Assembly: GCA_965659685.1 (NCBI GenBank)
Contig: CBFHXB010000011.1
Span: 8,595-72,594, forward strand
Reading direction: 5' to 3'
Length of the DNA: 64,000 nt
From: Candidatus Poseidoniaceae archaeon
GTDB taxonomy: Archaea; Thermoplasmatota; Poseidoniia; Poseidoniales; Poseidoniaceae
This document shows, piece by piece, positions 1-64,000 of this stretch. How positions within the stretch are numbered: position 1 is the stretch's first letter; the number at the start of each line of letters is the position of its first letter. The notes beneath the pieces were generated by a model, which saw only the letters and a program-made list of their open reading frames with translations, was not told where the DNA came from and made no database searches. Both the position numbers and the translations under genes were made by a program.

Positions 1-1
1 C

Positions 2-697
2 ACCACCTACATCGGTCGTCCCAGCCCCAACGAATTGGGCGCGCCAGACGATGCGCTCGTGGACTGGACGCGCAACGCCAGCCACGTGCCTGACGGGGCT
101 CCGTCCGCATCCACCACCCTTGAGGACGCGTTTGCCTGCCTCCGGTCGATCGGATCTTCGGCATCCGGTGCAAACGCCGCTCTCGACAACGAGGGTTACA
201 TTTGGCGCGCCGTCGGTGAATCGGGAAGCGTGGAGGACGAGTGGAACCTCTCGTGGGTCGGCAACGACGACGCCCATGGCTGGGTTCGTGTTGACGTTGG
301 ACCCGGTGAAAACGGCACCTGCACCTTCGTCCAGAAGGAGTCCCTCGACCTTGGCATCGTCTGGAACCGCGAATCGGCGCCGGCCGTGCTTCCCTTTGAC
401 GAGGTGGAAGCCTTGCTCGTGACCGAAGGCCGCTTCCCAGAACTTGTCGGCAGCGCTGGGCTGTTCGACGCCGATGGAGGTCACAACGAGGGCCTTCGTC
501 GAGGTGTGTTGGTCGCTGTGCCCGACGATGGCCTGACCGGGCTGATCAGCGAGTTGGTTGACGGTGAGGCCGGGGCCACCACCTACGATTACGTGCGAAC
601 GTGGGAGCGCCAAGGATGGGATTCGTCCTTCAGCGTGGCCGTGGATGCCACCAGCGGTCGCGTGTTGGCCACCTCCCTCATCGAGCGTCCGGCGTGA
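2..697 (+). CDS. hypothetical acidic protein, probably 5'-partial
   Basis: The track ORF 35..697 begins at a TTG. The same frame has no stop back to nt 2, so the gene probably starts upstream of the window. I recognise no motif. Its TGA overlaps the next ATG (TGATG at 695-699). Confidence 0.4.
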   Translation, partial: TTYIGRPSPNELGAPDDALVDWTRNASHVPDGAPSASTTLEDAFACLRSIGSSASGANAALDNEGYIWRAVGESGSVEDEWNLSWVGNDDAHGWVRVDVGPGENGTCTFVQKESLDLGIVWNRESAPAVLPFDEVEALLVTEGRFPELVGSAGLFDADGGHNEGLRRGVLVAVPDDGLTGLISELVDGEAGATTYDYVRTWERQGWDSSFSVAVDATSGRVLATSLIERPA

Positions 698-1713
698 TGA
701 TGGTGGACGCCGAACCTCCTTTTGGAGCCGGGCGTGGCCGTCACCTCCAAAGCCTCCGAGACCTGCATGAGGCAACGATGGGAGAACGTGGCCGTCAGGT
801 GACCGTCGGAGAAGCGGAGTTTGAGGAGCACCCTCAAGCCGCTCCAGTGGCGACCACCGCCAACGAAATTGGCTCGGCAAAAATCCGTGCGCCGCTCGAC
901 CTTCCACCCATGCAACCGTCAACCCATGGCTTGGCCCGCGTCGTTGCGGTCACCAACCAAAAGGGAGGCGTCGGAAAGACGACCACGGTGATCAACCTCG
1001 CTGCCTCCCTGGCCGCCTCCGGACTGCGTGTGCTTGTCGTGGACCTGGACGCCCAGGGGAACTGTGCCACAGGGCTGGGCATCGACAAAGCCCGGGTCGA
1101 ATTGACCACCCGTGACTTGCTCCTCAATCCCGAGCGCGCTCCGGAATGCCGTTACGCCACACGCATCCCGACGTTGCACGTCGTGGTCGGTGACCGCAGG
1201 TTGGTTTCGGTTGAAGACGCCATCCTTTCCGATTTGGGCCGCGAGTCGAGGCTGTCCGAGGGCCTCGCACCCCTGTTGCCTCACTACGACCTTGTGCTGA
1301 TCGACACCCCTCCCAATCTGGGTGTGCTTGCCATCAACGCCTTGTGCGCGGCTGACGGTGTGTTGGTGCCCGTCCAAACCGAATATTTCGCGCTCGAGGG
1401 GTTGGCCATGCTCCTTTCGACGGTCGAACAGGTGCGGCGTCGCTTGAACCCCAGCCTTGGTGTTGACGGCGTTCTGCTGACCATGCATGCCCCTACCCTG
1501 CTGAACCAACAGGTGGCCAACCTCCTTCGTGAACATCTTGGGGATGTCGTGGTCGAACCTCCCATTCGCCGCAACATTCGCCTCGCAGAGGCGACGAGCC
1601 GTGGCGAGCCCATTCACATCCATGCACCGAAATCCAACGGCGGCCAAGACCACCTCGCGGTGGCCAACGCGCTTTCTTCGCGGTGGGGATTGTCCCGGGG
1701 GCCGCAGGCATGA
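697..1713 (+). CDS. parA: ParA/Soj-family partition ATPase (copy 1)
   Basis: It has the deviant Walker A 'NQKGGVGKTTT' plus 'VVDLDAQGNCATGLG' and 'LIDTPPNLG', all Soj-like. The start is uncertain. ATG 697 gives a ~70-aa N-terminal extension with lower third-position GC, and ATG 910 (MQPSTHGLARVVAV...) is an equally plausible start. Confidence 0.85.
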   Translation: MMVDAEPPFGAGRGRHLQSLRDLHEATMGERGRQVTVGEAEFEEHPQAAPVATTANEIGSAKIRAPLDLPPMQPSTHGLARVVAVTNQKGGVGKTTTVINLAASLAASGLRVLVVDLDAQGNCATGLGIDKARVELTTRDLLLNPERAPECRYATRIPTLHVVVGDRRLVSVEDAILSDLGRESRLSEGLAPLLPHYDLVLIDTPPNLGVLAINALCAADGVLVPVQTEYFALEGLAMLLSTVEQVRRRLNPSLGVDGVLLTMHAPTLLNQQVANLLREHLGDVVVEPPIRRNIRLAEATSRGEPIHIHAPKSNGGQDHLAVANALSSRWGLSRGPQA

Positions 1714-2105
1714 GCGAGCGAGGCCTCGGACGAGGGCTCGATCACCTGATCGAACAAAACGCCACAGAACTTGGCTTCCTCGACGCTTACGGCCCGACAC
1801 CGGAGGAAGCCCTTGGCGAGGTGTTCGACGCCGCCTGCCACGCCTTGGCACGTCTGCAAGGCGTGCGGAGCGAGGAGGGATACCAGAGCGAGGGCGTGGT
1901 GTTGGAGCGTGTGCCGGAAGGGACGCGTTTGACCTGGACGGGTCAAGACTTGCCGCTGGTCCCCAGCGACCTCCGCCGACCAGGCATGCGTGAAGGGCAT
2001 CTTTCCCCAGCCCGTGACGAAGCGAACGTGGTGCTTGTCGACTGGACCCATGAGGTCCGCCGTTGCCTCGAACGCGTGGTCGAGCATTGTTCAGGCGTTG
2101 CCTGA
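1710..2105 (+). CDS. small protein carrying only the ParB N-terminal 'GLGRGL' ParA-interaction peptide
   Basis: The N-terminus is MSERGLGRGLDHLIEQ. Compare ParB/Spo0J N-termini such as MSEGRRGLGRGLSALL, recalled from memory. ATG 1710 overlaps the parA stop (ATGA). The protein is 131 aa, and I can see no ParB/Srx GERRxRA box and no obvious HTH. Confidence 0.5.
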   Translation: MSERGLGRGLDHLIEQNATELGFLDAYGPTPEEALGEVFDAACHALARLQGVRSEEGYQSEGVVLERVPEGTRLTWTGQDLPLVPSDLRRPGMREGHLSPARDEANVVLVDWTHEVRRCLERVVEHCSGVA

Positions 2106-2657
2106 GCGCCGTGCAACGGCCGCTGCGGCAACCGTCAGGGCAACGAGGCTCAGAACAAAGCCCGGACCGGGGCTCTCCTCTTCTTCCACGCAGCCGTCAG
2201 CGGTGGCACCTTCTCCGCCCCAAGCGCCGTCGTCGTAGTAGCAGTTGGACCACGTTTTGTACCAGTCGCCGAGTGGGTAGAACTCATCTTCACCGTCGCT
2301 GTAGGTCACTTTGGCACGCCAGTTGACGTAGGTGTGATCCTCCGGGGGCGTCACGGTGATCGTGTGGCTTCCTCCGTCATCCGACACCGTGGCCTCCTGA
2401 GTCACGGGCGGGTCACACACGCCGTCGTTGGTGCAGATCTGCGTGGTCAAGAGCAGGGTGGTGCCGTTGTCCACTGCGTCCTGGTCCATCGTCACGGTGA
2501 GGGTCCATGTCTCTCCGTCAACGGAGGGGGAGGTGGCCGTGTGCGCAGCAAAGGGGGTTTCCGCATGGTCAGGGCCTGAATCTTGACCGCTGACACCGCC
2601 AGCGGAGGCCACGCCGACCAACATGAGCATGAGGCCGACGAGCAACACGTTCCGCAT
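2091..2657 (-). CDS. secreted protein with N-terminal signal peptide and PGF-CTERM anchor signal
   Basis: The N-terminus MRNVLLVGLMLMLVGVASAGG looks like a signal peptide. The C-terminus '...EEEESPGPGFVLSLVALTVAAAAVARRSGNA' has PGF followed by a TM helix and RR, the archaeosortase-type sorting signal. Confidence 0.6.
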   Translation of the reverse strand: MRNVLLVGLMLMLVGVASAGGVSGQDSGPDHAETPFAAHTATSPSVDGETWTLTVTMDQDAVDNGTTLLLTTQICTNDGVCDPPVTQEATVSDDGGSHTITVTPPEDHTYVNWRAKVTYSDGEDEFYPLGDWYKTWSNCYYDDGAWGGEGATADGCVEEEESPGPGFVLSLVALTVAAAAVARRSGNA

Positions 2658-2703
2658 GGTTCGGCAGAATCGCCGCTCCTATTTGTCGCTGTGGGAGGAC
2701 GCC

Positions 2704-3210
2704 TCACTCCATTTCCCAAAGTTCGTCGCCGACCCAGTGAATCGTCTTCACCGCCTTTCCGCCGGTCGCGGCCACCATGCCTTCGCCGGAGTCGAGGGCC
2801 CATCCCAAGGCCAAGGGCCGTTGGTGCACCTCGTCACGGATCCACACAAGGTCACCTTCCGCGACGTCCACGTCCGCTCCGGAGATGCCTGCGGCCATGC
2901 AGTCCGCTCCGTTCATGAGGAAACGAATGGCGCCATGGTCCACTTCCACCCAGTGCGCAGCATCGGCGTGCTCCATCAGGCCGCGTAGGGTCAAGGCCAC
3001 GACGCGCTCGCCGTCCGGATGCTCCACGTCAACCGCTTTCGGGACTTTGTCAACAAAAACGAGGTTCCAAGGTCCGAATTCAGCGGCTTCAAGAAAGGCC
3101 CCGTCGACGTTCAGATCGATGCCAAGCGCGGCCTCGAGGTCCTTGAGCAGCGGGGCGATGGCTTTCCTTCGGATGGGCCGGCGCTTTCGGATGCTCCAAT
3201 CCTTGACCAT
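2704..3210 (-). CDS. PUA-domain RNA-binding protein (COG2016/Tma20-like)
   Basis: The protein reads 'MVKDWSIRKRRPIRRK...' with a C-terminal PUA-like 'GADVDVAEGDLVWIRDEVHQRPLALGWA...GKAVKTIHWVGDELWE'. I trimmed the track ORF (to 3321) to ATG 3210. Confidence 0.65.
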   Translation of the reverse strand: MVKDWSIRKRRPIRRKAIAPLLKDLEAALGIDLNVDGAFLEAAEFGPWNLVFVDKVPKAVDVEHPDGERVVALTLRGLMEHADAAHWVEVDHGAIRFLMNGADCMAAGISGADVDVAEGDLVWIRDEVHQRPLALGWALDSGEGMVAATGGKAVKTIHWVGDELWEME

Positions 3211-3284
3211 GCTCTTGCCGGCGCGTAGCGTGCTATGACCGTTGCCATGAGAGGGTCCAAGAATCCGGTCCATCTGGGCCGTGC

Positions 3285-3887
3285 ATGGCCATGTGGTGCG
3301 CGATTCGGACCTATGCAGCACACGCGGACGAACTAGGCAACGCCCGCCCCACCCGCCCGATTTTCTTCACCAAACCCGCCGGTTGCCTGTCCACGAGCAA
3401 CATCGTCGACGTGACCGGGCACGACGGTGAAATCCATCACGAGGTCGAGCTTGTGCTCAAATTGTGTGAAGGGGGGGAAGTCACCCACGTGGCTGTGGGT
3501 CTGGACCTCACCGACCGTGCCGCCCAACAAGAGGCTCGACCGGAGGGCCTTCCATGGGCCCGCGGAAAGGCGTTCCGAGGGGCTGCTCGCCTGGGAGGCT
3601 TTGTGCCTTGGACGCAGAGCGTGGAGGGTTTGTCCACCTCAGGGCTGCGCCTTGAATTGCGGATCGACGGTGAAGTCCGTCAATCTGCGGCCATCGCGTC
3701 GATGTCGATTCCACCGTCCCGTCTGCTGGACGATTTGCAGGACTGGGCGCCGCTGCAAGACGGCGATTTGGTGTTCACCGGAACCCCTTCGGGCGTGGGT
3801 CAATTGCACCCAGGAACCCATCTGGAGGCCGTCTTGATGGACGACAACTCGGCCGTTCTGTCCGGTTTGGACCTCCGTTGTGTTTGA
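3285..3887 (+). CDS. fumarylacetoacetate hydrolase (FAH) family protein
   Basis: 'IFFTKPAGC...EIHHEVELVLKL...VAVGLDLTDR...WARGKAF...GDLVFTGTPSGVG' is the FAH-fold signature. Confidence 0.75.
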   Translation: MAMWCAIRTYAAHADELGNARPTRPIFFTKPAGCLSTSNIVDVTGHDGEIHHEVELVLKLCEGGEVTHVAVGLDLTDRAAQQEARPEGLPWARGKAFRGAARLGGFVPWTQSVEGLSTSGLRLELRIDGEVRQSAAIASMSIPPSRLLDDLQDWAPLQDGDLVFTGTPSGVGQLHPGTHLEAVLMDDNSAVLSGLDLRCV

Positions 3888-3940
3888 GGGTGGGCTTCAT
3901 ATACGCCGCGTCGGTCGGCAGCCTGCGAGGTGAACCTTTC

Positions 3941-4321
3941 ATGGCACAATGGCACGGCATCTCTCGACGCAAGACCAGCGGCGGTCGCCGAGTTCAGGCT
4001 CGCGGCAAGCGCAAGACGGAAATCTCCAGCGAGAAGCAATTCGCGCTCGTTGGAGAACCCAAGCGCAAGATCTACCGCAAGGCCGGTGGCAACACCATGG
4101 TTCGTGTCATGGCCGAGAACCGAGTGGCCATCGCCGATCCTGCAAAAGGCACCACCAAGATGGGGACCATCATGAGCGTCGTCGAAAACGAATCCGACCC
4201 GAACTACGTTCGTCGGAACATCCTCGTGAAGGGCGCCATCATCGAGACCGACAAGGGTCGCGTGCGCATCACCTCCCGACCCGGAAAGGACGGGGTCATC
4301 AACGGCGTGCTCGTCGAGTGA
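3941..4321 (+). CDS. rps8e: 30S ribosomal protein S8e
   Basis: 'MAQWHGISRRKTSGGRRVQARGKRK...DPNYVRRNILVKGAIIETDKGRVRITSRPGKDGVINGVLV' is typical S8e. The start is trimmed to ATG 3941. Confidence 0.9.
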   Translation: MAQWHGISRRKTSGGRRVQARGKRKTEISSEKQFALVGEPKRKIYRKAGGNTMVRVMAENRVAIADPAKGTTKMGTIMSVVENESDPNYVRRNILVKGAIIETDKGRVRITSRPGKDGVINGVLVE

Positions 4322-4375
4322 GGCCCCTGACCCGGGTCCACATGGACCTGAAGCACAGGAGCAAGAGGCGGGCAC

Positions 4376-4807
4376 ATGGACCATGACCCGGACCGCTTGA
4401 CGTTGTGGCCGTCGTACTTCGACGTCCGCCGCTCTCGTCGATCAGGCCGTCGTGTCAGCAAGGACGCTTCGGTGAAGAAACCGGACCTGGAAGGACTGTA
4501 CAACGCCGCCCGTGCGGTTGGCCTTCGAAAAATCAAGCGTGAAGCCAAGGCCGCTCGACCAAGCGACCCGCACGCACGGGAAGGCCGCCTCATCGTCAGC
4601 CGCTCCGGCGCAGAAGCAGACGCCGGTGCATCCTCCAAGGAGGAAATCATGCAGTTGATTGGGACCACATGGCGCGAGCAGCGAAAGAAGGAGCATGAAC
4701 AGGCCAAGAAGCCAGCCTCCCCTCGAAAACAAAGCGGCAAGTCATCGTCAGGACAGGCCAAGTCGAAGGGTCGCTCGTCGTCCCGTCGCCGGTCCTTCAA
4801 GCGGTGA
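4376..4807 (+). CDS. srp19: signal recognition particle protein SRP19 with a basic C-terminal tail
   Basis: 'LTLWPSYFDVRRSRRSGRRVSKD' is the SRP19 N-terminal signature. The C-terminal half is K/R/S-rich. Confidence 0.8.
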   Translation: MDHDPDRLTLWPSYFDVRRSRRSGRRVSKDASVKKPDLEGLYNAARAVGLRKIKREAKAARPSDPHAREGRLIVSRSGAEADAGASSKEEIMQLIGTTWREQRKKEHEQAKKPASPRKQSGKSSSGQAKSKGRSSSRRRSFKR

Positions 4808-4834
4808 GGGACGGCATCCCGAAACCCTGCTCCA

Positions 4835-6028
4835 ATGGGAACCGCTTTGAATCCCGGTGTGCCCCGTTACACCATGGCAGGGGACGGAAGCAACAGCATC
4901 AACGTCGTTAACACGCTCTTTTTGGTGCTCACGCCAATCGCTTCAATCGTTGGGTTGTGGTGGCATGCCACACAATTCGGCGTGACGTGGGTCGAGCCCA
5001 TCCTGTTCGTGATCTGGTACTTCGCCTGCGGTCTGAGCATCACGGTCGGATACCATCGCTTGTTCAGCCACCGAAGCCACGAAGCATCGTGGCCCCTGCG
5101 CTTGTTCTACGCCCTCTTTGGCGCAGGCGCCTTCGAAAACAGCGCCCTGAACTGGTGCGCTGACCACCGCATCCACCACCGCCACACGGACAAGCCAGAG
5201 GATCCCTATTCCGCCACCCGTGGCTTCTGGTGGAGCCACATCCTCTGGGTGATGATCGACGAGGGTGGCGAGCGCGTGCACGACCTCTCCCAAGTCAAGG
5301 ACTTGCAGGAAGACCCCATCCTCCGCTTCCAACACCGCTTCTACCTGGTCCTCGCCGTGGGCGTGGGGATGTTCCTCCCCGCCCTCATCGGCGGCATGAT
5401 CGGTGGCGTGGGGGCTGCCGTCGGCGGATTCGTCTGGGCCGGCCTTGCTCGTACCGTCTTCACGCACCACGGGACCTTCCTCATCAACTCCGCAGCCCAC
5501 ATCTGGGGCACGCAACCCTACGGTGATGCCAACAGCAGCAAGGACTCACCTGTCCTTGCCTTCCTCACCTTCGGGGAGGGGTACCACAACTTCCACCACA
5601 CCTTCCAAGCAGACTACCGCAACGGGCACCGCTGGTACCATTTTGATCCGTCCAAGTGGTGGATTGGTTTCTTCGCGTTCATCGGTCTAAAGCGTGGCCT
5701 CAAGTCCACACCGGACTGGCACATCGAGGACAAGCGTCGACAAGCGAGCTTCGACAATGCCGCAACCATCGCCGCGACCAAAGATTCGCGCGACCTCACG
5801 GTCCTTCAGGATCGCATGAAGACCGCTCGCACGAACTTCAAGGCCCAAAGCCGTGCCTTGGACAAGTTGCTCGTCGAACGTCGCGCAGCCCGCAAGGAGC
5901 GACAAGCCGCACGGCGTGCCGAACTCGAGGAAGCCATCGCAAAAATGCGCGACGACATCGCGTCGATCCGTGCCGAGTTTGCGCTCATCATGAGCGACTT
6001 GACCACGGCAAAGCCCACAGCGGCGTGA
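4835..6028 (+). CDS. membrane acyl-CoA/acyl-lipid Delta9-type fatty-acid desaturase with a C-terminal coiled-coil tail
   Basis: It has the three histidine boxes HRLFSH, HRIHHRH and HNFHHTF, plus N-terminal TM helices. ATG 4874 is an alternative start. The last ~90 aa are R/A/E-rich and helical. Confidence 0.85.
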   Translation: MGTALNPGVPRYTMAGDGSNSINVVNTLFLVLTPIASIVGLWWHATQFGVTWVEPILFVIWYFACGLSITVGYHRLFSHRSHEASWPLRLFYALFGAGAFENSALNWCADHRIHHRHTDKPEDPYSATRGFWWSHILWVMIDEGGERVHDLSQVKDLQEDPILRFQHRFYLVLAVGVGMFLPALIGGMIGGVGAAVGGFVWAGLARTVFTHHGTFLINSAAHIWGTQPYGDANSSKDSPVLAFLTFGEGYHNFHHTFQADYRNGHRWYHFDPSKWWIGFFAFIGLKRGLKSTPDWHIEDKRRQASFDNAATIAATKDSRDLTVLQDRMKTARTNFKAQSRALDKLLVERRAARKERQAARRAELEEAIAKMRDDIASIRAEFALIMSDLTTAKPTAA

Positions 6029-6029
6029 T

Positions 6030-7052
6030 TCATCCGAGGTCAGGGACCTCGTGAAGCCAACCAAACACGTCCTCTTCCCGCTCGGCTTGCAAACCGGTCA
6101 AGTGCGCGTAGAGGTCCAAGGTGACGGGCCCAGGGGTTCTGTCGCCGTAGGTGGTGGTTCGCTCGCCTTGGGTGATGGATCCAATCGGTGAGATCACCGC
6201 GGCCGTGCCGCAACAGAATGCTTCGTCGGCCGCCAAGGCCGCCTCGGCGGTCACCCGCTCTTCGCGGACCTCAAGGCCACGATGACGGGCGAGTTCGATG
6301 ATCGAGGCGCGTGTGATGCCCGGAAGGATGGTTCCGGTCAACGATGGGGTGCTGAGCACACCGTCCTTCACGCAGAAGAAATTCGCTGCTCCCACCTCCT
6401 CGATGCAGGTGTGGGTTTCTGCGTCGAGGTAGATGACTTCGGCGTAGCCTGCAACTTTTGCAGCGTAGGAGGGCATCATGCCTGGTGCATAGTTGCCAAT
6501 GGCTTTGACGCCGCCTGAGCCACCGGGTGCAGCACGGTGGTGGTCTTCAGAAATGACCAGCGAAATGGCGCTCATGCCTCCTTTGAAGTACGGGCCAACC
6601 GGTGTGCAGTAGATCATGAAGGTGAACGAAGGCGCGGGTGCAACCCCAAGCACAGGTCCAGAGCCGAAGAGGATCGGCCGTACGTAGAGGGCTCCACGCC
6701 CGCAGGGGGGAACCCAATCTCGGTTGGCATGGACCACTTGTTCGATGGCGTCGACGAAGATGGATTCAGGCACCGGAGGCATGCGGAGGCGGTCTGCACC
6801 GGCCTGCATGCGTCGGGCGTTCTCCTCCGGTCGGAAGAAGACGATTCGGTCGGCTTCGGTGCGGTACGCCTTCATGCCTTCGAAGAGGCCCTGGCCGTAG
6901 TTCAGCACACCTGCTGCAGGCGAGATGGAGAAGTCGGCGTACGGCATGAGCGTGCCTGGCATCCACGGTTCACCCGCGTTGACTTCGGCCACGTACATCC
7001 AATCGGTGGGGGTCAGGGAGAAGGTCAATGCGTCCCAATCGATGTCCTTCAT
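6030..7052 (-). CDS. ilvE: branched-chain amino acid aminotransferase (fold type IV)
   Basis: The whole length resembles the IlvE/BCAT family ('GLFEGMKAYR', 'YVRPILFGSGPVLGV', 'EVGAANFF'). Confidence 0.85.
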   Translation of the reverse strand: MKDIDWDALTFSLTPTDWMYVAEVNAGEPWMPGTLMPYADFSISPAAGVLNYGQGLFEGMKAYRTEADRIVFFRPEENARRMQAGADRLRMPPVPESIFVDAIEQVVHANRDWVPPCGRGALYVRPILFGSGPVLGVAPAPSFTFMIYCTPVGPYFKGGMSAISLVISEDHHRAAPGGSGGVKAIGNYAPGMMPSYAAKVAGYAEVIYLDAETHTCIEEVGAANFFCVKDGVLSTPSLTGTILPGITRASIIELARHRGLEVREERVTAEAALAADEAFCCGTAAVISPIGSITQGERTTTYGDRTPGPVTLDLYAHLTGLQAEREEDVFGWLHEVPDLG

Positions 7053-7177
7053 ACGTCACCCTCCGGAGTCCCGATTGGTGCTCACCTCTGCGGGGTATCA
7101 AGACTTTCCGCGTCGGCGTAAAGGACCTCGATGGCCGGTGCGAAGGGCTGAAGGGGGCCGAAGCGGAGGCCCGCGTG

Positions 7178-9838
7178 ATGGCCTCCGCACGCTGGGAAGG
7201 CCGCGTCGGATTGGTCAGTTCCCGGTACCGTTCCATCGGTGAAGGTGCACAAGGAGCCACGGTGGTCGAACTCTTCGGCCGTGCAGCAAGCGGCGAAAGC
7301 GTCTGCGTGTTGGTGCACGGGCTGCGTCCTCACATCGAAGTCGCCCCCATCGGCCGTTGGTCGAGCGGGCTCGACGTTCCCGATGCCTTGACCGAAGCCG
7401 CGGCCAACCTTCGAAACCGAGACCAAGTCCGTGACGTCCATGGGCCAGAGCTGCGTTGGACCGACCTTGGATGGAAACCCGTCTGGCGTGTGGAGGTTCA
7501 CCAACCGTTCATGGTGCCTGAACTTCGTCGCTCCCTCGAGGGTGCATGGTCCTTGTTCGCGGCCGACATTCCGTTCACCAACCGGCTGTTGCTCGAGGCC
7601 GACCTGGGCATGCACGTGGCCGTTACCGGCGAGGTCGTCGGCCGGCGTTCAGACGGTGAAGCCGCACAGGCCGCGGTGCGGGCCGCCGGAGGTGGAGGCG
7701 TCTATGCCGTGGACCTGACCGTGCACTGTTCCATCGATGACCTCCAACCCACAGAGGCCTTTCCCGTGCCCTTTCGGTTGCTTTCCTTCGACTTGGAGAC
7801 CAGCATTGCCGACAACAGCATCCTTTGCGGAGCAGCGGTGTTGGAGGACCTTGGAACCGGAGCGCGCGAAGTTCACACGTGGCGTGACGACGAAACTGCC
7901 CTCTTGGAAGGCATGACGTCACTGATCCTCGAGCAGGACCCCGACATCATCACAGGCTACAACATCGACAATTTCGACCTCCCCCGAATCGCGGAACGGG
8001 TGGAAGCCCTCGGAGGCCGCAAAGACACCGAACGACGTCTGGCCATGTTTGGCTGGGGCCGAACCCCTCAGGACGCCTCCGACCTCCGTCGCCAACGGGA
8101 CGCCGTGGTGCCCAAACGTGCCAGCACCCGTGCATGGACCCTCGGTGGCCGCTGCGTGATGGACACGTGGTGGCAAGCCAGGATGGCGCTCCGTCCTCAA
8201 CGTGAGACCCTTGCCTTCGTCAGCGCCCTGCTGTTTCCTGAGGATGCGGCGCGGCAAAAGATGGACGTCGATGCCTCGCGGATGGACGAGGAATGGGCGG
8301 CTCGACCTGACGTGGTGCTCGAATATTGCCGCCGGGACGCAGAATTGCCGCTCGACATTCTCCAATCCTTGCAGATCGTACGAAGGAAGGAAGCCGTGGC
8401 TGCCGTGGCCAAGGTGCCCTTCGAAACGGCGAGCAATGGAAGCACCAGCCAACTCATCGATTCCCTCGTGATTCGGCGAGCGGACCGCACCGGCATCGCC
8501 GTCCCGATGACGGGAAGCGCTGAACCCAAGGAGGGGCAAATCACAGGTGGCTACGTCCACGACGTGGAAGCCGGATTGCATCCTTGGATCGCCGTGTTGG
8601 ACTTCAAGAGCATGTACCCGAGCATCATGATTGGCCACAACATCTGCTACACCACGCGGGTGGACCCTGCCCATCCGGAGCAACCTTCCAGTGACGAGGC
8701 GGTGCACACGGCGCCGACGGGAGTCCGGTTTTGGGGCGACGAACACCGAACGGGCCTCGTCCCCTTCCTGCTTCGAGATTTGATGGCTCAGCGTGACCTC
8801 CACAAGCAGGGCATGCGTGATGCGAAGGACGACGCCGTGCAAGCCTTTCACGACGCCATGCAATACGCGGTGAAGATCCTCATGAATTCCTTCTACGGTG
8901 TGTTCGCTTCCGGGTTTTACCGCTTTACGCATCGCGATCTCGGCTCGTCGATCACCGCTTGGGCCCGGCATAACATCAAGGCGGTCATCGCTGACTTGGA
9001 AGCACAAGGCCATCCAGTGGTGTACTCGGACACCGATTCCATCTTCGTCAAATCACCCATCGAAGCAGGGGTCCCTGGTGCCGTTCCGAAGGAGGCTCGG
9101 GTTCTCGCCGAAAGCGGGGACGCCCAGGCCGTTGCCGTCGTGGCTGAGTGGGATGAGGCCAAGGAGGCGATGGTGGCCTTCGGCCTCGACCTCGCCGAGC
9201 GCTACAGCCGGGATTCAGCGGTCTTAGAATTCGAAAAAGGTCTCTCGGTCTTCTTCTCTCACGGCGCCAAGAAGCGCTACGTCGGCCAAGTGGTGTGGCC
9301 GAGCGAGGAGATGCTGATCCGCGGCTACGAAACCCAACGGACGGACTCCTTCTCGTTCCTCGTGCAGAGCATGCACACCGTGATGGAACACGCTTTGGCC
9401 GACGAAGGTGAGGCTCTGGTCGCCTACGCCCTCGACCAAGTCGGAGCGCTGAAAGCGGAAGACGTCGACGCAGATCGCCTTATTCTTGCCAAGTCCTGCA
9501 AAGGAAAGGTCCGGCGTGACGGCACGGTGGACTTTGCCTCCGCGTATGCCAACCCGGACAGCATGGCTCAGGTTCGTGCGGCCCGTCAGCGCATCGAACT
9601 TGGCCTTCCGTTCACCTCCGGGATGAAGGTCTCCTTCGTGGTCACCGACGCAAGCCGCCGTCCAATGCAGGTCGCGGCATGGTTGGAAGAACAGGAACAT
9701 GGCGGCGTGGAGGGATACGACGGACGCTTCTATGCAGAGCGTCTCGCCGCTGCACTCGGTCGAATCACCGAAGCATTTGGTTGGACGGCACAGGATTTGA
9801 TGCGCGGCAGCCGGCAAACCTCGTTGTTCTCGTTTTGA
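7178..9838 (+). CDS. polB: family B DNA polymerase
   Basis: It has Exo II 'YNIDNFDLPRI', motif A 'DFKSMYPSIMI', motif B 'KILMNSFYG' and motif C 'YSDTDS'. No intein is evident. The start is trimmed to ATG 7178, because the track start 7028 overlaps ilvE. Confidence 0.9.
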   Translation: MASARWEGRVGLVSSRYRSIGEGAQGATVVELFGRAASGESVCVLVHGLRPHIEVAPIGRWSSGLDVPDALTEAAANLRNRDQVRDVHGPELRWTDLGWKPVWRVEVHQPFMVPELRRSLEGAWSLFAADIPFTNRLLLEADLGMHVAVTGEVVGRRSDGEAAQAAVRAAGGGGVYAVDLTVHCSIDDLQPTEAFPVPFRLLSFDLETSIADNSILCGAAVLEDLGTGAREVHTWRDDETALLEGMTSLILEQDPDIITGYNIDNFDLPRIAERVEALGGRKDTERRLAMFGWGRTPQDASDLRRQRDAVVPKRASTRAWTLGGRCVMDTWWQARMALRPQRETLAFVSALLFPEDAARQKMDVDASRMDEEWAARPDVVLEYCRRDAELPLDILQSLQIVRRKEAVAAVAKVPFETASNGSTSQLIDSLVIRRADRTGIAVPMTGSAEPKEGQITGGYVHDVEAGLHPWIAVLDFKSMYPSIMIGHNICYTTRVDPAHPEQPSSDEAVHTAPTGVRFWGDEHRTGLVPFLLRDLMAQRDLHKQGMRDAKDDAVQAFHDAMQYAVKILMNSFYGVFASGFYRFTHRDLGSSITAWARHNIKAVIADLEAQGHPVVYSDTDSIFVKSPIEAGVPGAVPKEARVLAESGDAQAVAVVAEWDEAKEAMVAFGLDLAERYSRDSAVLEFEKGLSVFFSHGAKKRYVGQVVWPSEEMLIRGYETQRTDSFSFLVQSMHTVMEHALADEGEALVAYALDQVGALKAEDVDADRLILAKSCKGKVRRDGTVDFASAYANPDSMAQVRAARQRIELGLPFTSGMKVSFVVTDASRRPMQVAAWLEEQEHGGVEGYDGRFYAERLAAALGRITEAFGWTAQDLMRGSRQTSLFSF

Positions 9839-9860
9839 GCCTCAGGTGGGCACAGGGTTC

Positions 9861-11066
9861 ATGACGGCGCGACGGGCACCGTTCACCATGGGACGGTGGC
9901 CGGTCGCGGCAAGCCTCATGCTGATGATGGTGGCTTCAAGCCTGGCCGGTTGCGTCACGGAAGGGACAGAAGAAAGCGGCTTGGACGCTGTGTTTACCCT
10001 CTCTCCTGCGAACAACATCCGTGTCGGTGACACGGTGGCCTTCGACGCCTCCGGGTCATTGCCCAACGACGGCTCGCTGAGCTACCGTTGGGATTTCGAT
10101 GGAAACGGCACCGTGGACGCCACGGGTCGAACCGCGGAGTGGACCTTCGGCGCAGCGGGCAGTTTCACGGTCGTCCTGACGATCTCTGACGGTGTGCGGT
10201 CCGCAGAGGCCACCCGGGCGGTGGACGTCGTGGAAGCCTCGGCCGAAGCCCCGACGGCCAGCATCAGCCTCGACGCTTCATCAGAGTTCGATTGCCTCGG
10301 CGAGGACGTCACGGCCAATTCCTACATCCTGATTTGGATGTGTGAGGACGACAAAGAAACGTCCGACCGTACGATTTCCGCCACGACCACGGTGGTGCTC
10401 GACGCGAGCGATTCCGATGCGGCGACATCGGACGATTACATCACCGAATGGGCATGGGACCTCGCGCCGTCCGAAGACGAGGACGGGGACGGAGATTCGG
10501 AAAACGACGCCGACCTTGAGGGAGAGACCGTGGATTGGACCTCAGTCGCTCCAGGGGAGTACGAAGTGGTCCTCACGGTAAAGAGCAGCAAGGGCATGAC
10601 GAGCACGGACGAGGTCAAGGTGCACGTGAACTACGCAGGAACGTGGACCGATTTTGAAATGGGGGGCAACAGTTCCTCTGGACCCGCGCAACTCGATTTT
10701 GACGTGACCGTGGTGTACGACCGTGACTCTGGAAACACCATCCGGAAGGCCATCGCGGAATTGTCCTACCCGAAACAAGACGACGACTGGGTCGTCGGTG
10801 GCACCCAACAGCAGAACAACAACCGCTTGGAAGTCTACGTCTTTGACGAGGAGAACGAGGAGGTCGTGAATTCCTCAGAGATCGGCGACGATCAACGCGA
10901 GGACGACAATTGCGACAGCGACGACTACTGCCTGAGCCTTCCCTTGTCGTCCTACTTGATGACGGACACCACGCACGGTGATGGGGAGTGGACGATGACC
11001 ATTCACAACGACCGTTGGAACGACATCAAGGTCACACAATTCCGCATCGTTCTGGAGTACAAGTGA
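9861..11066 (+). CDS. acidic secreted lipoprotein with PKD domains
   Basis: A signal peptide ends in the lipobox-like 'SLAGC'. The PKD signature 'YRWDFDGNGTVD...FTVVLTISDG' is followed by a second PKD-like module 'YEVVLTVKSSKG'. The composition is very D/E-rich. Confidence 0.55.
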   Translation: MTARRAPFTMGRWPVAASLMLMMVASSLAGCVTEGTEESGLDAVFTLSPANNIRVGDTVAFDASGSLPNDGSLSYRWDFDGNGTVDATGRTAEWTFGAAGSFTVVLTISDGVRSAEATRAVDVVEASAEAPTASISLDASSEFDCLGEDVTANSYILIWMCEDDKETSDRTISATTTVVLDASDSDAATSDDYITEWAWDLAPSEDEDGDGDSENDADLEGETVDWTSVAPGEYEVVLTVKSSKGMTSTDEVKVHVNYAGTWTDFEMGGNSSSGPAQLDFDVTVVYDRDSGNTIRKAIAELSYPKQDDDWVVGGTQQQNNNRLEVYVFDEENEEVVNSSEIGDDQREDDNCDSDDYCLSLPLSSYLMTDTTHGDGEWTMTIHNDRWNDIKVTQFRIVLEYK

Positions 11067-11109
11067 CCCGTTTCTCCGCCGCATGACCTTCGGCGAGGGC
11101 AGCGTGGAA

Positions 11110-11117
11110 TTCAAATA
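11110..11117 (+). promoter_or_regulatory. candidate TATA-like box upstream of EF-1alpha
   Basis: TTCAAATA sits in an otherwise GC-rich spacer 40-47 nt upstream of ATG 11157. A GGAG lies ~10 nt before the ATG. Weak evidence, based on position only. Confidence 0.3.
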
Positions 11118-11156
11118 GGGGAGTTCAGTCGGCGACTCGCACAGGAGTGTATTACC

Positions 11157-12452
11157 ATGCCATCGCAGTGGGAAGACAAGAAGAAGCCACACCGCAACAT
11201 CGTGTTCGTTGGTCACGTTGACCACGGAAAGTCGACCACCGTTGGTCGTCTCCTCCTCGACTCCGGTCACATTGAGGGACACGTCATTGAGAAGAACGAG
11301 AAGCTCGCCGCCGAGCAGGGCAAGGCCGGATTCGGTCTCGCTTACGTGATGGACGGGCTCAAGGAAGAGCGCGAGCGTGGAATCACCATCGACGTCGCCC
11401 ACAAGGAGTTCTTCACCCCGAAGTACTACTGGACCGTCATCGACGCTCCCGGTCACCGCGACTTCGTGAAGAACATGATCACCGGTGCCTCCCAGGCCGA
11501 CACCGCTGTGCTGCTCTGCGCGGCCAACGACGGTGTCAACGCCCAGACCAAGGAACACGCGTTCCTTGCTCGCGTGCTCGGTGTGAAGGAACTCATCGTC
11601 CACGTCAACAAGATGGACATTTCCGGTGTCGACTGGGCCGAAGAGAAGTACAACGCCACCAAGACCGAGGTGTCCAACCTCCTCAAGATGGCGGGCTTCG
11701 GCGGTCAACTCGACCGCATCCCCTTCATCCCCGCGTCCAGCCTCAACGGCGACAACGTGTACGAGAAGTCCGACAAGTGCCCCTGGTACAGCGGACCCAC
11801 CCTGTTCGAAGCCATCGACGCTGCGGCCATGCCCGACAAGCCTGTGGACAAGGCCCTCCGCCTGCCCATTCAGGACGTCTACAAGATTGGCGGCATCGGT
11901 ACCGTGCCCGTCGGCAAGGTCGAGACCGGCATCCTGAACGTCGGCAAGACCGTGATCTTCAACCCCAGCCAGAAGTCGGCTGAGGTCAAGTCCATCGAGA
12001 TGCACCACACCATGGTCGACAAGGCTGAGCCCGGCGACAACGTCGGATTCAACGTCCGTGGCCTCGCCGCCACCGACATCCGCCGCGGTGACGTTGCTGG
12101 CTACTCTGACAGCGAACCCACCTTCGTTCGCCACGACGAGACCTTCGTCGGACAGATCCAGCTCATGGACATCCCCAAGGCCGTCTCCGTTGGATACACC
12201 CCGGTGTTCCACGCCCACACCGCTCAGGTCGCCGTGCGCTTCCAGGAACTCCTCGAGAAGACCAACAAGGCCGGCAAGGAGGCCAACCCCTCCTTCCTGA
12301 AGACCGGTGACGCGTGCCTCATCCGCTTCCAGCCGACCAAGCCGATGGCCATCGAAGCCATGGAGACCTTCCCTGAACTCTCCCGCTTCGCCATCCGTGA
12401 CATGGGCAAGACCGTCGCTGCCGGCGTCTGCCTCAAGGTCGAGAAGAAGTGA
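11157..12452 (+). CDS. tuf: translation elongation factor EF-1alpha (aEF1A)
   Basis: 'GHVDHGKSTTVG', 'DAPGHRDF' and 'NKMD' are present, with full-length similarity to archaeal EF-1alpha. Confidence 0.97.
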   Translation: MPSQWEDKKKPHRNIVFVGHVDHGKSTTVGRLLLDSGHIEGHVIEKNEKLAAEQGKAGFGLAYVMDGLKEERERGITIDVAHKEFFTPKYYWTVIDAPGHRDFVKNMITGASQADTAVLLCAANDGVNAQTKEHAFLARVLGVKELIVHVNKMDISGVDWAEEKYNATKTEVSNLLKMAGFGGQLDRIPFIPASSLNGDNVYEKSDKCPWYSGPTLFEAIDAAAMPDKPVDKALRLPIQDVYKIGGIGTVPVGKVETGILNVGKTVIFNPSQKSAEVKSIEMHHTMVDKAEPGDNVGFNVRGLAATDIRRGDVAGYSDSEPTFVRHDETFVGQIQLMDIPKAVSVGYTPVFHAHTAQVAVRFQELLEKTNKAGKEANPSFLKTGDACLIRFQPTKPMAIEAMETFPELSRFAIRDMGKTVAAGVCLKVEKK

Positions 12453-12487
12453 GCCTCCAACGAGGCGTGAATTGAGGAGGGTCGTCG

Positions 12488-12817
12488 ATGGCTGCGGTCA
12501 CCGTGATCAAGTTGACCGGTGAGAACCACCGTGACATCGATCAAGTCGCTCACCAGATCAAGTTGATCTGCGACTCCGGTGGCGTTCGCCTGCGCGGTCC
12601 GATTCCTCTGCCCACGCGTCGTCTGGTGGTGCCCGTTCGCCGAGCACCTGACGGTGAAGGGAGCGAGACCTACGACCACTACGAGATGCGTGTCCACAAG
12701 CGCCTGCTTGAGATGGACATCACCTCCGGCAAGGACGAGTCTGCCCTCCGCAACGTCGCTCGGATCGACATCCCTGACACGGTCAGCATCGAGATTTCGA
12801 TGCGCAGCGTCAACTGA
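12488..12817 (+). CDS. rps10: 30S ribosomal protein S10
   Basis: 'GPIPLPTRRLVVPVRRAPDGEGSETYDHYEMRVHKRLLEMD' is present, and the gene sits in the conserved tuf-rps10 order. Confidence 0.9.
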   Translation: MAAVTVIKLTGENHRDIDQVAHQIKLICDSGGVRLRGPIPLPTRRLVVPVRRAPDGEGSETYDHYEMRVHKRLLEMDITSGKDESALRNVARIDIPDTVSIEISMRSVN

Positions 12818-12895
12818 ATCCGGCTTCGCCGAACCCCAGCTATTCACTGACGGTGCAACCGCTCCCGCTCTGGCCTTTCTCTCTGTTCGCGTTCA

Positions 12896-12913
12896 ACCCG
12901 TTCGTGAACGGGT
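12896..12913. terminator. 18-nt inverted repeat ACCCGTTC-GT-GAACGGGT between convergent genes
   Basis: The 8-nt arms are perfect. It abuts the stop of the minus-strand gene (TGA at 12913-12915), lies ~80 nt after the rps10 stop, and follows a T/C-rich tract (ctttctctctgttcgcgttc). Confidence 0.4.
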
Positions 12914-14004
12914 CAGAGTTCAGCGGCTTCAGCCACGCCTGAGGCGACCAAGATGTCGGCGACGTCAGCCGTCAAGAGGTGAACGTCCCCGGAAGAGAGG
13001 ACGATTTCTTCCCCCGCGGGTCCCAAAATGGCGTCTTCCATGGACACCAGGATTCGCACGCGGGACAGCGAAGCACTCGGGGCGTCAGCAGAGGATGCCT
13101 CTGCCACGGGCGTTTCGGTCGGTTCGGAATCTGGTGCGGGTGCGAGTTCCAATGCAGCCGCGTGCCTCCCCTTTGGTTCGGGCTTTGGCGTGGCTTCACC
13201 TTGCTCGAAGAGGTATGCTTCCTCGGGCCAATCGTCCAACCGTTCCGACAGCAACCGTTCCTCTTCGTCCATCTCAAGATCCTGAAGGTCTTTCGGTGTG
13301 GGGTCCTCGAAGGCCAAGGCAGGTGGTGGACTTCCCGTCAGGCCCTCCTTGCTTCCAGTGAACGCGTCGAGTTGGGTGGTGCCTGCCGGGGCCAAGTCTG
13401 CGACAGCCGGGCGGCTTGCAGCGGCTTCCGCAGGAAGTCCGTTCTGCATCGAGGCCCAATCCACGGCGAGCTTGAAGCGGTCCATCTGCTCCTTCATCGT
13501 GGTGTAGAACTCCCGCTCTGCAGGGTCATGGCGGCTCCAATCCAACGAAGGGAGTTCGTTGGGTTGGCTCGCCGGCGAAGGTGAACGCAGCGATTGGCTT
13601 GAGGCGTGTTGCATCATGGCCACAAGGCGGCGCCTCGCCAATTCGCTTGCCACGCGCCGGATGGTTGCCTGACGGCGCTGGAGGTTCTGGACCCGGAGGT
13701 CGAATCCGTGTTTTCGAACGGCTTCGTGCAGGTCCAAATCGATGGATTGGAGCAACCTGCTCACGGCATTCCAAAAGTCAGGCCGTGGCAGCGGGATGGG
13801 GATGCGCCGGTTGATTTGTTGGCGGTGGGTGGTGGTGAGTTGCTCCTCCACCTCTCGGGCAGCGGCCTCATCGAGGGGACCTGCTGCACTCATCACCTGC
13901 TCGTCGGGACGAGACCACTTGAAACCTTCAATCGACACGTCATACAAGGCGAACGAGCGTTCAAGTTCATCAGGACCTGTGGTCCAAGGGATGGAGGCCC
14001 ACAT
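12913..14004 (-). CDS. putative GINS subunit (Gins51/Gins15-like) with a long acidic insertion
   Basis: The N-terminal helical part 'LPRPDFWNAVSRLL...IRRVASELARRRLVAMMQHA' and the C-terminal 'VRILVSMEDAILGPAGEEIVLSSGDVHLLTADVADILVASGVAEAAEL' match my memory of the archaeal GINS51 A and B domains. A ~180-aa acidic, low-complexity linker lies between them. ATG 13893 is an alternative start. Confidence 0.4.
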   Translation of the reverse strand: MWASIPWTTGPDELERSFALYDVSIEGFKWSRPDEQVMSAAGPLDEAAAREVEEQLTTTHRQQINRRIPIPLPRPDFWNAVSRLLQSIDLDLHEAVRKHGFDLRVQNLQRRQATIRRVASELARRRLVAMMQHASSQSLRSPSPASQPNELPSLDWSRHDPAEREFYTTMKEQMDRFKLAVDWASMQNGLPAEAAASRPAVADLAPAGTTQLDAFTGSKEGLTGSPPPALAFEDPTPKDLQDLEMDEEERLLSERLDDWPEEAYLFEQGEATPKPEPKGRHAAALELAPAPDSEPTETPVAEASSADAPSASLSRVRILVSMEDAILGPAGEEIVLSSGDVHLLTADVADILVASGVAEAAEL

Positions 14005-17000
14005 GCAGCGTCGCCGTGCGTCCCTTGGGATGCTTCTGGTGCTCCTGCTGCCCCTCTTCGTCCCCGTGGTTCATGCCGGCCTTGGTCCCTTGCGGCAAAC
14101 CAGCAGCTCAACGGCCACGGTGACCCCTCTCGGAGGTGGCGGTGGCATCACGGCGAACAACGTCACGTCCGTGTCGGTCCCGCTCAACCATACCGTGGTG
14201 GACGCAGGTCTCACCTTGGGGACCGTGTGGAGCGAAGACGGATCCAACGGCACCCAGTTTTCTCATGACGTGAGGACCGGCTTCTCGGTTGGTCTCCACG
14301 ACCGCACGGAGGGCCTGTTGAGGGGAGGTCGGTTGACCCTTGCTTCACCGGAGTCGACCAACGACGTGGAGGACTTTGAGGATCCTGTCCTGACCCCCGA
14401 CGGCTGGCTGGCCGTTGGAAGCGCCGACCGTTCGTGGTCAACGGTCAACCTGAGTTCAGCGTCGTTGAACGCTTCGTTCCCTGCAAGCGCCCAGGACGGC
14501 CACAGGGCCCTCCTTCTTGGGGGGGCAAACGTGAGCTTGACGCCCAAGATGGCCGGTTGCTTCGTTGCGCCTCAGGTGGACGGTCCACGCGTGGTTCGAA
14601 ACATGACGGTCAACTTCCACTCCTCGGCCGATTTGGGTCCTCAGGACGCACGTTGGGTTGAATGGCGCAGTGCGACGTCCCCGACGTGGGCAGCCTTGGC
14701 TCCTGAAGGAGGATACCCGCACGCGATGAACGGGAGTTTCGATGCGGGCATGCAACCCGACCCTACCGGGCTGAGTGCGGCATGGGTGGGCGACGAAACC
14801 CAAGGATGGATGCGCCATACGCTCTCCCTCGACGGGCACGTGGGATCATCTGAGCCGTGGTACCAGATTCGCTTCTGTTTCGCGACGACCAACGAGACGG
14901 CATCACGTTCCGGATGGTTGCTTGACGGACTCAGCGTTCACAACGAAGGCGATCCTGGTGGGGCTTGGTTCCATGGCAACCTCTCGGGCGCCTATGCGCC
15001 AGACGCGGACGGTTGGGTGATTTTGGACACCGATCTTTCCGGGCTCTCCTCTCCCACGGAACTTGTGTTCCGGGCAAATTGGGACATGGAGGGCGGTTGG
15101 CAAGACAGCATGACCACCCTCCTCAGCCTCGACAACGGCACCTCGTGGACCTTGTTGTCGCAAGCCCCCGGCCTGCCTGGAAACGGCATCCTCTGGCAAG
15201 GAGGGTGGCTGACGCAGGAATCAGGGGGGTGGATCGACGTCGGCTACAGCCTCCCACCCGCCGTCTTCACCTCTTCGAACGCGTCGTCCGCTCAACTGGC
15301 CTTCCGTGTCATCACCGACACCAACGTTGGGTACGGCAACGCCGGCGTGGACGGTTGGGAGGGCATGGCCATCGATGACCTGCGTGCCATCACCTACGGT
15401 GGTGTCGGCAACACCACCGTGCGGATGCTGAACAATTTCACCTCCACTCCTGTGCTGGGACAAGGGGTCAACCTGAGCCAAACAAACAGCACGAACGAAT
15501 GGGCATGGACCACCGCCCTCGGTGCAAACGGCCCAACATGGTGGAATGCATCCTTTGAATCCGGTCGCATGGTGCCTCGCGGCTGGTCGATTTCATTGGA
15601 GCGGGGCCAAGGTTGGGACGTGGGGGTGCTTCCCAACGGAACGACCTCGGGACCCCGGGCTTGGACGTCGGGGAACAACGGTGCCGGGATCGTCCTCGAC
15701 GGGGATTACGCCGCTGAAAGTTTGGCCTTCTTGACCTCGCCGAGTTACAGTCTCCCGGACAACAGCAGCGCACGTTTGGCCTTCCGTTCGTGGGTGTGCA
15801 CGGAAACAGATTGGGACGGTGGAGCCGTCCAGATTTCCGTGGACGACGGTGCCACGTGGTGGTTCCCACCTTACCACAGCCACACGCATCACACCCTTTC
15901 GAGGATGAACCCATATTCGCCGTTCTACGATGAAGGCATCTACGACGGCTCCATCCACAACGGTGGATGCCCCACCCGTTCGCAGAGTTTCGACGCCGAA
16001 ACCATCGACGTCAGCAACTTGTCTGGACAGGACGTTCGCTTCAGGTACGTCTTCTTCTCCGACACCTGGGTGGAAAAAGACGGGTGGTACATCGACGATG
16101 CAGGCGTTGAAATCGACGTGTTCCTGAACGAAGGCACCTGGACGTCCCCCGCATTCAGCGCTCCAGCTCGGTCCATGTGGGGGTTGCTCGACGGTCATGC
16201 AAGGCTCCCTCCCGGCACCAATCTCACCGTCGATTTGCTCCATCAAAACGGCTCGGCGGTGGACGGGTGGACGGGCCTCACGCTCCCCACCCACGTCAGC
16301 CTCCTGACCAGCGAGGCGCCCGTGCTCCGCCTCCGCGTGAACATGTCCACCACGTCCTCCTTGGCCACGCCCATCCTCGAACGGCTGACCATGGGGAGTG
16401 TGGCGCATCTGGATGCTGCCCATCTCGGACCAGTGCTACCAAGCGGCCTCGTGGTGGGTCAAGACGGTGCGGTGAGCAACGTGGCCACCTCGGGCACCTA
16501 CCTGCCCTTCTCAGCATGGCCCTCGTGCCCGCACGACCGGGCAACGGTGCACGTGATCGCGCAAGGAGCTCGCCTTGTGGCCCCAGGGGCCTCCGTCACG
16601 TCCGTCGGCAACGCCTCTGGGGTCGAAACCTTCGACGTGGCATGGAACGCCGTGCGGTTGCACTCTGGGATCAGCATGGAATTGCCTCCAGGCGCGAGCA
16701 TGAAGGAGGTCCGAAGCGAAGTGGATTGCGTCCATTCGGCCACCGGACTCACGGTTGGTCTCGACACGCAAACCCACGAGGTGTTCGACATGGCCTCCTT
16801 GGGTCATGGAAACGTGCTTGGCGCTGCCGACGCGTTGGCCATGGTCCTGAACGCCACCGACGGTACCCTTCTCTGGGACGGCAACAGCAGCAGCTCAGGG
16901 CCCGTCACCGCTTCCAACCAGAGCCTCGAATTGGTGTGGTGGGTGGAAGGTTCGTCCAGCCAGTCCGCCTCCTCAATCCCCTTTGACATGGTTTTCGACC

Positions 17001-20000
17001 TCGGAGCAGAGGGTCTCTCCGCCTCTCATCCGGCCAACACCGTCACCTTCACCCACGTCACCAACGGCGCAGGTCATCTTCACCTCAACGGCATCGCCTC
17101 ATGTCAACGTCACGCCGATGCGCCCTCGGTTGACGGACAGCGGTGCAGCACTTCCTTGCGGGTCTGGTCAGCGGCCACCTTGCAGCCCCATGCCTTCACC
17201 GCACTGAGTCCCGTGGACGATCGTCGGCTGTCGCTGGACCTCGCCATCGTGGACGCGGCCTTGGCCGACCGGCGTGCCGGGAGCACGGCGTCTGAGCACC
17301 CGCTCGAAGTCTGGGTTGCGACAGAGCACGGCGCCGTGGACGTTACCCTCGATCTCTCTTCCCGCGTCACGTTGCACGACGCCTTTGTCCAGGTTCCAAC
17401 ACGGGCATGGACGCCGGGGACCAACGTGACGGTCATCACCGAGCACGAGCGGACCGACCCACGAGATCCCCTTTCCAGCGTGCCGCTGATCGAATCGGTC
17501 ACGCTTGGGTTTGGTCCTTCACCGTCCTCACCGCTTGGTGAAGTCACGGTGGATCGTTTGAGCGAAGGCCTCGCTCGGTTCAGGCAACCCGGCGGGGCCG
17601 GAATCGCGCCACTGCAAGACACCAGCACCGTGGCGTGCGACGCCCGTTCATGCCGGGTTGCGTGGACGTTCACGTCGACATGGTCCTTTGATGACGTGGT
17701 TCGCCTGCATTGGTGGACGGCCGCAACGGACGTGGAGGGACTGACCACCGGACCCGTGGTGCAAGCCATGGACGTGCAGGGCAACGACGTCGAGAACGAC
17801 CTTGAGGTGCTCTCTTTGGAAGTGTTCGACGATCGGGGACGAGCCTTGCACGACTGGACCAAGCCGCTTTGGCCGTACGAAGTGAGTGCAAACCGGAGCA
17901 TGGAGGTCCGCGGTCAACTTCGCATCGAAGGCATCGCAGGCGTCCACCCCTCGGCCGGCGATGCCTCCATCAGCCTCGAGTTGCGCAACGGGACGTGGAT
18001 GGACAGCGTCTTCGTCAGCGTCCAAGACGGGGGTTGGTTCAACGGCACCCTTGTCATGCCGCAGCCCGGCATCTTGCCAAGCGGCGCGGAGCTGACGGTG
18101 CAGGCACGCATCACGAGGTTCGGCCCTTACGATGCACCCTCCACCACCAGCGAGCAACGGGGCACCTCTCCGGTGGTGGACCTGGTGTACGACGACGTGG
18201 CTCCTCAACTCGTCGCCTTGGACGTGCTTGACCCCGGGGGCCGGCAGCCGGCAGACGGCCATGTGCTTCCCGCTGACGCGAACGTCGCTCTGGTGTTGAA
18301 CCTCAGAGACGACCAAGGCTTGGACGGACCCGCCTTCGTCTGGTCGTGGTTGCAATCGCGTGACGATGCCAACGGCAACGGCGTCAGTGAGGCAGGGGAA
18401 TGGGCGCGTGTCCTGGTGCCGTTGGCCGAAGGACGCACGGAACAATCCCTTGACTTGCCGTTGATTCAGGCCTCGGACATCGTCCCAACCGGAGCCGATC
18501 TTGGCCTTGCTCGCTTTGTGGTGGAAGCCTACGATGTGGCAGGGCACATGCTTCCCGGAGGCGGTGCATTCGAAGGGCCGTTCGCAGCGGAACTTCGTCT
18601 TGAAGCACGCCGACCCACCACCGTCCCTACGTCGAGTTTGGTGCTTGACGCAGACCAAGGTCGGTTGTATCCTGGCCATCTCCACACGTTCTCCGTCGAA
18701 GTCAGGGACGCCAACGGCCTGACCACCTTGGACGCCGTCGAACTGGCCCTTCTCGGCCAGGATGAAGACGCATGCCGTATCCTCTACGTCCCAAGAACGG
18801 AGGAAACCCGACCCGACGTGGCATGCTTCCTCGGCGCACCCGTGGTCAACGTTCAGCACCTCGGTGGGGCAGCATGGCGGCTGGACGTGACCTTCAGGTT
18901 GCGATGGGACGTGGCCTCAACGCATGCTGGACAGGACCATGTCCCGGCCCTGTTCGTCCGCGACGAGGGCCAAGACCTTGGCCTCGGATTTGGGCGGATC
19001 AGCGCCTTGACGTGGTGGACCAACGCCTCGGTTGATCTTCGTCTGGAGTCGGCCACGGACACCTCTCCGCCGTACGGCTCCTACACAGACGGGTCCCTTT
19101 TCGCAGAGCGTGGCGACGTGGTGAACTTCGCGTATCGTGCGGTGCACTCCAACTCCAACCGCACAGCAGAGCGGCTGCCCGACACCGTCCAATTGGACTG
19201 GTCGGTCACCGACGGAGCCCGCACGGACTCGGGTTCGCTGGACGTTCCAAACGACGGCAGGCCGATGCTTCGCTTGTCCCTCGACCCCACGCTCTTTGTC
19301 CGAACCTCGGGTCAATTGGACGCCACGTTGTCGGGTTGGTCGGAAGGAAACCTGTCCCATCGGGTGACCGTGCACATCGACGAGAACGATCCTCGCTTGC
19401 GGGTGGACGCCGTCCGCTTCCTGCAGGTGGACAGCACCTCGCTCGGTGAGGTGCCGTTGGCGGTCACCGTGCAGGACGTCGAGCGTCCCGTGGAGCAAGG
19501 GGTTGAGGCCCATTGGAGGATGTTGCGTCAAGGCCGCGTGCTCGACGGCTCTCAGGGAAGCACAGCCTTGTTTCTCGAATCCATGAACGGCCAATCAGCC
19601 CTTCATTCTGGAACCGTGGACCTTCGTCCGGACGGCTTCAACGTCGTGGAAGGTGACGTTTGGCAGGTGTGGTTCACCGCGACCGACGCCTCCGGGAGGG
19701 GTGCGGTCGGAGAAGGCAGCCTCACCGAACCCGTCACCGTCACGATGCGGTGGATCGCCTATCAACCCGCCCTTGCTTCCTTGGTGGCCGCCCCGTACCG
19801 CCCGTCCGTCGGCGACGTGGTCAACGTGGATTTCGAACTGGCCAATGGGGGCGTCTTGCCTGGCTCGACCCACGTTCGATTGGTGGACGGCGAAGGGGTG
19901 ACGCTGACCGAGGCGCAGGTCGCCCTCGAACCCGGAGAGCGCCAGCGCGTGTTGTGGACCGTCGAAGCGTGGACCGTCGGCGACCTTGGACTTCGTCTCC

Positions 20001-20224
20001 AACTCGGCAACGGGACCGTAAGCGACGTCCCCGTGCCGCTGGCAGACGTCAGCGCAGCAAGCGATGCCCCAAGCGGCAGCAACGTGGGTTGGACGAGCCT
20101 TGGCGCTCTGGCGCTCATTTTGGCCGTGGCAAGCCTTGTCACCGTTCGAATGCAAACCGGATCGAAGCCTCCCTCGAAGCAGGTTGTGGATCTCGGGTTC
20201 GAGGCCTTCGATGAGGAAGAATGA
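14003..20224 (+). CDS. giant (~2070 aa) secreted surface glycoprotein candidate with a C-terminal TM anchor
   Basis: The signal peptide MQRRRASLGMLLVLLLPLFVPVVHAG starts at ATG 14003 (or MEAH at 13991). I counted more than 30 N-x-S/T sequons by eye. Lectin/MAM-like module ends recur ('GWLLDGLSVHNEG', 'GWEGMAIDDLRAI', 'GWYIDDAGVEIDVF'). The C-terminus has the TM helix 'LGALALILAVASLVTV' followed by an acidic tail. The track start 13742 overlaps the divergent gene. Confidence 0.7.
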   Translation: MQRRRASLGMLLVLLLPLFVPVVHAGLGPLRQTSSSTATVTPLGGGGGITANNVTSVSVPLNHTVVDAGLTLGTVWSEDGSNGTQFSHDVRTGFSVGLHDRTEGLLRGGRLTLASPESTNDVEDFEDPVLTPDGWLAVGSADRSWSTVNLSSASLNASFPASAQDGHRALLLGGANVSLTPKMAGCFVAPQVDGPRVVRNMTVNFHSSADLGPQDARWVEWRSATSPTWAALAPEGGYPHAMNGSFDAGMQPDPTGLSAAWVGDETQGWMRHTLSLDGHVGSSEPWYQIRFCFATTNETASRSGWLLDGLSVHNEGDPGGAWFHGNLSGAYAPDADGWVILDTDLSGLSSPTELVFRANWDMEGGWQDSMTTLLSLDNGTSWTLLSQAPGLPGNGILWQGGWLTQESGGWIDVGYSLPPAVFTSSNASSAQLAFRVITDTNVGYGNAGVDGWEGMAIDDLRAITYGGVGNTTVRMLNNFTSTPVLGQGVNLSQTNSTNEWAWTTALGANGPTWWNASFESGRMVPRGWSISLERGQGWDVGVLPNGTTSGPRAWTSGNNGAGIVLDGDYAAESLAFLTSPSYSLPDNSSARLAFRSWVCTETDWDGGAVQISVDDGATWWFPPYHSHTHHTLSRMNPYSPFYDEGIYDGSIHNGGCPTRSQSFDAETIDVSNLSGQDVRFRYVFFSDTWVEKDGWYIDDAGVEIDVFLNEGTWTSPAFSAPARSMWGLLDGHARLPPGTNLTVDLLHQNGSAVDGWTGLTLPTHVSLLTSEAPVLRLRVNMSTTSSLATPILERLTMGSVAHLDAAHLGPVLPSGLVVGQDGAVSNVATSGTYLPFSAWPSCPHDRATVHVIAQGARLVAPGASVTSVGNASGVETFDVAWNAVRLHSGISMELPPGASMKEVRSEVDCVHSATGLTVGLDTQTHEVFDMASLGHGNVLGAADALAMVLNATDGTLLWDGNSSSSGPVTASNQSLELVWWVEGSSSQSASSIPFDMVFDLGAEGLSASHPANTVTFTHVTNGAGHLHLNGIASCQRHADAPSVDGQRCSTSLRVWSAATLQPHAFTALSPVDDRRLSLDLAIVDAALADRRAGSTASEHPLEVWVATEHGAVDVTLDLSSRVTLHDAFVQVPTRAWTPGTNVTVITEHERTDPRDPLSSVPLIESVTLGFGPSPSSPLGEVTVDRLSEGLARFRQPGGAGIAPLQDTSTVACDARSCRVAWTFTSTWSFDDVVRLHWWTAATDVEGLTTGPVVQAMDVQGNDVENDLEVLSLEVFDDRGRALHDWTKPLWPYEVSANRSMEVRGQLRIEGIAGVHPSAGDASISLELRNGTWMDSVFVSVQDGGWFNGTLVMPQPGILPSGAELTVQARITRFGPYDAPSTTSEQRGTSPVVDLVYDDVAPQLVALDVLDPGGRQPADGHVLPADANVALVLNLRDDQGLDGPAFVWSWLQSRDDANGNGVSEAGEWARVLVPLAEGRTEQSLDLPLIQASDIVPTGADLGLARFVVEAYDVAGHMLPGGGAFEGPFAAELRLEARRPTTVPTSSLVLDADQGRLYPGHLHTFSVEVRDANGLTTLDAVELALLGQDEDACRILYVPRTEETRPDVACFLGAPVVNVQHLGGAAWRLDVTFRLRWDVASTHAGQDHVPALFVRDEGQDLGLGFGRISALTWWTNASVDLRLESATDTSPPYGSYTDGSLFAERGDVVNFAYRAVHSNSNRTAERLPDTVQLDWSVTDGARTDSGSLDVPNDGRPMLRLSLDPTLFVRTSGQLDATLSGWSEGNLSHRVTVHIDENDPRLRVDAVRFLQVDSTSLGEVPLAVTVQDVERPVEQGVEAHWRMLRQGRVLDGSQGSTALFLESMNGQSALHSGTVDLRPDGFNVVEGDVWQVWFTATDASGRGAVGEGSLTEPVTVTMRWIAYQPALASLVAAPYRPSVGDVVNVDFELANGGVLPGSTHVRLVDGEGVTLTEAQVALEPGERQRVLWTVEAWTVGDLGLRLQLGNGTVSDVPVPLADVSAASDAPSGSNVGWTSLGALALILAVASLVTVRMQTGSKPPSKQVVDLGFEAFDEEE

Positions 20225-20254
20225 AATCCACGGTCATTTGGCCACAGACCATAC

Positions 20255-20338
20255 GACGGAGTTCCCGAGCGGTCAAAGGGGGTGGACTCAAGATCCTCTG
20301 CTAAGGCTTCGCAGGTTCGAATCCTGCCTCCGTCACCA
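20255..20338 (+). tRNA. tRNA-Leu (anticodon CAA), type II with long variable arm, CCA encoded
   Basis: I folded it by hand. The acceptor is GACGGAG/CTCCGTC. The anticodon stem is GTGGA/TCCTC with one U-U mismatch, and the loop is CTCAAGA. The T arm is GCAGG-TTCGAAT-CCTGC, followed by discriminator A and CCA. Confidence 0.8.
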
Positions 20339-20441
20339 CACTCTTCCATCATGCATCGCAGGATTCCACACCGAGGTCAAGGAACCCCTCGAGGGTTCGC
20401 AGGTCAGAACCAGCCCATCTGGGGCGGTGTTGGAAGGAAAG

Positions 20442-20525
20442 TGCGGGGAGCAGGATTCGAACCTGCGAACCGTTGAGGACTGCGACCTGAACGCAGCGCC
20501 GTTGACCAAGCTTGGCGATCCCCGC
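20442..20525 (-). tRNA. tRNA-Leu (anticodon CAG), type II, no encoded CCA
   Basis: The reverse complement folds cleanly. The acceptor is GCGGGGA/TCCCCGC and the D arm is GCC...GGC. The anticodon arm is CTGCG-TTCAGGT-CGCAG, there is a long variable arm, and the T arm is GCAGG-TTCGAAT-CCTGC. Confidence 0.9.
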
Positions 20526-20572
20526 GTGCAAAATCGACGCTGTGCCGGTCTGTTATCAAGTCACCCCTCGGC

Positions 20573-21289
20573 TTACTCCGAGGCCAAAATGGCCTCGACC
20601 AAAGGCGGGAATGTCGCCCCATGAGGTTCGGGTGAAGCGACGGAAGCGACCGCCGCAACTTCGGGAAATGCACCGCCCACCGCGATCGACCAACCCACCA
20701 ATTCGAACATGCTCAGATCGTTTGGTGCATCTCCGACCGCGAGGACGTCGTCTGGGGAAAGGTCGAGGCGATCCAGCACCTCAGCGAGCCCTTGTCCCTT
20801 GGACAAGCAGGGGTCCATCACGTGGATGGCGAAACCGGTTCGCAACACCGTGAGGTGCGACCAGCGTGAATCGGACAACGCGGCTTGAATCGCTTCCATG
20901 TCTTCACCGGTCTTGAGGCACCATTCGGATTCCCGCCAGCGGTTGGTGGCGATGCCATCTGCGTCGATGCCTGGAAGTTGTTCTGCGACCCACCTGCATG
21001 CGTCCTCGGCTTCGCTTCCTTGGGCACGGAGCACGACCTCACCGTTCGGGTACCACAACACGCCTCCGTTTTCGCAGACCAGGGGGCCGCTTAACCCAAT
21101 GAAGCGCCAGAGTCCGTAGGCGATGGGTCGGGTGTTTCCGGTGCAGATGACAACGGGAATCCCAGCGGCCTCCAAAGCCCTCAGCGCCTCAACTGCGCCA
21201 ACGTGCAGCCGCTTGTTGGCGTCGGTCAAGGTCCCGTCAATGTCCACGGCCACCAGTTTTGGCCTCCATCCCTCGGGCACCCATTGCAT
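20573..21289 (-). CDS. HAD-IIB phosphatase (archaeal phosphoglycolate phosphatase/Cof-like)
   Basis: 'KLVAVDIDGTLTD', 'VVICTGNTRP', 'ENGGVLW' and 'AVGDAPNDLSMF' are present. I prefer ATG 21289 to the track start 21367, which would leave only 24 bp to the divergent ATPase start. Confidence 0.7.
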   Translation of the reverse strand: MQWVPEGWRPKLVAVDIDGTLTDANKRLHVGAVEALRALEAAGIPVVICTGNTRPIAYGLWRFIGLSGPLVCENGGVLWYPNGEVVLRAQGSEAEDACRWVAEQLPGIDADGIATNRWRESEWCLKTGEDMEAIQAALSDSRWSHLTVLRTGFAIHVMDPCLSKGQGLAEVLDRLDLSPDDVLAVGDAPNDLSMFELVGWSIAVGGAFPEVAAVASVASPEPHGATFPPLVEAILASE

Positions 21290-21391
21290 GGGATTCAGTG
21301 GGTTGGCCTCCTCCTTAGGGGTTCGTGCATCGTGCGGCTTGAACACGTGCTTGGTGGGAGGATTCATGAGAACCGAACCGGTCCGAAGGTC

Positions 21392-24046
21392 ATGGTCGAT
21401 GACGACGAGGTCTTCATCGACATTGCCGACGGGACCGTCACCACAACCCTCAGGTCCTCAACGCCGATCCCCGAGCCGGCGCCAGAACCGAGGCAGGTCG
21501 TGGCTGAAACGACCACAAGCGGCCCGGTGCTTGAGGCGGAAATTGTGGCCGAGGCCACCGGCCAGTACGAAGTGACATGGCCCTTGTTGGGCATGGATTG
21601 CCCTGATTGCGCTTCCAAGGCCACACGGGCCCTGAAGCACTTGGATCAGGTCTGGGCCCCCGTCATCTCTCCGACCGCTGGGGAAGTCCGCGTGAACATC
21701 GATCTCTCGGTGGGCACCGTTGCCGAGGCCGCCCGTGTCCTCCGCTCGCTTGGGCACGCTCCAAACGTGCCTCATCAACAACTCAACGGCGTTTCTGCCT
21801 CTTCTTTGGCCAACAAGAACGGTGTCCCCATCGCGCGTCTCGACCGGCTGCTTCGGCGTCAACCTGGCGTGCTGGATGCCGAGATTACGCGTGACGACCG
21901 GGTGCTGCTCCAATTGGTTCCCGATGCTCCCGAAGGCATGGAATCCGACCGTGATGCGGCCCTCACAGGGCTTCTGGGCGCGGCTCCAAGCCTTGGTTTG
22001 GCCGATTCGGACCGGCTGCGTCCCGACCAACGCCGTCTTGTCGGTGGCGCGGTTTCCTTCGCCCTCTTTCCAATCGTGATTCTGCTTGAGATCCTTCATG
22101 CTCCGGCCCTGTTGCTCGGTGGGGTTGCAACGGTGGCGGTCGTCATCGGCGGGGCTGAGATGTTCCGCGAAGCAGCGGCCGGTCTCAAGAACCGACAAAT
22201 CGGTTTTCAGGTGCTGACTTCGATGGCCGTCCTTGGTGCCGTGCTGTTGACCATGTGGGAAGAGGCGCTCATCGTGGTCATCCTCGTCGCGTTCACTCAG
22301 CATCTTGAGGGCGACGCCTTGGTGCGGGCCCGCGAAGCCATGCAGGGTGGACTTGACCGGCTTCCGAGGACCGCCCGTCGTTCCAACAAGCCGCATCAGC
22401 AATCGTTCTCCGCACCGATGGGCTTCAGCCTCGCTTCTTCTGGCATGTCGCCGATGCAGGCGCCGCCGCCTGCGGCAGAAACATGGGAGGAGGTGCCGAT
22501 CGATTTGGTGCGGCCTGGTGACAAACTCCAGATCCGTTCAGGTGAGTTGATCCCGGCCGATGGCGTCATCGTTGCGGGAACAGGGAGCCTGGACATGGCT
22601 CCGCTGACCGGCGAATCCGTGCCGGTGGACGTGGAGTCGGGAGACGAACTCAACGCGGGCTTGGTCCTCCAGCGTGGACCTGTGGAAATCGAGGTCTCGG
22701 CGACGGGGGACGACACCCGACTTTCTGGGTTGATCGAAGCCGTGCACACCTTCCGTGAGGAACCTCCCCGCCTGCAAGGGCTTGTGGAGCGTTTCACCAC
22801 CATCTGGGTCCCCATTGTGCTCTTTGGTTCGGTCGTCATCTGGCGTGTCCTCTACCCCGACGACATCACCACCATGCTTCTGTTGTGGGTGGTCGCTTGT
22901 CCGTGTGCCCTGTTGCTGGCCGCACCGATGCCCCACGCGGCCATCCTCGCACGTGCAGCGCATCTTGGGGCCATCGTTCGAGGCGGGCATGCGATGGAGC
23001 GTCTTGCCAAGGTCGATCACGTTCTCCTCGACAAGACCGGGACCTTGACCAGCGGTCGACCGACCATCGGTGAAATCACCGTGACCAAAGGGCGTCGACG
23101 TGACACCGCCATTCGTTTGGCAGGTGGATTGGAAGTGGCGTCCTCGCACCCCTACGCCTTGGCGGTCGGCGATTTGCTTGAGTCCGAGGACCTGAAACCG
23201 ACTTCGGTTCAGGACCTCAAGGACGTGCATGCCGGCGTTGAGGGGCGCGTGCGTGGAGACTTGGTGGGCCTCTATCGCCCTGACCGGTTGCCGTCAGGTG
23301 TCACCCTCGAGGGCGAACTCGCTTCAGCCCTCGTGGTCTCCAGCAAGGCAGGACACGGCGCGAGCGTGTTGGTGCGAGGGGAGGAGTGCATCGCGCTCTT
23401 CACCTTCGTGCACGACGACGGACGTTCGGGCTCCGACGAGGTCGTGAAGGACCTCTATGCACGTGGCGTGAACGTCGAGATCCTCTCTGGAGACCTCCAG
23501 TCCGCGGTCGATCAATTCGCAGCACGCGTCGGCATGCCCAGCAAGGCAGCACATGGAGAATTGACGCCTGAGGACAAGGTTCGGTTCGTGGAACAGCGCA
23601 GCAGCACCCACGTGACCATGATGGTCGGTGATGGTTTCAACGACGCCGGTGCCCTGGCCAAAGCCGACGTTGGCGTGGCCGTGGGTACCGGTGAACAGGT
23701 CAACTTGGAAGCAGCAGACGTGTTGATTCCCGGGGACGACCCGCGGCTCATCACGACCCTCATTTTCCTCGCACGTTCGGCCAACCGCACCCTGTGGGCC
23801 AACTTGCTCTTCTCGATTGGCGTGACCGTCATTCTGGTCTTCGCGGTGATCAACAATTGGTACGACAACCTCTGGATCGGGGTGCTTGTGCATGAAATGT
23901 CCGTGATCGTCGTCATCCTCAACGGCGCCCGGTTGGCGGGAAGTGACGGCTGGTGGGACCTGATCAAGGGCACCTTCTCCGGCCTCATCGGCGACACGCG
24001 AGAGTCCATCGCGCTCTTCTCCTCACGCTTCCGCTCCTCGTCGTGA
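21392..24046 (+). CDS. P1B-type heavy-metal-translocating ATPase (Zn/Cd/Co-like)
   Basis: The N-terminal HMA motif is 'GMDCPDCASK'. It also has TM 'CPC' (VVACPCALLLAAP), 'DKTGTLT', 'GDGFNDAGAL' and a late 'HEMSVIVVILNGARL', which resembles the HEGxT of the Zn/Cd/Co classes. The start is trimmed to ATG 21392. Confidence 0.88.
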   Translation: MVDDDEVFIDIADGTVTTTLRSSTPIPEPAPEPRQVVAETTTSGPVLEAEIVAEATGQYEVTWPLLGMDCPDCASKATRALKHLDQVWAPVISPTAGEVRVNIDLSVGTVAEAARVLRSLGHAPNVPHQQLNGVSASSLANKNGVPIARLDRLLRRQPGVLDAEITRDDRVLLQLVPDAPEGMESDRDAALTGLLGAAPSLGLADSDRLRPDQRRLVGGAVSFALFPIVILLEILHAPALLLGGVATVAVVIGGAEMFREAAAGLKNRQIGFQVLTSMAVLGAVLLTMWEEALIVVILVAFTQHLEGDALVRAREAMQGGLDRLPRTARRSNKPHQQSFSAPMGFSLASSGMSPMQAPPPAAETWEEVPIDLVRPGDKLQIRSGELIPADGVIVAGTGSLDMAPLTGESVPVDVESGDELNAGLVLQRGPVEIEVSATGDDTRLSGLIEAVHTFREEPPRLQGLVERFTTIWVPIVLFGSVVIWRVLYPDDITTMLLLWVVACPCALLLAAPMPHAAILARAAHLGAIVRGGHAMERLAKVDHVLLDKTGTLTSGRPTIGEITVTKGRRRDTAIRLAGGLEVASSHPYALAVGDLLESEDLKPTSVQDLKDVHAGVEGRVRGDLVGLYRPDRLPSGVTLEGELASALVVSSKAGHGASVLVRGEECIALFTFVHDDGRSGSDEVVKDLYARGVNVEILSGDLQSAVDQFAARVGMPSKAAHGELTPEDKVRFVEQRSSTHVTMMVGDGFNDAGALAKADVGVAVGTGEQVNLEAADVLIPGDDPRLITTLIFLARSANRTLWANLLFSIGVTVILVFAVINNWYDNLWIGVLVHEMSVIVVILNGARLAGSDGWWDLIKGTFSGLIGDTRESIALFSSRFRSSS

Positions 24047-24077
24047 AGACCTTAGAGGAGAACGCCGTCCTCGTGGC

Positions 24078-24470
24078 ATGAGCGAGCGGTTGGAAGTGGA
24101 ATCTTCCATTGCCCCACCCGGCCTGACGTGCCCACGCTGCGACGGCCTTCTGCCCACCGGGTTGGGAGCGATGACCTGCACCTTGTGCGAGGCGAACGTC
24201 AAGGTCGACCACCCCGGAACCCGTCGTGCGTGGAAGGAAGAGAAAGTCGCCTGCCCTTCGTGCAGCAAAGTCCTCGTCAGCGGTGTCGACCAGCGTCCAG
24301 CCTTGCTCCGCTGTGGGTCGTGCGACGAGGAATTCGTGCTGACTCCTGCGGTCCCCAAGGTGGAGGTCTCTTGCCCGTCCTGCGAGCGTCGCCTTCGAAT
24401 GCGTCGTCGCCCGGGTCGCAGGGAAATCACCTGCCCCGCATGCGACAAGCGCTTTGCCGTCACCTTCTGA
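24078..24470 (+). CDS. multi-zinc-ribbon protein (four CxxC...CxxC pairs)
   Basis: The cysteine pairs are 'CPRCDG..CTLCEA', 'CPSCSK..CGSCDE' and 'CPSCER..CPACDK'. The protein is 130 aa with no other recognisable domain. Confidence 0.55.
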   Translation: MSERLEVESSIAPPGLTCPRCDGLLPTGLGAMTCTLCEANVKVDHPGTRRAWKEEKVACPSCSKVLVSGVDQRPALLRCGSCDEEFVLTPAVPKVEVSCPSCERRLRMRRRPGRREITCPACDKRFAVTF

Positions 24471-24592
24471 CCTCCGCGCTGTCTGAGGACTTGCAAACCG
24501 GTGCGCAGTCCCTCCTTCGGGGGCAGTCACCTTATGTATGAAGAGACGAGGATGCACTCCATCGGCAGCCCTGCTGTCGGGATGGGATTTGC

Positions 24593-27112
24593 ATGGTTGA
24601 ATCGAGGTCAACTGCTGGCGGGCATGACCGTCGCAGCCTCTCTGCCTTGCGCGGACAATTCACCCGAGCCCACAGCACCAGCGCGGAGCAAGAGGGTCAC
24701 GTCAGTGCCCGCTACCGCGAGGAGGAGCGGCTTCGGGGCGAAGTGCGGCGTGACCGGCGGATCCGTCATCAGGAACTTCGCGAGCGCATCCTTGCCCAAC
24801 AAGGCAACTTGGCCATGCGGTACGAACTCGAACGCGAGCGCACGCTGCAGCAGGTCGAGCGTGAGATGCGTGAGGCGATGGAGACTGAGCTGGCCGAAGA
24901 AGGCCGGGAAGCCATCGCCCGCGAGGAAAGCCGCCTTCGAGACGAGCATTTGATGCGGCTCGAGCGTGAAATGGCGGTGCTGCGGCAACGCTACGAGGTC
25001 GAGACCGACCGCCGCATGGAAGAGGAAAAGGCGCGCATTGAGCACGACCTTCGCCAACAACTCGAGCAAGACCACGAGCATCGCTTGGACGTCGCCAGGC
25101 AACGCCTCCAACTCGAGCAAAATCAACGCCTTCACCGTCGCATTCGTGTGCTTGAGGAAGAGATCGCCCAAGAGATGGAATCCCGCTATCAAGCGCTGGA
25201 ATCCTTGGAAATCGACCGTCTCAAGGACGAGCAGGATGCAGCCCTTGCCGAGCGAGAGGACCAACTGCGTCATGGCATCCGCACCCGCCTCGAGCAGCAG
25301 GTACGTCAGCGCCTTCACCACCGGGAGGCTGCGCTACGGGCTGAATACGCGCGCCGAAGTCAACGCTTGGAAGCCGACCTTGGCGCAGAGATCCAACAGG
25401 AACTCGAGGTCCGTCTCCGACAAGACACGGAAGACCTTGAGCAGCGCATGCGCGAGGACGTGGAGTTGGCCATCGCCCGTCGTCGTGACGAACTGAGGCA
25501 AGAAGTCGAACAGCAACTTGAACAACGCTTTGCCGAGCGTCTTTCCGACCGAAAGGCCAGGCTACGGGAGCGCTTCGACCTCAGTTATGGCAAGGCCATC
25601 GACGAGGTTGAGCACGCCCTCCAAGCCCAGATCGAGGAGGAACTCGAAGCCAGCACGACCGAGGACTTCGAACGCTACAGAGAGGCGCGTGAATCCGAGA
25701 TTCAGAACCGCCTTGCCCGCTTCCGGTACGAGCGCGAGGCCCAACTCCGAGAGGAGTTGGAAGCCAAGCACGCAACGAAGCGTGAGGAATGGACGGAGCG
25801 GCTTGAACTTGAATTCCAAAGCCGTGAGGCGGCTGCCCGCAAGGCCATCATGTCCGAGGTTGACGCGAGCCTCCGCAACGAGCGATTGGCTTGGGACACC
25901 GACCTTGACCTGTTGAAGGAAGAGACCGTCCTCGAACTTGAGCTGGACATGGAAGAGCGTCTCAACGTCTTCCGCGAGCGCAAGTTGGACGAAGTCGCCA
26001 CCCAACTGGAGCGTCAACTCGACAAGCGTGAGGAAATCATGCGGAACAAGGCCCTCATCGACGTGCGCAGGAAGGAAGCACGCATTCGCGCCGAAATCGA
26101 GGCACAGCTTGGTTTGAAGCGGGCGGAAATCCGCGATCGCATCTCTGGTCTGTCAAAGAAGATGGACGAATTCAAGACCATGGCCGAGGAACGAATGCGC
26201 GAGAGCATCACCTCGCAAATCGAGGGTGAAATCGCCACCGACGAGGCCACCCTCGCCGAACGTGAGGCCGAGATGCGTCGGCTTGAGAGCACCGATCAAC
26301 GCCTCGACAAGCGGCAACAGTGGCTCGCTTCGATCTCCGGACAAGGAGGGCTAGGTCCATCGGCCCCGGCCGATGCAGCTTCCTTGGGTGCTCGCCCAGA
26401 TTCGTTGGGCGCAGCTGCAGGGCGCTCCCTCCGTGGGCCGATGGCGCAAGCGGCTCAGGCTCAACAACCGCGCATGGGCCTCTCTGGCATGCGTGCTCCA
26501 ACGTCCTCAGCCCGTTCCTTGGCGCCTTCAGCCCCCACACCCGTGGTCAAGGCCGTCAAGCAGGTCAAGACGCCTGTGGTGGCCCCAGCGGCTCCGATTC
26601 AGTCGCCTGTGACCTCTTTGGAACCTGAAGCCGGGTTGACGTCCACGGTGGTCCCGGTTGAACCCGCCATGGAGGTGGCAGAGCCCGCCACCGACGAGGC
26701 CCCCGTCGGCATCGAATCCACCGTCAGCGTGGAGGACAACGCGCTCCCCACCACGGTTGAGGCTCCAGAACCGACGATCGATTCCGTCCTTGAGGAAGCC
26801 CACGACGACGTGGCAGAAGCCGAGATGGGAGCCATGCTCGAAGACGAGGGAGCGGTGGCCACCGAGGCCCCAATGCCCACTCCCGTTGCGGCCCCGGTGA
26901 AGGCCGGTGGAGACGTGTTTGGCGATCGCCCCATCCTCCAACCGGTTCGCACCCTGCATGCCTTGGGTGCTCCAAGGGCCACGGCCCAACTCAAGCCGGC
27001 CATGCCGGTCTTGTCCCCTGCGGGCGACACCCCCGTGCTCCAGCCGGTTACCACGATGACACCGCGTCAAATCGCCCCTGTTGAGCGACTCGAACCGTTC
27101 GATGAGGATTGA
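24593..27112 (+). CDS. long coiled-coil protein with a P/A/V/T-rich disordered tail
   Basis: About 560 aa of almost uninterrupted E/R/L/Q heptad-like sequence is followed by ~250 aa of low-complexity P/A/V/T sequence. There is no TM helix and no NTPase motif. Confidence 0.65.
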   Translation: MVESRSTAGGHDRRSLSALRGQFTRAHSTSAEQEGHVSARYREEERLRGEVRRDRRIRHQELRERILAQQGNLAMRYELERERTLQQVEREMREAMETELAEEGREAIAREESRLRDEHLMRLEREMAVLRQRYEVETDRRMEEEKARIEHDLRQQLEQDHEHRLDVARQRLQLEQNQRLHRRIRVLEEEIAQEMESRYQALESLEIDRLKDEQDAALAEREDQLRHGIRTRLEQQVRQRLHHREAALRAEYARRSQRLEADLGAEIQQELEVRLRQDTEDLEQRMREDVELAIARRRDELRQEVEQQLEQRFAERLSDRKARLRERFDLSYGKAIDEVEHALQAQIEEELEASTTEDFERYREARESEIQNRLARFRYEREAQLREELEAKHATKREEWTERLELEFQSREAAARKAIMSEVDASLRNERLAWDTDLDLLKEETVLELELDMEERLNVFRERKLDEVATQLERQLDKREEIMRNKALIDVRRKEARIRAEIEAQLGLKRAEIRDRISGLSKKMDEFKTMAEERMRESITSQIEGEIATDEATLAEREAEMRRLESTDQRLDKRQQWLASISGQGGLGPSAPADAASLGARPDSLGAAAGRSLRGPMAQAAQAQQPRMGLSGMRAPTSSARSLAPSAPTPVVKAVKQVKTPVVAPAAPIQSPVTSLEPEAGLTSTVVPVEPAMEVAEPATDEAPVGIESTVSVEDNALPTTVEAPEPTIDSVLEEAHDDVAEAEMGAMLEDEGAVATEAPMPTPVAAPVKAGGDVFGDRPILQPVRTLHALGAPRATAQLKPAMPVLSPAGDTPVLQPVTTMTPRQIAPVERLEPFDED

Positions 27113-27156
27113 GCGAAGGAACGAGCCATTCAAGGCCAAGAGGTCCATGTGGCGTC

Positions 27157-29559
27157 ATGCGAGCACTGCGCGCAGCCCTGCTCTCCGTCCTGTTCGTCCT
27201 CGGGACTTTTGCTGCTTCAGGCTCAGCATCGCTCATTGATGGGGGCGAAATCCATCAAAGCCCAGAGCCCGTGGTGATGTGGTATTCCTCAGGTGGCGAC
27301 GAGGTGTTGACCCTCGACGGCGAGGGTGTGTTCATGGCCCTCCGATGGAACGGAGGCGCCTACCAAGTCACCCGTGCGGTCGACCTGAACGTGACGGTCA
27401 ACGCCGCACGCCTGGACGTTGATGCAGGGTTGTTGGCGGTTGGACATTCCAGTGGAGCGCTTATCCTCGACCTTGACACCGATCAAATCACGCAGGACAT
27501 CAGCCTACCAGACCCTGTCGACGACCTGGATTGGGACGACGACGGTGACCTGTGGGTGGTGCACAACGGCGGGTTGCGGCAAGCCGTCGAGCACGAAACA
27601 GGCGGCCCATCAGGGGTGCGCACCAGCGTGATGAGCGCAGGAATTTGTTCCTTCGTCATCCTTGAGGACGGACGTGTCCTGACCGCGGGCTTCGACAGCC
27701 GACTCCGGGTCCACACCGACGAAGGAATCCAAGATCAAGACCTGACGGGTCTGGGTGGGGCTCCGACACAACTCATCGAAGACGGTGAATTCGTTTGGGC
27801 TGGCCTTTCGAACGGGCGTGTGCTTCGATGGAACTCAAGCACATGGTCGTCCGAAGAAGTCGTCACCGCATCTGCACCGATCACGTCCCTGTCCGTTGAT
27901 GGCGACGGAGGCATGTGGGTGGGGCATCAAAACGGCATCGTCGTTCACCTTGACGCCTCCCTTGTGTCCACCCAAGAGCACCAAGCCACGGGCAAATCCA
28001 TCTCTGTGATTCCCAAGAACGACGGCACCGTTCACCTCGTGAGCGTGACGTCGTCAAACACCCGCGTTCGTCTTCTGGACCTTGACGCGGACGGTGACGG
28101 TGTGGCCGATGCCGCCGATGCATTCCCAGACGACGCGGCACAAACGGAGGACCGTGACGGGGACGGATACGGCGACAACACGGCCCTCGCGGGAGGCGAT
28201 CAGTTCCCTGACGACCCGACCCAGTGGGCCGACCGTGACGGGGACGGTTACGGTGACGAGGCCGAAGGCACCGATGGCGACATGTTCCCTGACGACCCCA
28301 ACCAATGGGAAGATGCCGACGGTGACGGCGTTGGCGACAACCAAGCCGATCCTAACGGTGACGTGTTCCCTGAAGATCCAACCCAGTGGGCCGACCGTGA
28401 CCGGGACGGCTTCGGTGATGCACCAAACGGTGTGCGCCCGGACGAGTGTCCGGACGCCAACGGGTTCTCGTCGAACGACCGTCGCGGTTGCCCCGACAAA
28501 GACCTCGATGGGTGGTCGGACCCCGATGCAAATTGGTTGGTCGCCCAAGGTGCGGACGCCTTCCCGAACGACAAGACGCAGTGGGCGGATTTCGACGGCG
28601 ACGGATACGGTGACCATCCCGACGGCACCACACCGGACGCCTGCATCACGTCTGGAGGAACTTCCGTTCGAGCCTTGGTCCCTGAACTGGGGGCCACCAC
28701 CCGATACATCAGCGAGGCGCATTACGGCTGCCCGGACCTCGACGGCGATGGATGGGCCGATGCCTCCGAGGTCGGTGAGGGTATGGCCGAGAACCCCACC
28801 GAGCACATGGACCTCGACGGTGATGGCGTGGGCGCCAACACCGACTACAACGATACCAACGCCTTGGTGATCGACATCGAGGACCACTGCTTGCTCAGTT
28901 TCGACGACCTGAGGGAGGTTTGCCTGGGATGGAGGAGCACCGAGTACCAAGATTACCTGGCCACCCTGAACGAGAGCGAGCGCAATCGAATGTCCTACAA
29001 TTACTGGAACCAGAGCCTTGCCGGCTCCTCGTCCAGTGGCGGCCTTGACATGGCCTTGGTGGCCGAGGTCGGCTTGGTTGCCGGGGGCATCTTTGTGGTC
29101 TGTTCCGTGGTGATTTTGCTCCTTGGTGCCATGACCAAACGGGTCAAGCGACCGTCCGAGGAGAAGCAATTCGACTCCTTTGGTTTCGATGAATCGGCCA
29201 ACGAGGAAGCCTTGAGTGGACAAGCCGGCCTCTCTGCCACCGGTGGTTTGGTCGACGACCTGTGGGACGACGAAGACGCGCCGGAACCCATGGGCGCTGA
29301 GGAGGCACTCGACGACGCCGAAGAAGCGCCGATAATCACCTCAATGGTGGAAGACGTCGTCCTCCAATCCTCAACACCGGCGGAGCCGTCCAGCGAGCCT
29401 GAAGCACCCGCCGCGATGGAATCCGTGGAGGAGGCAGCGGGCGATGAGCCGGAGCGTGAAGCGCCCCCTGTGCCCGAAGAAGGCTTGCCGAACGGCTGGA
29501 CGATGGATCAATGGAAATGGTACGGGCATCAATGGCTCGAACAGAACAAAGGGTCCTGA
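27157..29559 (+). CDS. secreted beta-propeller-like protein with thrombospondin-type-3-like Ca-binding repeats, one TM helix and an acidic cytoplasmic tail
   Basis: The signal peptide is MRALRAALLSVLFVLGTFAASGSAS. The N-terminal ~300 aa look like propeller blades (e.g. 'GRVLRWNSSTW', 'GMWVGHQNGIVVHLD'). More than 8 repeats of 'D.DGDG.GD...D.FP.DP.QW.D' follow, then the TM helix 'LVAGGIFVVCSVVILLLGAM' and a D/E-rich tail. Confidence 0.7.
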   Translation: MRALRAALLSVLFVLGTFAASGSASLIDGGEIHQSPEPVVMWYSSGGDEVLTLDGEGVFMALRWNGGAYQVTRAVDLNVTVNAARLDVDAGLLAVGHSSGALILDLDTDQITQDISLPDPVDDLDWDDDGDLWVVHNGGLRQAVEHETGGPSGVRTSVMSAGICSFVILEDGRVLTAGFDSRLRVHTDEGIQDQDLTGLGGAPTQLIEDGEFVWAGLSNGRVLRWNSSTWSSEEVVTASAPITSLSVDGDGGMWVGHQNGIVVHLDASLVSTQEHQATGKSISVIPKNDGTVHLVSVTSSNTRVRLLDLDADGDGVADAADAFPDDAAQTEDRDGDGYGDNTALAGGDQFPDDPTQWADRDGDGYGDEAEGTDGDMFPDDPNQWEDADGDGVGDNQADPNGDVFPEDPTQWADRDRDGFGDAPNGVRPDECPDANGFSSNDRRGCPDKDLDGWSDPDANWLVAQGADAFPNDKTQWADFDGDGYGDHPDGTTPDACITSGGTSVRALVPELGATTRYISEAHYGCPDLDGDGWADASEVGEGMAENPTEHMDLDGDGVGANTDYNDTNALVIDIEDHCLLSFDDLREVCLGWRSTEYQDYLATLNESERNRMSYNYWNQSLAGSSSSGGLDMALVAEVGLVAGGIFVVCSVVILLLGAMTKRVKRPSEEKQFDSFGFDESANEEALSGQAGLSATGGLVDDLWDDEDAPEPMGAEEALDDAEEAPIITSMVEDVVLQSSTPAEPSSEPEAPAAMESVEEAAGDEPEREAPPVPEEGLPNGWTMDQWKWYGHQWLEQNKGS
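28078..28870 (+). repeat. intragenic tandem array of DxDGDGxxD calcium-binding-type repeats
   Basis: The repeats are visible in the DNA. For example, 'acccagtgggccgaccgtgac(g/c)gggacgg(t/c)t(a/t)cggtga' occurs at ~28221 and ~28381. They encode the TSP3-like motif. Confidence 0.7.
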
Positions 29560-29814
29560 TCACGACCAGCGCACGGGAAGGTCTGCGCGAAGTTTGGCCA
29601 GTTCCTCTCCAGAATAGAGCGGTCGACCTCCTTCTTTTACCGTGCTCTGAATGAGCCACAGCACGCCGTTCCAGGCGCTCCGTGTCGCGGTGATTTCGAC
29701 GTCTCCCCGGGCGGCAACGCCCATGAGTTCTGCTTCAACGGTGGTGGGGTCGAAGAGGGCTTTCACAAGGTGGCGGGTCTCAAAGGCCACCTGAGGTGGC
29801 TTCCAACTCATCAT
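29560..29814 (-). CDS. small hypothetical protein, last gene of the ParA-RHH cassette
   Basis: 84 aa from ATG 29814, or 87 aa from GTG 29823, which overlaps the RHH gene stop. High third-position GC. I recognise no family, and RelE/ParE signatures are not seen. Confidence 0.4.
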   Translation of the reverse strand: MMSWKPPQVAFETRHLVKALFDPTTVEAELMGVAARGDVEITATRSAWNGVLWLIQSTVKEGGRPLYSGEELAKLRADLPVRWS

Positions 29815-29819
29815 GGCGA

Positions 29820-30062
29820 TCACACCCTGAATGGAGCGAGGTTCAACCGCTCGACGAGGTGGTCCACGTCGACGTCCGCCGTTGCCTTCGCACGCTCGCG
29901 AAGCAACTCAAGGCTGCCGTCCATGCGCGCCATGCGTTGGTGGCGAATGAGGTCAAGCAGGACCTCATTCACGCTCTTGTATCCGCCAAGCGAGCGCAAC
30001 GTGTTCAATTGTCTTCGTACTTCGTAGCTCACGCTTACCGAGGTCATTCCCTTCGCTGTCAT
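29820..30062 (-). CDS. ribbon-helix-helix (RHH/CopG/Arc-type) DNA-binding protein
   Basis: 'TSVSVSYEVRRQLNTLRSLGGYKSVNEVLLDLIRHQ' matches the beta-strand, helix, helix pattern of RHH proteins. It is 80 aa and lies directly downstream of ParA copy 2. Confidence 0.55.
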   Translation of the reverse strand: MTAKGMTSVSVSYEVRRQLNTLRSLGGYKSVNEVLLDLIRHQRMARMDGSLELLRERAKATADVDVDHLVERLNLAPFRV

Positions 30063-30152
30063 CGTGCATCCCGTTGGTTGGTGCCCTCTATGCGCTACTT
30101 AAGGCGCGCGAGGCGGAATGCCCCTTGAGGGCGATTTCAGGACCCCTTGCGC

Positions 30153-31115
30153 TCAGCGGCGACCCTGCGCCTCAAGGGAGACCCTTGAGGGCTCACGGAC
30201 CCCGAATTCTCGACGCATGTCCTGCACGCGGCGGTGGAATTCGCGTGCCAAGGTCCAGTATTCCAGGGAGCCTGCTCCGGCTCCGGAGGACGTGGGTTTG
30301 TTGAGCAAGACGGTCGGTGCTCCGGACCACGGTGCCTCAGCCACGTTCACCAGACGTCGAATCGACGTGCTGAACAATTTGTTCGGGATGCTGAGGGCGA
30401 CTTGGTCGCACACGTGACGCGACAGTTTGGAGCGGGCGTCGACCATGGTCATCACGACGCCGAAAATCTTCAGGTTCCGGTTGATCCTTCGCTGGATCAT
30501 CTTGACCGAGTTCATCAGCATGCTGAATCCTTCCAAGGAGTAGTATTCCGCCTGAACGGGGACCATCACCCAATTTGCTGCGCTCAGGGCGTTGATGGAC
30601 AACAGTCCGAGGGAGGGGGGTGTGTCGATGACGATGTAGTCGAAGTGGTCGATGATGGGCGCCAACGCTTCCTTGAGGCGAGTCTCACGCCCGATCTTGT
30701 GGGAGAGTTCGATCTCCGCTCCGGAGAGGTGGATGTCGCTGGGAAGCAACCAGAGGTTCTCTGTGGTCAGGGTGGCGGGTGGACGGCCCTTCTCGTTGCG
30801 CAGCATCCATGCGTTCCGCATGGAGGCCGTCAGGTCCTCAGGACCGATCAGGTACTCGTCCATCAAGGGCAATTCCTCGCCGAGATCGTTGGTCAAGAGG
30901 TCGTACGCCGTCTTTTTGACGCGCTTCTTCTCGATGCCAAAGGACGTCGCGCAGTTCCCTTGCGGATCCAAATCGATGAGCAACACCTTCGCAGGAGGTA
31001 GCCCCATCTTCTGGTGACCGCGGGCCAGCGCCGCTGCAAGGTTGACCGCCGTGGTGGTCTTCGCGCAACCGCCCTTTTGGTTGGCGACCGCGATGACCAT
31101 CTTGTACGGGTCCAT
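30153..31115 (-). CDS. parA: ParA/Soj-family ATPase (copy 2)
   Basis: It has the deviant Walker A 'NQKGGCAKTTT', plus 'LIDLDPQGNCATSFG' and 'VIDTPPSLG'. A ~40-aa insertion follows the Walker A region, and the C-terminal tail is basic. Confidence 0.85.
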   Translation of the reverse strand: MDPYKMVIAVANQKGGCAKTTTAVNLAAALARGHQKMGLPPAKVLLIDLDPQGNCATSFGIEKKRVKKTAYDLLTNDLGEELPLMDEYLIGPEDLTASMRNAWMLRNEKGRPPATLTTENLWLLPSDIHLSGAEIELSHKIGRETRLKEALAPIIDHFDYIVIDTPPSLGLLSINALSAANWVMVPVQAEYYSLEGFSMLMNSVKMIQRRINRNLKIFGVVMTMVDARSKLSRHVCDQVALSIPNKLFSTSIRRLVNVAEAPWSGAPTVLLNKPTSSGAGAGSLEYWTLAREFHRRVQDMRREFGVREPSRVSLEAQGRR

Positions 31116-31176
31116 GCCTTCACTCCCGAGACGTTGAACCTCGGCTCTCCCCTATCAACCCCGGCCTCAATCCGCA

Positions 31177-32160
31177 TCAAACGGGCTGAACCACGGGCAC
31201 AGGAACTTCGGACAGGATCTTGCGAACGATGTGCCCGCCGGTGATGCCTCGAATCTTGGCTTCGGGCTTCATCACGATCCTGTGGCTGATGACCTGCATG
31301 GCGACGCTCTTGATGTCGTCAGGCACCACGTAGGTGCGACCGGCGATGGCCGCTGAGGCACGGCCGGTCTTGAACAGGGCCTGAGAGGCACGGGGCGATG
31401 CGCCGTTGACCACGCGGTGGTCTTCACGGGTGCGCTGAACGATTTCAACGATGTACGCAAGGATGGAGGGGTCCACGTGAACGCCTTCCAGGGCACGTTG
31501 CATGGCGACGACCTTCTTGGGTTCAGTCACCTGATCGACTTCGTGTTCGTCCTTCCCTCGCATCTTTCGACGAGCCAAAATGGCCTTCTCTTCTGCACGG
31601 TCGGGGTATCCCATGCTCATTTTCATCAGGAAACGGTCCATCTGTGCCTCAGGGAGCGGGTAGGTTCCCTCTTGTTCGATGGGGTTCTGGGTGGCCAACA
31701 CGACGAAGGGGGCAGGAAGCTTGTGGGTGATGCCCTCAATGGTCACTTGCTTCTCTTCCATCGCCTCAAGCAGGGCCGCCTGGGTCTTGGGCGGAGCACG
31801 GTTGATCTCATCAGCGAGGAGGATGTTGGAAAACAAGGGGCCAGCGCGGAGCTTGAAGTCACCCGACTTTTGGTCGTACATGTAGGTTCCCATGATGTCG
31901 GAGGGAAGCAGGTCAGGGGTGAACTGAACACGCTTGAACTTGCAGCCAAGGGCACGTGCGAAGGTGTTCGCGAGCAGGGTCTTGGCCAACCCGGGGAAGT
32001 CCTCAAGAAGCATGTTGCCGTTTGAGAGGATTCCAACGGTGACACGACGGAGGTTCTCCTCTTTTCCGATGATGACCTTTCCAACCTCGCTCATGAGGTC
32101 GTTTGCAATCTGGGACACGGTGCTGATGATTTTCGCGGTGTTCGCGTCTGCTGCTTGCAT
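31177..32160 (-). CDS. MoxR-family AAA+ ATPase
   Basis: 'LLEDFPGLAKTLLANTFARAL', 'ILLADEINRAPPKTQAALLEAMEEKQVT' and 'FVVLATQNPIEQEGTYPLPEAQMDRF' are the AAA_3/MoxR signature. Confidence 0.9.
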   Translation of the reverse strand: MQAADANTAKIISTVSQIANDLMSEVGKVIIGKEENLRRVTVGILSNGNMLLEDFPGLAKTLLANTFARALGCKFKRVQFTPDLLPSDIMGTYMYDQKSGDFKLRAGPLFSNILLADEINRAPPKTQAALLEAMEEKQVTIEGITHKLPAPFVVLATQNPIEQEGTYPLPEAQMDRFLMKMSMGYPDRAEEKAILARRKMRGKDEHEVDQVTEPKKVVAMQRALEGVHVDPSILAYIVEIVQRTREDHRVVNGASPRASQALFKTGRASAAIAGRTYVVPDDIKSVAMQVISHRIVMKPEAKIRGITGGHIVRKILSEVPVPVVQPV

Positions 32161-32237
32161 CCTATCACCTATTCAGACCTGTAGGCTTGTCCATCCTGAT
32201 TTGAACGTGCTTGCGGGCGACATCACCCTTGCATCAC

Positions 32238-34070
32238 TCATCTGGCCCAAAAGTGGTTCTCTTTTCGATGCAGTCGCACGATTTCCTCGAGAATCTCTTG
32301 TTCAACTGCCGTCAATTCCACTTTCCGGAGCCGACGCGCATGCGATTCCGGGACGTCGACAAAGAATTCGTCGCCTTCGTTGATGTGGCGCCCGACGGTT
32401 GGGCCTTGGATGGCGCAGGCCACTTCATCGCCTTGGTTTGCTTCTCGCACGTCCTCACTGTCGCGCGTACGAAGGGACTTCACCTGCCCCACTTGGGAAC
32501 CGTCTGGACGCATCAACCGTTGACCGATGTGAACGCGACCGCCAACCACACGGACCCCAATGATCGCAGGGTCGCGTCCACGGAAGGTGTGGTTTTCGAG
32601 GTACAGCAATCGGCCCGGGTGCACCAGGTCTTCCCGAGCAGCGGCTTCGGCCGCGGCTTTGGTTTCATCACGCCACGTCTCAATTTCCTCGATGATGTGG
32701 TAGATGATCTCCCCTGCCACGAATTTGACGGGTGCGTCATCCCCGGTCAGGCGGTCCGCAACCTCACGGTTCGGGGCGATGGAGAATCCCGCAATGATGC
32801 GGTTCAGGGGGTCCTTGGCCGATTCCGCGGTCAAGATGTCCCGCTTGTTCACAGGGCCAACGGTGGCCATGCGGATTGGGATGTCGAGCTGGCCCAATTC
32901 AAACGCGAGTGCTTCCAGCCCACCGATGGTGTCCGCTTTGATGACGACGCCTTCTTCGTCCAAGTCGATGTCAACCCGGCATTCCTCCCTGCACGCGGCC
33001 ATCGCTGCTTCGAGGGCTTCATCGTCCTTGGCCAACCGGACCGTGGTGCCGGCAAGGGCGCGCTCAAGGCCCTGTGCGACGATCTTCACGCCGCAGGCCG
33101 CTTCCACGTGGTCCACGCTTTCCCAACGGTCACCCGCGTCGCGCATTTCGGACATGCCTCGTGGCCTCTTCAGCCCCTTGATCCGGGTGGTTGCAGGACC
33201 GTCAGAGGTGGCGAAGACGATGCGGTCAGCCGTTCGGAGGATGCCTCGGGAGAGGATCACGTCGATCGTTTTGCTCATGCCGACTTCGTCCTTCATCTCC
33301 AAGATGGTGCCCTCGGCGTCACCCAGGGTGTCCGTCAAGCGGTCTTCGAGGAAACGTTCGGCCAAACCAACGGTCACCGTCAGCAGGTCCTGAAGGCCTT
33401 CGCCCTCCTTGGCTGACATGGGGACAAGAGCGACGTCACTGCGGAAATCCTTGATGCGGTCGTACCGTTCGAGGTTGAACCCATGCTCACCGAACATCCC
33501 CACCATCTTCCAAAACCGGTCTTCGAAGAGTGCTTGCACGTCCTTTCGCTGTTCTTGGAAGGAGGCGATGAACGCTCGTCCACGTTCGGAACGCCAACCG
33601 TGCAGGCGGTCCACTTTGTTCCCGGCCACGACGAATGGCGTTCGGGTTCGTCGAAGGATCTCCAAGCTCTCAATGGTCTGAGGCTGAAGCCCTTCCATGA
33701 TGTCCACCACGAGGATGGCGATGTCGGCCAACTGGCCCCCACGTGAACGAAGCGACGTGAAGGAATGGTGGCCAGGTGTGTCGATGAAGAGCAAACCGGG
33801 GGACTTGAAATTCCGGCCACCCATCATTGCCGCGCAGGTGTCGTTGAGCACGGCGGCGGGGACTTCGGTGGCGCCGATGTGTTGGGTGATGCCACCGGCT
33901 TCGCGGTCCATCACCGAGGCTTGACGGTCCACGCCAATGGAGCGGACCAAATCGAGCAGGCTGGTTTTCCCATGGTCAACGTGCCCGAGCACGCTGACGA
34001 TCGGTTGTCGGTTTTCACCTCGGAGTGGGGCGTCCTCTTCGGGGGCGGTTGGTTCCGCCTCGTCCGACAT
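32238..34070 (-). CDS. infB: translation initiation factor aIF5B (IF-2)
   Basis: The G domain has 'GHVDHGKTSLLD', 'DTPGH' and 'NKVD', with full-length aIF5B architecture. Confidence 0.93.
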   Translation of the reverse strand: MSDEAEPTAPEEDAPLRGENRQPIVSVLGHVDHGKTSLLDLVRSIGVDRQASVMDREAGGITQHIGATEVPAAVLNDTCAAMMGGRNFKSPGLLFIDTPGHHSFTSLRSRGGQLADIAILVVDIMEGLQPQTIESLEILRRTRTPFVVAGNKVDRLHGWRSERGRAFIASFQEQRKDVQALFEDRFWKMVGMFGEHGFNLERYDRIKDFRSDVALVPMSAKEGEGLQDLLTVTVGLAERFLEDRLTDTLGDAEGTILEMKDEVGMSKTIDVILSRGILRTADRIVFATSDGPATTRIKGLKRPRGMSEMRDAGDRWESVDHVEAACGVKIVAQGLERALAGTTVRLAKDDEALEAAMAACREECRVDIDLDEEGVVIKADTIGGLEALAFELGQLDIPIRMATVGPVNKRDILTAESAKDPLNRIIAGFSIAPNREVADRLTGDDAPVKFVAGEIIYHIIEEIETWRDETKAAAEAAAREDLVHPGRLLYLENHTFRGRDPAIIGVRVVGGRVHIGQRLMRPDGSQVGQVKSLRTRDSEDVREANQGDEVACAIQGPTVGRHINEGDEFFVDVPESHARRLRKVELTAVEQEILEEIVRLHRKENHFWAR

Positions 34071-34083
34071 GCCCCCACCTCGA

Positions 34084-34530
34084 TCATTCGTAGACCCAGC
34101 GCTGGCCGTCTTGAGTCCACTCCATCAGGCCTTCAGGGAACCAGAGGGCCAACTCCGCAGCAGCGGTGTCTTCTCCGTCGGATCCGTGAATCATGTTGTA
34201 TCCCATGTCCATGCCGTAATCGCCACGGATGGTGCCGGGGTCGGCTTCGCGGCCGTTGGTGGCGCCGATGAGGCGACGTGCGACGGCGATGGCGTCAACG
34301 CCACGCCATGCCATGCAGACGACAGGCCCTGAGGTCACGAAGGTGATGAGGCCCTCGAAGAAAGGACGTTCAGCGTGCACGGCGTAGTGCGTGCGCGCAA
34401 TGGTTTCGTCGGGGACCATGGACTTCATGCCCACCAATTGGAGGCCCTTGCGTTCGAATCGGTTGAGAATTTCACCGACCAAGCCGCGTTGGACACCGTC
34501 GGGCTTGATCATGACATACGTGGTCTGCAT
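34084..34530 (-). CDS. ndk: nucleoside diphosphate kinase
   Basis: 'TYVMIKPDGVQRGLVGEI' and 'NMIHGSD' are present. The start is trimmed to ATG 34530. Confidence 0.93.
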   Translation of the reverse strand: MQTTYVMIKPDGVQRGLVGEILNRFERKGLQLVGMKSMVPDETIARTHYAVHAERPFFEGLITFVTSGPVVCMAWRGVDAIAVARRLIGATNGREADPGTIRGDYGMDMGYNMIHGSDGEDTAAAELALWFPEGLMEWTQDGQRWVYE

Positions 34531-34589
34531 GGTTTTCACCTGAGTCGGCGACCGAGCCGCCCTTCAAGAAGCATCCTATGGCCGGTGGC

Positions 34590-34781
34590 TCACTGGATGC
34601 CGCCCTTCACGTAATGGCGCGTCCACTTGACGCGGCGCGCGTTACGCTTGAGGTGGACCATGTTCTTGCGGGCCTTGGAATTCTTGAACCACAAGATGCT
34701 CCCGTCGCGTCGGACGAACATCGTTCCCGTACCGGGTTCGATCTCGTCACCGGAGAAGCTGCAAACACGTCGCTCTGGCAT
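34590..34781 (-). CDS. rpl24e: 50S ribosomal protein L24e
   Basis: '[40 protein letters not shown]' is present. The start is ATG 34781. Confidence 0.88.
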
Positions 34782-34786
34782 GGGGT

Positions 34787-35011
34787 TCACCTCGCATTCA
34801 ACTTGCGGGCCTCGCGGCCCGTGTCCTTGAGCATCAGGATATCACCGACTCGGACGGGGCCGAGCACGTTTCGGGTGATGATGCGACCGACGTCGCGTGG
34901 GTTGGGTGCGTCGTTGACGCGGACCTTCACCTGCGTTGCTTCCCCGGTCATACCGGTTCGGCCGACGACTTCGACGACCTCAGCGGGCCATCCTCCGAGT
35001 TCTTCGCTCAT
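34787..35011 (-). CDS. rps28e: 30S ribosomal protein S28e
   Basis: '[23 protein letters not shown]...[30 protein letters not shown]' is present. The start is ATG 35011, with a GGAGG ~8 nt upstream. Confidence 0.88.
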
Positions 35012-35025
35012 GTGGATTCCTCCGT

Positions 35026-35397
35026 TCAAGCCCGCAGGCCCTTGATGAGTTCGAGGACTTCATCGAGCATTTCCTGGGCGGCTTTGGGCACGTCCATGAT
35101 GGCGAGGCTTGCGGCCTTCACTCCAGTTTCCATGCCGGCTTCCTTGGCCAAGAATTCCTGGGAAGGAACGTAGCCGAAGGGGATGCTGTTGTCGTCGCAG
35201 ATGAGTGGGATGTGGTTGACCAACTCGGGGGGGTTGACGTCCTCAGCGAGGACGACAAAGGCCGCAGTCTTGCGAAGGGCCACTTTGGTGACTTCGTTCG
35301 ACCCGCGCTTGATGCGGCCGCCATTGCAGGCTTGCACCAATTCGTAGATCTTGTTGCTGACGTCTTCAGGGGTTTCGTATCGAACATGCACACTCAT
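35026..35397 (-). CDS. rpl7ae: 50S ribosomal protein L7Ae
   Basis: '[60 protein letters not shown]' is present. The track ORF extends to 35682, overlapping prs, so I trimmed it to ATG 35397. Confidence 0.9.
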
Positions 35398-35442
35398 CGG
35401 ATATCCTCCTCGTGTAGGTAAGCCGTGCGCCACGTGGTTCGG

Positions 35443-35449
35443 ATATAAA
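35443..35449 (-). promoter_or_regulatory. candidate TATA box for the rpl7ae-rps28e-rpl24e-ndk operon
   Basis: The minus strand reads TTTATAT about 50 nt upstream of ATG 35397, with a GGAGGA ~8 nt before the ATG. Evidence is position and composition only. Confidence 0.35.
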
Positions 35450-35473
35450 CGCACCGCCAAGCGTTTGCCGGCC

Positions 35474-36418
35474 TCAAGACCATGTTTTGAGGATGGATTC
35501 GACGCCTCGCGCGAGTGCTGGCCCGCCTTGGATGACACCGCGGGGGTTCGGCAGGCTTCCCGTCGCATGCACGCCGTCGACGAAACTGGAGAGCCTGTGA
35601 ATGGCGCCGCCGGTAAACAGTCCGTGGCAACACGCAGCGTGCACCGCGGTCGCGCCTTGGCTGCGGAGGGCATCTGCTGCACGGCAGATGGTGCCGCCTG
35701 TGGCGATCATGTCGTCGACGATGGCCACCACCTTGCCGTCGACGTCCAAGTCCTTCGCCTTGTGAACGATGGTGCGGGCATCAATTCGCGTCTTTTCCAG
35801 ATAAGAGAACCCGCAGCCAATGGCTTCCGCGACCGCTGAAGCACGGTCGATGGCACCTTTGTCGGGAGAGAGGACGAAGTCAGGTTTGACCGTGTCTTGG
35901 AGGTGAGCGGCGAGTTCGGGCATCGCGCTCGTGAAAGCGACGGGGACAGGGAGGTCTTCCAGCACGGCGGGAGCGTGAAGATCGAGCACGACCATTGCGT
36001 CACAATGGGCGGCAAGCAACCGACCGATGGCCTTGGCCGAAATCGGTTCACCTGGTTTGAAGCGCTTGTCTTGTCGGGCATAGCCATAGTAAGGGACGGC
36101 CAAAATCACGCCAGATCCGACGTCATCCATGGCTTGGGGGCCGATATTTCGCAAATTTTCCATGTTTCCCGCCCGGAGGTCCCGGATCAAGTCCAGGAGA
36201 AGCAGGGTTTCCACGATGCCAGCGTCTGGAAAGGTGTTCGACACCACGACGACAGGCTCGCTTCGAATGGCCTCAATGTGCTCTTCTGGCATCCTGACGT
36301 AGCCTTCCGTGTCGGGGAAGCGTCGTGATTCGGCATGGATGTGGGTCCAACCAAGGCTGGTGGCCAATTCCTCCGCGATGGCCCGCGCGTTGCTGCTGGA
36401 GACGACCGCCACGAGCAT
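35474..36418 (-). CDS. prs: ribose-phosphate pyrophosphokinase (PRPP synthetase)
   Basis: The PRPP-binding loop 'VAIVDDMIATGGT' and 'YYGYARQDK' are present. Confidence 0.88.
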   Translation of the reverse strand: MLVAVVSSSNARAIAEELATSLGWTHIHAESRRFPDTEGYVRMPEEHIEAIRSEPVVVVSNTFPDAGIVETLLLLDLIRDLRAGNMENLRNIGPQAMDDVGSGVILAVPYYGYARQDKRFKPGEPISAKAIGRLLAAHCDAMVVLDLHAPAVLEDLPVPVAFTSAMPELAAHLQDTVKPDFVLSPDKGAIDRASAVAEAIGCGFSYLEKTRIDARTIVHKAKDLDVDGKVVAIVDDMIATGGTICRAADALRSQGATAVHAACCHGLFTGGAIHRLSSFVDGVHATGSLPNPRGVIQGGPALARGVESILKTWS

Positions 36419-36463
36419 GGCTTCAACCGGCGCTTCAAGGGCTTTCCCGTGAGAGGTGGTGAG

Positions 36464-36537
36464 TGCGCGAGGCAGGACTCGAACCTGCGACCTCCCGGTT
36501 ATCAGCCGGGTGCTCCAACCGACTAAGCTACCCGCGC
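36464..36537 (-). tRNA. tRNA-Ile (anticodon GAU)
   Basis: I folded it by hand at 74 nt. The acceptor is GCGCGGG/CTCGCGC with one G-U pair. The D arm is GCTT...GAGC, the anticodon arm is CCCGG-CTGATAA-CCGGG, and the T arm is GCAGG-TTCGAGT-CCTGC. No CCA is encoded. Confidence 0.85.
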
Positions 36538-36588
36538 TTGGGCAGGACGCCGACCTGACGTGCCATCAAAAGGATGACGGTGAGGCAA

Positions 36589-37182
36589 TCACTCAAATTC
36601 AGAGGCGTCCATTTCGTTGAGCGTGATGTAGGACGGCAACTGCATGGCCCGTTCAAAGGTGCGGCCAAGGACCACTTCATCGAGCCGATCACGGGTACGT
36701 GCGATGGCCGTGAGGGGAAGCCGGACGGTCTCTCCGAGCTCGAAACGCTGCTGGACGCCGACGCGAAGGGTGACGATGAATCCCTTGTAGGTGCGCTTGA
36801 CTTTCAGGAGGCCGGTGATGATGCCGACTTCGTTGCCCTGGTTGTCCAAGACCGCACGGTCGAGCATTTCGTCGGGTGCGTAGAGCTGTTCGTCGATGCG
36901 CACGGTGTTGCGCCAGCGACGCTGGAGTTCGCGCATGGACTTGGAGAGGCGTACGGAGCCGTCGTCGTTGATGCTGTGAACAAGCTCCTTGGGAAGGGGT
37001 GCAAATTCAGCAGGCTTGCGCATGAATTCGCCCGCCACGTCCGTTTCGACCAGAAGGCGAACGGATCGCACACGTGATTCGTTGGGGTGGTGACGTTCCC
37101 CGATGATGGTGCCCACTTTGGTGTCCTTGACGTACACGTCGCGTTGCATCAATTCCTGGATGTGGTAGTCTGTTGGTGCCAT
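36589..37182 (-). CDS. PRC-barrel-domain protein
   Basis: Two PRC-barrel-like segments are present ('VYVKDTKVGTIIGERHH...' and 'LDRAVLDNQGNEVGIITGLLKVKRTYKGFIVTL'). The family call is from memory of the fold's sequence pattern. Confidence 0.5.
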   Translation of the reverse strand: MAPTDYHIQELMQRDVYVKDTKVGTIIGERHHPNESRVRSVRLLVETDVAGEFMRKPAEFAPLPKELVHSINDDGSVRLSKSMRELQRRWRNTVRIDEQLYAPDEMLDRAVLDNQGNEVGIITGLLKVKRTYKGFIVTLRVGVQQRFELGETVRLPLTAIARTRDRLDEVVLGRTFERAMQLPSYITLNEMDASEFE

Positions 37183-37250
37183 GTTCTCCCTTCCCGTTGC
37201 ACCGCCTGTGCTGAGGGGGACACTTAATGTCTTCGACGGATAATGTAACT

Positions 37251-37268
37251 GTTCAATTAGGAATACGC
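37251..37268 (+). repeat. CAATT-core element copy (GTTCAATTAGGAATACGC)
   Basis: It is identical to 39461-39477 (GTTCAATTGGAATACGC) apart from one inserted A. Confidence 0.65.
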
Positions 37269-37282
37269 AGTTAGTGACGAAG

Positions 37283-37299
37283 AATCAATTGGAAATCGC
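37283..37299 (+). repeat. CAATTGGAA element copy (AATCAATTGGAAATCGC)
   Basis: It has the exact CAATTGGAA core with the WWCGC flank shared with the copies at 37492, 39464 and 44151(-). Confidence 0.65.
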
Positions 37300-37366
37300 C
37301 GATAATCGGCATGTCGCATAATCCATTTCCATAAGTAAATCGCGGCATCTTTCATTTCTGAACGAG

Positions 37367-37381
37367 GTGAAATTCCAATTG
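37367..37381 (-). repeat. CAATTGGAA element copy (minus strand CAATTGGAATTTCAC)
   Basis: The core is exact. The flank GGAATTTCAC resembles the 53.7-kb copy (TAATTGGAATTCAC). Confidence 0.6.
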
Positions 37382-37487
37382 GGCTTTCCTCATTCTTCAC
37401 CACGCGTAGGCGGGCCCGTCCGATCGGTGCCGGGGTGGGGTCGCCTGGCCGGTAGATTTCGACCTAATAATCGATAGTTTAAGCGAA

Positions 37488-37505
37488 TTTTCAATTGGAA
37501 AACGG
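37488..37505 (+). repeat. CAATTGGAA element copy (TTTTCAATTGGAAAACGG)
   Basis: The core is exact, with the flank GGAAAACG as in the ubiD copy. It lies ~70 nt upstream of ATG 37564. Confidence 0.65.
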
Positions 37506-37563
37506 CATATTTCGTTTTTCGTCATGTCGGCGAACTCATAGAGGCGGGCGAAGGTGGACGGGC

Positions 37564-38253
37564 ATGGCCGCCGTGGACCTGCGTGGACTTCATCCGCGCT
37601 TTTCCGCGACCGTGATGCTCCATGCAGCCCGCAAAGGCCACCCTGTTGCTGGCGTAACGGAGGCCGCCAGGCAACTTGCCCGGGTGCGTGACCCACTGGG
37701 TTTGTCTTCGCTCATTGAGGAAGAGGATGCCACTGCACGTTTGTCCGGTCCAGGGGACGGGTCCCGTTTCGAAGTGGAGCGAGACGGGCGCGTGCTGCAG
37801 GTGTGCCCCATCGACGTGATTCCTACGCTCACGGCAAGTTTCTGGCCCGATCTCTTGCTTGATGCTGATGCGAGGGCCGGTTGGTGGGTGGCCGAGCATG
37901 ACCTTGTCGAGGCTCTGTTGAGCCTCGCAGCACACCCGGTGCCAGAAGGACGCCTCGTCCTCAGCGGTCGGAGGCGTTGGCAGGCCACTGAGTTGATGCA
38001 CGAGGCCGCCCTCCTGCACCGACGCTGGGAGCAAGGGCAAGTCGGTGCCTTCTCGGTCGAGGTGTTGGCTGAACCTCAGCGTCCACCTGTCCGGGTTGAA
38101 CCCGTTGAATTGGACGATCAGGAGCCAGATCTCGGACCTTTGCACCGTCTCTTGTCTGAGCACCGTTCAGAGGGTTGGCGCCCCCAGATGACGGTGCGTG
38201 AAGCCTTGATGCACCATCTGGCCCTGGTAGAGGGAGCACTCAACCGCGGGTGA
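37564..38253 (+). CDS. hypothetical protein
   Basis: 229 aa from ATG 37564, with high third-position GC. I recognise no motif. The 3' end overlaps the dys stop by 14 nt (convergent genes). Confidence 0.4.
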   Translation: MAAVDLRGLHPRFSATVMLHAARKGHPVAGVTEAARQLARVRDPLGLSSLIEEEDATARLSGPGDGSRFEVERDGRVLQVCPIDVIPTLTASFWPDLLLDADARAGWWVAEHDLVEALLSLAAHPVPEGRLVLSGRRRWQATELMHEAALLHRRWEQGQVGAFSVEVLAEPQRPPVRVEPVELDDQEPDLGPLHRLLSEHRSEGWRPQMTVREALMHHLALVEGALNRG

Positions 38254-39247
38254 ACAAATCTGCACCGAGGAGCGGAAGCAGCACACTGGCATCTCCCTCG
38301 ACACAGACGTTCGGAGCTTCAGGTCGCATTTTGCCCCAGGAAATGGCTTCACGGAGCCGTGCTCCTGACAGGGAACCGTCGTGTTCAGGAGCCGTCGTGA
38401 TGTACACGGCAGCGTCAAGTCCGCCTCGGTATTGGTTCCACCAAATCACGTGATGCTTGGAAATTCCACCACCGACCATCAGGGCGTTTGAGGTCTCCAC
38501 GTCCCAGGTCAGGTCGCTCATGACCTGCTCGTCGGCCAAGGTGTCGATGTGGAAGTCCCGGTACTTCTGCCGGAACATGAACAATTGAGCTCCAATGGAT
38601 CCATCGGTGATGCCAGGGATGCAGACGGGGATGCGGTGCTTGGCCGCCCAATAGATCAGCGAATCTTCCGTACCGATTCGTTCACCCAAGGCCCACACCA
38701 AGTGGATGGAGCCGAAGCCGAGCCATGCGTCTGCTCCGGTCAAGCCGGTCTGCTCAAGCCGCTCCTTGCGGATGTCCTCGAGCGCAGGCATGACCACAGA
38801 TTCGATGATCTCACCGTACGAGGAGGTTGGGACGATGACGTTGCCCAAGCGCATCAGATCGTGCTCACCAAGCTCGATGTCGTCCAATTCGAAGGCGCCG
38901 TGGTAATACGCTGCATGCGCTCGCGCGATGTCATGATCGAGCGTACCGCAGGTCGTTGAGACCACGTTGAACATCTTCCTGCGCAAGGCTTCCACGAAGA
39001 ATCCGCGGGTTCCGGTCGCGCACAAGCATGCGGGGAAGGACAGCCAGTTCAGCATCTGTGCTGGGTCGTGATCGGCTTCGCTCAAGGCATGGTCCATGTC
39101 GCGAAGGATGTCTCGCGCCATCGCCAGTTTCGTGGCCGTGAAGCCGCCTGCTGAGGCCATTTGGTCGAGCAGCCCCTTCGGTGAGGTGGCGTTCGAAAAG
39201 TCGTAATCGACCACGGGCACGTCGAACTGGTCTGGGTCAATGGCCAT
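38240..39247 (-). CDS. dys: deoxyhypusine synthase
   Basis: The full length resembles DHS ('GFTATKLAMARDIL', 'TTCGTLDHD', 'GGGISKHHVIWWNQ'). Starts at 39247 (preferred), 39292 or GTG 39304 are all possible. Confidence 0.85.
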   Translation of the reverse strand: MAIDPDQFDVPVVDYDFSNATSPKGLLDQMASAGGFTATKLAMARDILRDMDHALSEADHDPAQMLNWLSFPACLCATGTRGFFVEALRRKMFNVVSTTCGTLDHDIARAHAAYYHGAFELDDIELGEHDLMRLGNVIVPTSSYGEIIESVVMPALEDIRKERLEQTGLTGADAWLGFGSIHLVWALGERIGTEDSLIYWAAKHRIPVCIPGITDGSIGAQLFMFRQKYRDFHIDTLADEQVMSDLTWDVETSNALMVGGGISKHHVIWWNQYRGGLDAAVYITTAPEHDGSLSGARLREAISWGKMRPEAPNVCVEGDASVLLPLLGADLFTRG

Positions 39248-39272
39248 GTTTCGGCCTCGACTGTGCTCGTTT

Positions 39273-41693
39273 TCAATCAATCCCTGCGCCATCGAGCCGG
39301 TCACGGATCGTCATCAACCGGTCACGGAGCCGAGCGGCCTCTTCGAAATCAAGGGCCCGTGCAGCGTCTTCCATCGCTGCTTTGAATTCAGCGGCCAGGT
39401 CGACCAAGGCTTCCTTTGAGGTGGGAAAATCTTCGTCATGTTCCAATTGAGAAATTGAATGTTCAATTGGAATACGCTGGTCACTGTCCGCCGTGTTGTT
39501 GCTTGGCAAAAAGGCCGCAGCAGGGCCGTCTGCACGCCCACCACGCTTCGCCACCAAACGTTTCCCACCACGGGAAGTGGTGGTGCCTTCGAGGAGGCCC
39601 TCTGATTCTTGGCCCATTTGTGGAAGGGCCTTGACGATGGTGCGGGGTACAATGCCACGCCGTTCGTTGTCCTCGTGTTGCCGCTGGCGACGTTCCAAGG
39701 TTTGGCGGATGGCTCCGGTCATGGCAGGCGAAACGCTGTCGGCGTAGAGAAGGACGGATCCGTTGGCGTTTCGCGCAGCACGCCCGATGGTTTGCAAGAG
39801 CGATCGCTCGTTGCGAAGGAAGCCCTGACGGTCCGCGTCGAAAATCGCCACCAAGCTGACCTCAGGAATGTCCAATCCCTCTCGGAGCAGGTTGATGCCG
39901 ACAATGACGTCAATGAGGCCCAAGCGCAACGCGTTGATGATCTCGGTGCGTTCGATGGTGTCGATTTCCGAGTGGAGGTGGTGCGCCTTCACGCCCATTC
40001 GGCTGAGGTATGCGGCGACCTCTTCGGCGAATTTGATCGTCAGGACGGTCACCAAGGTCCGCTCCCCACGGTCGATTCTGGCGTTGATTTCTGAGAGCAA
40101 GTCGGCCACTTGCCCTTCAGTGGGTCGAACTTCAATGCCCGGATCCAACAAGCCCGTCGGTCGAATTTCCATGCGTGGCAAGTGGTCAATCGTTTGCAGC
40201 ATTTCGTACATCGACGGCGAGCCCTGGATTTTCTTGGCCACGTCCGCGGGCCCAGCGCCGCCCCTGGAAGCGACGTGAAGCAGGCCTTCAGGCACCGGTT
40301 GACCGGTCACCTCACACAGGTGCCGCAATTCGCGCTCGCCCGGTGTTGCAGAGACGTAGACCATTTGCGGGACAAGGCCTTGGAATTCTGGAATTTTCAG
40401 CGGCCGGTTGTCCGCGGCCGAAGGCAATCGGAAGCCGTGCTCAATGAGGTTCTCTTTGCGTGCCCTGTCCCCGTGGTACATGCCTCCTACTTGCGGGAGG
40501 GTCACGTGCGACTCGTCCATGATGACCAGGAAACGGGTGGGGTCGCCATGGAATTGACGCGCGCAGGCCGCAAAGAAGTCGAGCAAACAATACGGTCGTT
40601 CGCCTGCTTCACGGCCGTCGAAATGCCGTGAATAATTCTCGATGGCCAAACAGTGTCCGACTTCCCGCAGCATCTCAAGGTCGTACTCTGTGCGTTGTTC
40701 CAAGCGATGGCGCTTCACCTGCTCTTTCGTTCCGTCGAAGTACCGCAGCCGGTCGTTCAGTTCGCTTTCAATCCGCTCAAGCGCGATTTCGAACCGCTCC
40801 GGGCTGGTCATGAAGAACTCCTTCGGGTGAATCCAAGCCTCTTCCAAGGCGTCGAGCACCTCCCAACTGACCGGATCGCACACGGAGACGGCGATGACGC
40901 CATCGAAGTCGAATCGAATGCGAAGTGGATCGTCGCGGCTCGGCATCCATACGTCAAGCACTTCGCCACGCAAGCGGGCTTGGCCGCGTTCGAGGTCGGT
41001 GTTGGTGCGGGCGTACTGCAGCCCGACCAAAGCCCGCATCAAGTCCTGCGGTTCGATGGCCTGGCCCACGTGCACCCTGAGGTGGTGCTCCAGGAAGGTT
41101 TCGGGCGGATTGAGGCCGTAAATGCACGACACGGAGGAGACGATGACACAATCTGGGCGTGAGACCAAACTTGCGACTGCGGAGAAGCGCTCCTGTTCGA
41201 TTCGCTCGTTGATGGAGAGCTCCTTGTCGATGTACAGGTCTCGCTTGGGCAGGTAGGCTTCGGGTTGGTAGTAGTCGTAGTGTGAAACGAAGTATTCAAC
41301 GGCGTTTTCAGGGAAATAGCCGGCAATCTCGTGGTGCAATTGCCGAGCAAGCGTCTTGTTGTGCGAGATGATCAACGTTGGGAGGTTGAGCCGTTCGATG
41401 ACGTTGGCCATGGCGAAGGTCTTGCCTGAGCCGGTCACGCCAAGCAGCACACAGCGCTCTTGCCCTCCCTCGATTTGCTGCACGAGTTGTTCGATTGCTT
41501 CGGGTTGATCGCCCGCCGGTGCATGTTCGGAATGAAGGCGAAAGCGGCTCACGTCAGGACTCAGGTGTTCCAACGAAGCGCCTTCGAGCGCTCGTGAGAG
41601 GTCAAAGGGGTCCCGTTCCTGAAGGTCCACCTCGCCCACGTCGAGGTTGGCACGGGCCTCGAAGGACCCGTCGTCGTCCCATTCGTCGACCAC
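39273..41693 (-). CDS. uvrB: excinuclease ABC subunit B (UvrB), extended
   Basis: 'GVTGSGKT', 'DESH', 'QTIGRAARN' and the C-terminal UVR motif 'LDFEEAARLRDRL' are present. It starts at a GTG. The 806 aa includes a ~45-aa acidic N-terminal extension and a longer pre-UVR linker. Confidence 0.92.
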   Translation of the reverse strand: MVDEWDDDGSFEARANLDVGEVDLQERDPFDLSRALEGASLEHLSPDVSRFRLHSEHAPAGDQPEAIEQLVQQIEGGQERCVLLGVTGSGKTFAMANVIERLNLPTLIISHNKTLARQLHHEIAGYFPENAVEYFVSHYDYYQPEAYLPKRDLYIDKELSINERIEQERFSAVASLVSRPDCVIVSSVSCIYGLNPPETFLEHHLRVHVGQAIEPQDLMRALVGLQYARTNTDLERGQARLRGEVLDVWMPSRDDPLRIRFDFDGVIAVSVCDPVSWEVLDALEEAWIHPKEFFMTSPERFEIALERIESELNDRLRYFDGTKEQVKRHRLEQRTEYDLEMLREVGHCLAIENYSRHFDGREAGERPYCLLDFFAACARQFHGDPTRFLVIMDESHVTLPQVGGMYHGDRARKENLIEHGFRLPSAADNRPLKIPEFQGLVPQMVYVSATPGERELRHLCEVTGQPVPEGLLHVASRGGAGPADVAKKIQGSPSMYEMLQTIDHLPRMEIRPTGLLDPGIEVRPTEGQVADLLSEINARIDRGERTLVTVLTIKFAEEVAAYLSRMGVKAHHLHSEIDTIERTEIINALRLGLIDVIVGINLLREGLDIPEVSLVAIFDADRQGFLRNERSLLQTIGRAARNANGSVLLYADSVSPAMTGAIRQTLERRQRQHEDNERRGIVPRTIVKALPQMGQESEGLLEGTTTSRGGKRLVAKRGGRADGPAAAFLPSNNTADSDQRIPIEHSISQLEHDEDFPTSKEALVDLAAEFKAAMEDAARALDFEEAARLRDRLMTIRDRLDGAGID
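39441..39477. repeat. dual-core CAATTG element inside uvrB (TTCCAATTGAGAAATTGAATGTTCAATTGGAATACGC)
   Basis: There are two CAATTG cores at 39444 and 39464, 20 bp apart. The outer arms TTCCAATTGA / TCAATTGGAA are inverted repeats. This AT-rich patch lies in GC-rich coding DNA, in the linker before the UVR domain. Confidence 0.7.
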
Positions 41694-41734
41694 GCTTCAT
41701 GGCGGTCGGGCGCCGGTTTGAACCCTTGTGGGGT

Positions 41735-42466
41735 TCAGGGAAGGTACAGCCCACCGTTCACGTGGAGCACGGCACCGGTCATGTAGGCGCTGTCGTCGCC
41801 GATGAGGAAGGACACCGCTCCCGCCATGTCTTCGGGAGAACCAAGGCGACGCAAGGGCACTTCCGCCTCGCGTGTTTCACGCTTCTGGGGGGTATCGGCG
41901 GCGAGCAGGTCCGTGTCGACGTAGCCAGGTGCAAGCACGTTGACACGTTGCCCTCTCGGACCCGCTTCTTGGGCGAGCGAGCGTGCCCATGCTTGCAGGG
42001 CTGCTTTGGACGCGCTGTAATCGGCGCCATGCGGGGACCCTCGTGTGCCAAGTTGTGAGCCGACCACGACGATTCGGGCGCCGTCGGAAAGATGGGGTTG
42101 AACCGCCGCCCAGACGAGGAAGGCGCCACGGAAATTCACGTTCATGGTCCGATCCAGTTGTGCGAGGTCGAGGTCACTGGCCGGAACCCGGTCGTACCTT
42201 CCATGGTTCAACACCAAGGCCTGCACGGTGCGGGCCATCCACGGGTGGCTGGCCAGCAAGGCCACTTCGTCCTCTGCTGCACAATCGATCTTGACCGCCA
42301 AGGCATCACCACCCGATTCTCGGATGGCGTCAACGACAAACTCGGCCGGACGGGACGACGTCGTGTAGGTGAGCAGGACGTCGAATCCATCCTTTGCCAA
42401 CCGCTTACAGACCGCTGCACCGATGCCGCGGCCTCCACCAGTGACCAAGGCCACGGGGCGGCTCAC
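41735..42466 (-). CDS. short-chain dehydrogenase/reductase (FabG-like)
   Basis: 'TGGGRGIG' and the catalytic 'YSASK' are present. The GTG start overlaps the upstream stop (GTGA). Confidence 0.8.
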   Translation of the reverse strand: MSRPVALVTGGGRGIGAAVCKRLAKDGFDVLLTYTTSSRPAEFVVDAIRESGGDALAVKIDCAAEDEVALLASHPWMARTVQALVLNHGRYDRVPASDLDLAQLDRTMNVNFRGAFLVWAAVQPHLSDGARIVVVGSQLGTRGSPHGADYSASKAALQAWARSLAQEAGPRGQRVNVLAPGYVDTDLLAADTPQKRETREAEVPLRRLGSPEDMAGAVSFLIGDDSAYMTGAVLHVNGGLYLP

Positions 42467-42861
42467 GCCTGTTCCTCCGTGTGCTTGGAGAGGATGGCCC
42501 CAAGTTCGGGGGGCGTCCAGCCTTCGGGCTTCATGACTTTCCCGTCCTCTCTGCGGAGGACCTTTCCGTCCACCAGTTTGGCCATGTTCGAACGATGGAC
42601 TTCGGCGAAGGCCTCGTCGTAGAGGTGATGCAGGCCGTGGTTGATGACCGAGCCCGCGAGGATGTAGCCGATGTCCGCCAGCGCGTCGAGGACTTCGACC
42701 AAATCACCGTCTGCCAAGGCTTGGGCGTATTCCTCCACTTCTTCACGCAGGAGCTTGACGCGCAGTTCGGCCAAGTCCTCCGGGCCAAGTCCTGGCGCGT
42801 CCAACTTCGGGATCTCGAAGGCCTGATTGAACTCCAGCAGGGCCGTCAGCATCGGATTCAT
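42463..42861 (-). CDS. MazG/PRA-PH-like all-alpha nucleotide pyrophosphohydrolase
   Basis: 'LRVKLLREEVEEYAQALADGDLVEVLDALADIGYILAG' is the EExxE/D metal-binding helix pattern. The start is trimmed to ATG 42861. Confidence 0.6.
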   Translation of the reverse strand: MNPMLTALLEFNQAFEIPKLDAPGLGPEDLAELRVKLLREEVEEYAQALADGDLVEVLDALADIGYILAGSVINHGLHHLYDEAFAEVHRSNMAKLVDGKVLRREDGKVMKPEGWTPPELGAILSKHTEEQA

Positions 42862-42913
42862 GCGTCGAAGCGTGACCTTGCAGCACTTGAGCAATCCGCT
42901 CCAGAGGTTCACC

Positions 42914-43891
42914 TCAATCCAGGCAAGACCCATCGCACGGCGGCTCGGTCGCATAAGCCACGGCAAGCGCGGCGAGCAACACCCAACCGGTCAGCATGGA
43001 GACGCGGAACAGCACCGTTTGAAAATCGCCGAAACGCTTCATCCGCAGCACGACGATGACGTTGGCCAGCGCCATCACGCCCGCCGCCGCGAGGAACCAG
43101 ATGCTGTCCACCGGGTCGGCGAACGCAAAGCAAGCAAACCACAACAGCGAGAGTTGGACCGTGGTTCGCGTCGTCGCACGCTCATCGAAACGTGCCGGGA
43201 AGGAGTGGATGCCTTGCGCTTTGTCGCTCTCCATGTCCATGCGGGCGTAGTTGATGTCAAAGGCCGCGATCCAAAGGGCCACGCCGAGGGAGATGGGAAG
43301 GACACTGGGCGCCCAGAGGAATTCGGTCCGTGTGGAAAACATGCCCGTGATGGCGGCCCAACCGTGCACATCGGCCGCCACCGCAACCCACGCGCCTGCA
43401 GGGGCCAAACCCAAGCACAGCCCGAGCCAAAAGTGGCACAGCCACGTGAAGCGCTTCATGTATGGATACACGACGAAGGTCAGGACGGGCAGCCAGGCCA
43501 TCATCAGCGCCACGCGGTTGAGCAGACCTGCGCTGACGAGCAACATGACCAGGAAGCCTGCAGCCAACGACCATGCGGTCCTCATGCTCATGCTTCCTGA
43601 GGCGAGGTGGCGTCCTTGCGTGCGAGGGTTGGCGGCGTCAATGTCCCGGTCAATGATGCGGTTGAGGGCCATGGCCAAGCCTCGGGCGCCGACCGCTGCA
43701 AACAGAATCCAGAGCAGGTCGATGCCAGGTTCGACGTTGAATTGCATCACGGCAACGAGGTAACCGATCAGCACGAAGGGAAGGGAAAACAGGGTGTGCT
43801 CGACTTTGACGAACTCGAGCACGCTGCGGACGTCGATGTCAGGCCCCTCCGTCGGGGAAGCGCAAGTGCGGCGGCCATGAATGGTTCGCAA
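42914..43891 (-). CDS. ubiA: UbiA-family aromatic prenyltransferase
   Basis: 'NRIIDRDIDAANPRT' is present and the protein is polytopic. With the 43891 start it overlaps the ubiD 3' end by 53 nt, so the true start is uncertain. Confidence 0.8.
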   Translation of the reverse strand: MRTIHGRRTCASPTEGPDIDVRSVLEFVKVEHTLFSLPFVLIGYLVAVMQFNVEPGIDLLWILFAAVGARGLAMALNRIIDRDIDAANPRTQGRHLASGSMSMRTAWSLAAGFLVMLLVSAGLLNRVALMMAWLPVLTFVVYPYMKRFTWLCHFWLGLCLGLAPAGAWVAVAADVHGWAAITGMFSTRTEFLWAPSVLPISLGVALWIAAFDINYARMDMESDKAQGIHSFPARFDERATTRTTVQLSLLWFACFAFADPVDSIWFLAAAGVMALANVIVVLRMKRFGDFQTVLFRVSMLTGWVLLAALAVAYATEPPCDGSCLD

Positions 43892-45800
43892 GTTCGGGAT
43901 GGGCGGCCACCTTTTCCAAGGTCTCAGGGCTGTGCAAGGTCACGGCAGGCCATCGGCGCACGCCATGAGCCTCTGAAGGAATCGGCGTGGTGGCGTCCCA
44001 GCAAAGGCGTGCTTTCGCTGCATCAAAGCTGAGGCCACGCCCCACGTCAAAGCGGCAAAAGAACTGCCACAGCATCCTTCGTCGTGCTTTCGAGCCGTGC
44101 AAGTCAAGGTCGTCATCCGTGACGATAAGCCAACGCAATTCCTTTGCGTTTTCCAATTGCCAAATTTGATTTCTCAATTGGTGAATCTTTTCTTGTCGGG
44201 CCTGCTCAAGCGCATCGCCCTCCGACGTGACGTCCGACCCGGTTCGCGCTGAGGGGCGGCCTTCGATGGACACGCTCACCACGAGCATGCTGCTGCGCAG
44301 CAGCCGTGCGTCTTCGACACCGTCGAGCGCGAGCACGGCGCCGAGGTCGTCCCCGGACCAGCCTGGGGCCTCGCCTTCTCCACGCCGCCAGTCAGGGGTG
44401 TCCTGACGGAAGGAACCGAGCAACGGCGAGTCCGAGGAGCGCGGATCCGAACGTGGGATGGAGGTCGCATCGATGATGACCTTGTCGTGGACGTTCTCGT
44501 ACGGGCTTGCCGCTTCGAGCGCGTCCGCCACCATGCCTTCGAGGACCAGCACGTCCTCCGAGGGATCCACCTTGTCGTTGAGGTCGTCAAGGAAGCCTTC
44601 GAGGTCCTTGGGGTCTCGGTCCGGGTCGACCACGACCATGGATTTCAGGAACATCATCTGGCCCGCGCCCATCAGTCCAAGTGCGGTCTTGCGTCCTTGG
44701 CGGGCGTAGCGTTGCTTTGACGCGACGATGGCAAGGTTGTGGAAACCGGTCTCCAACGGCAGATGAACGCTGACCACGTCACGGTGCTGGAAGCGAAGAA
44801 CGGGACTGAACTGACGTCCGATGGCCTCGCCGAGGAAACCGTCCTCCATCGGCGGCAACCCGACGATGGTGGCGGGGAGCATGGCGTCCTTTCGGCGCGT
44901 CACGGCGGTCACGTTCAGCACCGGGTAATGTCCGGTCAAGGAGTAGAACCCGTAGTGATCGCCGAAGGGGCCTTCCACGCGTAAGTCGGTGGGGTCCGTC
45001 CATCCTTCGATGACGATGTCGGCCTCGGCAGGGACCCAGAGGTCTTGCGTCGCCGCTTTGGTCAACGGCAGCCGGCGACGCCCGAGGATGCCAGCAAACT
45101 GGTATTCAGACAGGTTGTCAGGCAGCGGAGAAATCGCCGAGAAAATGAGTTCCGGCGGGCCTCCCAGACAGATGGCGACGGGCATGCGCACACCGGCTGC
45201 TGCGTGGTCTGCGCCATGCTTGTGGACCTGCCAGTGCAACCCTGCTTCCTTTGGTCCAAAAATTTGCGACCGGTACATGCCGAGGTTGTGCTCGCCGCTC
45301 GCGAGGTCGCGCGTCACCACCAAGGGGAGGGTGATGTACGGCCCTCCGTCCATGGGCCACGTCGTCGGGATGGGCAGTTTGGTGAGGTCAGGGTCTCTGT
45401 CAACGATGCGCTGAACGCTCCCTCGTCGCTTGCGCTTCGGGGCGAAGGCCAGGGCGTCCATCGCCAAAGGCAAGGCTTCCCACGGTCGCTTGAGGTAACG
45501 CGGCACGTCAGGCTTCATCATCGCCACCATGCGATCGCCGATGGCCGTCTCCGTCTCGACACCGAGCGCGCGAAGGGTGCGGTCCTCGCTGCCGAAGAGG
45601 TTCATCACCAGAGGAATGTCACTGATGCTGCCGTCAGCCAAGCGGGGTTGCTCGAAGATGACCGCAGGGCCGTCGTTCTTCACCAGGAGGTCAGCGATGG
45701 CGCCGGCCTCGTACACGACGTCGACGGGACGAGGGATGCGCAGCACCTCGCCACGGCTGTCGAGGTGGTCGACCCACCGCTTGAGCGTCCTCCATGCCAC
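43839..45800 (-). CDS. ubiD: UbiD-family (prenyl-FMN-dependent) decarboxylase with a ~150-aa internal insertion
   Basis: The N-terminus 'LKRWVDHLDSRGEVLRIPRPVDVVYEAGAIADL' and the C-terminal 'LIVTDDDLDLHG...MLWQFFCRFDVGRGL' resemble UbiD. It is 653 aa, against ~490-500 aa typical (from memory). Confidence 0.8.
   Translation of the reverse strand: MAWRTLKRWVDHLDSRGEVLRIPRPVDVVYEAGAIADLLVKNDGPAVIFEQPRLADGSISDIPLVMNLFGSEDRTLRALGVETETAIGDRMVAMMKPDVPRYLKRPWEALPLAMDALAFAPKRKRRGSVQRIVDRDPDLTKLPIPTTWPMDGGPYITLPLVVTRDLASGEHNLGMYRSQIFGPKEAGLHWQVHKHGADHAAAGVRMPVAICLGGPPELIFSAISPLPDNLSEYQFAGILGRRRLPLTKAATQDLWVPAEADIVIEGWTDPTDLRVEGPFGDHYGFYSLTGHYPVLNVTAVTRRKDAMLPATIVGLPPMEDGFLGEAIGRQFSPVLRFQHRDVVSVHLPLETGFHNLAIVASKQRYARQGRKTALGLMGAGQMMFLKSMVVVDPDRDPKDLEGFLDDLNDKVDPSEDVLVLEGMVADALEAASPYENVHDKVIIDATSIPRSDPRSSDSPLLGSFRQDTPDWRRGEGEAPGWSGDDLGAVLALDGVEDARLLRSSMLVVSVSIEGRPSARTGSDVTSEGDALEQARQEKIHQLRNQIWQLENAKELRWLIVTDDDLDLHGSKARRRMLWQFFCRFDVGRGLSFDAAKARLCWDATTPIPSEAHGVRRWPAVTLHSPETLEKVAAHPELANHSWPPHLRFPDGGA
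44146..44181 (-). repeat. dual-core CAATTG element inside ubiD (minus strand CCAATTGAGAAATCAAATTTGGCAATTGGAAAACGC)
   Basis: The cores at 44154 and 44175 are 21 bp apart. The minus strand aligns with the plus strand of 39443-39477 at roughly 80% identity: 13/13 at the left, 13/14 at the right, with a divergent spacer. Confidence 0.7.
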
Positions 45801-45826
45801 GTCGGCTTGTCTGTGGTTTTGCCTTT

Positions 45827-45844
45827 GGACCTTCGTGAAGGTCC
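45827..45844. promoter_or_regulatory. 18-bp palindrome GGACCTTC-GT-GAAGGTCC in the ubiD/GGR divergent intergenic region
   Basis: The 8-nt arms are perfect. It is centred in the ~70-bp spacer between the ubiD start (45800) and the reductase start (45870), so it is a candidate operator. Confidence 0.45.
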
Positions 45845-45869
45845 ATGCCTTGGGGCAGACGGACCATTG

Positions 45870-47138
45870 ATGGACTCTGTCCGCTCAAGTCATGCCATGG
45901 GAGAGGGCTCCGCCGTCGACGTGGACCTCGTGGTCATCGGCGCAGGTCCGGGCGGCGGCTCCGCAGCGTTGCACGCTTCCCGGCTCGGCTTGTCCGTGAT
46001 GGTGCTGGAGGCTGACCCTGAGATCGGTACCCCCGTTCATTGTGGCGAATGCCTGTCGCATCTCGCGACCGAGCAACTCGAACTCGACCTGCCTGAGCAC
46101 GTCATCGCTTTGACCGTGGACGGCGTCCGCGTCATCTTCCCTGACGGCACGGCAAAGCTCCTGACCGAACCGGGTTACGTGCTCGAAAAGCACCTGTTTG
46201 AACGATGGATCATGGAACAAGCCGAAGGGCGCGGTGCGGACGTTCATCTCGGGCATCGCGTCACCAAAATGGAGCGAGAGTACAACAGCGAAAATCAATT
46301 TTCCAATTGGCTTATCGAAGGTCGGGGGGATGCATTTCCTCTTCGTTGCCGTGGCGTCATCGACGCCTCGGGTGTGCACGGAGCCGCCTCCAAAATCCTC
46401 GGGATGCCGGGAGAAGTTGAGGTCATTGCTGGCTTCCAATACGAACTCAACGACGTGCCCAACGTCGGCTACCTCGATTTCTACATCCAGCCGGAGTATG
46501 CCCCTCATGGTTACGTGTGGATGATTCCAAAGGAAGGCGAACGCGCCAACGTCGGTTTGGTCACCACGGACAAGAAAGGGGCCATCAAGTACCTCGATCA
46601 ATTCATCGAGGACACCTACCTCAACGGCAAGCCTCACGTCAATCCACCTTGGCGAAAAGAGGGCATCAAGGTGAGGCCCTTCGGCGGGACCATTCCGATT
46701 TCTGGCCCACGTCCAAGCACCGTGGAAGACGGCTTGTTGTTGGTCGGCGACGCCGCAGGATTCACGTCCCCCCTCTTCGAAGGCGGCACTCACCTTGCAC
46801 TTTGGTCGGGCCGAGCCGCTGCGGAGACGTTCGCCGAGGCCATCGCCGCTGGGGCGCCCACCAAGGCCAGCCTCGCCGGCTACCAACGTCGATGGAAAGG
46901 GGCCTTCCCACCGTACCACAAGATCCTGCGAGGGAAGACGGCCCTCTACGACCTCAGCGACGAGGAGATGTCGGTCATGGCTCGATGCCTCCCTGAGGAA
47001 CTCGGATCCATGTCGGCCATGCAGAAGTTGGGCATCGGCCTGAAGATCCTCGTCAAGCGGCCGGCGTTGTTGACCAAGCGCGTCATTTCGGTGCTCCTTT
47101 CCTTTGGGTATTCGCGGGCCAAGCACTTCGGTTGGTGA
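45870..47138 (+). CDS. geranylgeranyl reductase family FAD-dependent oxidoreductase
   Basis: 'DLVVIGAGPGGGSAA' (FAD binding), 'GDAAGFTSPLFEGG' and 'HGYVWMIPK' are present. The start is ATG 45870 or 45897. The track start 45045 is an antisense run through ubiD. Confidence 0.8.
   Translation: MDSVRSSHAMGEGSAVDVDLVVIGAGPGGGSAALHASRLGLSVMVLEADPEIGTPVHCGECLSHLATEQLELDLPEHVIALTVDGVRVIFPDGTAKLLTEPGYVLEKHLFERWIMEQAEGRGADVHLGHRVTKMEREYNSENQFSNWLIEGRGDAFPLRCRGVIDASGVHGAASKILGMPGEVEVIAGFQYELNDVPNVGYLDFYIQPEYAPHGYVWMIPKEGERANVGLVTTDKKGAIKYLDQFIEDTYLNGKPHVNPPWRKEGIKVRPFGGTIPISGPRPSTVEDGLLLVGDAAGFTSPLFEGGTHLALWSGRAAAETFAEAIAAGAPTKASLAGYQRRWKGAFPPYHKILRGKTALYDLSDEEMSVMARCLPEELGSMSAMQKLGIGLKILVKRPALLTKRVISVLLSFGYSRAKHFGW
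46291..46310 (-). repeat. CAATTGGAA element copy inside the reductase gene (plus AAAATCAATTTTCCAATTGG)
   Basis: It has the exact core on the minus strand. The plus-strand 20-mer matches 63483-63502 (AAAATCAATTTTCTAATTGG) at 19/20. Confidence 0.65.
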
Positions 47139-47188
47139 GCCTCGCTCGCATGGCAAGGTTCAGGACGTGAGCCCCCTCCATCTCGCCG

Positions 47189-49684
47189 ATGGGGTGGTTC
47201 GCGCTCGGCCTCGGCCTTGTGGGCTGCCTCATGGTGTTGCTTCCGTGGCAACGTTGGCGAAAGGCCGAGTCGCCTTCTCGTCTTCCCACCCTTGGCGTGG
47301 TCCTCGCATGGGTGCCGTTCGTCGTCCTCGTGTCGCGCTTTGTCGGCAACGACCTCAGCATCGCGGTGGTCAATGCCTCGGGCGGTGGCGACATGCCGCT
47401 CCTGTATAGGGTGGCCGCCACCTGGTCGGCCCGGACCGGGCCCTTGTTGCTCTGGGCGGGATTCACCGCGACCTTGGCATGGTGGTGGCGCCGACCCATG
47501 GAACGCGAATCGGAGGCCATGGCGGAACGGCGCGTCGGGCTGTTGGGCGGTTTTGCTGCCTTGTTGATGCTGCTCGCCATTCACCTGAAGCCCTTCGCAC
47601 CCACCCTCCCGGGGGCCCTTCCTGGTGAATTGAGCCCGCTGCTTCAGACCGATCTGATGGTGGTGCATCCACCGCTGGTGTTCCTTGCTTACGCCTATTG
47701 CCTCTCCATCGCCGCGACCGCGGTCTCGTCGGTGGGTCAGGACGATGCCGGCTTGCTCGACCGGATGGTTCGGCAAGCCAGGCCCGGCTTCTTCGTCACC
47801 ACCCTCGCGATTGGCTTGGGTGGCTTGTGGGCGTACCTCATCCTCGATTGGGGCGGTTACTGGGCGTGGGACCCCGTGGAGACGGCATCGTTTCTGCCTT
47901 GGTTGGCGCTGACCGTGATGGCGCACCTTCGGACGGTCCCCACAAAGGTTCCACCTGCGGTGCTTCGAGGGGTGGGCCTGATGACCGGAGCGCTCGCGCT
48001 GTTCGCGACCTTGGTCACCCGAGCGGGTGGGGCGTGGGCATCGTCGGTGCACACCTTTGTGGTGGACGCTGAAGGCAGCAGACCACCCGATGCGTTTGGT
48101 CGCATCGTGGCCTTGGCCGTTGACTCAGGGCCTGGCATTGAGGTCATGACCTACCTTCTCGTGCTTCTCGGTTTGGTCGGTTGGTGGTTTGCCGATGTCG
48201 CCGTTTCCGCTGGATCACGTCGTCACGCGCCCTCCCTCGTGTCGGACCTAGCGGTGCCCTTGCTCGTCCTTGTCGCGGTGCTCTTGGAAGCCTTCTCATC
48301 CACACCAGTTGCGTTGCTCGGCAAGCAAAGTTTCCCGTGGCTTTGGGCGGCGGTCATCATGCTCCCTACGGTGGCCGCAACCCGCCGGATTCGCGTCGAA
48401 GACCGTGCCGAAGGCCACTCTTTTGGCCGCCCGTACGGGGTCCCGCTCGACCTCCTTATGGCGGTCCTCATTGCCGTTCTCGGAGGCGACGTCTTCCTGG
48501 CCGTGCTATGGCTCGCCCTGTTCGCTCCATTGGCGCATTCCACGTCACCGACAGAGGCGTGGCCTGCTGCGGTAGCAGGCGTTGCTCTCGCTCTTGCAGC
48601 GGCGTGGACCGACCTTGCAGAGGTTGGTGTCGCCGTCCTCATGCTGCTCCCCTTCCTCCTGCCTTGGCTCCTTGAAGGGGAAAGCGAAGAGGAGGCCTCC
48701 AAGGGCTCATCTCTGAAGCGTTCCATGCTGCGTGCGTCGCTTTGGGCCGGAGCGGGGCTCTCAGGATTGGTGCTCGTACTGACCTTGGTCATCCTTCTCG
48801 GGTCCATTGACCAGATCCACTTCGCGGCGCATGAGGTCTACACGTCGGTGCTCATCGCTTCCGCGGGAGGAGCCTTTGTGCTCTACGGCACACGGGATGA
48901 GCCTCCACAACGAAGGATGGCTCTGCTTGTGGCAGCGTTGGCGTGCAGCGGACTCGGTGTTTGGCTTGCGCCTGGATGGTGGGGAGGCGACGCACTCGAA
49001 GCCCTGAGCAGCCTTGTCTTGCGGGGTCACGTTGCTTGGATTGTTTTGCCGGTCCTGCTCATGGCCGTGCCCATTGTGGCTCGCGAACTCGGACGCAGGG
49101 TCAGGGCCACGTCCTCGACACCGCTGTGGCGACGTATTCCAGTCCAAGCCCACGTGGTTCACCTTGGGCTGTTGTTGCTGTTGGTGGGGCACGTGTTCAC
49201 CACGACCCTGGTCGACCGCGGTGACCCGATTCACCGCATCACCATGTTGCAGGACGAGGCCGTGGTCGTCGATGGACTGAGTTACACCTTCACAGAATTG
49301 ACCTTGGTTCCCGAAGATGAACTTCGGGTCGGGGACGGTGGGATTTTTGCCACCATTGAGGTCCGCGACGGAGAACGGAACCTCGGAACCGTCGAGCCAG
49401 GCATGGTTCGATTCGACGCCTCCGGTTTCCCGCGTTCGGAAGTGGACGTGCTGCGGCGTTGGTCGGGTGACGTGGTCTTCATCTTCGATTATTCACAAGC
49501 CGACACGCTGATGCCTCAAACCCTCGGTGACGACGGTGAAGGAGTGGACGCGGTCCGCATCACGGTGTACCGCCTCCCCCAGAGTCATTTGGTTTGGGTG
49601 GGCTGGGGGCTGATGTTGCTTGGTATGGCCGCGCTGGGCCTCCGACATGCGGGTTCTCCACCACCGTCCTCAGCGGCCGCTTGA
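47189..49684 (+). CDS. ccmF: CcmF/NrfE-like cytochrome c-type biogenesis (heme lyase) membrane protein
   Basis: The Trp-rich heme-handling motif 'WGGYWAWDPVETASFLPWL' is present. The protein is polytopic and 831 aa. Confidence 0.75.
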   Translation: MGWFALGLGLVGCLMVLLPWQRWRKAESPSRLPTLGVVLAWVPFVVLVSRFVGNDLSIAVVNASGGGDMPLLYRVAATWSARTGPLLLWAGFTATLAWWWRRPMERESEAMAERRVGLLGGFAALLMLLAIHLKPFAPTLPGALPGELSPLLQTDLMVVHPPLVFLAYAYCLSIAATAVSSVGQDDAGLLDRMVRQARPGFFVTTLAIGLGGLWAYLILDWGGYWAWDPVETASFLPWLALTVMAHLRTVPTKVPPAVLRGVGLMTGALALFATLVTRAGGAWASSVHTFVVDAEGSRPPDAFGRIVALAVDSGPGIEVMTYLLVLLGLVGWWFADVAVSAGSRRHAPSLVSDLAVPLLVLVAVLLEAFSSTPVALLGKQSFPWLWAAVIMLPTVAATRRIRVEDRAEGHSFGRPYGVPLDLLMAVLIAVLGGDVFLAVLWLALFAPLAHSTSPTEAWPAAVAGVALALAAAWTDLAEVGVAVLMLLPFLLPWLLEGESEEEASKGSSLKRSMLRASLWAGAGLSGLVLVLTLVILLGSIDQIHFAAHEVYTSVLIASAGGAFVLYGTRDEPPQRRMALLVAALACSGLGVWLAPGWWGGDALEALSSLVLRGHVAWIVLPVLLMAVPIVARELGRRVRATSSTPLWRRIPVQAHVVHLGLLLLLVGHVFTTTLVDRGDPIHRITMLQDEAVVVDGLSYTFTELTLVPEDELRVGDGGIFATIEVRDGERNLGTVEPGMVRFDASGFPRSEVDVLRRWSGDVVFIFDYSQADTLMPQTLGDDGEGVDAVRITVYRLPQSHLVWVGWGLMLLGMAALGLRHAGSPPPSSAAA

Positions 49685-49733
49685 CTTATGAGGAAGGCTC
49701 CGGTGGCTCGGCGCACCGCAAGGTGGCAACATC

Positions 49734-50582
49734 ATGGAAGAAGGCACCATCGTCCACGTTGACTACGAACTCTACGACGGCGCAACAGGCGACCTGATCG
49801 AGACGACCCGAGAGTCCGTTGCTCAAGAGCACGAAACCCACCAAGAAGGCCGTGACTACACCCCTCTCGTGTGCGTCGTGGGTTCGGGCAACCTCATCCC
49901 CGGTTTCGAAGCCGCCCTCCTCGAAGCAGAAGCCGACGTGGAAGTCGACGTCACCATTCCCGCTGTGGACGCCTACGGTGAGAAGGACCCCACCTTGGTG
50001 GAGACCATCAGCATCGACAAGCTCCTGAGGTCGGTTCGCGACCGCAACCAACTCTACCTCGGTGCACCGGTGAACATCGGTGGTCGCCAAGGTTACCTCT
50101 CGTACCTCGCAGCAGGCCGTGCCCGCATCGACTACAACCCACCCATGGCAGGCAAGGACCTCCGCTACAGCTTCAAGGTCGTCAAGGTCGTTGAAGGCCG
50201 AGAAGCCACCGTCGAGGCCATCCTCCAATCCAACACGGGACAGAGCGACTTCGGCGTCACCTTCGACGGTGACGACGTGAACATCGTGTTGCCTCAGGCG
50301 ATGCTCTTCGACACCAACGCGGCGATGATGAAGTTCCGCTTGGTGACCGCGCTTCGCGACGCCATGAACGACCTTGCGAAGGTCACCTTCCTCGAAGTCC
50401 ACGAACCTCGTGGATTTGGCGCTCAAGACGACGCCGAAGACGACGTGGCCGAGGAAGAAGACCTCTCCACCCTCTCCGCTGCCGAACTCAAGGAACGCTG
50501 CAAGGCTGCTGGCCTCAAGGTCGGCGGCACCAAGGCGCAATTGATCGAGCGTCTGCAGGCGGCCTCTGGCGAAGAAGAGTGA
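49734..50582 (+). CDS. long-type FKBP peptidyl-prolyl isomerase (SlyD-like, with IF insert) fused to a C-terminal SAP/HeH-like motif
   Basis: The FKBP core is 'VHVDYELYD...GSGNLIPGFEAALLEAE...AYGEKDP'. After an acidic linker the C-terminus reads 'LSAAELKERCKAAGLKVGGTKAQLIERLQAA'. Confidence 0.8.
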   Translation: MEEGTIVHVDYELYDGATGDLIETTRESVAQEHETHQEGRDYTPLVCVVGSGNLIPGFEAALLEAEADVEVDVTIPAVDAYGEKDPTLVETISIDKLLRSVRDRNQLYLGAPVNIGGRQGYLSYLAAGRARIDYNPPMAGKDLRYSFKVVKVVEGREATVEAILQSNTGQSDFGVTFDGDDVNIVLPQAMLFDTNAAMMKFRLVTALRDAMNDLAKVTFLEVHEPRGFGAQDDAEDDVAEEEDLSTLSAAELKERCKAAGLKVGGTKAQLIERLQAASGEEE

Positions 50583-50634
50583 ATTCCTTGGGCCAAGCCT
50601 CTTGAGGCAGGTCCGTGAGAGGGCGTTGAGGCTC

Positions 50635-52020
50635 ATGGACGAGGTGGATGCACCCGACTCCCCCAATCACGATGCTGCCTTGCCCGACGAAGTGTATTCG
50701 TTGGTCGAATCCGTCGTGCTTTGGGCGCTCTTGGCCATCGGTTTTGGTGTGGTCGTCGGTCTTGTGGTGGCCCCTGAGGTCGTGTGGGACGACGGCCTTG
50801 CCCCAGTGGTCTGGGATCCGATCGTCGAAGACGCCAGCGACACCGGTGATGCTGGATACAATCCTTGGAACACGATGCTCTACACTGCAGGTCTGTTCGC
50901 CGCCGTGCTGGCTTTACAGGCCCTGTTCCGACGATGGCGGCTCCCAAGCGATGATCTGATGGTGCTCGCACTGACCTCTTGGGTGGTCCTCGCTCCCGTG
51001 CTCCGCGTGCTCGAGGACGCACACATGTTTCCCGAGGGACGCGACCTGCTCTACATCTCGCCCTTGATTCACCTTCACCTCGCGGCCTGGTTGGTCGGCG
51101 TTGGCTTTCTGGCCCATCGCCTGGACGTCATCGTGGCCCGTTCCGCACGTCCAACCTTCGCAGAACGCAGGGTTCACCATGCCTTGTTGGTCGGCCTTCC
51201 TCTTCTTCTGGCTGGATTTTGGGTCTGGGTGCTTCAGCCCATCCATCAGACCAACCCGGAATTGGCCCTTGCACCGTTGATCGGCAGTGCAGTCGCCGCC
51301 TTTCTCTGCATCGTCCTCCTTCTCATGCGCACGACGCATGCACCCGCGCTCACACGTGCTTTGTTGGCCTTCGGCTCTGGGGCGGTGTTGCTCTCCCTTG
51401 GGTACTACATCGCGCTCTCGCTCCACTTGTCGGACCTGTACGTCGGCGACCCGTACAACGCCATAGTTCTCTGGCCCTTGCTGGTGATCGTCGTAGTGCC
51501 ATGCCTGGTCGGGGTCGTGCTTCATCGGCTTGGAGCCTCGGACTTGCGTCACCTCCGGGCGAGCGGTCACGAGCCGGGGGTGCTCCCGGCAGGCATCAGC
51601 CTCAAGCAATGGGAAGCTGATCCTGAGGCCTTTGCCGACCATCCTGTGGAACGATTGTCCAACCGTGCAATGCTCGCTTCGCCGCTGGTGATCCTCATGG
51701 TCGTGGGTCAGCTTTCCGACGGCTTGGCCACCTTTCTCGGATTGGACGTCTTTGGATACGGAGAAAAGCACGTGGCCAGCCAAGGCGTCATTGACATTGG
51801 ATCGCGAATCAACGAACGTCTTGGCATCGACTTCGGCGTCGGCGCCTGGTTCTTTGCGGTCATCAAAATCACGTTGGTGAGCGCCATCGTGGTCCTCTTC
51901 AGTCGGATGCGGGTCGAACACCGTCAGCAACATCTCCGCGTCCTCGTGGTGCTGGCGGTGATGATCGTCGGCTTGGCGCCCGGGCTTCGCGACGTCGGGC
52001 GCCTCATTCTCGACGTCTGA
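50635..52020 (+). CDS. polytopic membrane protein (possibly DUF63-like)
   Basis: It has about 10 predicted TM helices. 'LGLDVFGYGEKHVASQGVIDIG' recalls the archaeal DUF63 family (from memory, weak). The start is trimmed to ATG 50635. Confidence 0.45.
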   Translation: MDEVDAPDSPNHDAALPDEVYSLVESVVLWALLAIGFGVVVGLVVAPEVVWDDGLAPVVWDPIVEDASDTGDAGYNPWNTMLYTAGLFAAVLALQALFRRWRLPSDDLMVLALTSWVVLAPVLRVLEDAHMFPEGRDLLYISPLIHLHLAAWLVGVGFLAHRLDVIVARSARPTFAERRVHHALLVGLPLLLAGFWVWVLQPIHQTNPELALAPLIGSAVAAFLCIVLLLMRTTHAPALTRALLAFGSGAVLLSLGYYIALSLHLSDLYVGDPYNAIVLWPLLVIVVVPCLVGVVLHRLGASDLRHLRASGHEPGVLPAGISLKQWEADPEAFADHPVERLSNRAMLASPLVILMVVGQLSDGLATFLGLDVFGYGEKHVASQGVIDIGSRINERLGIDFGVGAWFFAVIKITLVSAIVVLFSRMRVEHRQQHLRVLVVLAVMIVGLAPGLRDVGRLILDV

Positions 52021-52079
52021 GCGTATGGCGTCGGATGCTTGAAGCGCACTTCTGTGCTCCCCGTGGATGAGGCAGCGAC

Positions 52080-53690
52080 ATGGACCGTCTTCCGAGCCGT
52101 TTTTCGCCCAACTCCGAGGAGGCCACCGCACGTCGTGAAGCCAACCTCGCGTTGATCGAGGACCTTCGTGCTCGATTGGACCAGGTCAGGGCCGGTGGAA
52201 GTCCACGAGCCGTGGAGCGGCATCGTGCTCGGGACAAGATGCTCCCACGCGAACGCATTGAGGCCATCATCGACCCAGGCACGGCTTTCCTCGAGACCTC
52301 CCCGTTGGCGGCCGATGGGCTCTACAACGACGGTGCGCCGAGTGCTGGAATCGTGACCGGCATCGGTGTCGTTCACGGGCGTGAATGCCTCTTTGTAGCC
52401 AACGACGCCACCGTGAAAGGAGGTTCATACTTCCCAATGACCGTCAAGAAGCACATCCGTGCTCAGGTCATCGCCCATGAGAATCACCTGCCGTGCATTT
52501 ACCTGGTCGACTCAGGCGGGGCCTTCTTGCCCATGCAGGACGAGGTCTTCCCAGACATCGGCCATTTCGGACGGATTTTCCGAAACCAAGCGCGGATGTC
52601 GGCCGACGGCATCCCGCAGGTCGCCGCCGTGCTCGGTTCCTGCACCGCCGGTGGAGCCTACGTCCCGGCCATGTCCGACGAATCGATCATCGTCAAGGGC
52701 AACGGGACCATTTTCCTCGCCGGTCCTCCGCTGGTCAAAGCCGCGACGGGCGAAGAGGTGTCGGCCGAAGACCTCGGTGGGGCTGACGTGCACACCGCCA
52801 CCTCGGGCGTGGCCGATCATTTCGCAGAAAACGAGCAAGAAGCCCTTCGTAAAGTGCGGAACGTCATCGAGAACTTGGGGCCACGGACCTTGGCGCCGGC
52901 TGCCGGTGCGGCACCGGAAGACCCGCATTACGACCCAGAAGAACTGCTCTCCATTGTCCCCGAAGACAACCGGACGCCCATCGATGTGCGGGAACTGATC
53001 GCTCGCATGGTGGACGGTTCACGCTTCCACGAATTCAAGCCCCGCTACGGCACGACCTTGGTCTGTGGCTTTGCCCGTATTCACGGGCACCTTGTGGGCA
53101 TCGTCGCCAACAACGGAATCCTCTTTTCCGAATCAAGCCTGAAAGGCGCGCACTTCGTGCAATTGTGCGGTCAACGGCAGGTGCCCTTGGTGTTCCTCCA
53201 GAACATCACCGGCTTCATGGTCGGGCGGGAATACGAAGCAGGCGGCATCGCCAAGGACGGAGCCAAACTCGTGACGGCGGTCTCCTGCGTTGACGTTCCC
53301 AAGTTCACCGTCATCGTCGGCGGCAGCCACGGTGCAGGCAACTACGGCATGTGCGGAAGGGCCTACGACCCCCGCTTCCTCTTCATGTGGCCGAACGCTC
53401 GCATCTCGGTGATGGGCGGGCCGCAGGCGGCCGATGTGTTGACGACAATCAAGCAGGACCAGCGCGCACGCGAGGGCAGCGATCCGATGACCGAAGATGA
53501 AGTCGAAGCCTACCGTGCTCCCATTCTAGAAAAGTACGAGGAAGAGGGTTCGCCCTACTACTCCACCGCTCGGCTGTGGGACGATGGCGTCATCGATCCA
53601 CGCGATACCCGTGACGTGCTCGGCCTCTGCTTGGCCGCGGCACGAAACGCACCCGCGCCTCAGAAGGGGTATGGAATTTTCAGAATGTGA
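52080..53690 (+). CDS. acyl-CoA carboxylase carboxyltransferase (beta) subunit, methylcrotonyl-CoA carboxylase-like
   Basis: It has full-length carboxyltransferase architecture. The N-terminus '[40 protein letters not shown]' is typical of MccB. The enoyl-CoA hydratase next door supports a leucine-catabolic role. Confidence 0.85.
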
Positions 53691-53722
53691 ATTCCAATTA
53701 AAAATTCAAAAATCCAATTGAG
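53691..53722 (-). repeat. dual-core element variant in the promoter gap before the hydratase gene
   Basis: The sequence is ATTCCAATTAAAAATTCAAAAATCCAATTGAG. Cores CAATTA 53695 and CAATTG 53715 are 20 bp apart. The minus strand reads CAATTGGAT...TAATTGGAAT. Confidence 0.6.
53698..53705 (+). promoter_or_regulatory. TATA-like box TTAAAAAT for the hydratase / biotin carboxylase genes
   Basis: It sits 26-33 nt upstream of ATG 53731 inside a 40-bp AT-rich gap. This geometry fits a leaderless or near-leaderless archaeal transcript. Confidence 0.45.
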
Positions 53723-53730
53723 GTTTTCCC

Positions 53731-54588
53731 ATGAACGTCCCGGCTTGTGAACATCTTCATCTCGAGGTTGAAGGTGCCGTTCTGACCATTGGGTTGAACC
53801 GAGAATCGGTGTACAACGCCCTCAACACCGCGATGATCACCGAACTGTGCGAGGTCTTCGATTGGAGCGCTTCTCGAAGCGCAGGACCTGCAGGTGCGCT
53901 CGAGGATGAGGACGGCCCACTGTTCCGACTGGTCGTGCTTCACGGCTTGGGCAAGCACTTCTGCGCTGGCGCAGACATCAACATGATGCGAGACGCGGGG
54001 GCGAAAACCCCCGAGGAGAACCGCGAGGACAGCGCTCGGTTGGACCGCTTGTTCAACGGACTCTGGTCCCATCCCTGCTACACGATTGCCGTGCTTCACG
54101 GCGTGGCCCTCGGCGGCGGAGCCGGGCTCATTTCTGCCTGCGATCACGTGGTGGCGGTCGAAGGTGCACGCATCGCCCTCTCCGAAGGAAAGCTCGGCAT
54201 CCTCCCCGCCGTCATTGGCCCGTACGTCTACCGGCGTGTCGGCAGTGCAGCCTTCCGAAGGCTGGCCATGAACGCGGGGCGCGTCGGCACCGACGAAGCA
54301 CAGCGCATCGGCCTCATCGAAGACGTGGTCCAGGATCACGACGCAGCGTGGGCCACCGTCGCCGGTGTGGTGGCCGAAGTCATGACCACCGGACCTTCCG
54401 CCGTGACCGCGGCGAAGGAACTCACCCTCGGCTTTGACCGATGGACCGGTGACGACCAAGCCTTGCGCACCTGGACCCTTGATTTCACCAGCCGCATGCG
54501 TGGCTCCGACGAAGGCCAAGAGGGCTTGTCGGCCTTCTTGGAAAAGCGCCCACAAGCCTGGCGACCAAGCGATGGAGGCCCCGAGTGA
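53731..54588 (+). CDS. enoyl-CoA hydratase/isomerase family (methylglutaconyl-CoA hydratase-like)
   Basis: The crotonase signatures 'GKHFCAGADINMM' and 'LHGVALGGGAGLISACD' are present. Confidence 0.85.
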   Translation: MNVPACEHLHLEVEGAVLTIGLNRESVYNALNTAMITELCEVFDWSASRSAGPAGALEDEDGPLFRLVVLHGLGKHFCAGADINMMRDAGAKTPEENREDSARLDRLFNGLWSHPCYTIAVLHGVALGGGAGLISACDHVVAVEGARIALSEGKLGILPAVIGPYVYRRVGSAAFRRLAMNAGRVGTDEAQRIGLIEDVVQDHDAAWATVAGVVAEVMTTGPSAVTAAKELTLGFDRWTGDDQALRTWTLDFTSRMRGSDEGQEGLSAFLEKRPQAWRPSDGGPE

Positions 54589-56096
54589 TGCGCTCCGTGC
54601 TCGTCGCCAACCGAGGCGAGATCGCCTGCAGGGTGTTGCGTGCTTGCCGTGAGGCGGGCCTGCGTGCTGTCGCGGTGCATGCCGAAGATGAATCAGGCGC
54701 CTTGCACACCGAGATGGCCGACCTTTGCGTGCCCCTTTCTGGCGCAGGTGCATCGGCCTACCTTGACGGCGGGGCCATCATTGCAGCGGCTTTGGCCAAC
54801 GATGTGGACGCGATTCATCCGGGCTTTGGCTTCCTTTCCGAGCGGGCAGGATTCGCGCGAGCGGTCCTCGACGCGGGACTGATTTGGATCGGCCCCTCTC
54901 CCACCGCCATCGAACAGATGGGCGACAAGATGACCGCACGCATCACGATGCGTGAAGCGGGCGTTCCCGTGATCCCCGGAGAAGAGATCGAAATCGAATC
55001 CACCGGCGACGAGGCCGCCGATCTCAACGCCACGCTTGAGGCCGTCCGTGCGGCTTCGGAACGTGTGGGATTCCCGTTGTTGCTGAAGGCCAGTGCAGGC
55101 GGCGGCGGCAAAGGAATGCGGGCCGTTGAATCTGCAGAAGGATTGGACGAAGCCGTGCGAGGTGCTCGTCGTGAAGCCATTGCTGCCTTTGGTGACGGTC
55201 GTGTCTACCTCGAACGTCTGCTTCGCGGTGCGCGGCACGTGGAAGTTCAGGTTCTGGCGGACGCGCACGGTCGGACCGTCCACCTTGGCGAACGTGAGTG
55301 CAGCGTTCAACGCCGTCACCAGAAGGTGTTCGAAGAAGCACCCTGCGCCGTGGTGGACGAGCAACAGCGTCAGCGCATGGGTGAGGCCGCCATCGCGGCC
55401 GCAGAAGCCGTGGATTACGTCGGCGCCGGAACGGTTGAATTCCTGATGGAAGACGACGGGACCTTCCATTTCCTTGAGATGAACACCCGCATTCAGGTCG
55501 AACATCCCATCACGGAACTCGTCACCGGCGTAGATCTGGTGCGTGAGCAACTGCGCATCGCCGCAGGTGAGCCCATGAAGGTCCCAGATCTTGCGATGCG
55601 AGGGCATGCCATCGAAGTCCGCATTTACGCAGAAGATCCGGCCAACGGCTTCCTTCCAAGCATCGGTCCCCTGGCGGTGTTCCGTCCACCCACCGGCCCC
55701 GGGCTTCGCCTGGACACAGGTGTGCGCGAAGGCGACGACGTTTCCCCGTCCTACGACCCGATGCTCGCGAAACTCATCGTTCACGCACCAAACCGGTCCG
55801 AAGCCCTCCAACGCATGCGCCGAGCCCTGGACGAATTTGTGATCCTTGGAACGACCACGAACGTGGCCTTCCTCCGCGATTTGTGCGACCTTGAGGCCGT
55901 GGTGTCCGCCACCACGTCCACGACAACCCTGGACGAGGCCTATCCCGACGGCTGGCAGCCTGAACCGGCTTCCGAAGCCGTGCTTGCCCTCGGTTCGGTC
56001 TTGGCCACGGCTCGTCGCTCAACGCCAACCACGGCCGGTGACGGTGCCTCAGGCCCCAGCAGCCCCTTCCTTTCCTTGTCCCGGAGGTACCCCTGA
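54588..56096 (+). CDS. biotin carboxylase subunit (alpha, BC domain only)
   Basis: 'VLVANRGEIACRVLRA', 'KASAGGGGKGMR' and 'EMNTRIQVEHPITE' are present. It ends before any biotinyl domain. Confidence 0.92.
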   Translation: MRSVLVANRGEIACRVLRACREAGLRAVAVHAEDESGALHTEMADLCVPLSGAGASAYLDGGAIIAAALANDVDAIHPGFGFLSERAGFARAVLDAGLIWIGPSPTAIEQMGDKMTARITMREAGVPVIPGEEIEIESTGDEAADLNATLEAVRAASERVGFPLLLKASAGGGGKGMRAVESAEGLDEAVRGARREAIAAFGDGRVYLERLLRGARHVEVQVLADAHGRTVHLGERECSVQRRHQKVFEEAPCAVVDEQQRQRMGEAAIAAAEAVDYVGAGTVEFLMEDDGTFHFLEMNTRIQVEHPITELVTGVDLVREQLRIAAGEPMKVPDLAMRGHAIEVRIYAEDPANGFLPSIGPLAVFRPPTGPGLRLDTGVREGDDVSPSYDPMLAKLIVHAPNRSEALQRMRRALDEFVILGTTTNVAFLRDLCDLEAVVSATTSTTTLDEAYPDGWQPEPASEAVLALGSVLATARRSTPTTAGDGASGPSSPFLSLSRRYP

Positions 56097-56560
56097 TGGT
56101 CGACGTCCGTGCCGGTGATGAGGTGCACGAACTGCATCCTCTCCCCCGTGGAGAAGGGTGGTCGGTCGGGGACATCGACATCGTGCGCTTGCCCGACGGA
56201 CGATGGCACGTCAAGCAAGGCGAAGCCACCTTCCTCGCCCACGGGACACGCATCGGTGACGTGCTTTGGATGCACATCGACGGTCGCGTTCATCGTCTCG
56301 AGGTCATCGAAGCCGGTGCACAATCAGCCGAGGAAGAGGGAAGTTTCTCCGCTCCGATGCCAGGCGGCGTGCTCGAAGTCCTCGTAGCGCCCGGTGACAC
56401 GGTCACCGCAGGACAAGCTCTGCTCGTCCTTGAGGCCATGAAAATGGAACACCGCGTGACCGCCCCGTACGACGGCAAGGTCGTCGCGGTGCACGTCGGA
56501 CAAGGCGATCGGGTGCAGCAAGGGGAATCCCTCCTCGAGGTCGAAGCCAACGAGGCTTGA
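56096..56560 (+). CDS. biotin carboxyl carrier protein (biotinyl/lipoyl domain)
   Basis: The biotinylation motif is 'LVLEAMKMEHRVTAP'. The ATG overlaps the upstream stop (TGATG). Confidence 0.85.
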   Translation: MVDVRAGDEVHELHPLPRGEGWSVGDIDIVRLPDGRWHVKQGEATFLAHGTRIGDVLWMHIDGRVHRLEVIEAGAQSAEEEGSFSAPMPGGVLEVLVAPGDTVTAGQALLVLEAMKMEHRVTAPYDGKVVAVHVGQGDRVQQGESLLEVEANEA

Positions 56561-56621
56561 CCGGGCCCTTCTCAACGCTGCACGGCGATGGGGCTATGTG
56601 GTTGAGGTCATGGCCTAGACC

Positions 56622-59177
56622 ATGGATGCCCCGCACATCGTCTTCGGCTTCAGGCCGACGGTGTTGGTGGGTTTGCTGTCGGCGGTCGCCCTGGCTTGGC
56701 TCTTCTGGCAAGTCATCGTGCCACGCCAGTTGCAAGGACTCAGGGTGGCCTTTCCGACCGCAGAAAAGCGGTATGAGGTTCACCGCGTGACCGGCTCGGC
56801 ACGTGAAGCGCGCCGTTTGCTTCGCACCTCTGGCATGCGTTTTGGAGTCACAGCGTACCTGATGGCTTTCATTGGCGCCATCCTGTTGCTGGTTGAAATC
56901 GGACTGATCGAGTTTGGCTTCCAAGACGGCTTCTCGGCCATCAACTTGGGTCTGGCCTTGGTGCTCATCTCGATCACCGGCGTGACCTCCATTGGCGTCG
57001 CCCTTGCCGCGCAATTGCTCCCTTCACAAGGCATGCAGCGCGCGATCATGCAGCACCGCGACCCTGCTCGCATTCGTGCCAGCCTGATGCTCCTCGTCGC
57101 ATGGGCGTGCATCGTGGTGCTGGTTTGGGCGTTGTTGAGTTCTGTGGAGCCGGAATGGCGATTGAGCGTGACCCTTCTTGTGGCCTTCTTTCCGCCTGTG
57201 ATGGCCTACGGACGCGTGCTTGGCTCGTCATGGCACGCCATGCGGTACGCAAACCGCAACGTGGCAGCAGGCCGTCCTTCTCCGTTCCAGGGGCATACTC
57301 CAACACCTCGGCAACAGGCGGTGGGTTTGATCGTCAACGTCAACCTCATGGCGATGCCGATCGTCGCACTCAACACGCTCGCAAGCCTCGTGCTGATGCT
57401 TGTTGCTCCGGGCGTGTTTGTCCATTCTGACCGGGTGGCGGCCCTTCCTGAATACCGCGAACAAGCCACCGTGATGGAAGAAGGCGGCGCGTTGGGCTTC
57501 TACGCCATCGAGGCCCTGTCCTACATCGAGGAACCTGCCCTCCGTGCTCCACTTGTGGCCATGGTGCTTCTTTTCCTGCTGCTGAACGTCGCGGTCGTAG
57601 GCGTGCTCTTCGTGTACGAAGTCGCACGCATCATGTTCCTTGACGTGGCGGAGGTTTCAGGGCGCGGAGGCATCCACATCACCGACAGCCGCCTGCTTCG
57701 GGCCGAACGGAGTCAGCAGGCGAGGGTGCTCAACTTCTGTTTCACGGGCTTTGCAGGCCAATCCATGCTGCTGGTTGCCTTGGCCATCTTGACCTTCTGG
57801 GACTCCATCAACCTCCCCGGAGGAGCAGGATGCGGACGGTGGGAGGACACCGTGTGCATGATCGTGGAGAAAGACGCGCTTGAGGCGCTGACGTGGATGT
57901 TGGCTTCGGGAGGACAAGTCGCTTTCTTCGTCATTTGGCTTCGTTCGCTGAGCATCGGCCATCGCATCAATGAGGTCAGTTTTGACGCGGGTGCAGGCGA
58001 AAACCGTCGCCGTTTGGAATCCATGGAGGACGTCATTTACCTCCGAAAGGGCAGTTGGCTGCCCTTGCTGGCCGACGACGCTTGGGCCACCGCCTTGAAC
58101 CGGTTTGAGGAATCGGGTTCAACGGTGGTGGAACCATCCCTGCAAGGGATTGAATTAAGCCGACGCACGATGGCTCGGATGGAACTCTATGCGGCCTTGG
58201 GTCGCTGGTCGGAAGCCGAGCAACAGGCCGTGTCCTTGCTCGCGTTGTCCGCTCAATCCGGAGGAGGACATGCGCGGTCTTTGCTGGTCGCGGCCTCGAT
58301 CGCGCAACGTGACGTGTCGGAAGCGAAGACCCGCTTGGGGATGATGTCCGATGACGACTTGGAGACCAACCGCTTCAGGTGGTTGCTTTCCCTGTTGCAA
58401 CCCAAATCAAGGATCCTGTCAGAACGGGTGATTGGGAGCCTTCTGGTCGATCCCGTCACCCGATGGAACATCGAGTTGATCGAACGGACACAAACCGGCC
58501 AAGCCGTGGGCTTCACGGCCACGAGGGACGGCCCGATGACCCGCCGTGGACTCCTCGGAGACCTCGCACGGCTGCGGCTGCAGAACGACCCAGAACGCGC
58601 CCTCACCTTACTCGATCGGCACGTCAGCGCCCACGGTATCGCGCCAGAAGACTGGTTGCACGGTGAAGCAGTTCGAATCCTGCTGCATTTGGACGCTGGC
58701 CGCGTGGCCACGGCGGGAGCACTCGCGTTGGCCCTACCTTCCTCGGCTCAGCGTCATCCTCACATGCGTGCGGTTCTGACTCACCTTGGCTCGCTTGGTC
58801 AGGCGGTGGCTCCTTCCAGCGAGCCGACGGGCATGACCTGGCTTGACGAGGGGCTTGGAGACTGGGTGAGCAGGTGGCCTTCGATGCACGAAGCGACCTC
58901 GCCTCCATTGTGGTCGAACCGAACCCTCCGAATGCACGCTTGGACCGCCAATGCCTGGTCCCTTCACGACGCGGACGGCGATGGCTCGACGATGGTGCGC
59001 ACCCTTGGACAAAGTTCGAAGAAGGCAGAGCCTCGTTTGGTGGGGAAATCTCCCCCCAAAGGCCTCCACCTGCATTTGTGTGGGCTTTTGGTCGACGTTG
59101 GCGGTTATCCGGTCGACGTTGGCCTCCCCGGTACGTTGGACGTTGATGCAGCACGGGATGCTGGCCTGTTGGGCTGA
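56622..59177 (+). CDS. hypothetical polytopic membrane protein with a C-terminal helical-repeat (TPR-like) domain
   Basis: About 9-10 TM helices occupy the first ~470 aa, followed by ~380 aa of soluble alpha-helical repeats. I recognise no catalytic motif. Confidence 0.5.
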   Translation: MDAPHIVFGFRPTVLVGLLSAVALAWLFWQVIVPRQLQGLRVAFPTAEKRYEVHRVTGSAREARRLLRTSGMRFGVTAYLMAFIGAILLLVEIGLIEFGFQDGFSAINLGLALVLISITGVTSIGVALAAQLLPSQGMQRAIMQHRDPARIRASLMLLVAWACIVVLVWALLSSVEPEWRLSVTLLVAFFPPVMAYGRVLGSSWHAMRYANRNVAAGRPSPFQGHTPTPRQQAVGLIVNVNLMAMPIVALNTLASLVLMLVAPGVFVHSDRVAALPEYREQATVMEEGGALGFYAIEALSYIEEPALRAPLVAMVLLFLLLNVAVVGVLFVYEVARIMFLDVAEVSGRGGIHITDSRLLRAERSQQARVLNFCFTGFAGQSMLLVALAILTFWDSINLPGGAGCGRWEDTVCMIVEKDALEALTWMLASGGQVAFFVIWLRSLSIGHRINEVSFDAGAGENRRRLESMEDVIYLRKGSWLPLLADDAWATALNRFEESGSTVVEPSLQGIELSRRTMARMELYAALGRWSEAEQQAVSLLALSAQSGGGHARSLLVAASIAQRDVSEAKTRLGMMSDDDLETNRFRWLLSLLQPKSRILSERVIGSLLVDPVTRWNIELIERTQTGQAVGFTATRDGPMTRRGLLGDLARLRLQNDPERALTLLDRHVSAHGIAPEDWLHGEAVRILLHLDAGRVATAGALALALPSSAQRHPHMRAVLTHLGSLGQAVAPSSEPTGMTWLDEGLGDWVSRWPSMHEATSPPLWSNRTLRMHAWTANAWSLHDADGDGSTMVRTLGQSSKKAEPRLVGKSPPKGLHLHLCGLLVDVGGYPVDVGLPGTLDVDAARDAGLLG

Positions 59178-60938
59178 TCAACAGCGGCGGCGCAACCGTT
59201 CCATCGCACCGTCGCTGGCGGTCAGGGCCTCAAGCGCCTCTTCGGTCATGCCGCGCTTGATCGAAGAATCCGCCGCACCAAGGAGCCGTTCGACCTCCAA
59301 CCTGCCCTCGTCGCCCACGCCAATGTTGGCGGCCTCGACCTGCGCACGGAGTTGGCGCCATTCGTTCTGGAGGAAATCCAGCAATTGTTCTGCTTCGCCT
59401 CGGTCTCGCTCCTGAGCATCAAGGTCCGCGGAGAGGCTGTCCAAGGCGCGACGGGCTTGGGTCCAACGACGCGCGTCCGCGTCTGCCTCGATGTCGGTCA
59501 GCCGGGCTGCCCACGTATCGTCGTCGTCGAATCCTTCGAATCGAGCCTCGATGGTCGAGCGCTGTCGCAGGGCACGTCGGACCACGTCCATCGCTTCACG
59601 TTCCACCACGAGGCTACGGCGGATGCTTTCCGCGATGCCTGCAGCCTGCCGGCCGTCAGCTGCCCGTAGCGCTTCTTCCGCGTCCTCAAGCAGGGCTCGA
59701 TGGGGTTCGAGGTCCAAGCCGTCTGCCGCCTCAATCGCACGGCGTGCTTCCGAGACGAGCCCTTCAGCGTCTTCGTTCGCCTCCTGCTCTTGGGCCACTT
59801 GCTCGGGAATGGCCATGACCAATTCGAAGGCTTTCATCGGGTCTTCCTTGGCCATTCGCTTCCGGGCTTCGGCCAAGGCTTCGTGGAGGCGAGCGAGATG
59901 AGGTTCTTGCCGATCGGCCAAGGCGAGGGATGCCTCCTCGATTTTTTCCTGTGCTTTGGCCCACCATGAGACCACGGTTTCCGCCCTTCGCTTTGCTTGC
60001 CTGAAGAGGGCCTCTCCTTCCCGCAGGGATCCCAACTCAACTTCACGCCGGGCAGCGTCGAACGCGCTTCGAGGTCGACGAACGGTTGGCGCAACGGCCT
60101 CGGCCTTTTCCACGGACGACAACGCGTCGGCCTCGATGGCGACGACGTCCTTCTCGAGCGAGATGGTTCGGTCAACGTCTTCCTCAGCGTCGTCGAGAAG
60201 GCGCATGCCATGGTCGGGGTCGCTGAAACCTTCCATGGCCGCAGTTCGCACCAAACTGGTGGCTTGGTCGACACGGCGGCCTTGGGCCTTCAACTCCAAG
60301 AGGCGTGATTCCAGCGCGTCCAATCGGACTTTGAAGCGCTTCCTGAGCGCCCTTTGTTCGTCTTCAATGAACCATGATCGCAGGGCGACACCAACGGTCA
60401 GCAGGGTAATGGCGGCGCCGACAAGGTCGTTTTCTGCACCCACATCGCTTCGGATTCCGAACCATACCGAGGCCACGGTAACGGCACCGGCACCGGTCAA
60501 CAAGGCGTGGTAGCGTGCTTGGCGAAAGCCTCCCGAGAAGGCCGTCGCCGCGGTGCGATAGAGGAGGGCGCCGATCAGGACCAGGGTCAATCCCGCGGCC
60601 ACACGTGCTTCGAAGTCCGCTTCCGTGCTTCGAAGTCCAAGGAAGATCAGGCTTGGCCATGCGATGGCCGCAGCGGCGGCTGCCCGTCCTGTAGCCTGTG
60701 CTTGACCGCTGGCGTGGTCATGAACCAGGGTGCCGCACAACAAGACCAAGGCAGGCAATCCGAGCATGGCAAAGGGTGCGCCTTGCCCCTCCATCACCGC
60801 CTCAAGACCGGGCCATGCCAACCAAATCGCGCCGATCAGCACAACGGCTGTGGTCAGTGTGGCCACTTGGCCGGCCCGACGGGCGCGGTGCTCACGCTCC
60901 GCCTCAATGGCGGCTTCAAGGTCCATCCATGCCTCCAC
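59178..60938 (-). CDS. hypothetical membrane-anchored coiled-coil protein
   Basis: The N-terminal ~190 aa contain ~5-6 TM helices, followed by ~390 aa of A/E/R/L-rich helical or coiled-coil sequence. Confidence 0.5.
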   Translation of the reverse strand: MEAWMDLEAAIEAEREHRARRAGQVATLTTAVVLIGAIWLAWPGLEAVMEGQGAPFAMLGLPALVLLCGTLVHDHASGQAQATGRAAAAAAIAWPSLIFLGLRSTEADFEARVAAGLTLVLIGALLYRTAATAFSGGFRQARYHALLTGAGAVTVASVWFGIRSDVGAENDLVGAAITLLTVGVALRSWFIEDEQRALRKRFKVRLDALESRLLELKAQGRRVDQATSLVRTAAMEGFSDPDHGMRLLDDAEEDVDRTISLEKDVVAIEADALSSVEKAEAVAPTVRRPRSAFDAARREVELGSLREGEALFRQAKRRAETVVSWWAKAQEKIEEASLALADRQEPHLARLHEALAEARKRMAKEDPMKAFELVMAIPEQVAQEQEANEDAEGLVSEARRAIEAADGLDLEPHRALLEDAEEALRAADGRQAAGIAESIRRSLVVEREAMDVVRRALRQRSTIEARFEGFDDDDTWAARLTDIEADADARRWTQARRALDSLSADLDAQERDRGEAEQLLDFLQNEWRQLRAQVEAANIGVGDEGRLEVERLLGAADSSIKRGMTEEALEALTASDGAMERLRRRC

Positions 60939-61047
60939 GCCCTGCGGTTACGGTGGGAGGGCATGAACCTTGGTCATCTTCGGCCATCACCTTCACGCCT
61001 CGTAATGTTCATGGGTGGACCTCAACGCAGGGGACCGAGGACGTTGA

Positions 61048-61980
61048 ATGACCGGGCTCATCACCATGGCAGACCTGACCAACGAAGACATCGTCGAGGT
61101 GTTGGACGCAGCCGAACGTTTGCTCCCTGCCGCCCGCGGTGATGTGCACATGCCGTTGCTCTCCGGCCGCATCCTCGGCAACCTGTTTTTCGAACCCAGC
61201 ACGCGGACTCGGATGTCCTTTGAAACCGCGATGAAGCGTCTGGGTGGCGACGTGGTCAACCTTGGCGACGTCAGCACCTCGTCCGTGGTCAAGGGTGAAA
61301 CCCTGTTCGACACCATCCAGATGGTGGACGGCTACTCCGACATCATCGCCATGCGGCATCCCCGGCAAGGTGCCGCCCGCTACGCTCAGGACGCCGCTCG
61401 TGTGCCCATCCTCAACGGCGGCGACGGAGCGGGGCACCACCCGACACAGACGATGCTCGACCTCTTCACCATCCGACAGGCCCACGGCCGCCTTGAGGAC
61501 TTGGACGTGGTCTTGGCCGGTGACCTCCGCTACGGCCGAACCGTTCACTCGCTGTCCCACGCTCTGGCCCGTTTCAACTGCCGGATTGTCTTGGCCAGCC
61601 CCGAGCTGTTGCGGATGCCTCGCGAGATCGTCGATGACCTCCGCGCCTCGGGCGCCTCAGTGGTGGAGACAACGGACCTCTACGGCTCCTTGGACGCCGC
61701 GGATGTGGTCTACATGACCCGGATTCAGAAAGAGCGCTTTGCTGACGAGGACGAGTACATCAAGGTCGCAGGGGCCTACAAGCTCCACGTCAAGCACCTC
61801 GGCGAAGTGCGCCAAGACATGATCGTGATGCACCCGCTCCCACGTGTGGACGAAATCCACCCGAGCGTGGACGAGACCCGCCACGCGCGCTATTTCGAGC
61901 AAGCGTTCAACGGCGTGGTGACCAGGATGGCGTTGCTCTGCCGTCTTCTTGGCGTTGACGTGCCCGGAGGTGAGGCCTGA
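61048..61980 (+). CDS. pyrB: aspartate carbamoyltransferase catalytic subunit
   Basis: 'FFEPSTRTRMSFE', 'HHPTQ' and 'HPLPR' are present. Confidence 0.93.
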   Translation: MTGLITMADLTNEDIVEVLDAAERLLPAARGDVHMPLLSGRILGNLFFEPSTRTRMSFETAMKRLGGDVVNLGDVSTSSVVKGETLFDTIQMVDGYSDIIAMRHPRQGAARYAQDAARVPILNGGDGAGHHPTQTMLDLFTIRQAHGRLEDLDVVLAGDLRYGRTVHSLSHALARFNCRIVLASPELLRMPREIVDDLRASGASVVETTDLYGSLDAADVVYMTRIQKERFADEDEYIKVAGAYKLHVKHLGEVRQDMIVMHPLPRVDEIHPSVDETRHARYFEQAFNGVVTRMALLCRLLGVDVPGGEA

Positions 61981-62456
61981 TGTCCAACGAATCGAACATG
62001 CGTCGCGTGACCGCCATCCGCAACGGTACCGTGATCGATCACATCCCGGCCGGCAGTGCACTTCGCGTGCTGGAGCTGCTCAACATTGGCCAGGGCACCT
62101 CCGTTCCAGTGTCGCTTGTGATGAACGTCCCTTCAAAGAAAAAGGGCGCCAAAGACATCGTCAAGGTGGAAGACCGTGAATTGACCCAAGCCGAACTCGA
62201 CCGCCTCGCGCTGGTCGCTGAAGGTGCCAGCGTGGCCATCATCCGTGCCTACACCGTGGCAGAGAAGTTGGAAATCGCCCTTGGCGATGAAATCGTGGAC
62301 GTGGTGCGTTGCACCTTCTCGAACTGCATCACGCAAAACCCGCGCGAGCCACTCGCGCACAGGCTGCGCGTGCTGTCGAAAGATCCGTTGCAGATCCGTT
62401 GCCACTATTGTGGGCGGCCACAAGAGATCGACGAATTGGTTCAGAACGTCATTTGA
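61980..62456 (+). CDS. pyrI: aspartate carbamoyltransferase regulatory subunit
   Basis: 'VTAIRNGTVIDHIP' and the C-terminal Zn site 'CTFSNCIT...CHYCG' are present. The ATG overlaps the pyrB stop. Confidence 0.9.
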   Translation: MSNESNMRRVTAIRNGTVIDHIPAGSALRVLELLNIGQGTSVPVSLVMNVPSKKKGAKDIVKVEDRELTQAELDRLALVAEGASVAIIRAYTVAEKLEIALGDEIVDVVRCTFSNCITQNPREPLAHRLRVLSKDPLQIRCHYCGRPQEIDELVQNVI

Positions 62457-63417
62457 CGTCGAGCAGGTCACGCATCTCACAAGCCTTGCACACGTCCCTC
62501 GAGGAGGCGCTACCGCAGCGTTGGCAGGATCCAACCGGTTCGGAAACGTCTTCCGCGGCAGGGGTCATGGAACGGATTGCATCCAGGCTTCGGACAAGAC
62601 CGTGGCGCGTTCCGGGACGGTCTTCTTCGAGGGTGGCCACCACGTCGCGCATCCGCCATCGCAGGGCACCCTCGGCGTTCGGGCAGACTTCATTGTGAAT
62701 CGGCAAGTTGCGGTGCAACGCGACCAGGTGAACCTCCTGCTCGGGAATCCAACGAAGCGGAACGATGCGAGGTGCAAGGCCTTCTGCGGGTCGATCGGTG
62801 TGCGGAGCCAAGCGGCGGCTGCGTTCCACTTCACCTGCGGTCAAGTTCATCAGCACCGTTTGGGCCATGTCGTCGAGGTTGTGGCCAAGCGCGACAACGT
62901 CGGCTCCGACCATGTCTGCCAGCGCGTTGATGCCTTGGCGCCGGAAGACGCCGCAGTATGAACAGGGCAGACGCGGGGCCTCCGGATTCTTGTCAAGGAT
63001 CGCGTCCAAGGACGCGGTGACCTCGTCCATTGCGAGGAAATCTTGGTCCGCAAAGGAGGTGGTGAGGAACTCAACGTCGAGCCTTTCGCAGAGGGTCGCA
63101 GCCGCTTCAATGGACGGTGGCCTGTAGCCCTCGATCCCCTCGTCCACGCATCCTGCAACGATGCGAACGTCCGGTCGGTTTCCAATGAGGTCCACCAGCA
63201 TCGACAACAAGACCGCAGAATCCTTCCCTCCAGAAATGGCCACCAGCACCGTGGTGGGTTCATCGATGCTGAGTTGCTTCCGAAGTTCCCGGCCGACTTT
63301 TTTCCGAACGGAGCGGTCGAGATGACGCGCGCACAGGCTTTGCCCCGAGTAGGCCTGGGTGACGACGGCGGGCGCACGGCACACGGAACACTCCGGGACC
63401 TCAAACGTGGGCGCCAC
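62449..63417 (-). CDS. PP-loop tRNA 2-thiolation ATPase (TtuA/NcsA-like)
   Basis: The PP-loop is 'VAISGGKDSAVLL'. The N-terminal 'CSVC...CARH' and C-terminal 'CQRC...CKAC' are zinc fingers. It starts at a GTG, and its 3' end overlaps pyrI by 8 nt. Confidence 0.8.
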   Translation of the reverse strand: MAPTFEVPECSVCRAPAVVTQAYSGQSLCARHLDRSVRKKVGRELRKQLSIDEPTTVLVAISGGKDSAVLLSMLVDLIGNRPDVRIVAGCVDEGIEGYRPPSIEAAATLCERLDVEFLTTSFADQDFLAMDEVTASLDAILDKNPEAPRLPCSYCGVFRRQGINALADMVGADVVALGHNLDDMAQTVLMNLTAGEVERSRRLAPHTDRPAEGLAPRIVPLRWIPEQEVHLVALHRNLPIHNEVCPNAEGALRWRMRDVVATLEEDRPGTRHGLVRSLDAIRSMTPAAEDVSEPVGSCQRCGSASSRDVCKACEMRDLLDVK

Positions 63418-63466
63418 GTCGGGCCGAATCCGCTCGTCCTGATGAGTTTACCCGAACCTCTCCCCG

Positions 63467-63503
63467 CAATTTTTCAATTACAAAATCAATTTTCTAATTG
63501 GAG
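63467..63503 (+). repeat. multi-core CAATT element variant in the divergent intergenic region
   Basis: The sequence is CAATTTTTCAATTACAAAATCAATTTTCTAATTGGAG. The cores are CAATTA 63475, CAATTT 63487 and TAATTG 63495, with the outer pair 20 bp apart. Confidence 0.6.
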
Positions 63504-63649
63504 TTCTTCATCTGCCGTGCCAACATCACACCTCCGGCAGGTGATGGCTCCCCTGTCCTCCGTTTTTCAGAAATTCATGACCTCTGAAGGTTCGCGTTCT
63601 GAATTGGATTGCGAAAACCGCCTCCAAGGGCCGTTCGACGGGAAACATC

Positions 63650-63991
63650 TTGAAACCCCCCGTGGCGGCTCAACCTTCGATGTCCATGCTGTCGCGTTTG
63701 CTCACGGCCTTGGAACAGACCCCGGGTGTCCACGCAGCCACCCTTCACGCCAATGGACCTCATTCGGATTCAACCGGCCTTCACAACGGCGCAGAACGCA
63801 TGACGAAGGTGGCCTCTTTGGGCCGTGTGCTGCAAGTGTTCGTCGAAGGCGATCGCGCGGTGCTTTTGGACGACGTCGGGGACGGACGACATCTTCACCT
63901 CGAAGGCACCTCTGGCCAATTTGGCCGTTGGAGGTATGCCGTTGAGCGGCACCGTCCGTTGATCGGACGGATCCATGAGGAGGTGGCCTGA
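63650..63991 (+). CDS. possible Roadblock/LC7 (MglB-like) domain protein
   Basis: Third-position GC clearly favours this frame from ~63650 onward. 'MLSRLLTALEQTPGVHAATLHANG' resembles a Roadblock N-terminus (weak, from memory). The start could be 63650, 63680 or 63686. Its stop overlaps a further ATG at 63991 (TGATG) that runs off the window. Confidence 0.35.
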   Translation: MKPPVAAQPSMSMLSRLLTALEQTPGVHAATLHANGPHSDSTGLHNGAERMTKVASLGRVLQVFVEGDRAVLLDDVGDGRHLHLEGTSGQFGRWRYAVERHRPLIGRIHEEVA

Positions 63992-64000
63992 TGTTCACGA

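Follow-up and report, generated by a model that had tools for sequence, protein, structure and literature searches.

The locus considered here raises the question of what a long, AT-rich gap between two divergently transcribed genes does in a GC-rich archaeal genome. The gap lies near the middle of the window, the 64,000-nucleotide (64-kb) stretch of DNA that was analyzed as a whole. The source lineage is Poseidoniaceae (Marine Group IIa), and the 80 related genome loci that were compared all belong to Poseidoniaceae/Poseidoniales. These organisms rank among the most abundant archaea in surface ocean waters, and none is represented in culture; to our knowledge, and as far as could be found, no cis-regulatory signals of Poseidoniaceae have been described. 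An earlier note on this DNA had read the gap as a cis-acting hub of repeated protein-binding boxes and had offered an origin, a centromere, or a multi-promoter as its possible identity. The hub itself is borne out, in that the boxes occupy positions fixed to the base pair in ~80 Poseidoniaceae genomes, a pattern that suggests binding by a protein. Among the identities offered, that of a promoter with operators is favored because the box positions are locked to two start codons and to TATA-like elements and because this box pair is found again elsewhere, at other loci; the origin and the centromere gain no support. By sequence comparison, the gap is a strongly conserved, clearly non-random control region of Marine Group IIa archaea, and it is probably an operator array of a putative dimeric regulator on a divergent promoter.

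The gap spans positions 37183–37563 and is 381 bp long; independent gene calls on ten metagenome contigs give 380–381 nt. Its GC content is 0.493, compared with 0.618 for the window, and is distributed unevenly: 0.446 in the left part (37183–37395), 0.75 in a central block (37396–37455), and 0.444 in the right part (37456–37563). The lowest-GC 150-bp segment in all 64 kb is found at 37225–37374, with a GC content of 0.387 that lies ~6 standard deviations below the mean (mean 0.617, standard deviation 0.037). The description of a long AT-rich gap between divergent genes is thus accurate. The AT maximum of the gap is a 60-bp stretch, 37466–37525, that is 70% AT, the best 30 bp being 77% AT. Such a stretch is AT-rich for a 62% GC genome, and box 4 (see below) and promoter sequence account for much of it.

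Two genes flank the gap:

36589–37182, minus strand: open reading frame for a 197-residue protein with a predicted tandem PRC barrel (CdpB-like fold); its start anchors the gap architecture
37564–38253, plus strand: divergent gene for a fast-evolving 229-residue protein

The 197-residue protein has no Pfam match, even at an E-value of 10. Its AlphaFold (AF2) model has a pLDDT of 85.7, and a Foldseek search with this model returns as its best match the CdpB1/CdpB2 structure from Archaeoglobus fulgidus, 8qzo (E-value 1e-7), with TM-scores of just 0.3–0.38, followed by a long series of further PRC barrels, among them 3htr, RimM, and the reaction-centre H subunit. The protein is therefore predicted from its model to have the PRC-barrel fold, and the label PRC-barrel, which the earlier note had attached to it, is supported by predicted structure in spite of the absence of Pfam support. 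The PRC-barrel proteins CdpB1 and CdpB2 act in cell division in Haloferax and Archaeoglobus (bioRxiv 10.1101/2023.03.28.534520; PDB 8qzo). The literature bears out the link between PRC barrels and cell division that the earlier note had mentioned, and the result of the fold search is in line with it. The predicted structure is closest to the 8qzo chains, and the protein is highly conserved across Poseidoniaceae (67–100% identity); unlike CdpB1/CdpB2, it is a 197-residue tandem barrel without a Pfam PRC match, and the TM-scores are too low to argue for orthology to CdpB. The modeled fold makes it probable that this gene is a cell-division gene encoding an FtsZ-associated protein. The identical protein is encoded on marine contigs, those of TARA among them, as well as in a MAG deposited in GenBank. 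A separate 79-residue PRC protein adjoins CDC48 just beyond the window.

The 229-residue protein also has no Pfam match. Its orthologues are 27–65% identical, and the divergent synteny is retained family-wide; one low-GC orthologue has a weakly Rossmann-like N terminus (adh_short, E-value 0.13). To the left of the gap, the neighbors are all on the minus strand and comprise tRNA-Ile, PRPP synthase, L7Ae, S28e, L24e, NDK, aIF5B, a MoxR-like ATPase, and a ParA-like ATPase. To the right, after the gene for the 229-residue protein, the minus strand carries deoxyhypusine synthase, UvrB, an SDR, a PRA-PH protein, UbiA, and UbiD. Between ~29.5 and 46 kb, all genes but one are on the minus strand.

Within the gap, the following elements are distinguished, with core positions counted from the ATG of the PRC-barrel gene unless stated otherwise:

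37183–37222, minus strand: leader, a highly conserved sequence that separates the TATA-like element from the ATG, with a purine-rich Shine-Dalgarno-like GGGAAGGGAG
37223–37230, minus strand: TATA-like element ACATTAAG, belonging to the PRC-barrel gene and ~45 nt before its ATG
37233–37244, minus strand: R′, a degenerate second copy of the oriented element, ATTATCCGTCGA
37252–37263: box 1, TTCAATTAGGAA, 77 nt upstream of the ATG
37283–37294: box 2, AATCAATTGGAA, 32 bp away from box 1 and with its core at −109
37304–37329, minus strand: R block, with the core ATTATGCGACA at 37312–37322
37373–37384: box 3, TTCCAATTGGGC, core at −199
37386–37484, no strand: spacer, including the GC-rich block 37396–37455
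37489–37500: box 4, TTTCAATTGGAA, whose core precedes the ATG of the plus-strand gene by 72 nt
37526–37544, plus strand: block before the plus-strand gene, GTCGGCG..CTCATAGAGG

Conservation was assessed in a clade alignment of 14 sequences, which includes species whose 229-residue protein is just ~60% identical, and was compared with the third codon positions of the PRC-barrel gene, for which the mean pairwise identity is 0.65. In this alignment, conserved blocks alternate with free spacers, the latter having identities of 0.35–0.5. The 82 nt next to the start of the PRC-barrel gene (37183–37264) have a mean pairwise identity of 0.94 compared with the baseline of 0.65, the R block has an identity of 0.86, and the three CAATTG boxes measured alone have identities of 0.71–0.73 with an invariant core. 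The block before the plus-strand gene reaches 0.70, its CTCATA being nearly invariant, and the spacer between boxes 3 and 4 falls to 0.36. The gap architecture is kept in ~80 Poseidoniaceae genomes that range from 40 to 61% GC. Absence of the island from close relatives, which had been named as a ground for refuting the proposal, is thus not what comparison with relatives reveals.

The four boxes are built around the CAATT cores that had been noticed at 37254, 37286, 37376, and 37492, and these cores are found there, as CAATTA at 37254 and as CAATTG at the other three positions. The core of box 1 is CAATTA in this strain and CAATTG in most relatives; that of box 2 is invariant in 14/14 aligned sequences, and its position is fixed. 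The box consensus, TTYCAATTGRAA, is near-palindromic with an invariant core. A set of 221 paired boxes yields the longer consensus A-WWW-TY-CAATTG-RA-WWW-T, the symmetrized form of which is palindromic over ~18 bp. In L002, L009, and L010, the imperfect half-site of box 4 is on the opposite side (TTCCAATTGAA), a switch of the kind to be expected if a dimer binds the site symmetrically. Some copies of the box read TTCC-N4-GGAA, and many, including those of the window, read TTGGAA or TTGGGC. CAATTG occurs 23 times in the 64 kb, which by simple arithmetic gives a chance expectation of ~0.1 copies per 381 bp. The extended CAATTGG is found in 19 copies compared with 8.6 expected, a number reached in none of 100 shuffles, and a scan of the window for the extended box finds 16 sites compared with 4.4 expected and a maximum of 9 in 30 simulations.

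The placement of the boxes is as regular as their sequence. In this clade, the CAATTG cores are found at −77, −109, −199, and −315 relative to the ATG of the PRC-barrel gene, with box centers 32, 90, and 116 bp apart. In other clades, which comprise genomes of 40–55% GC, cores are found at about −95 and usually also at about −128, and most of these genomes have at least one distal box near the divergent gene, paired in many cases. Across 80 upstream regions, box positions relative to the ATG are constant within 1–3 bp inside clades. The distances from CAATTG to CAATTG at the 80 loci are 20 bp (52 cases), 21 bp (9 cases), 32 bp (26 cases), and 33 bp (21 cases), with almost no others; the 20/21- and 32/33-bp spacings correspond to two or three helical turns. 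In both clades, the proximal boxes are ~25–30 bp upstream of the TATA-like element, a placement that is typical of activating or cooperative sites in archaea. Boxes upstream of the TATA-like element would fit activation or cooperative repression.

The remaining elements of the gap frame the boxes. The putative TATA element ACATTAAG, so assigned from its position and conservation, is invariant in the sister species, and distant clades have AGTATAAGA or AAGTATAATAG in the same place, again with a leader after it that terminates in a purine-rich Shine-Dalgarno sequence. From its position, the adjoining leader would hold the transcription start and a short 5′ untranslated region. At the other end, the TATA-like part of CTCATAGAGG is centered ~25 nt upstream of the ATG at 37564, a spacing that implies a leaderless mRNA; the transcript of the 229-residue protein is therefore probably leaderless. 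The oriented R element, ATTATRCGACA, is present in 1–3 copies per gap in the genomes scanned and is always co-oriented with the PRC-barrel gene. It is located at −139 in this clade and at −109 and −168/−193 in other clades, and its core ATTATGCGACA is the sole exact copy within 64 kb. The place of R′ is occupied in L021–L023 by ATTATGCGTCGA or TTATACGACGA. Between boxes 3 and 4, the distance separating the cores is 104–105 nt in every species of the clade, and neither the spacer nor its GC-rich block folds better than shuffled sequences on either strand in 14 sequences (z −1.7 to +1.4). The earlier reading of a GC-rich block between two meltable halves is right as to composition, and the block is best read as a spacer under a length-only constraint, with its sequence apparently free.

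The same box is found at other places in the window. Besides the gap, there are five box clusters; for two of these, conservation extends across the family, and one of the two is in non-coding DNA. Four of these clusters are as follows:

39440–39473, no strand: box pair, 20 bp apart, in the 3′ coding region of uvrB, upstream of the deoxyhypusine synthase gene
44150–44184, no strand: box pair, 21 bp apart, in the 3′ region of ubiD, upstream of ubiA; the fourth-lowest-GC spot of the window
53689–53724, no strand: two boxes, 20 bp apart, that take up the 40-nt spacer separating the carboxyltransferase gene from the enoyl-CoA hydratase gene, the second of them overlapping the Shine-Dalgarno sequence
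63467–63504, no strand: four AATT-core boxes in two interleaved pairs, 20 bp apart, in a divergent gap by a TtuA-like gene; the third-lowest-GC spot of the window

Among the genomes displayed, all but one of the Poseidoniaceae have the uvrB pair despite divergent flanks, and one has GAATTG as its second box. This pair uses AT-rich codons even in GC-rich genomes, and protein coding could contribute to its conservation. The carboxyltransferase–hydratase pair is present, exactly or with one mismatch and at the same spacing, in 28 of the 31 displayed metagenome loci, down to ~64% protein identity. The five lowest-GC 150-bp segments of the 64 kb are the five box clusters at the gap, 53.7, 63.5, 44.1, and 39.4 kb, and a sixth box site at 46.3 kb ranks seventh by low GC. 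In this GC-rich genome, it is the AT-rich islands that are constrained, the GC-rich non-coding DNA being unconstrained. The best explanation of the recurrence of the box is that it is a genome-wide element and that a wider putative regulon has its largest cluster of sites in the gap.

Taken together, the locking of the boxes to start codons and TATA-like elements, their palindromy and phasing, the spacers that are constrained only in length, and the reuse of the site elsewhere make up the signature expected of operators for a cooperative dimeric protein. The palindromic sites are conserved above the spacers and above the near-neutral baseline of third codon positions, their position relative to the gene start is fixed, the TATA-like elements are recognized by position and conservation alone, and the same site occurs at other genes. 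The gap would accordingly act as a shared upstream control region for the two divergent genes, with a TATA-like core promoter at each end, one driving the CdpB-like gene with a short leader and the other the gene for the 229-residue protein. The ~300 bp between these promoters would be devoted to four near-palindromic operators, most likely bound by a dimeric DNA-binding protein. Because the spacers keep their length and not their sequence, bound dimers may contact each other, by cooperative binding or by looping. For the locus-specific R element, a role either as the site of a second factor or as an auxiliary element of the promoter is probable. The operator of the gap, usually in pairs two or three helical turns apart, would mark the other AT-rich islands of the genome, which is what makes the gap the largest cluster. 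The elements themselves, with their conservation, fixed geometry, and recurrence, are observed in the sequences, whereas binding by a protein, the direction of regulation, and the sites of transcription start, together with the TATA elements and leaders, are what we infer from them.

Operator arrays at archaeal divergent promoters are familiar from sites of the Lrp/AsnC family or the TrmB family. Like these arrays, the gap has several short palindromes at whole-helical-turn spacing that are fixed with respect to TATA-like elements, a site that is reused at other genes, and spacers whose length is kept and whose sequence is free, as for cooperative binding or looping. Unlike these arrays, some box pairs of the gap type lie inside coding regions. 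The consensus TTYCAATTGRAA matches no archaeal operator familiar to us, and a literature search with the motif strings returned primers and unrelated matches alone, with nothing archaeal or from Poseidoniales. The candidate operator motif, of which the gap holds an unusually large array, and its regulon are previously undescribed, and in an uncultured archaeal family. What the locus yields is a defined palindromic motif that obeys spacing rules of 20/21 and 32/33 bp, together with a control region, conserved throughout the family, in front of the gene for a probable FtsZ-associated division protein, and several further conserved target sites. The motif could be used to define the regulon in MAGs, to search for the regulator, and to read metatranscriptomes.

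Several observations count against the operator reading. No theme obviously unites the genes that adjoin box pairs, which comprise a division-like protein, deoxyhypusine synthase, ubiA, acyl-CoA carboxylase/hydratase, and TtuA. In two cases the pair is inside coding sequence and 200–300 bp away from the next start, an uncommon position for a simple operator. No DNA-binding domain was detected by Pfam in the two flanking proteins, two of their orthologues, and six small neighboring open reading frames. The TTCC-N4-GGAA of some boxes also approaches the mini-ORB core TTCC-N3-GGAA, a similarity that leads to the alternative of a replication origin.

As an origin of the chromosome, the gap would present its boxes as lineage-specific mini-ORBs for Orc1/Cdc6 and the stretch 37466–37525 as the unwinding element. 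Archaeal oriC regions with ORB or mini-ORB repeats are described for Pyrococcus, Sulfolobus, and Haloferax (PMC1904270, PMC1868953), and the Pyrococcus mini-ORB is TTCCAGTGGAACT, with TTCC and GAA invariant; clusters of more than two mini-ORBs are in Pyrococcus confined to the surroundings of oriC, and include a conserved one inside the coding gene dp1 (PMC1904270). The gap shares with these regions an AT-rich intergenic setting with several 12–13-bp dyads, some gap-type copies reading TTCC...GGAA and some boxes reading TTCCAATTGGAA, near TTCCAGTGGAACT, and the box clusters in coding sequence resemble the Thermococcales dp1 cluster. It is also the sole place in the window with four boxes and the most AT-rich spot in 64 kb, and its fixed spacer lengths would suit a higher-order complex. 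The boxes, however, differ from ORBs in detail: the pattern of conservation is the reverse, the central CAATTG being invariant and the flanks degenerate; the half-sites are separated by N4 and not N3; and no copy is followed by the G-string that ORBs usually have. Nor does the setting resemble an origin. Box positions are tied to two start codons to the base pair, five to six separate places of the 64 kb carry these boxes, and, the single plus-strand gene aside, one strand holds the genes to the left and to the right of the gap. Cumulative GC skew over the 64 kb climbs through 37.3 kb without an inflection at the gap, its minimum being at 22 kb and its maximum at 49.5 kb, and no orc1/cdc6 is found in the Pfam-annotated gene calls that cover about −9 to +74 kb outside the 20–27-kb part. 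Nucleotide skew can be weak in archaea, and adjacency of orc1/cdc6 to archaeal origins is usual, not universal. A tblastn search of the window, its 20–27-kb part included, and of 92 loci with two unverified Orc1/Cdc6 query sequences, a weak test, gave nothing, and a literature search for Poseidoniales with replication origin found nothing. We regard a mini-ORB origin as very unlikely. Just as improbable is the broader proposal that the boxes are diverged sites of Orc1/Cdc6, or of another initiator or segregation protein, and that the array is an origin or centromere-like site unlinked to orc1 beside the CdpB-like gene; if true, replication or segregation of the chromosome would be coupled to cell division in an uncultured, globally abundant family of archaea. 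A somewhat less remote, though still unlikely, proposal is that the protein bound at the boxes is architectural or acts in segregation, being nucleoid-associated, condensin-loading, or centromere-like, and that the gap is its strongest landing pad. The scatter of sites within and between genes, their coincidence with every AT island, the ~10-bp phasing of AATT cores inside pairs, the spacers of fixed length, and the lack of a functional theme among neighboring genes would all be accommodated by such a protein. Positions fixed to the base pair relative to start codons and TATA-like elements across 40–61% GC are, however, a promoter-linked pattern, and the locus-specific R element would be left unexplained. 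The centromere that the earlier note had offered is further disfavored by the two ParA/MinD-like genes of the window (700–1713 and 30153–31115), neither of which has boxes upstream; no ParB or SegB-like gene was recognized in the annotated gene calls of the region.

Two further alternatives to the operator array place the function of the conserved sequence in transcription signals or in RNA. The boxes could be core promoter or terminator signals, making the gap a bidirectional promoter/terminator stack that possibly drives an unannotated transcript. Indeed, the box holds TTGRAA on both strands, like the apparent TATA-like cTTGAAg of this genome, and cTTGAaG is found 30–45 nt before the ATG of many genes in the window; T/A runs flank the boxes on both sides, and the R elements, all co-oriented with the gene, have a TATA-like counterpart, AATTATAC, in low-GC clades. 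This account is improbable in view of which bases are constrained, as the invariant part is CAATTG and not TTGAA, and many copies read TTGGAA or TTGGGC. CAATTG is missing from ordinary promoters of the window, one pair is inside uvrB and another overlaps a Shine-Dalgarno sequence, and both genes flanking the gap have separate, better-placed TATA-like elements. Least probable, in our estimate, is a small non-coding RNA or long structured leader whose RNA elements would be the conserved blocks. The R block and the 82-nt leader block exceed synonymous-site conservation, and two palindromic boxes would be able to pair with each other in RNA. In other clades, single-sequence folds reveal a leader hairpin directly 5′ of the Shine-Dalgarno sequence, the stem of which varies in sequence by clade with its pairing kept. 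An RNAalifold analysis of a MAFFT alignment of the leader returned no consensus pairs, the alignment being poor and its variable loops mis-registered. A search of the gap against Rfam (Rfam 15) at E-values up to 10 gave a lone 13.9-bit C/D-box match with an E-value of 5.8, which is noise, and no conserved C/D boxes were seen in the gap by eye; at the gathering threshold, the whole window contains only tRNAs, outside the gap. The GC-rich block, as described above, folds no better than shuffles, and boxes upstream of a TATA-like element would stay untranscribed.

Some smaller sequence features of the gap differ from the boxes in their conservation. TTTAAG is not conserved across the 14-sequence alignment. 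The 13-bp palindrome GCCGATAATCGGC (37298–37310) and the ATCGAT at 37470–37475, to which the earlier note had drawn attention, are both present in the window sequence; neither is conserved in the sister species, save for the right arm of the palindrome, which is part of the conserved block 37304–37329.

Immediately 5′ of the Shine-Dalgarno sequence GGAGATGGG, the leader of the PRC-barrel gene carries a hairpin that lies ~15–35 nt before the ATG and is present in the related Poseidoniaceae loci L027, L033, L042, L061, L065, L068, L074, L085, and L089, among others. The stems vary by clade: GCCGG/CUGGC, GUCGGG/CCCGAC, GCCG/CGGC, GGCC/GGUC, and CGGUC/GGCCG. Because the stem sequences differ between clades, pairing appears to be maintained through compensatory changes. 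A covariation test of the leader hairpins with RNAalifold, run on a MAFFT alignment of poor quality, returned no consensus pairs. Elsewhere, a conserved hairpin, CACACCCTACGGGTGTG, is observed between the uvrB stop and the deoxyhypusine synthase start in L027, L033, L059, L061, L065, L085, and L089, the version in L089, GACATGTCCCTAAGGGACATG, being a compensatory variant. A TTCTTGAAG-like element comes after this hairpin, which, among the related loci compared, is not found in the clade of the window.

Many genes of the window have a cTTGAaG-like hexamer 30–45 nt 5′ of the start codon, in place of an AT-rich TATA box, and in this GC-rich lineage the hexamer may serve as the standard core promoter element. 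Examples, by the coordinates of the upstream stretch:

34530–34575, cTTGAaG-like hexamer
36418–36465, cTTGAaG-like hexamer
52035–52079, cTTGAaG-like hexamer
63635–63679, cTTGAaG-like hexamer

The gene divergent from the PRC-barrel gene (37564–38253, + strand) and its orthologues evolve very rapidly:

L068 5015–5695, orthologue
L061 4649–5509, orthologue

At their N-terminal start, the low-GC orthologues contain a Rossmann-like GxxxxxG motif (MAVLIVGATCSLGE), which is decayed in the 229-aa protein of the window itself, a pattern pointing to an NAD(P)-binding fold that has degenerated.

The window and the contigs reaching past its right (L093/L094) and left (L095/L096) ends contain several further genes:

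700–1713, ParA/MinD/MipZ-like ATPase gene
30153–31115, ParA/MinD/MipZ-like ATPase gene
13742–20224, + strand, 2160-aa ORF
L093/L094 17813–18052, ~7.8 kb past the right end, second PRC-domain protein (79 aa)
L095/L096 1659–4772, ~5–8 kb left of the window start, integrase region

Two ParA/MinD/MipZ-like genes are encoded within one 64-kb window, the first directly preceded by the gene for a 713-aa SAP-domain protein. The small PRC-domain protein, whose gene adjoins that of a CDC48-type AAA ATPase, is possibly the organism's single-domain CdpB-type protein. Pfam gave no match for two other large proteins of the window (839 and 800 aa, ~24.6–29.6 kb). In the integrase region, a phage-type integrase is accompanied by an HhH protein and a number of small genes that lack annotation, and the region may represent an integrated element.

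In the public records, two contigs carrying the archaeal locus, L020 (CAXRAI010000058.1) and L032 (CALDQY010000266.1), are assigned to MAGs labelled Salinimicrobium sp. and Rhodobiaceae bacterium, probably through binning errors.

Follow-up and report, generated by a model that had tools for sequence, protein, structure and literature searches.

Palindromic CAATTG boxes conserved across Poseidoniales are predicted recognition sites of a sequence-specific DNA-binding protein

The ARG boxes of ArgR and the sites of the Lrp/AsnC "feast/famine" regulators are AT-rich palindromes that face the same side of the DNA, with two or three helical turns between them. The parS, Noc and matS sites are even palindromes of 14–16 bp that lie within genes as well as between them, are conserved there, and number tens to hundreds per chromosome with a regional bias. 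ORB and mini-ORB boxes have a TTCC...GGAA/GAA dyad in an AT-rich setting, with several copies in one long non-coding region. In Pyrococcus, a conserved ORB cluster bound by Cdc6 lies within the coding gene dp1, and mini-ORBs are also scattered; in S. islandicus (Saccharolobus), Orc1-2 is a DNA-damage global regulator that binds ANTTTC in many promoters. REP/BIME elements and the uptake sequences DUS/USS are short repeats located after stop codons and between convergent genes, with copies in permissive coding segments and in DNA-repair genes. Each of these systems shares traits with the boxes described here; no literature on a CAATTG box motif was found.

The window, which is the whole 64-kb stretch of Candidatus Poseidoniaceae DNA that was analyzed, contained seven exact copies of CAATTGGAA (100 dinucleotide shuffles averaged 0.49 and never exceeded 2) and 25 matches when one mismatch was allowed, compared to 11.6 expected. 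The coordinates and strands given for these seven sites in a preliminary description were all correct, its own expectation of 0.2 was of the same order of magnitude as the shuffle mean, and the near-copies that it reported at 37254 (CAATTAGGAA), 53692, 53712, and 63495 were present. A position weight matrix built from the boxes of other species yielded 12 matches at a cut-off of at least 12 bits, all located at 37.28–63.49 kb, against approximately 0.5 expected and 0–3 in shuffles. The setting described earlier, AT-rich patches with nothing in the first 37 kb, was likewise observed: all eight of the 30-bp stretches with at least 70% A + T in the 64 kb held a box, and neither such stretches nor boxes occurred before 37.2 kb of the window. 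Box loci are unevenly spread in this species (six in a stretch of 83 kb, four of these inside 9 kb, and none over 46.5 kb), which could reflect a regional, macrodomain-type function.

The repeated unit is a palindromic box, T-T-(C/T)-C-A-A-T-T-G-(G/A)-A-A, of 12–16 bp with its A/T-rich sides. The GGAA-W-W-CG(C) or WWCGC flank proposed earlier is not conserved; the order-wide flanks are merely A/T-rich (consensus, ATTTTTCAATTGAAAAAT). A pairing rule had been overlooked: the CAATTG centers often lie 20–21 or 32–33 bp apart, equal to two or three helical turns. Across the 80 species loci, CAATTG–CAATTG distances of 20, 21, 32, and 33 bp were found 111, 38, 17, and 29 times, respectively, and neighboring distances were almost absent. 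These results demonstrate that the boxes are helically phased. The features of the window are as follows.

37251–37269, plus strand: degenerate box TTCAATTAGGAATACGC with one extra base, 32 bp from the next box (its pair partner) and directly upstream of the TATA-like TTACATTAT of a 197-aa gene (minus strand)
37280–37297, no strand: box AAGAATCAATTGGAAATC (CAATTG, 37286–37291; matrix score, 17.3 bits)
37313–37322, minus strand: second type of repeat, ATTATGCGAC, distinct from the CAATTG box
37370–37387, no strand: box AAATTCCAATTGGGCTTT (CAATTG, 37376–37381; 20.1 bits)
37486–37503, no strand: best box of the window, AATTTTCAATTGGAAAAC (CAATTG, 37492–37497; 26.7 bits)
39438–39475, no strand: pair TTCCAATTG-N14-CAATTGGAA, 20 bp, within the linker of uvrB, a minus-strand gene
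44148–44186, no strand: pair TTCCAATTG-N15-CAATTGGTG, 21 bp, in the ubiD C-terminal extension (minus-strand gene)
46296–46315, no strand: half box CAATTT (46296–46301) and full box CAATTG (46304–46309), offset by 8 bp
53689–53726, no strand: pair 20 bp apart, CAATTA (53695–53700) and CAATTG (53715–53720)
63469–63506, no strand: three degenerate boxes, CAATTA (63475), CAATTT (63487), and TAATTG (63495)

The box at 37280–37297 lies within a 380-bp non-coding region between the divergent 197-aa (minus strand) and 229-aa (plus strand) genes, and the box at 37486–37503 is approximately 65 nt upstream of the 229-aa gene. The pair beginning at 37251 has orthologues, namely 32-bp pairs ending in CAATTGaacagttacattatc, at loci L007–L011. 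In other species, ATTATGCGAC is present in two or three same-strand copies 58–59 bp apart, in this intergenic region only. The earlier coding placements were right (two boxes in the uvrB linker, two in the ubiD extension, and one and a half in geranylgeranyl reductase). The uvrB linker pair encodes IPIEHSISQLE and precedes the start of the deoxyhypusine synthase gene by approximately 200 nt, the ubiD pair encodes HQLRNQIWQLEN in an extension that is lineage specific, and the boxes inside the reductase (plus strand) encode NQFSNW. The pair at 53689–53726 fills the 40-nt gap from the carboxyltransferase stop (53690) to the enoyl-CoA hydratase start (53731). The degenerate boxes at 63469–63506 lie where ttuA (minus strand) and a 103-aa gene (plus strand) diverge; orthologues of the latter look roadblock/LC7-like by sequence, and the window copy had no Pfam match.

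Conservation at orthologous positions in relatives, which the preliminary description had named as a test, was found order-wide. The same slots were occupied in 80 species of Poseidoniales (Marine Group II), a marine archaeal order without cultured members, including the uvrB linker, the uvrB N-terminus, the ubiD C-terminal extension, the geranylgeranyl-reductase loop, and several intergenic gaps, and occupancy spans genomes of 40–62% GC and both families of the order. Two box pairs are held by uvrB: at least two boxes were found in the linker in 65 of 75 species, and the N-terminal pair was found in 48 of 62. The hydratase, ttuA, NAD-like/197-aa, and aIF5B slots recurred in independent metagenome contigs of 33–62% GC. 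Exact position inside a neighborhood is flexible and may be a gap just after a stop codon, a divergent promoter region, or a permissive coding linker. An archaeal-virus contig family also carries a three-box cluster, at a conserved gap in a replication module, where the cluster adjoins the primase and PolB genes. The box family is thus real, conserved order-wide, and common to Poseidoniales and archaeal viruses, at a density of approximately one locus per 10–15 kb, and the single 9-kb cluster first described was too narrow.

The coding copies indicate what is under selection. The 11 codons of the uvrB boxes had a GC3 of 0.09–0.27, compared to 0.57–0.75 in the flanks, in uvrB genes with a GC3 of 0.65–0.75. 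In uvrB, the boxes are 20 bp apart and encode SIEnSNSQL in one clade, and are 21 bp apart and encode QPIEELNYSIE in another, with unaltered hexamers. Two clades without the uvrB N-terminal pair use other codons for the same AIE..L..QLE peptide. In the reductase, Asn-Trp is preceded by S, T, I, L, or V, and the codon of this residue always ends in C where CAATTG is intact. Because box codons end in A/T even in genomes whose GC3 is 0.7, the hexamers outlast changes of frame and peptide, and box-less clades recode the same peptide, selection acts at the nucleic-acid level and not on the peptide.

The palindromic unit, its helical phasing, and nucleic-acid conservation throughout the order strongly support the reading of the boxes as predicted recognition sites of a sequence-specific DNA-binding protein; this part of the preliminary description stands, apart from its flank and its cluster. 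Our best explanation, to which we assign a probability of about one half, is that they are duplex-DNA docking sites of one predicted protein conserved across Poseidoniales, with a global regulatory or an architectural function. Among the four candidates offered earlier, it is likewise the global regulator or nucleoid-associated protein that fits best. The likeness to ArgR and Lrp sites extends to numbers, with approximately 100–200 loci per genome if the spacing of 10–15 kb holds over a roughly 2-Mb genome, and a cluster of leucine-catabolism type (carboxyltransferase, enoyl-CoA hydratase, and biotin carboxylase) follows one of the slots. However, neither the ARG box nor the odd-centered Lrp consensus has the sequence of these boxes, many of which lie between convergent genes or well inside coding sequence, and there is no linked regulator gene; no transcription-factor gene was found beside the box clusters. 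Box-bearing gaps cover every gene orientation, and approximately 3 of the 11 distinct intergenic slots are convergent, which would be unexpected if the regulator acted at promoters and is in better agreement with an architectural or terminator role. Placement relative to TATA boxes also varies by gene and lineage.

Centromere-like or nucleoid-organizing sites (parS, Noc-NBS, or matS), read by an adaptor of one of two ParA systems, are a possible but rather unlikely identity. As an even palindrome of 16 bp, the box has a half-site, TTTTCCAA, that resembles the half-site TGTTCCAC of parS, and like parS it is tolerated and conserved in coding and non-coding DNA. It shows no preference for promoter-bearing gaps, and its distribution is uneven and regional. 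The window also contains two parA operons without a recognizable centromere-binding protein, one of which is SAP-713aa-ParA-131aa; candidate adaptors are the SAP-domain protein, the 131-aa protein (beginning MSERGLGRGLDHLI), which has a ParB-like peptide at its N-terminus, and an 80-aa RHH-like protein. The one cluster carried by viruses parallels the centromeres of plasmid-like prophages. On the other hand, neither a ParB/Srx or HTH domain nor a homologue of ParB, Noc, or MatP was found, and the parS/SegB-like candidate of the preliminary description thus lacks a recognizable ParB. Boxes are absent within 35 kb of the SAP-ParA operon and within 6 kb of the other, they are denser than parS, their center is AT instead of CG, and phased pairs are not a known trait of parS.

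The boxes would also be ORB-like sites of an Orc1/Cdc6-family protein only with low probability, the cluster serving as a replication origin or an Orc1-2-type paralogue as a global regulator. The TTCC and GAA cores invariant in Pyrococcus ORB/mini-ORB (e.g., TTCCAGTGGAACT) are present, the dp1 cluster and Orc1-2 regulation provide precedents, and MGII has a paralogue of the Orc1-2 cluster. The two box pairs of uvrB, the 380–500-bp non-coding region with four to six boxes and a second repeat, and the viral cluster beside replication genes are also in agreement. The context does not support this earlier candidate, as orc1/cdc6 is absent from −9.3 to +74 kb (83 kb), although the shared core and the precedents leave it some probability; the binder here is a predicted one. 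Moreover, the box (TTCC-AATTG-GAA) is perfectly palindromic with an even length and has one more base between TTCC and GAA than the ORB (TTCC-AGTG-GAA). The boxes are scattered over conserved slots that are not origins, often in phased pairs, and do not form inverted arrays flanking an unwinding element; the intergenic region is GC-rich in its middle.

A basal transcription signal appears improbable, whether as a bidirectional promoter of symmetric, BRE-TATA-BRE-like form or as a T-tract terminator punctuating operons. The spacer GAAAA-T..AA..T-TTTTC resembles BRE plus TATA from either side, T4–T5 tracts occur on both strands, and the element fills gaps just after stop codons and ends 9–18 nt before the hydratase and aIF5B start codons. 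However, the canonical promoters inspected in the same genomes are TTTATAT or GAGTATAWAG without CAATTG, and Shine-Dalgarno-like GGAG/GAGG directly follows boxes, so those mRNAs must begin further upstream. Promoters in convergent gaps and terminators within uvrB, ubiD, and the reductase would be senseless, and neither TBP binding nor a T-tract requires strict CAATTG conservation.

A selfish repeat resembling the REP/BIME or MITE miniature elements, or one that serves DNA uptake, is very improbable. Copies do lie after stop codons, between convergent genes, in permissive protein segments, and, as two pairs, in a DNA-repair gene, and the NDK|aIF5B and uvrB N-terminus slots are limited to certain clades. 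Nevertheless, copies are far fewer than in such families, the units are palindromic, slots are conserved one by one across both families of the order, and fixed helical spacing is unexpected for hairpin-type repeats. No terminal repeats or target duplications were noted in the sequences read, no transposase or RAYT is present in the gene tables of the region, and the boxes lack mobility or competence genes; the earlier suggestion of a tiny mobile-element relic is thus disfavored. An RNA-level element, a hairpin or RNA-binding-protein site in mRNAs, is hardly credible: the two palindromes can pair (−6 to −14 kcal/mol) and several copies lie within operon transcripts, but the boxes are probably duplex DNA elements rather than RNA elements because stability is inconsistent (z-scores of +0.45 to −2.75) with one conserved pair that does not fold, mutated hexamers show no compensatory change in their partner, no Rfam family matches, and at L050 the pair precedes the canonical TATA of the gene orthologous to the 197-aa gene, outside any likely transcript; the element also occurs on either strand relative to transcription.

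Under the docking-site explanation, from which we infer protein binding, dimer or tetramer stoichiometry, and a regulatory or architectural role, each palindrome, (A/T-rich)-T-T-(C/T)-C-A-A-T-T-G-(G/A)-A-A-(A/T-rich), would take a dimer, and binding to boxes 20–21 or 32–33 bp apart would be cooperative, along a single face of AT-rich, probably bent DNA. Since loci are sparse and flexibly positioned within a neighborhood, the predicted protein most likely acts on the chromosomal neighborhood, as a global regulator or nucleoid-associated factor. It may serve as an operator, roadblock, or insulator at transcription-unit boundaries, and a classical single-promoter operator role is less likely. Viruses presumably carry the boxes to plug into the same host protein.

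The nine-mer CAATTGGAA was recovered at exactly seven sites (37286-37294, 37492-37500 and 39464-39472 on the + strand; 37373-37381, 39441-39449, 44151-44159 and 46301-46309 on the - strand), as the preliminary description had reported, and the near-copies that it placed at 37254, 53692, 53712 and 63495 were all present. The excess over background that it had estimated was borne out by dinucleotide-preserving shuffles, which contained the nine-mer 0.49 times on average and twice at most. A weight matrix trained on other species only gave 12 matches of at least 12 bits in the window, all between 37.28 and 63.49 kb, compared with 0-3 in shuffles, and a chance origin of the boxes was ruled out by these controls. 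In a blind search for AT-rich patches, defined as 30-bp stretches with at least 70% A+T, eight were found in the 64 kb and every one contained the motif. None occurred before 37.2 kb, consistent with the reported absence of the element from the first 37 kb. In the window species, six box loci were counted in approximately 83 kb, four of them inside 9 kb, and no CAATTG box was found in the 46.5 kb on the left side of the region; the loci may be clustered, for which a gap argument gives weak evidence (roughly P = 0.05).

The box unit is a palindrome, TT(C/T)CAATTG(G/A)AA, with A/T-rich flanks, and the order-wide consensus is ATTTTTCAATTGAAAAAT. The flank GGAA-W-W-CG(C), previously taken as part of the element, was not conserved beyond close relatives; in the order as a whole, the flanks share only their A/T-richness. 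For comparison between species, a deoxyhypusine synthase scan of species-representative genomes yielded 80 loci, all labelled Poseidoniales or Marine Group II (MGII), with G + C contents of 40-62%. CAATTG-CAATTG distances in these loci were 20 bp (111 times), 21 bp (38 times), 32 bp (17 times) and 33 bp (29 times); distances of 13-19 bp did not occur, and 22 and 23 bp occurred once each. The 20/21- and 32/33-bp spacings correspond to two or three helical turns, and the boxes thus combine the palindrome and helical phasing of an operator for a dimeric transcription factor. In the window, the pairs in uvrB and ahead of the hydratase gene are spaced by 20 bp, the pair in ubiD by 21 bp and two boxes beside the 197-aa gene by 32 bp. 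A pair with an N14 spacer takes the form TTCCAATTG-N14-CAATTGGAA, and a form offset by 8 bp, TCAATTTTC(C/T)AATTGG, is seen in both the reductase and the ttuA region. The region at 37.25-37.5 kb, which holds four boxes, is GC-rich in its centre. A very GC-rich block of ~55 bp, cgcgtaggcgggcccgtccgatcggtgccggggtggggtcgcctggccgg, lies there at 37400-37450, in the middle of the box-rich non-coding region, and was not seen in the corresponding regions of the low-GC relatives examined.

Exact-protein searches assigned the window to Tara Oceans contigs and to MAG GCA_002170075.2. The genes around the boxes in the window are as follows.

36464-36537 (-): tRNA gene (71.7 bits), between the 197-aa gene and a PRPP synthetase gene
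36589-37182 (-): 197-aa gene, no Pfam match, PRC-barrel-like by eye
~37564-38253 (+): 229-aa gene (the NAD-like gene), no Pfam match, NAD-binding-like by eye
38240-39247 (-): deoxyhypusine synthase gene
39273-41693 (-): uvrB
to 45800 (-): ubiA and ubiD
43839-45800 (-): ubiD, product of 653 aa, overlapping ubiA by ~50 nt
~45900-47138 (+): geranylgeranyl reductase gene
52080-53690 (+): carboxyltransferase gene, followed by the enoyl-CoA hydratase gene
53731-54588 (+): enoyl-CoA hydratase gene
62449-63417 (-): ttuA
63680-63991 (+): 103-aa gene, orthologues roadblock/LC7-like by sequence, window copy without Pfam match

The 197-aa and 229-aa products, whose genes border the densest box cluster, were considered as DNA-binding proteins and set aside in view of their by-eye resemblances. 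In the box-free left part, a 2160-aa ORF at 13742-20224 (+) is followed by ORFs of 947, 839 and 800 aa; the gene tables list no Pfam domain for the 839-aa and 800-aa products. On L288, a contig that reaches upstream of the window, a phage-integrase-family gene, possibly XerA-like, lies at 3036-4772, ~5-7 kb before the window start. A gene for a small HhH protein adjoins it, and a nearby AT-rich patch at 1557-1587 contains no boxes.

Boxes occupied the same slots throughout the order. Two slots lie in uvrB: the N-terminus, inside the peptide AIEKLISQLEN (both boxes in 48 of 62 species), and the linker ahead of the UVR domain (two or more boxes in 65 of 75). Further slots are the C-terminal part of ubiD, the reductase loop, the non-coding region between the NAD-like and 197-aa genes, and the gap ahead of the enoyl-CoA hydratase gene, where the element ends 9-11 nt from the ATG in genomes of 41-62% G + C. 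E. coli UbiD could be aligned to residues 3-447 only of the 653-residue window protein, placing the ubiD boxes in a lineage-specific extension of ~190 C-terminal residues. Metagenome contigs scanned for the pattern gave ~29 that are MGII-like, along with many chance matches. Here the recurrent slots were the hydratase gap just described, the divergent region between ttuA and the roadblock-like gene (the window's 63.5-kb element), the region upstream of the NAD-like gene, the junction of NDK and aIF5B, and the gap ahead of the carboxyltransferase gene; an SDR gene and a 255-aa ORF added further coding slots. In the loci L125, L151 and L162/L192, the element fills an entire convergent gap, 0-8 nt from both stop codons. 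Distinct slots numbered ~7 coding and ~11 intergenic (~5 tandem, ~3 convergent and ~2 divergent among them), a small sample in which the boxes are strongly enriched in non-coding DNA and promoter-bearing gaps are not visibly preferred. Clusters numbered 46 in 208 kb, 29 of them ascertained by the search itself, which gives a density of approximately one locus every 10-15 kb. Just ahead of the ttuA start, a stretch of ~50 nt, catcaaacatgcggtgaactcaaaccctag(a/t)ggtgcacgcaagcacacATG, is nearly identical in the metagenome contigs L143 and L181 and may be a conserved 5' leader.

The coding slots provided evidence on the level at which the boxes are maintained. Among uvrB genes with a whole-gene GC3 of 0.65-0.75, the eleven box codons had a GC3 of 0.09-0.27, against 0.57-0.75 in the flanking 60 codons. 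In the uvrB linker, the clade with 20-bp spacing reads its two hexamers in different frames (S-I-E ... Q-L), whereas the clade with 21-bp spacing uses one frame for both (P-I-E ... S-I-E). Between the clades, the peptide is altered but the hexamer DNA is not. In the reductase, the residue preceding Asn-Trp is S, T, I, L or V, yet wherever CAATTG is intact, its codon invariably has C in third position, which makes the hexamer complete. The uvrB N-terminal boxes are missing from two clades, the high-GC one to which the window belongs and one of 46-48% GC, in which the peptide AIE..L..Q(L/I)E is unchanged but written in different codons, e.g., GCAATCGAACAACTCGTGCAGCAAATCGAG in the window; these clades are thus a natural control for this slot. 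These four observations indicate selection on the nucleic acid and rule out a codon artefact.

The DNA-level selection, the order-wide slots, the palindrome and the phasing together support the earlier proposal that these are recognition sites for a sequence-specific DNA-binding protein. We put the probability that the boxes are docking sites for such a protein at about 0.85. Each palindrome would be read by a dimer, and phased boxes would be bound cooperatively. What would matter is that certain neighbourhoods of the chromosome have boxes, not that these hold an exact position at a promoter, and they could therefore be placed wherever they are tolerated. The favoured reader, to which we give about even odds, is a global regulator or a nucleoid-associated factor, for which the boxes would work as operator, roadblock or boundary.

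A protein of the Orc1 family would be a candidate binder if the boxes were ORB-like. ORB and mini-ORB elements span ~13 bp with invariant TTCC and GAA, e.g., TTCCAGTGGAACT, and the boxes share this TTCC...GAA core. It has been reported that a conserved ORB cluster inside the Pyrococcus coding gene dp1 is bound by Cdc6, that Orc1-2 of Saccharolobus is a global regulator, and that MGII encodes an Orc1-2-type paralogue. However, TTCC and GGAA/GAA are five bases apart in the boxes and four in ORBs, and the box is a perfect even palindrome. Moreover, gene calls covering the window together with 9.3 kb before and 10 kb after it contained no orc1/cdc6, and a Walker-A screen of all retrieved loci returned only UvrB and unrelated ATPases. 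ORBs occur in several copies around an AT-rich unwinding element, in an intergenic region beside orc1/cdc6, a setting that the boxes, with the GC-rich centre of their four-box region, do not match.

Another candidate reader is a parS/Noc-like system. A parS centromere consists of a small number of 16-bp palindromes, TGTTNCACGTGAAACA, grouped close to the origin. The half-site of the box resembles that of parS (12 of 16 alike), and the window carries two ParA operons without a known centromere-binding protein. The boxes differ from parS in being paired and in recurring about once per 10-15 kb. The first operon is a tight SAP-713aa-ParA-131aa unit at 35-2105 (+), which extends upstream as L288 7857-11406; besides a ParA/MipZ-like ATPase of 337 aa, it specifies a 713-aa product that bears a SAP DNA-binding domain at its N-terminus. 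Its 131-aa protein, of an apparently MGII-restricted family with no known domain, starts MSERGLGRGLDHLI; the N-terminal peptide GLGRGLDHLI resembles the ParA-stimulating peptide of ParB, but the protein has no ParB or HTH domain. The second partition-like operon (29560-31115, -) encodes a 320-aa ParA-like ATPase and proteins of 80 and 84 aa without Pfam matches, the former with an RHH-like N-terminus, TSVSVSYEVRRQL... Pfam and PDB searches with the 131-, 80-, 84- and 103-aa proteins and the 713-aa SAP protein returned nothing beyond the SAP domain. Against this candidate, Pfam found no ParB domain, neither ParA operon adjoins boxes, and the ParB/Srx and HTH protein that accompanies a ParB-type centromere, its gene usually adjoining parA, was not found encoded.

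The suggestion that the boxes are relics of a tiny mobile element is likewise disfavoured. A REP- or uptake-like repeat is disfavoured by the retention of the uvrB slots across species, by the lack of noted duplications in the sequences inspected and by the absence of a transposase from the region's gene tables; the boxes did not show the features of REP/BIME or MITE elements, which are numerous near-identical copies variably present at orthologous sites, terminal repeats or target duplications, and a cognate transposase.

A basal promoter or terminator is disfavoured as well. The canonical promoters inspected contain no CAATTG (TTTATAT for L7Ae; GAGTATAWAG for the 197-aa-gene orthologue). At the hydratase and aIF5B starts, the box geometry is fixed and a Shine-Dalgarno-like GGAG, GAGG or GGAGG directly follows the second box; the mRNA must therefore start upstream of this sequence, at a site that the boxes would either follow or bracket. 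At the NAD-like and 197-aa genes, the boxes precede TATA-like sequences, by distances that vary between lineages. Such variable positions relative to TATA are not the geometry of a single fixed promoter element. A second conserved repeat, (A)ATTAT(A/G)CGAC(A), is nearly confined to the non-coding region between these two genes (window 37313-37322, -; 13397, 13690 and 13749 in L050, the reference MG-II genome locus). It occurs in 2-3 copies per species, always on the same strand, with two copies 58-59 bp apart and one between a box pair, and could be a TATA-like promoter array or another protein's site.

An element acting as RNA is disfavoured by weak and inconsistent predicted hairpins (-4.6 to -14 kcal/mol; z-scores +0.45 to -2.75), with no folding predicted for the conserved hydratase pair, by mutated hexamers (CAATTA, TAATTG) whose partner box carries no compensating change, and by Rfam covariance models, which matched only the tRNA and nothing at the boxes; a known RNA family is ruled out by the hairpin and Rfam results. 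In L050, one pair is probably untranscribed, since the 197-aa-gene orthologue has its canonical TATA (GAGTATATAG) downstream of this pair and the other gene is 375 nt away.

Viral sequences were scanned twice. Matches in the first scan were mostly chance occurrences in AT-rich phages. The second scan identified a family of archaeal-virus-like IMG/VR contigs, L243, L256, L266, L271, L277 and L284 (~49% GC) and L273 (44%), with three CAATTGGAAA boxes spaced by 20 bp and then ~26-27 bp. This conserved cluster occupies the gap directly after a PriL-like primase gene, in a module with PolB (closest to that of Halorubrum tailed virus 27, 24% identity), a PAPS-reductase-like protein, a PD-(D/E)XK nuclease, a DNA methyltransferase and ERCC4-HhH. 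Another contig, L142, has a box pair, a strong PHROG match and a Cas4-like gene. Viruses, presumably of MGII hosts, thus keep the same boxes, and MGII viruses might be assigned to their hosts by using the boxes as a marker.

More speculatively, the boxes would be the cis-element of a chromosome-organising system peculiar to MGII, as anchor or centromere/ORB-like sites with an Orc1-2-type or SAP/ParA-coupled reader, under dual constraint in coding genes throughout the history of the order and copied by viruses to hijack replication or segregation; we regard this fuller reading as unlikely.

A full-text literature search found neither this motif nor any Poseidoniales cis-element described. Families of protein-recognition boxes are a known kind of element; what is new is this particular box, the dual-coding slots that it occupies order-wide and its occurrence in viruses. 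Poseidoniales rank with the most abundant surface-ocean archaea and, to our knowledge, have never been cultured. With its order-wide conservation, defined slots, override of codon bias and sharing with viruses, this short recognisable box offers a direct experimental handle in the order, as well as a clean natural case of DNA-level constraint shaping protein-coding sequence. Should an Orc1 paralogue or a ParA-coupled protein prove to be the binder, the box would open the replication or segregation biology of an uncultured lineage.

Follow-up and report, generated by a model that had tools for sequence, protein, structure and literature searches.

The DNA analysed here (the window, 64,000 nucleotides) has a GC content of ~62% and originates from a Marine Group IIa archaeon (Poseidoniaceae). 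A short AT-rich element recurs within and between several of its genes, at the following places.

37250-37505, no strand assigned: several cores grouped in the intergenic stretch that separates a PRC-barrel gene (36589-37182, minus strand) from a divergent hypothetical gene (37564-38253, plus strand)
39273-41693, minus strand: uvrB host gene, 806 aa
39438-39477, no strand assigned: dual-core element in the uvrB 3' linker, cores at 39444-39449 and 39464-39469, 20 bp apart
43839-45800, minus strand: UbiD-family decarboxylase host gene, 653 aa, canonical domains ending at aa 447
44146-44186, no strand assigned: dual-core element in the ubiD C-terminal extension, cores at 44154-44159 and 44175-44180, 21 bp apart
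46292-46315, no strand assigned: single-core copy AAAATCAATTTTCCAATTGG in the geranylgeranyl reductase gene (GGR, ~45897-47138, plus strand), core read as xxC AAT TGG (N-W)
53688-53733, plus strand: dual-core element in the ACC/ECH spacer, cores CAATTA at 53695-53700 and CAATTG at 53715-53720
63469-63506, no strand assigned: dual-core element upstream of a TtuA-like gene, cores CAATTA at 63475-63480 and TAATTG at 63495-63500, 20 bp apart

We compared the copies in uvrB (CCAATTGAGAAATTGAATGTTCAATTGGAATACGC, plus strand 39443-39477) and ubiD (CCAATTGAGAAATCAAATTTGGCAATTGGAAAACGC, minus strand 44181-44146). Their left 13 nt are identical (13/13), their right 14 nt agree in 13/14 positions, and their cores are 20 and 21 bp apart, respectively. 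Both hosts are encoded on the minus strand. The ubiD copy is translated from the coding strand as CAA TTG AGA AAT CAA ATT TGG CAA TTG GAA (QLRNQIWQLE) and the uvrB copy as ATT CCA ATT GAA CAT TCA ATT TCT CAA TTG GAA (IPIEHSISQLE), and the 'sense' reading of the uvrB copy contains a TGA stop. In all these points our analysis reproduces the initial annotation. Its claim that the two copies lie in opposite orientation relative to their genes is, in contrast, an artefact of palindromy: among 34 species, the same orientation gives the better match in 24, a tie in 9 (including the window) and the worse match in only 1. When both are read in one orientation, a partial peptide (N-S-x-x-Q-L) is common to them. 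One repeated AT-rich 13-mer is unremarkable by itself. The likeness of the uvrB and ubiD copies exceeds chance because their second halves are in register and because both are conserved among orthologues.

The motif unit is an 18-bp quasi-palindrome, AWTTTY-CAATTG-RAAAWT, in which every core is a palindrome by itself and the A/T flanks are symmetric. It usually occurs twice in tandem, the two centres being separated by 20-21 bp. The two-turn phasing proposed earlier is real, as pair spacings are sharply quantised and dominated by 20 bp (75 cases) and 21 bp (59 cases), with 32/33 bp (18 cases), 35 bp (13 cases) and little besides. At a threshold of at least 14/18, AWTTTYCAATTGRAAAWT has 12 matches in the window, where 0.57 would be expected, and the dual-core pattern CAATTRN{14,15}YAATTG is found four times, compared to 0.00 in 100 shuffles. 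Each of the AT-rich islands in the 62% GC window contains the motif (8/8). All 12 matches map between 37.2 and 63.5 kb, and the scan found none in the first 37 kb. The gene set linked to them comprises a highly conserved PRC-barrel protein, TtuA, ECH, ubiD/ubiA, uvrB and GGR. When viral contigs were scanned with the dual-core pattern, at least 120 matches were obtained in contigs with apparently unrelated names, which we assume to be chance matches in AT-rich phages. A literature search retrieved no paper on this element; extended motif strings returned only primer matches and the CCAATTGG site of Drosophila BEN-domain proteins.

Orthologue sets (81 ubiD and 38 uvrB sequences, from loci with 40-63% GC) place the two copies at identical codons in ~80 species, with nearly invariant DNA that includes the synonymous sites. 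The element is the top window for third-position identity in ubiD (0.893, gene mean 0.51), in uvrB (0.866, gene mean 0.544) and in GGR (0.910, z=4.7, n=76). Third positions elsewhere in these three host genes are saturated, and seven neighbouring control genes show third-position peaks of only 0.6-0.76, mostly at Met/Trp codons. GC3 is 0.28 at the ubiD element vs 0.73, and in high-GC species it is 0.085 at the uvrB element vs 0.71 for the gene. At the element codons, high-GC species keep AAT (5-17% usage), AGA (1-2%), ATT (24-27%) and TTG (18-22%). A per-sequence codon-probability test gives no more than a modestly extreme value, since even these species use CAA and GAA at 46-53%, which is not rare; the informative test is the identity of third positions across species. 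The nucleotides are also held where the protein varies: UvrB codon 743 encodes Pro, Ser or Ala, yet its second and third nucleotides are CA in 97-100% of sequences, and exchanges between Glu and Gly retain CAATTGRA. Across the host genes, each of the three possible frames is used for CAATTG (CAA TTG; xCA ATT Gxx; xxC AAT TGG). The likeness is consequently that of a nucleotide-level element and more than a peptide motif, as the initial annotation had suggested, and it was also right in placing the copies in variable protein segments, namely the linker that joins the UvrB and UVR domains and a lineage-specific C-terminal extension of UbiD, both of them poorly constrained. Conservation is not limited to the protein, nor are these two copies alone or unconserved, since further conserved copies are present. 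We rejected a programmed frameshift or rare-codon pause, as genomes of 40% GC, in which these codons are common, have the same nucleotides as those of 62% GC.

Several of the further copies lie next to transcription or translation signals. Between the PRC-barrel gene and its divergent neighbour, cores are located at 37254-37259 (CAATTA) and at 37286-37291, 37376-37381 and 37492-37497 (all CAATTG), together with a conserved box GTCGCATAAT (ATTATGCGAC on the opposite strand) at 37313-37322. The layout found throughout the family consists of two cores 32-33 bp apart, directly upstream of the TATA box (24 distinct relatives). In lower-GC species the ATTATRCGWC box lies between these two cores, and in the window and its high-GC relatives it is found just outside the core pair, on the side away from the PRC-barrel gene. 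The intergenic region (37.2-37.6 kb) measures 380-490 bp and has several cores at either end; its middle is GC-rich in this genome. The hypothetical proteins flanking this site-rich region had no match in Pfam, NCBIfam or the PDB. The ACC/ECH element fills the gap between the stop codon of an acyl-CoA carboxyltransferase (TGA, 53688-53690) and the ATG of an enoyl-CoA hydratase at 53731, with its second core running into the Shine-Dalgarno sequence (GAGG in the window, GGAG/GAGG in relatives), a layout shared by 49 distinct relatives. The element at the TtuA-like gene (62449-63417, minus strand, GTG start) is positioned 52-89 nt upstream of the start codon and is conserved in two relatives, L206 and L207; in L207 the TATA box TTTTATAT directly follows the second core. 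In GGR, a second core is present 35 bp away in 13 related loci, a mixture of low- and mid-GC species. A general archaeal promoter element (BRE/TATA) was rejected as a candidate, since in relatives L001 and L003 the motif is missing from typical genes, which carry TATA boxes of the TTTATAT type and Shine-Dalgarno sequences.

Third-position islands, the use of three reading frames, promoter-proximal copies and the presence of the motif in AT-rich islands together indicate, at the level of sequence comparison, that the element is under selection at the nucleotide level. By the same comparisons it represents one family of cis-elements, kept across the whole of the Poseidoniaceae (Marine Group IIa archaea), and this selection is strong enough to prevail over codon choice in three reading frames. 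The element is also a clean natural case of dual coding: the same bases carry a protein and a DNA signal, which the contrast between an AT-rich element and a GC-rich genome makes visible. Marine Group II archaea are uncultured and among the most abundant planktonic archaea. To our knowledge, nothing is known about their gene regulation and chromosome biology, and a sharply defined, family-wide cis-signal provides a concrete experimental handle on them.

The best explanation, which we consider about evenly balanced between right and wrong, is that the element is an operator- or UAS-like site for a putative dimer-of-dimers DNA-binding protein, forming one cis-family across the Poseidoniaceae. 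In this view, selection acts on the sequence of the DNA duplex, to which the coding sequence has to adapt. We infer protein binding, cooperativity and a regulatory outcome as follows. Each 18-bp unit may be bound by a dimer of a sequence-specific DNA-binding protein, and two dimers could bind cooperatively to one face of the helix, the centres being two helical turns apart. The suggestion of two dimers on a common face, made in the initial annotation, is plausible. Intergenic pairs upstream of or over core promoters (PRC-barrel, TtuA and the ACC/ECH junction) would then control transcription. In ubiD, uvrB and GGR, the pairs within coding sequence may give this protein extra sites that function as auxiliary operators, roadblocks or looping partners; alternatively, they could be internal regulatory sites for downstream genes. 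A palindromic or repeated site by the core promoter, as is typical of operators, is indeed found at the PRC-barrel gene, at TtuA and at the ACC/ECH junction. A precedent for the architecture is provided by bacterial ARG boxes, two 18-bp palindromes 2-3 bp apart on which hexameric ArgR binds one face of the DNA. The arrangement is identical, with two ~18-bp A/T-rich imperfect palindromes, centres 20-21 bp apart, at or next to core promoters. The sequences differ (TGAAT...ATTCA in ARG boxes, YCAATTGR in the element), ArgR is bacterial, and our element is also conserved deep in coding regions. This last point counts against an operator: the next start codon follows an intragenic pair after 140-360 bp, or the pair is buried hundreds to thousands of bp deep within a gene. 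An intragenic location that deep is unusual for classical operators, and family-wide purifying selection this strong is uncommon for intragenic transcription factor sites. No transcription factor gene was recognised adjoining the site cluster.

The alternatives place the element in chromosome biology, in RNA, in protein or in mobile DNA. We think it unlikely that the copies are ORB-like sites for a protein of the Orc1/Cdc6 family, either as marks of an origin region centred on the intergenic cluster at 37.2-37.6 kb or as sites of a non-initiator Orc1 paralogue in a regulator role. The ORB consensus is CTTCCAGTGGAAACGAAAGGGGT in Archaea and GTTCCAGTGGAAATGG-AGGGGTA in Methanomassiliicoccales, with the core consensus TTCCAGTGGAAA followed by [C/T], and ORB1 of M. 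luminyensis is GTTCCATTGGAAATCG (PMC4153887). The element resembles ORB and mini-ORB sites in having a short dyad-symmetric core with GGAAA flanks, in occurring as pairs and in the presence of several copies per intergenic region, here at both of its ends. Its TTCAATTGGAAA agrees with the ORB TTCCAGTGGAAA at 10/12 positions; TCAATTGGAAATCGC (37285), TCAATTGGAAAACGG (37491), TCAATTGGAATACGC (39463) and GCAATTGGAAAACGC (44146, minus strand) likewise match TTC.A.TGGAAA at 10/12, and ungapped matches to the M. luminyensis ORB1 box reach 13/15 in a comparison by eye. The invariant part, however, is CAATTG rather than the TCCA/TGGA dyad (TCCA-N-TGGA), and CCAATTGG occurs in only ~40% of cores. The dyad centre measures 2 bp, compared to 1 bp in ORBs, which puts the dyad spacing 1 bp off, and no G-string (GGGGT) adjoins the cores at any copy. 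The GC-rich centre of the intergenic region does not resemble an AT-rich DNA-unwinding element, and orc1/cdc6 is absent from the 64-kb window and from related loci, in which we found no ORF with the Walker-A motif GxPGTGKT and no Pfam match. Many copies are intragenic pairs spaced 20-21 bp, and we know of no ORBs that form intragenic tandem pairs. As for a regulatory Orc1 paralogue, the non-initiator Orc1-2 of Sulfolobus binds the DNA-damage response element (DDRE) ANTTTC at DNA-damage-response promoters (PMC9738581). This sequence is present as an inverted repeat in the flanks of our element (ATTTTC/GAAAAT), and repair genes are nearby: uvrB is one host, and a relative has genes for MGMT and a photolyase-related protein. 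The DDRE is a single 6-mer in crenarchaeal promoters, whereas the element forms palindromic pairs with an invariant CAATTG, and most of the genes associated with it are not involved in repair.

Slightly less probable is a role as regional chromosome-organisation or partition sites comparable to bacterial parS, matS or Noc sites, which would mark a chromosomal domain through a structural DNA-binding protein. The parS, matS, Noc and SlmA sites, as well as lac O2 and gal OI, are short intragenic palindromes that bind protein. Like our element, they lie over coding sequence, with synonymous sites fixed for the binding protein, and they can form regional clusters. The orthologous intragenic positions are conserved family-wide, and six or seven site groups fall within ~26 kb, while the adjoining 37 kb is free of them, as are the 10 kb past the window's right end in two relatives. 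A chromosome-organising role would explain such regional clustering no less well than an operator. The window also contains two genes for ParA/MinD-like ATPases (568-1713, plus strand; 30153-31151, minus strand), but no motif copies are found near them. The clustering is that of one 64-kb window plus flanks, and the sites are not a fixed unit, since in a 2.04-Mb relative the TtuA site no longer adjoins the ACC/ECH site. Several copies are, moreover, precisely placed with respect to TATA or Shine-Dalgarno signals, which sets them apart from parS-, matS- or lac-type sites and which a purely structural role would not require. We attach the same low probability to the more general proposal that the pairs belong to a chromosome-level system, served by an Orc1-family or a partition/organiser protein, and constitute a regional array of ultraconserved, largely intragenic landmarks. 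If true, such a system would have no described predecessor in Thermoplasmatota or in an uncultured archaeal lineage that is abundant worldwide; we know of no parS/matS-like system in Thermoplasmatota.

Improbable to a further degree is an element acting in RNA, in which the CAAUUG cores pair to form an mRNA hairpin with a role in processing, protein binding or translational control. Most copies are transcribed, and a core-core hairpin is the predicted minimum free energy structure for several of them, albeit a weak one; the uvrB copy in the window reaches -12.1 kcal/mol (z=-3.2). The two TtuA cores (CAATTA...TAATTG) stay complementary, and the run of the second ACC/ECH core into GGAG/GAGG in 49 relatives could be taken as translational control. 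Folding is inconsistent, however, with z ranging from -3.2 to +0.7 and minimum free energies between -3 and -12 kcal/mol; at the junction copy no hairpin forms. Mismatches in the arms (A.C on the sense strand) are uncompensated, the palindrome formed by each core and its flanks is something a hairpin would not need, and the GGR copy is on the other strand. Transcripts from the PRC-barrel and TtuA promoters are not expected to contain the copies at those genes, which lie directly upstream of the TATA boxes and so are not transcribed from them. An Rfam search of 36.0-47.5 kb at a permissive threshold returned only a tRNA and no family matching the element. Long-range RNA pairing between the uvrB and ubiD copies was also considered and rejected, as its orientation is ambiguous and no co-variation between the copies is seen in relatives.

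We strongly disfavour, as very improbable, the explanation that the DNA itself has no function and that conserved peptides (IExSxxQL and QLxNxIWQL) are encoded by similar codons through bias, low-GC ancestry or chance. Both peptides are conserved in all orthologues examined, low-GC relatives use preferred codons there, and the common CAA and GAA codons and the modest codon-probability statistic would be compatible with it. Against this stand the third-position identities in three genes, with the remaining positions saturated, the rare codons AAT, AGA, ATT and TTG retained in high-GC species, residues that vary while the CAATTG nucleotides stay fixed, and the presence of the motif in non-coding DNA. 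The Q-L dipeptides are, in addition, not kept in distant homologues.

The least probable explanation, to which we give hardly any weight, is that palindromic, multi-copy remnants of MITE/REP-like miniature mobile elements settled in tolerant, variable protein segments; the copies occupy orthologous positions without presence/absence length polymorphism in the 81 ubiD and 38 uvrB sequences, neither target-site duplications nor longer flanks in common were found, and a further uvrB copy, in the N-terminal part, overlaps a universally conserved UvrB helix. The insertion into linkers considered in the initial annotation is thus not supported. In more distant UbiD homologues the segment has the same length and carries other residues at the core positions, with I-W kept and the Q-L dipeptides replaced, and the element therefore arose by substitution within existing codons.

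We reread both copies of the element and found their sequences and positions as the initial annotation had claimed: plus-strand 39443-39477 (uvrB copy) and minus-strand 44181-44146 (ubiD copy) are identical over the left 13/13 nt and match in 13/14 nt on the right, with the CAATTG cores 20 bp and 21 bp apart, respectively. Because the window is ~62% GC throughout, these AT-rich copies are conspicuous, and the pattern CAATTRN{14,15}YAATTG has 4 matches in the window versus 0 in 100 shuffles. The host reading frames are:

39273-41693, minus strand: UvrB ORF, host of one copy
43839-45800, minus strand: UbiD-family decarboxylase ORF, host of the other copy

Their nearest relatives, at 92-94% identity, are proteins of MAGs that carry the labels Poseidoniaceae, Poseidoniales or 'Euryarchaeota archaeon' and belong to the Marine Group IIa archaea. 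The relatives keep the gene order GGR (geranylgeranyl reductase), ubiD-ubiA-PRA-PH-SDR-uvrB-DS, a hypothetical gene, and then PRC-barrel-like protein, PRPP synthase, L7Ae, S28e, L24e, NDK and aIF5B. A low-GC relative (L205:6326-9165) has inserted genes between PRA-PH and SDR that encode MGMT (DNA_binding_1), an ion channel and a photolyase-related protein (DPRP). They lend the uvrB neighborhood a DNA-repair flavor and contain no motif copies. Within UvrB, the element falls in the linker that joins the UvrB domain (ending at aa 690) to the UVR domain (starting at ~aa 771); within UbiD, it falls in a ~200-aa C-terminal extension past the canonical UbiD fold. PDB 2idb aligned to UbiD aa 3-447 only, and of 1.84 billion protein cluster representatives just 50 contain the extension. 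The extension (aa 448-653, window 43839-44459) also contains a repeat of the canonical C-terminus motif 'DAT[ST].P' (IIDATSIP... and WDATTPIPSE).

We compared 80 species-representative loci fetched around ubiD, plus loci around uvrB. The orthologues keep the peptides QL[RK]N[SQ]IWQL[DE] in UbiD and [PS]I[EG]xSNxQL in UvrB, and at locus GC contents from 40% to 63% they also keep the coding-strand DNA, yCAATTGArAAATTCAATTTGGCAATTGGA in ubiD and yCAATTGrAAAWTCrAATWYYCAATTGrmA in uvrB. This DNA conservation on top of peptide conservation is the decisive point for the element. Across an 80-sequence codon alignment in 10-codon windows, third-position identity in ubiD peaks at the element (0.893, versus a gene mean of 0.51 and 0.68 for the next independent window), and in 22 high-GC sequences the element's GC3 is the lowest in the gene (0.28 versus 0.73). 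The uvrB element is likewise the top third-position window of a 36-sequence alignment (0.866 versus 0.544), with a GC3 of 0.085 versus 0.71. UvrB codon 743 encodes Pro, Ser or Ala, yet its bases 2-3 are 'CA' in 97-100% of sequences, and Glu/Gly exchanges (GAA/GGA) leave CAATTGRA intact. The core idea of the initial annotation, a nucleotide-level element, is right. Distant UbiD homologues keep the Ile-Trp of the segment and have both Gln-Leu dipeptides replaced (NLRDAIWSL, AIRDSIWGL, RIMDSIWNL, KVAEMIWGM), which together with the DNA conservation indicates that, within the family, it is the DNA that keeps Q-L...Q-L invariant.

Two further proposals of the initial annotation did not stand. Insertion into protein linkers is at odds with the unchanged segment length in distant UbiD homologues, which argues that the element arose by substitution. 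Nor does the 'opposite orientation' of the copies characterize the element: each core, like the pair as a whole, is close to a palindrome, so that a copy has no well-defined orientation. Among 34 species, same-orientation alignment of the ubiD and uvrB copies was better in 24, equal in 9 and worse in 1, and the window's own copies tie (27 versus 27 identities).

In 1.37 Mb of related loci, CAATTG pair spacings are sharply quantized at 20 bp (75 pairs), 21 bp (59), 32/33 bp (18) and 35 bp (13), with almost none at other distances. From the additional pairs, more conserved sites emerge:

41463-41498: second uvrB site, codons 66-77, over the conserved helix AIEKLISQLEN; dual-core GCAATTGAAAAATTGATTTCTCAATTGGAAAAT in lower-GC relatives
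GGR gene: intragenic site
acyl-CoA carboxyltransferase/enoyl-CoA hydratase (ECH) junction
intergenic region upstream of the PRC-barrel gene (36589-37182, minus strand; 197 aa, two PRC-barrel-like repeats)
upstream of the TtuA-like gene (62449-63417, minus strand)

The second uvrB site is lost in the window's high-GC clade (AIEQLVQQIEGG, length unchanged). In an unbiased scan of neighboring genes, the motif is the top third-position window of GGR (AGCGAAAATCAATTTTCCAATTGG, 0.910, z=4.7); seven control genes peak at 0.6-0.76, mostly at Met/Trp codons. CAATTG is read in all three frames, as CAA TTG (ubiD, second uvrB core), xCA ATT Gxx (first uvrB core) and xxC AAT TGG (GGR). The flank consensus extends the core to an 18-bp quasi-palindrome, AWTTTY-CAATTG-RAAAWT, which at a match of at least 14/18 occurs at 12 places in the window versus 0.57 expected, all within 37.2-63.5 kb. 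All eight 30-nt stretches of the window with a GC content of at most 30% contain the motif. The finding is real and non-trivial: across the family, a quasi-palindromic cis-element is conserved at the nucleotide level, overlies coding sequence in three frames and recurs at promoters. Our literature and Rfam searches turned up no description of it.

The most motif-rich promoter region is that of the PRC-barrel gene, where two cores 32-33 bp apart lie directly upstream of the TATA box in 24/24 distinct relatives examined, with additional cores further upstream. A second conserved box, ATTATRCGWC (37313-37322 in the window; GTCGCATAAT on plus, ATTATGCGAC on minus), accompanies these two cores. It sits between them in lower-GC species, some with a second copy farther upstream, and just outside the core pair, distal to the gene, in the window and its high-GC relatives; it may form a composite site or be the site of a second factor. 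The PRC-barrel protein shares 70% identity with the version in a 48% GC relative, and no Pfam family matches it above threshold. A tRNA gene (36464-36537, minus strand; Rfam RF00005, 71.7 bits) lies directly downstream, and a second small PRC-domain protein adjoins CDC48 in relatives (L207:1516-1755). Upstream of TtuA, a 20-bp pair is conserved and abuts a TTTTATAT box in one relative. In 49 distinct relatives, a pair takes up the entire ~45-nt spacer between the carboxyltransferase stop and the ECH start, its second core running into the Shine-Dalgarno GGAG/GAGG. In these genomes, ordinary genes carry TATA boxes of the classical TTTATAT type and lack the motif, which rules out a general promoter and marks the motif as a specific signal.

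The palindromic cores with symmetric flanks, the fixed two- or three-turn spacing, the positions just upstream of TATA boxes, in DNA not transcribed from that promoter, and a nucleotide conservation that depends on neither reading frame nor strand suggest that the element is recognized as duplex DNA by a dimeric, sequence-specific binding protein. A dimer would bind each unit, and the two sites may be occupied cooperatively on one helix face. We favor a transcription regulator, for which the intragenic pairs would be auxiliary sites, roadblocks or internal regulatory sites, a reading whose chances we consider evenly balanced. ARG boxes are tandem 18-bp palindromic operators, and the element appears to match such an architecture. 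It also resembles bacterial parS/matS-type sites, being conserved at synonymous positions inside genes and apparently clustered by region within the 64-kb window. The closest sequence likeness is to archaeal origin recognition boxes (ORBs): TTCAATTGGAAA of the element matches TTCCAGTGGAAA in 10/12 positions and TCAATTGGAAATCGC matches Methanomassiliicoccus luminyensis ORB1 TCCATTGGAAATCGG (Table 2, PMC4153887), and the flanks contain ANTTTC, bound by Sulfolobus Orc1-2 (PMC9738581). An Orc1-family protein is a live candidate for the binder. The element itself is not filed as an ORB, because three defining ORB features are missing (the G-string, an AT-rich unwinding region, and an orc1/cdc6 gene in the window or related loci) and its invariant bases differ from the ORB dyad. 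Transcribed copies could possibly act as an RNA hairpin, but the predicted hairpin is weak and varies among copies (z between -3.2 and +0.7), its mismatches are uncompensated, and no Rfam family matches the element. RNA pairing between the ubiD and uvrB copies in one transcript, an idea derived from their supposed opposite orientation, is without support.

Two ParA/MinD-like P-loop ATPase genes (AAA_31/CbiA/MipZ) lie at 568-1713 (plus strand) and 30153-31151 (minus strand), the second followed in relatives by two small ORFs of 50 and 84 aa; neither gene has motif copies beside it. Five window copies share an extended tail, CAATT(G/A)GGAAWWCG(C/G) (37254-37270, 37286-37299, 37492-37505, 39464-39477, 44146-44159), which relatives do not keep at corresponding sites and which could reflect chance or within-genome homogenization. 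In 413 kb of high-GC related loci, GAATTC occurs 170 times versus 198 for CAATTG and may be a variant core or simply Glu-Phe codons; other AT-rich 6-bp palindromes counted there are rarer (0-46, mostly <30), and TCATGA (136) and TGATCA (71), each with two G/C bases, are also frequent. At the FKBP gene start (window ~49734), the first codons of lower-GC relatives read ATGGAAGAAGGAACAATTGTC, containing CAATTG, and those of the window ACCATCGTC; in the consensus of relatives, this start is the gene's most third-position-conserved window (0.79).
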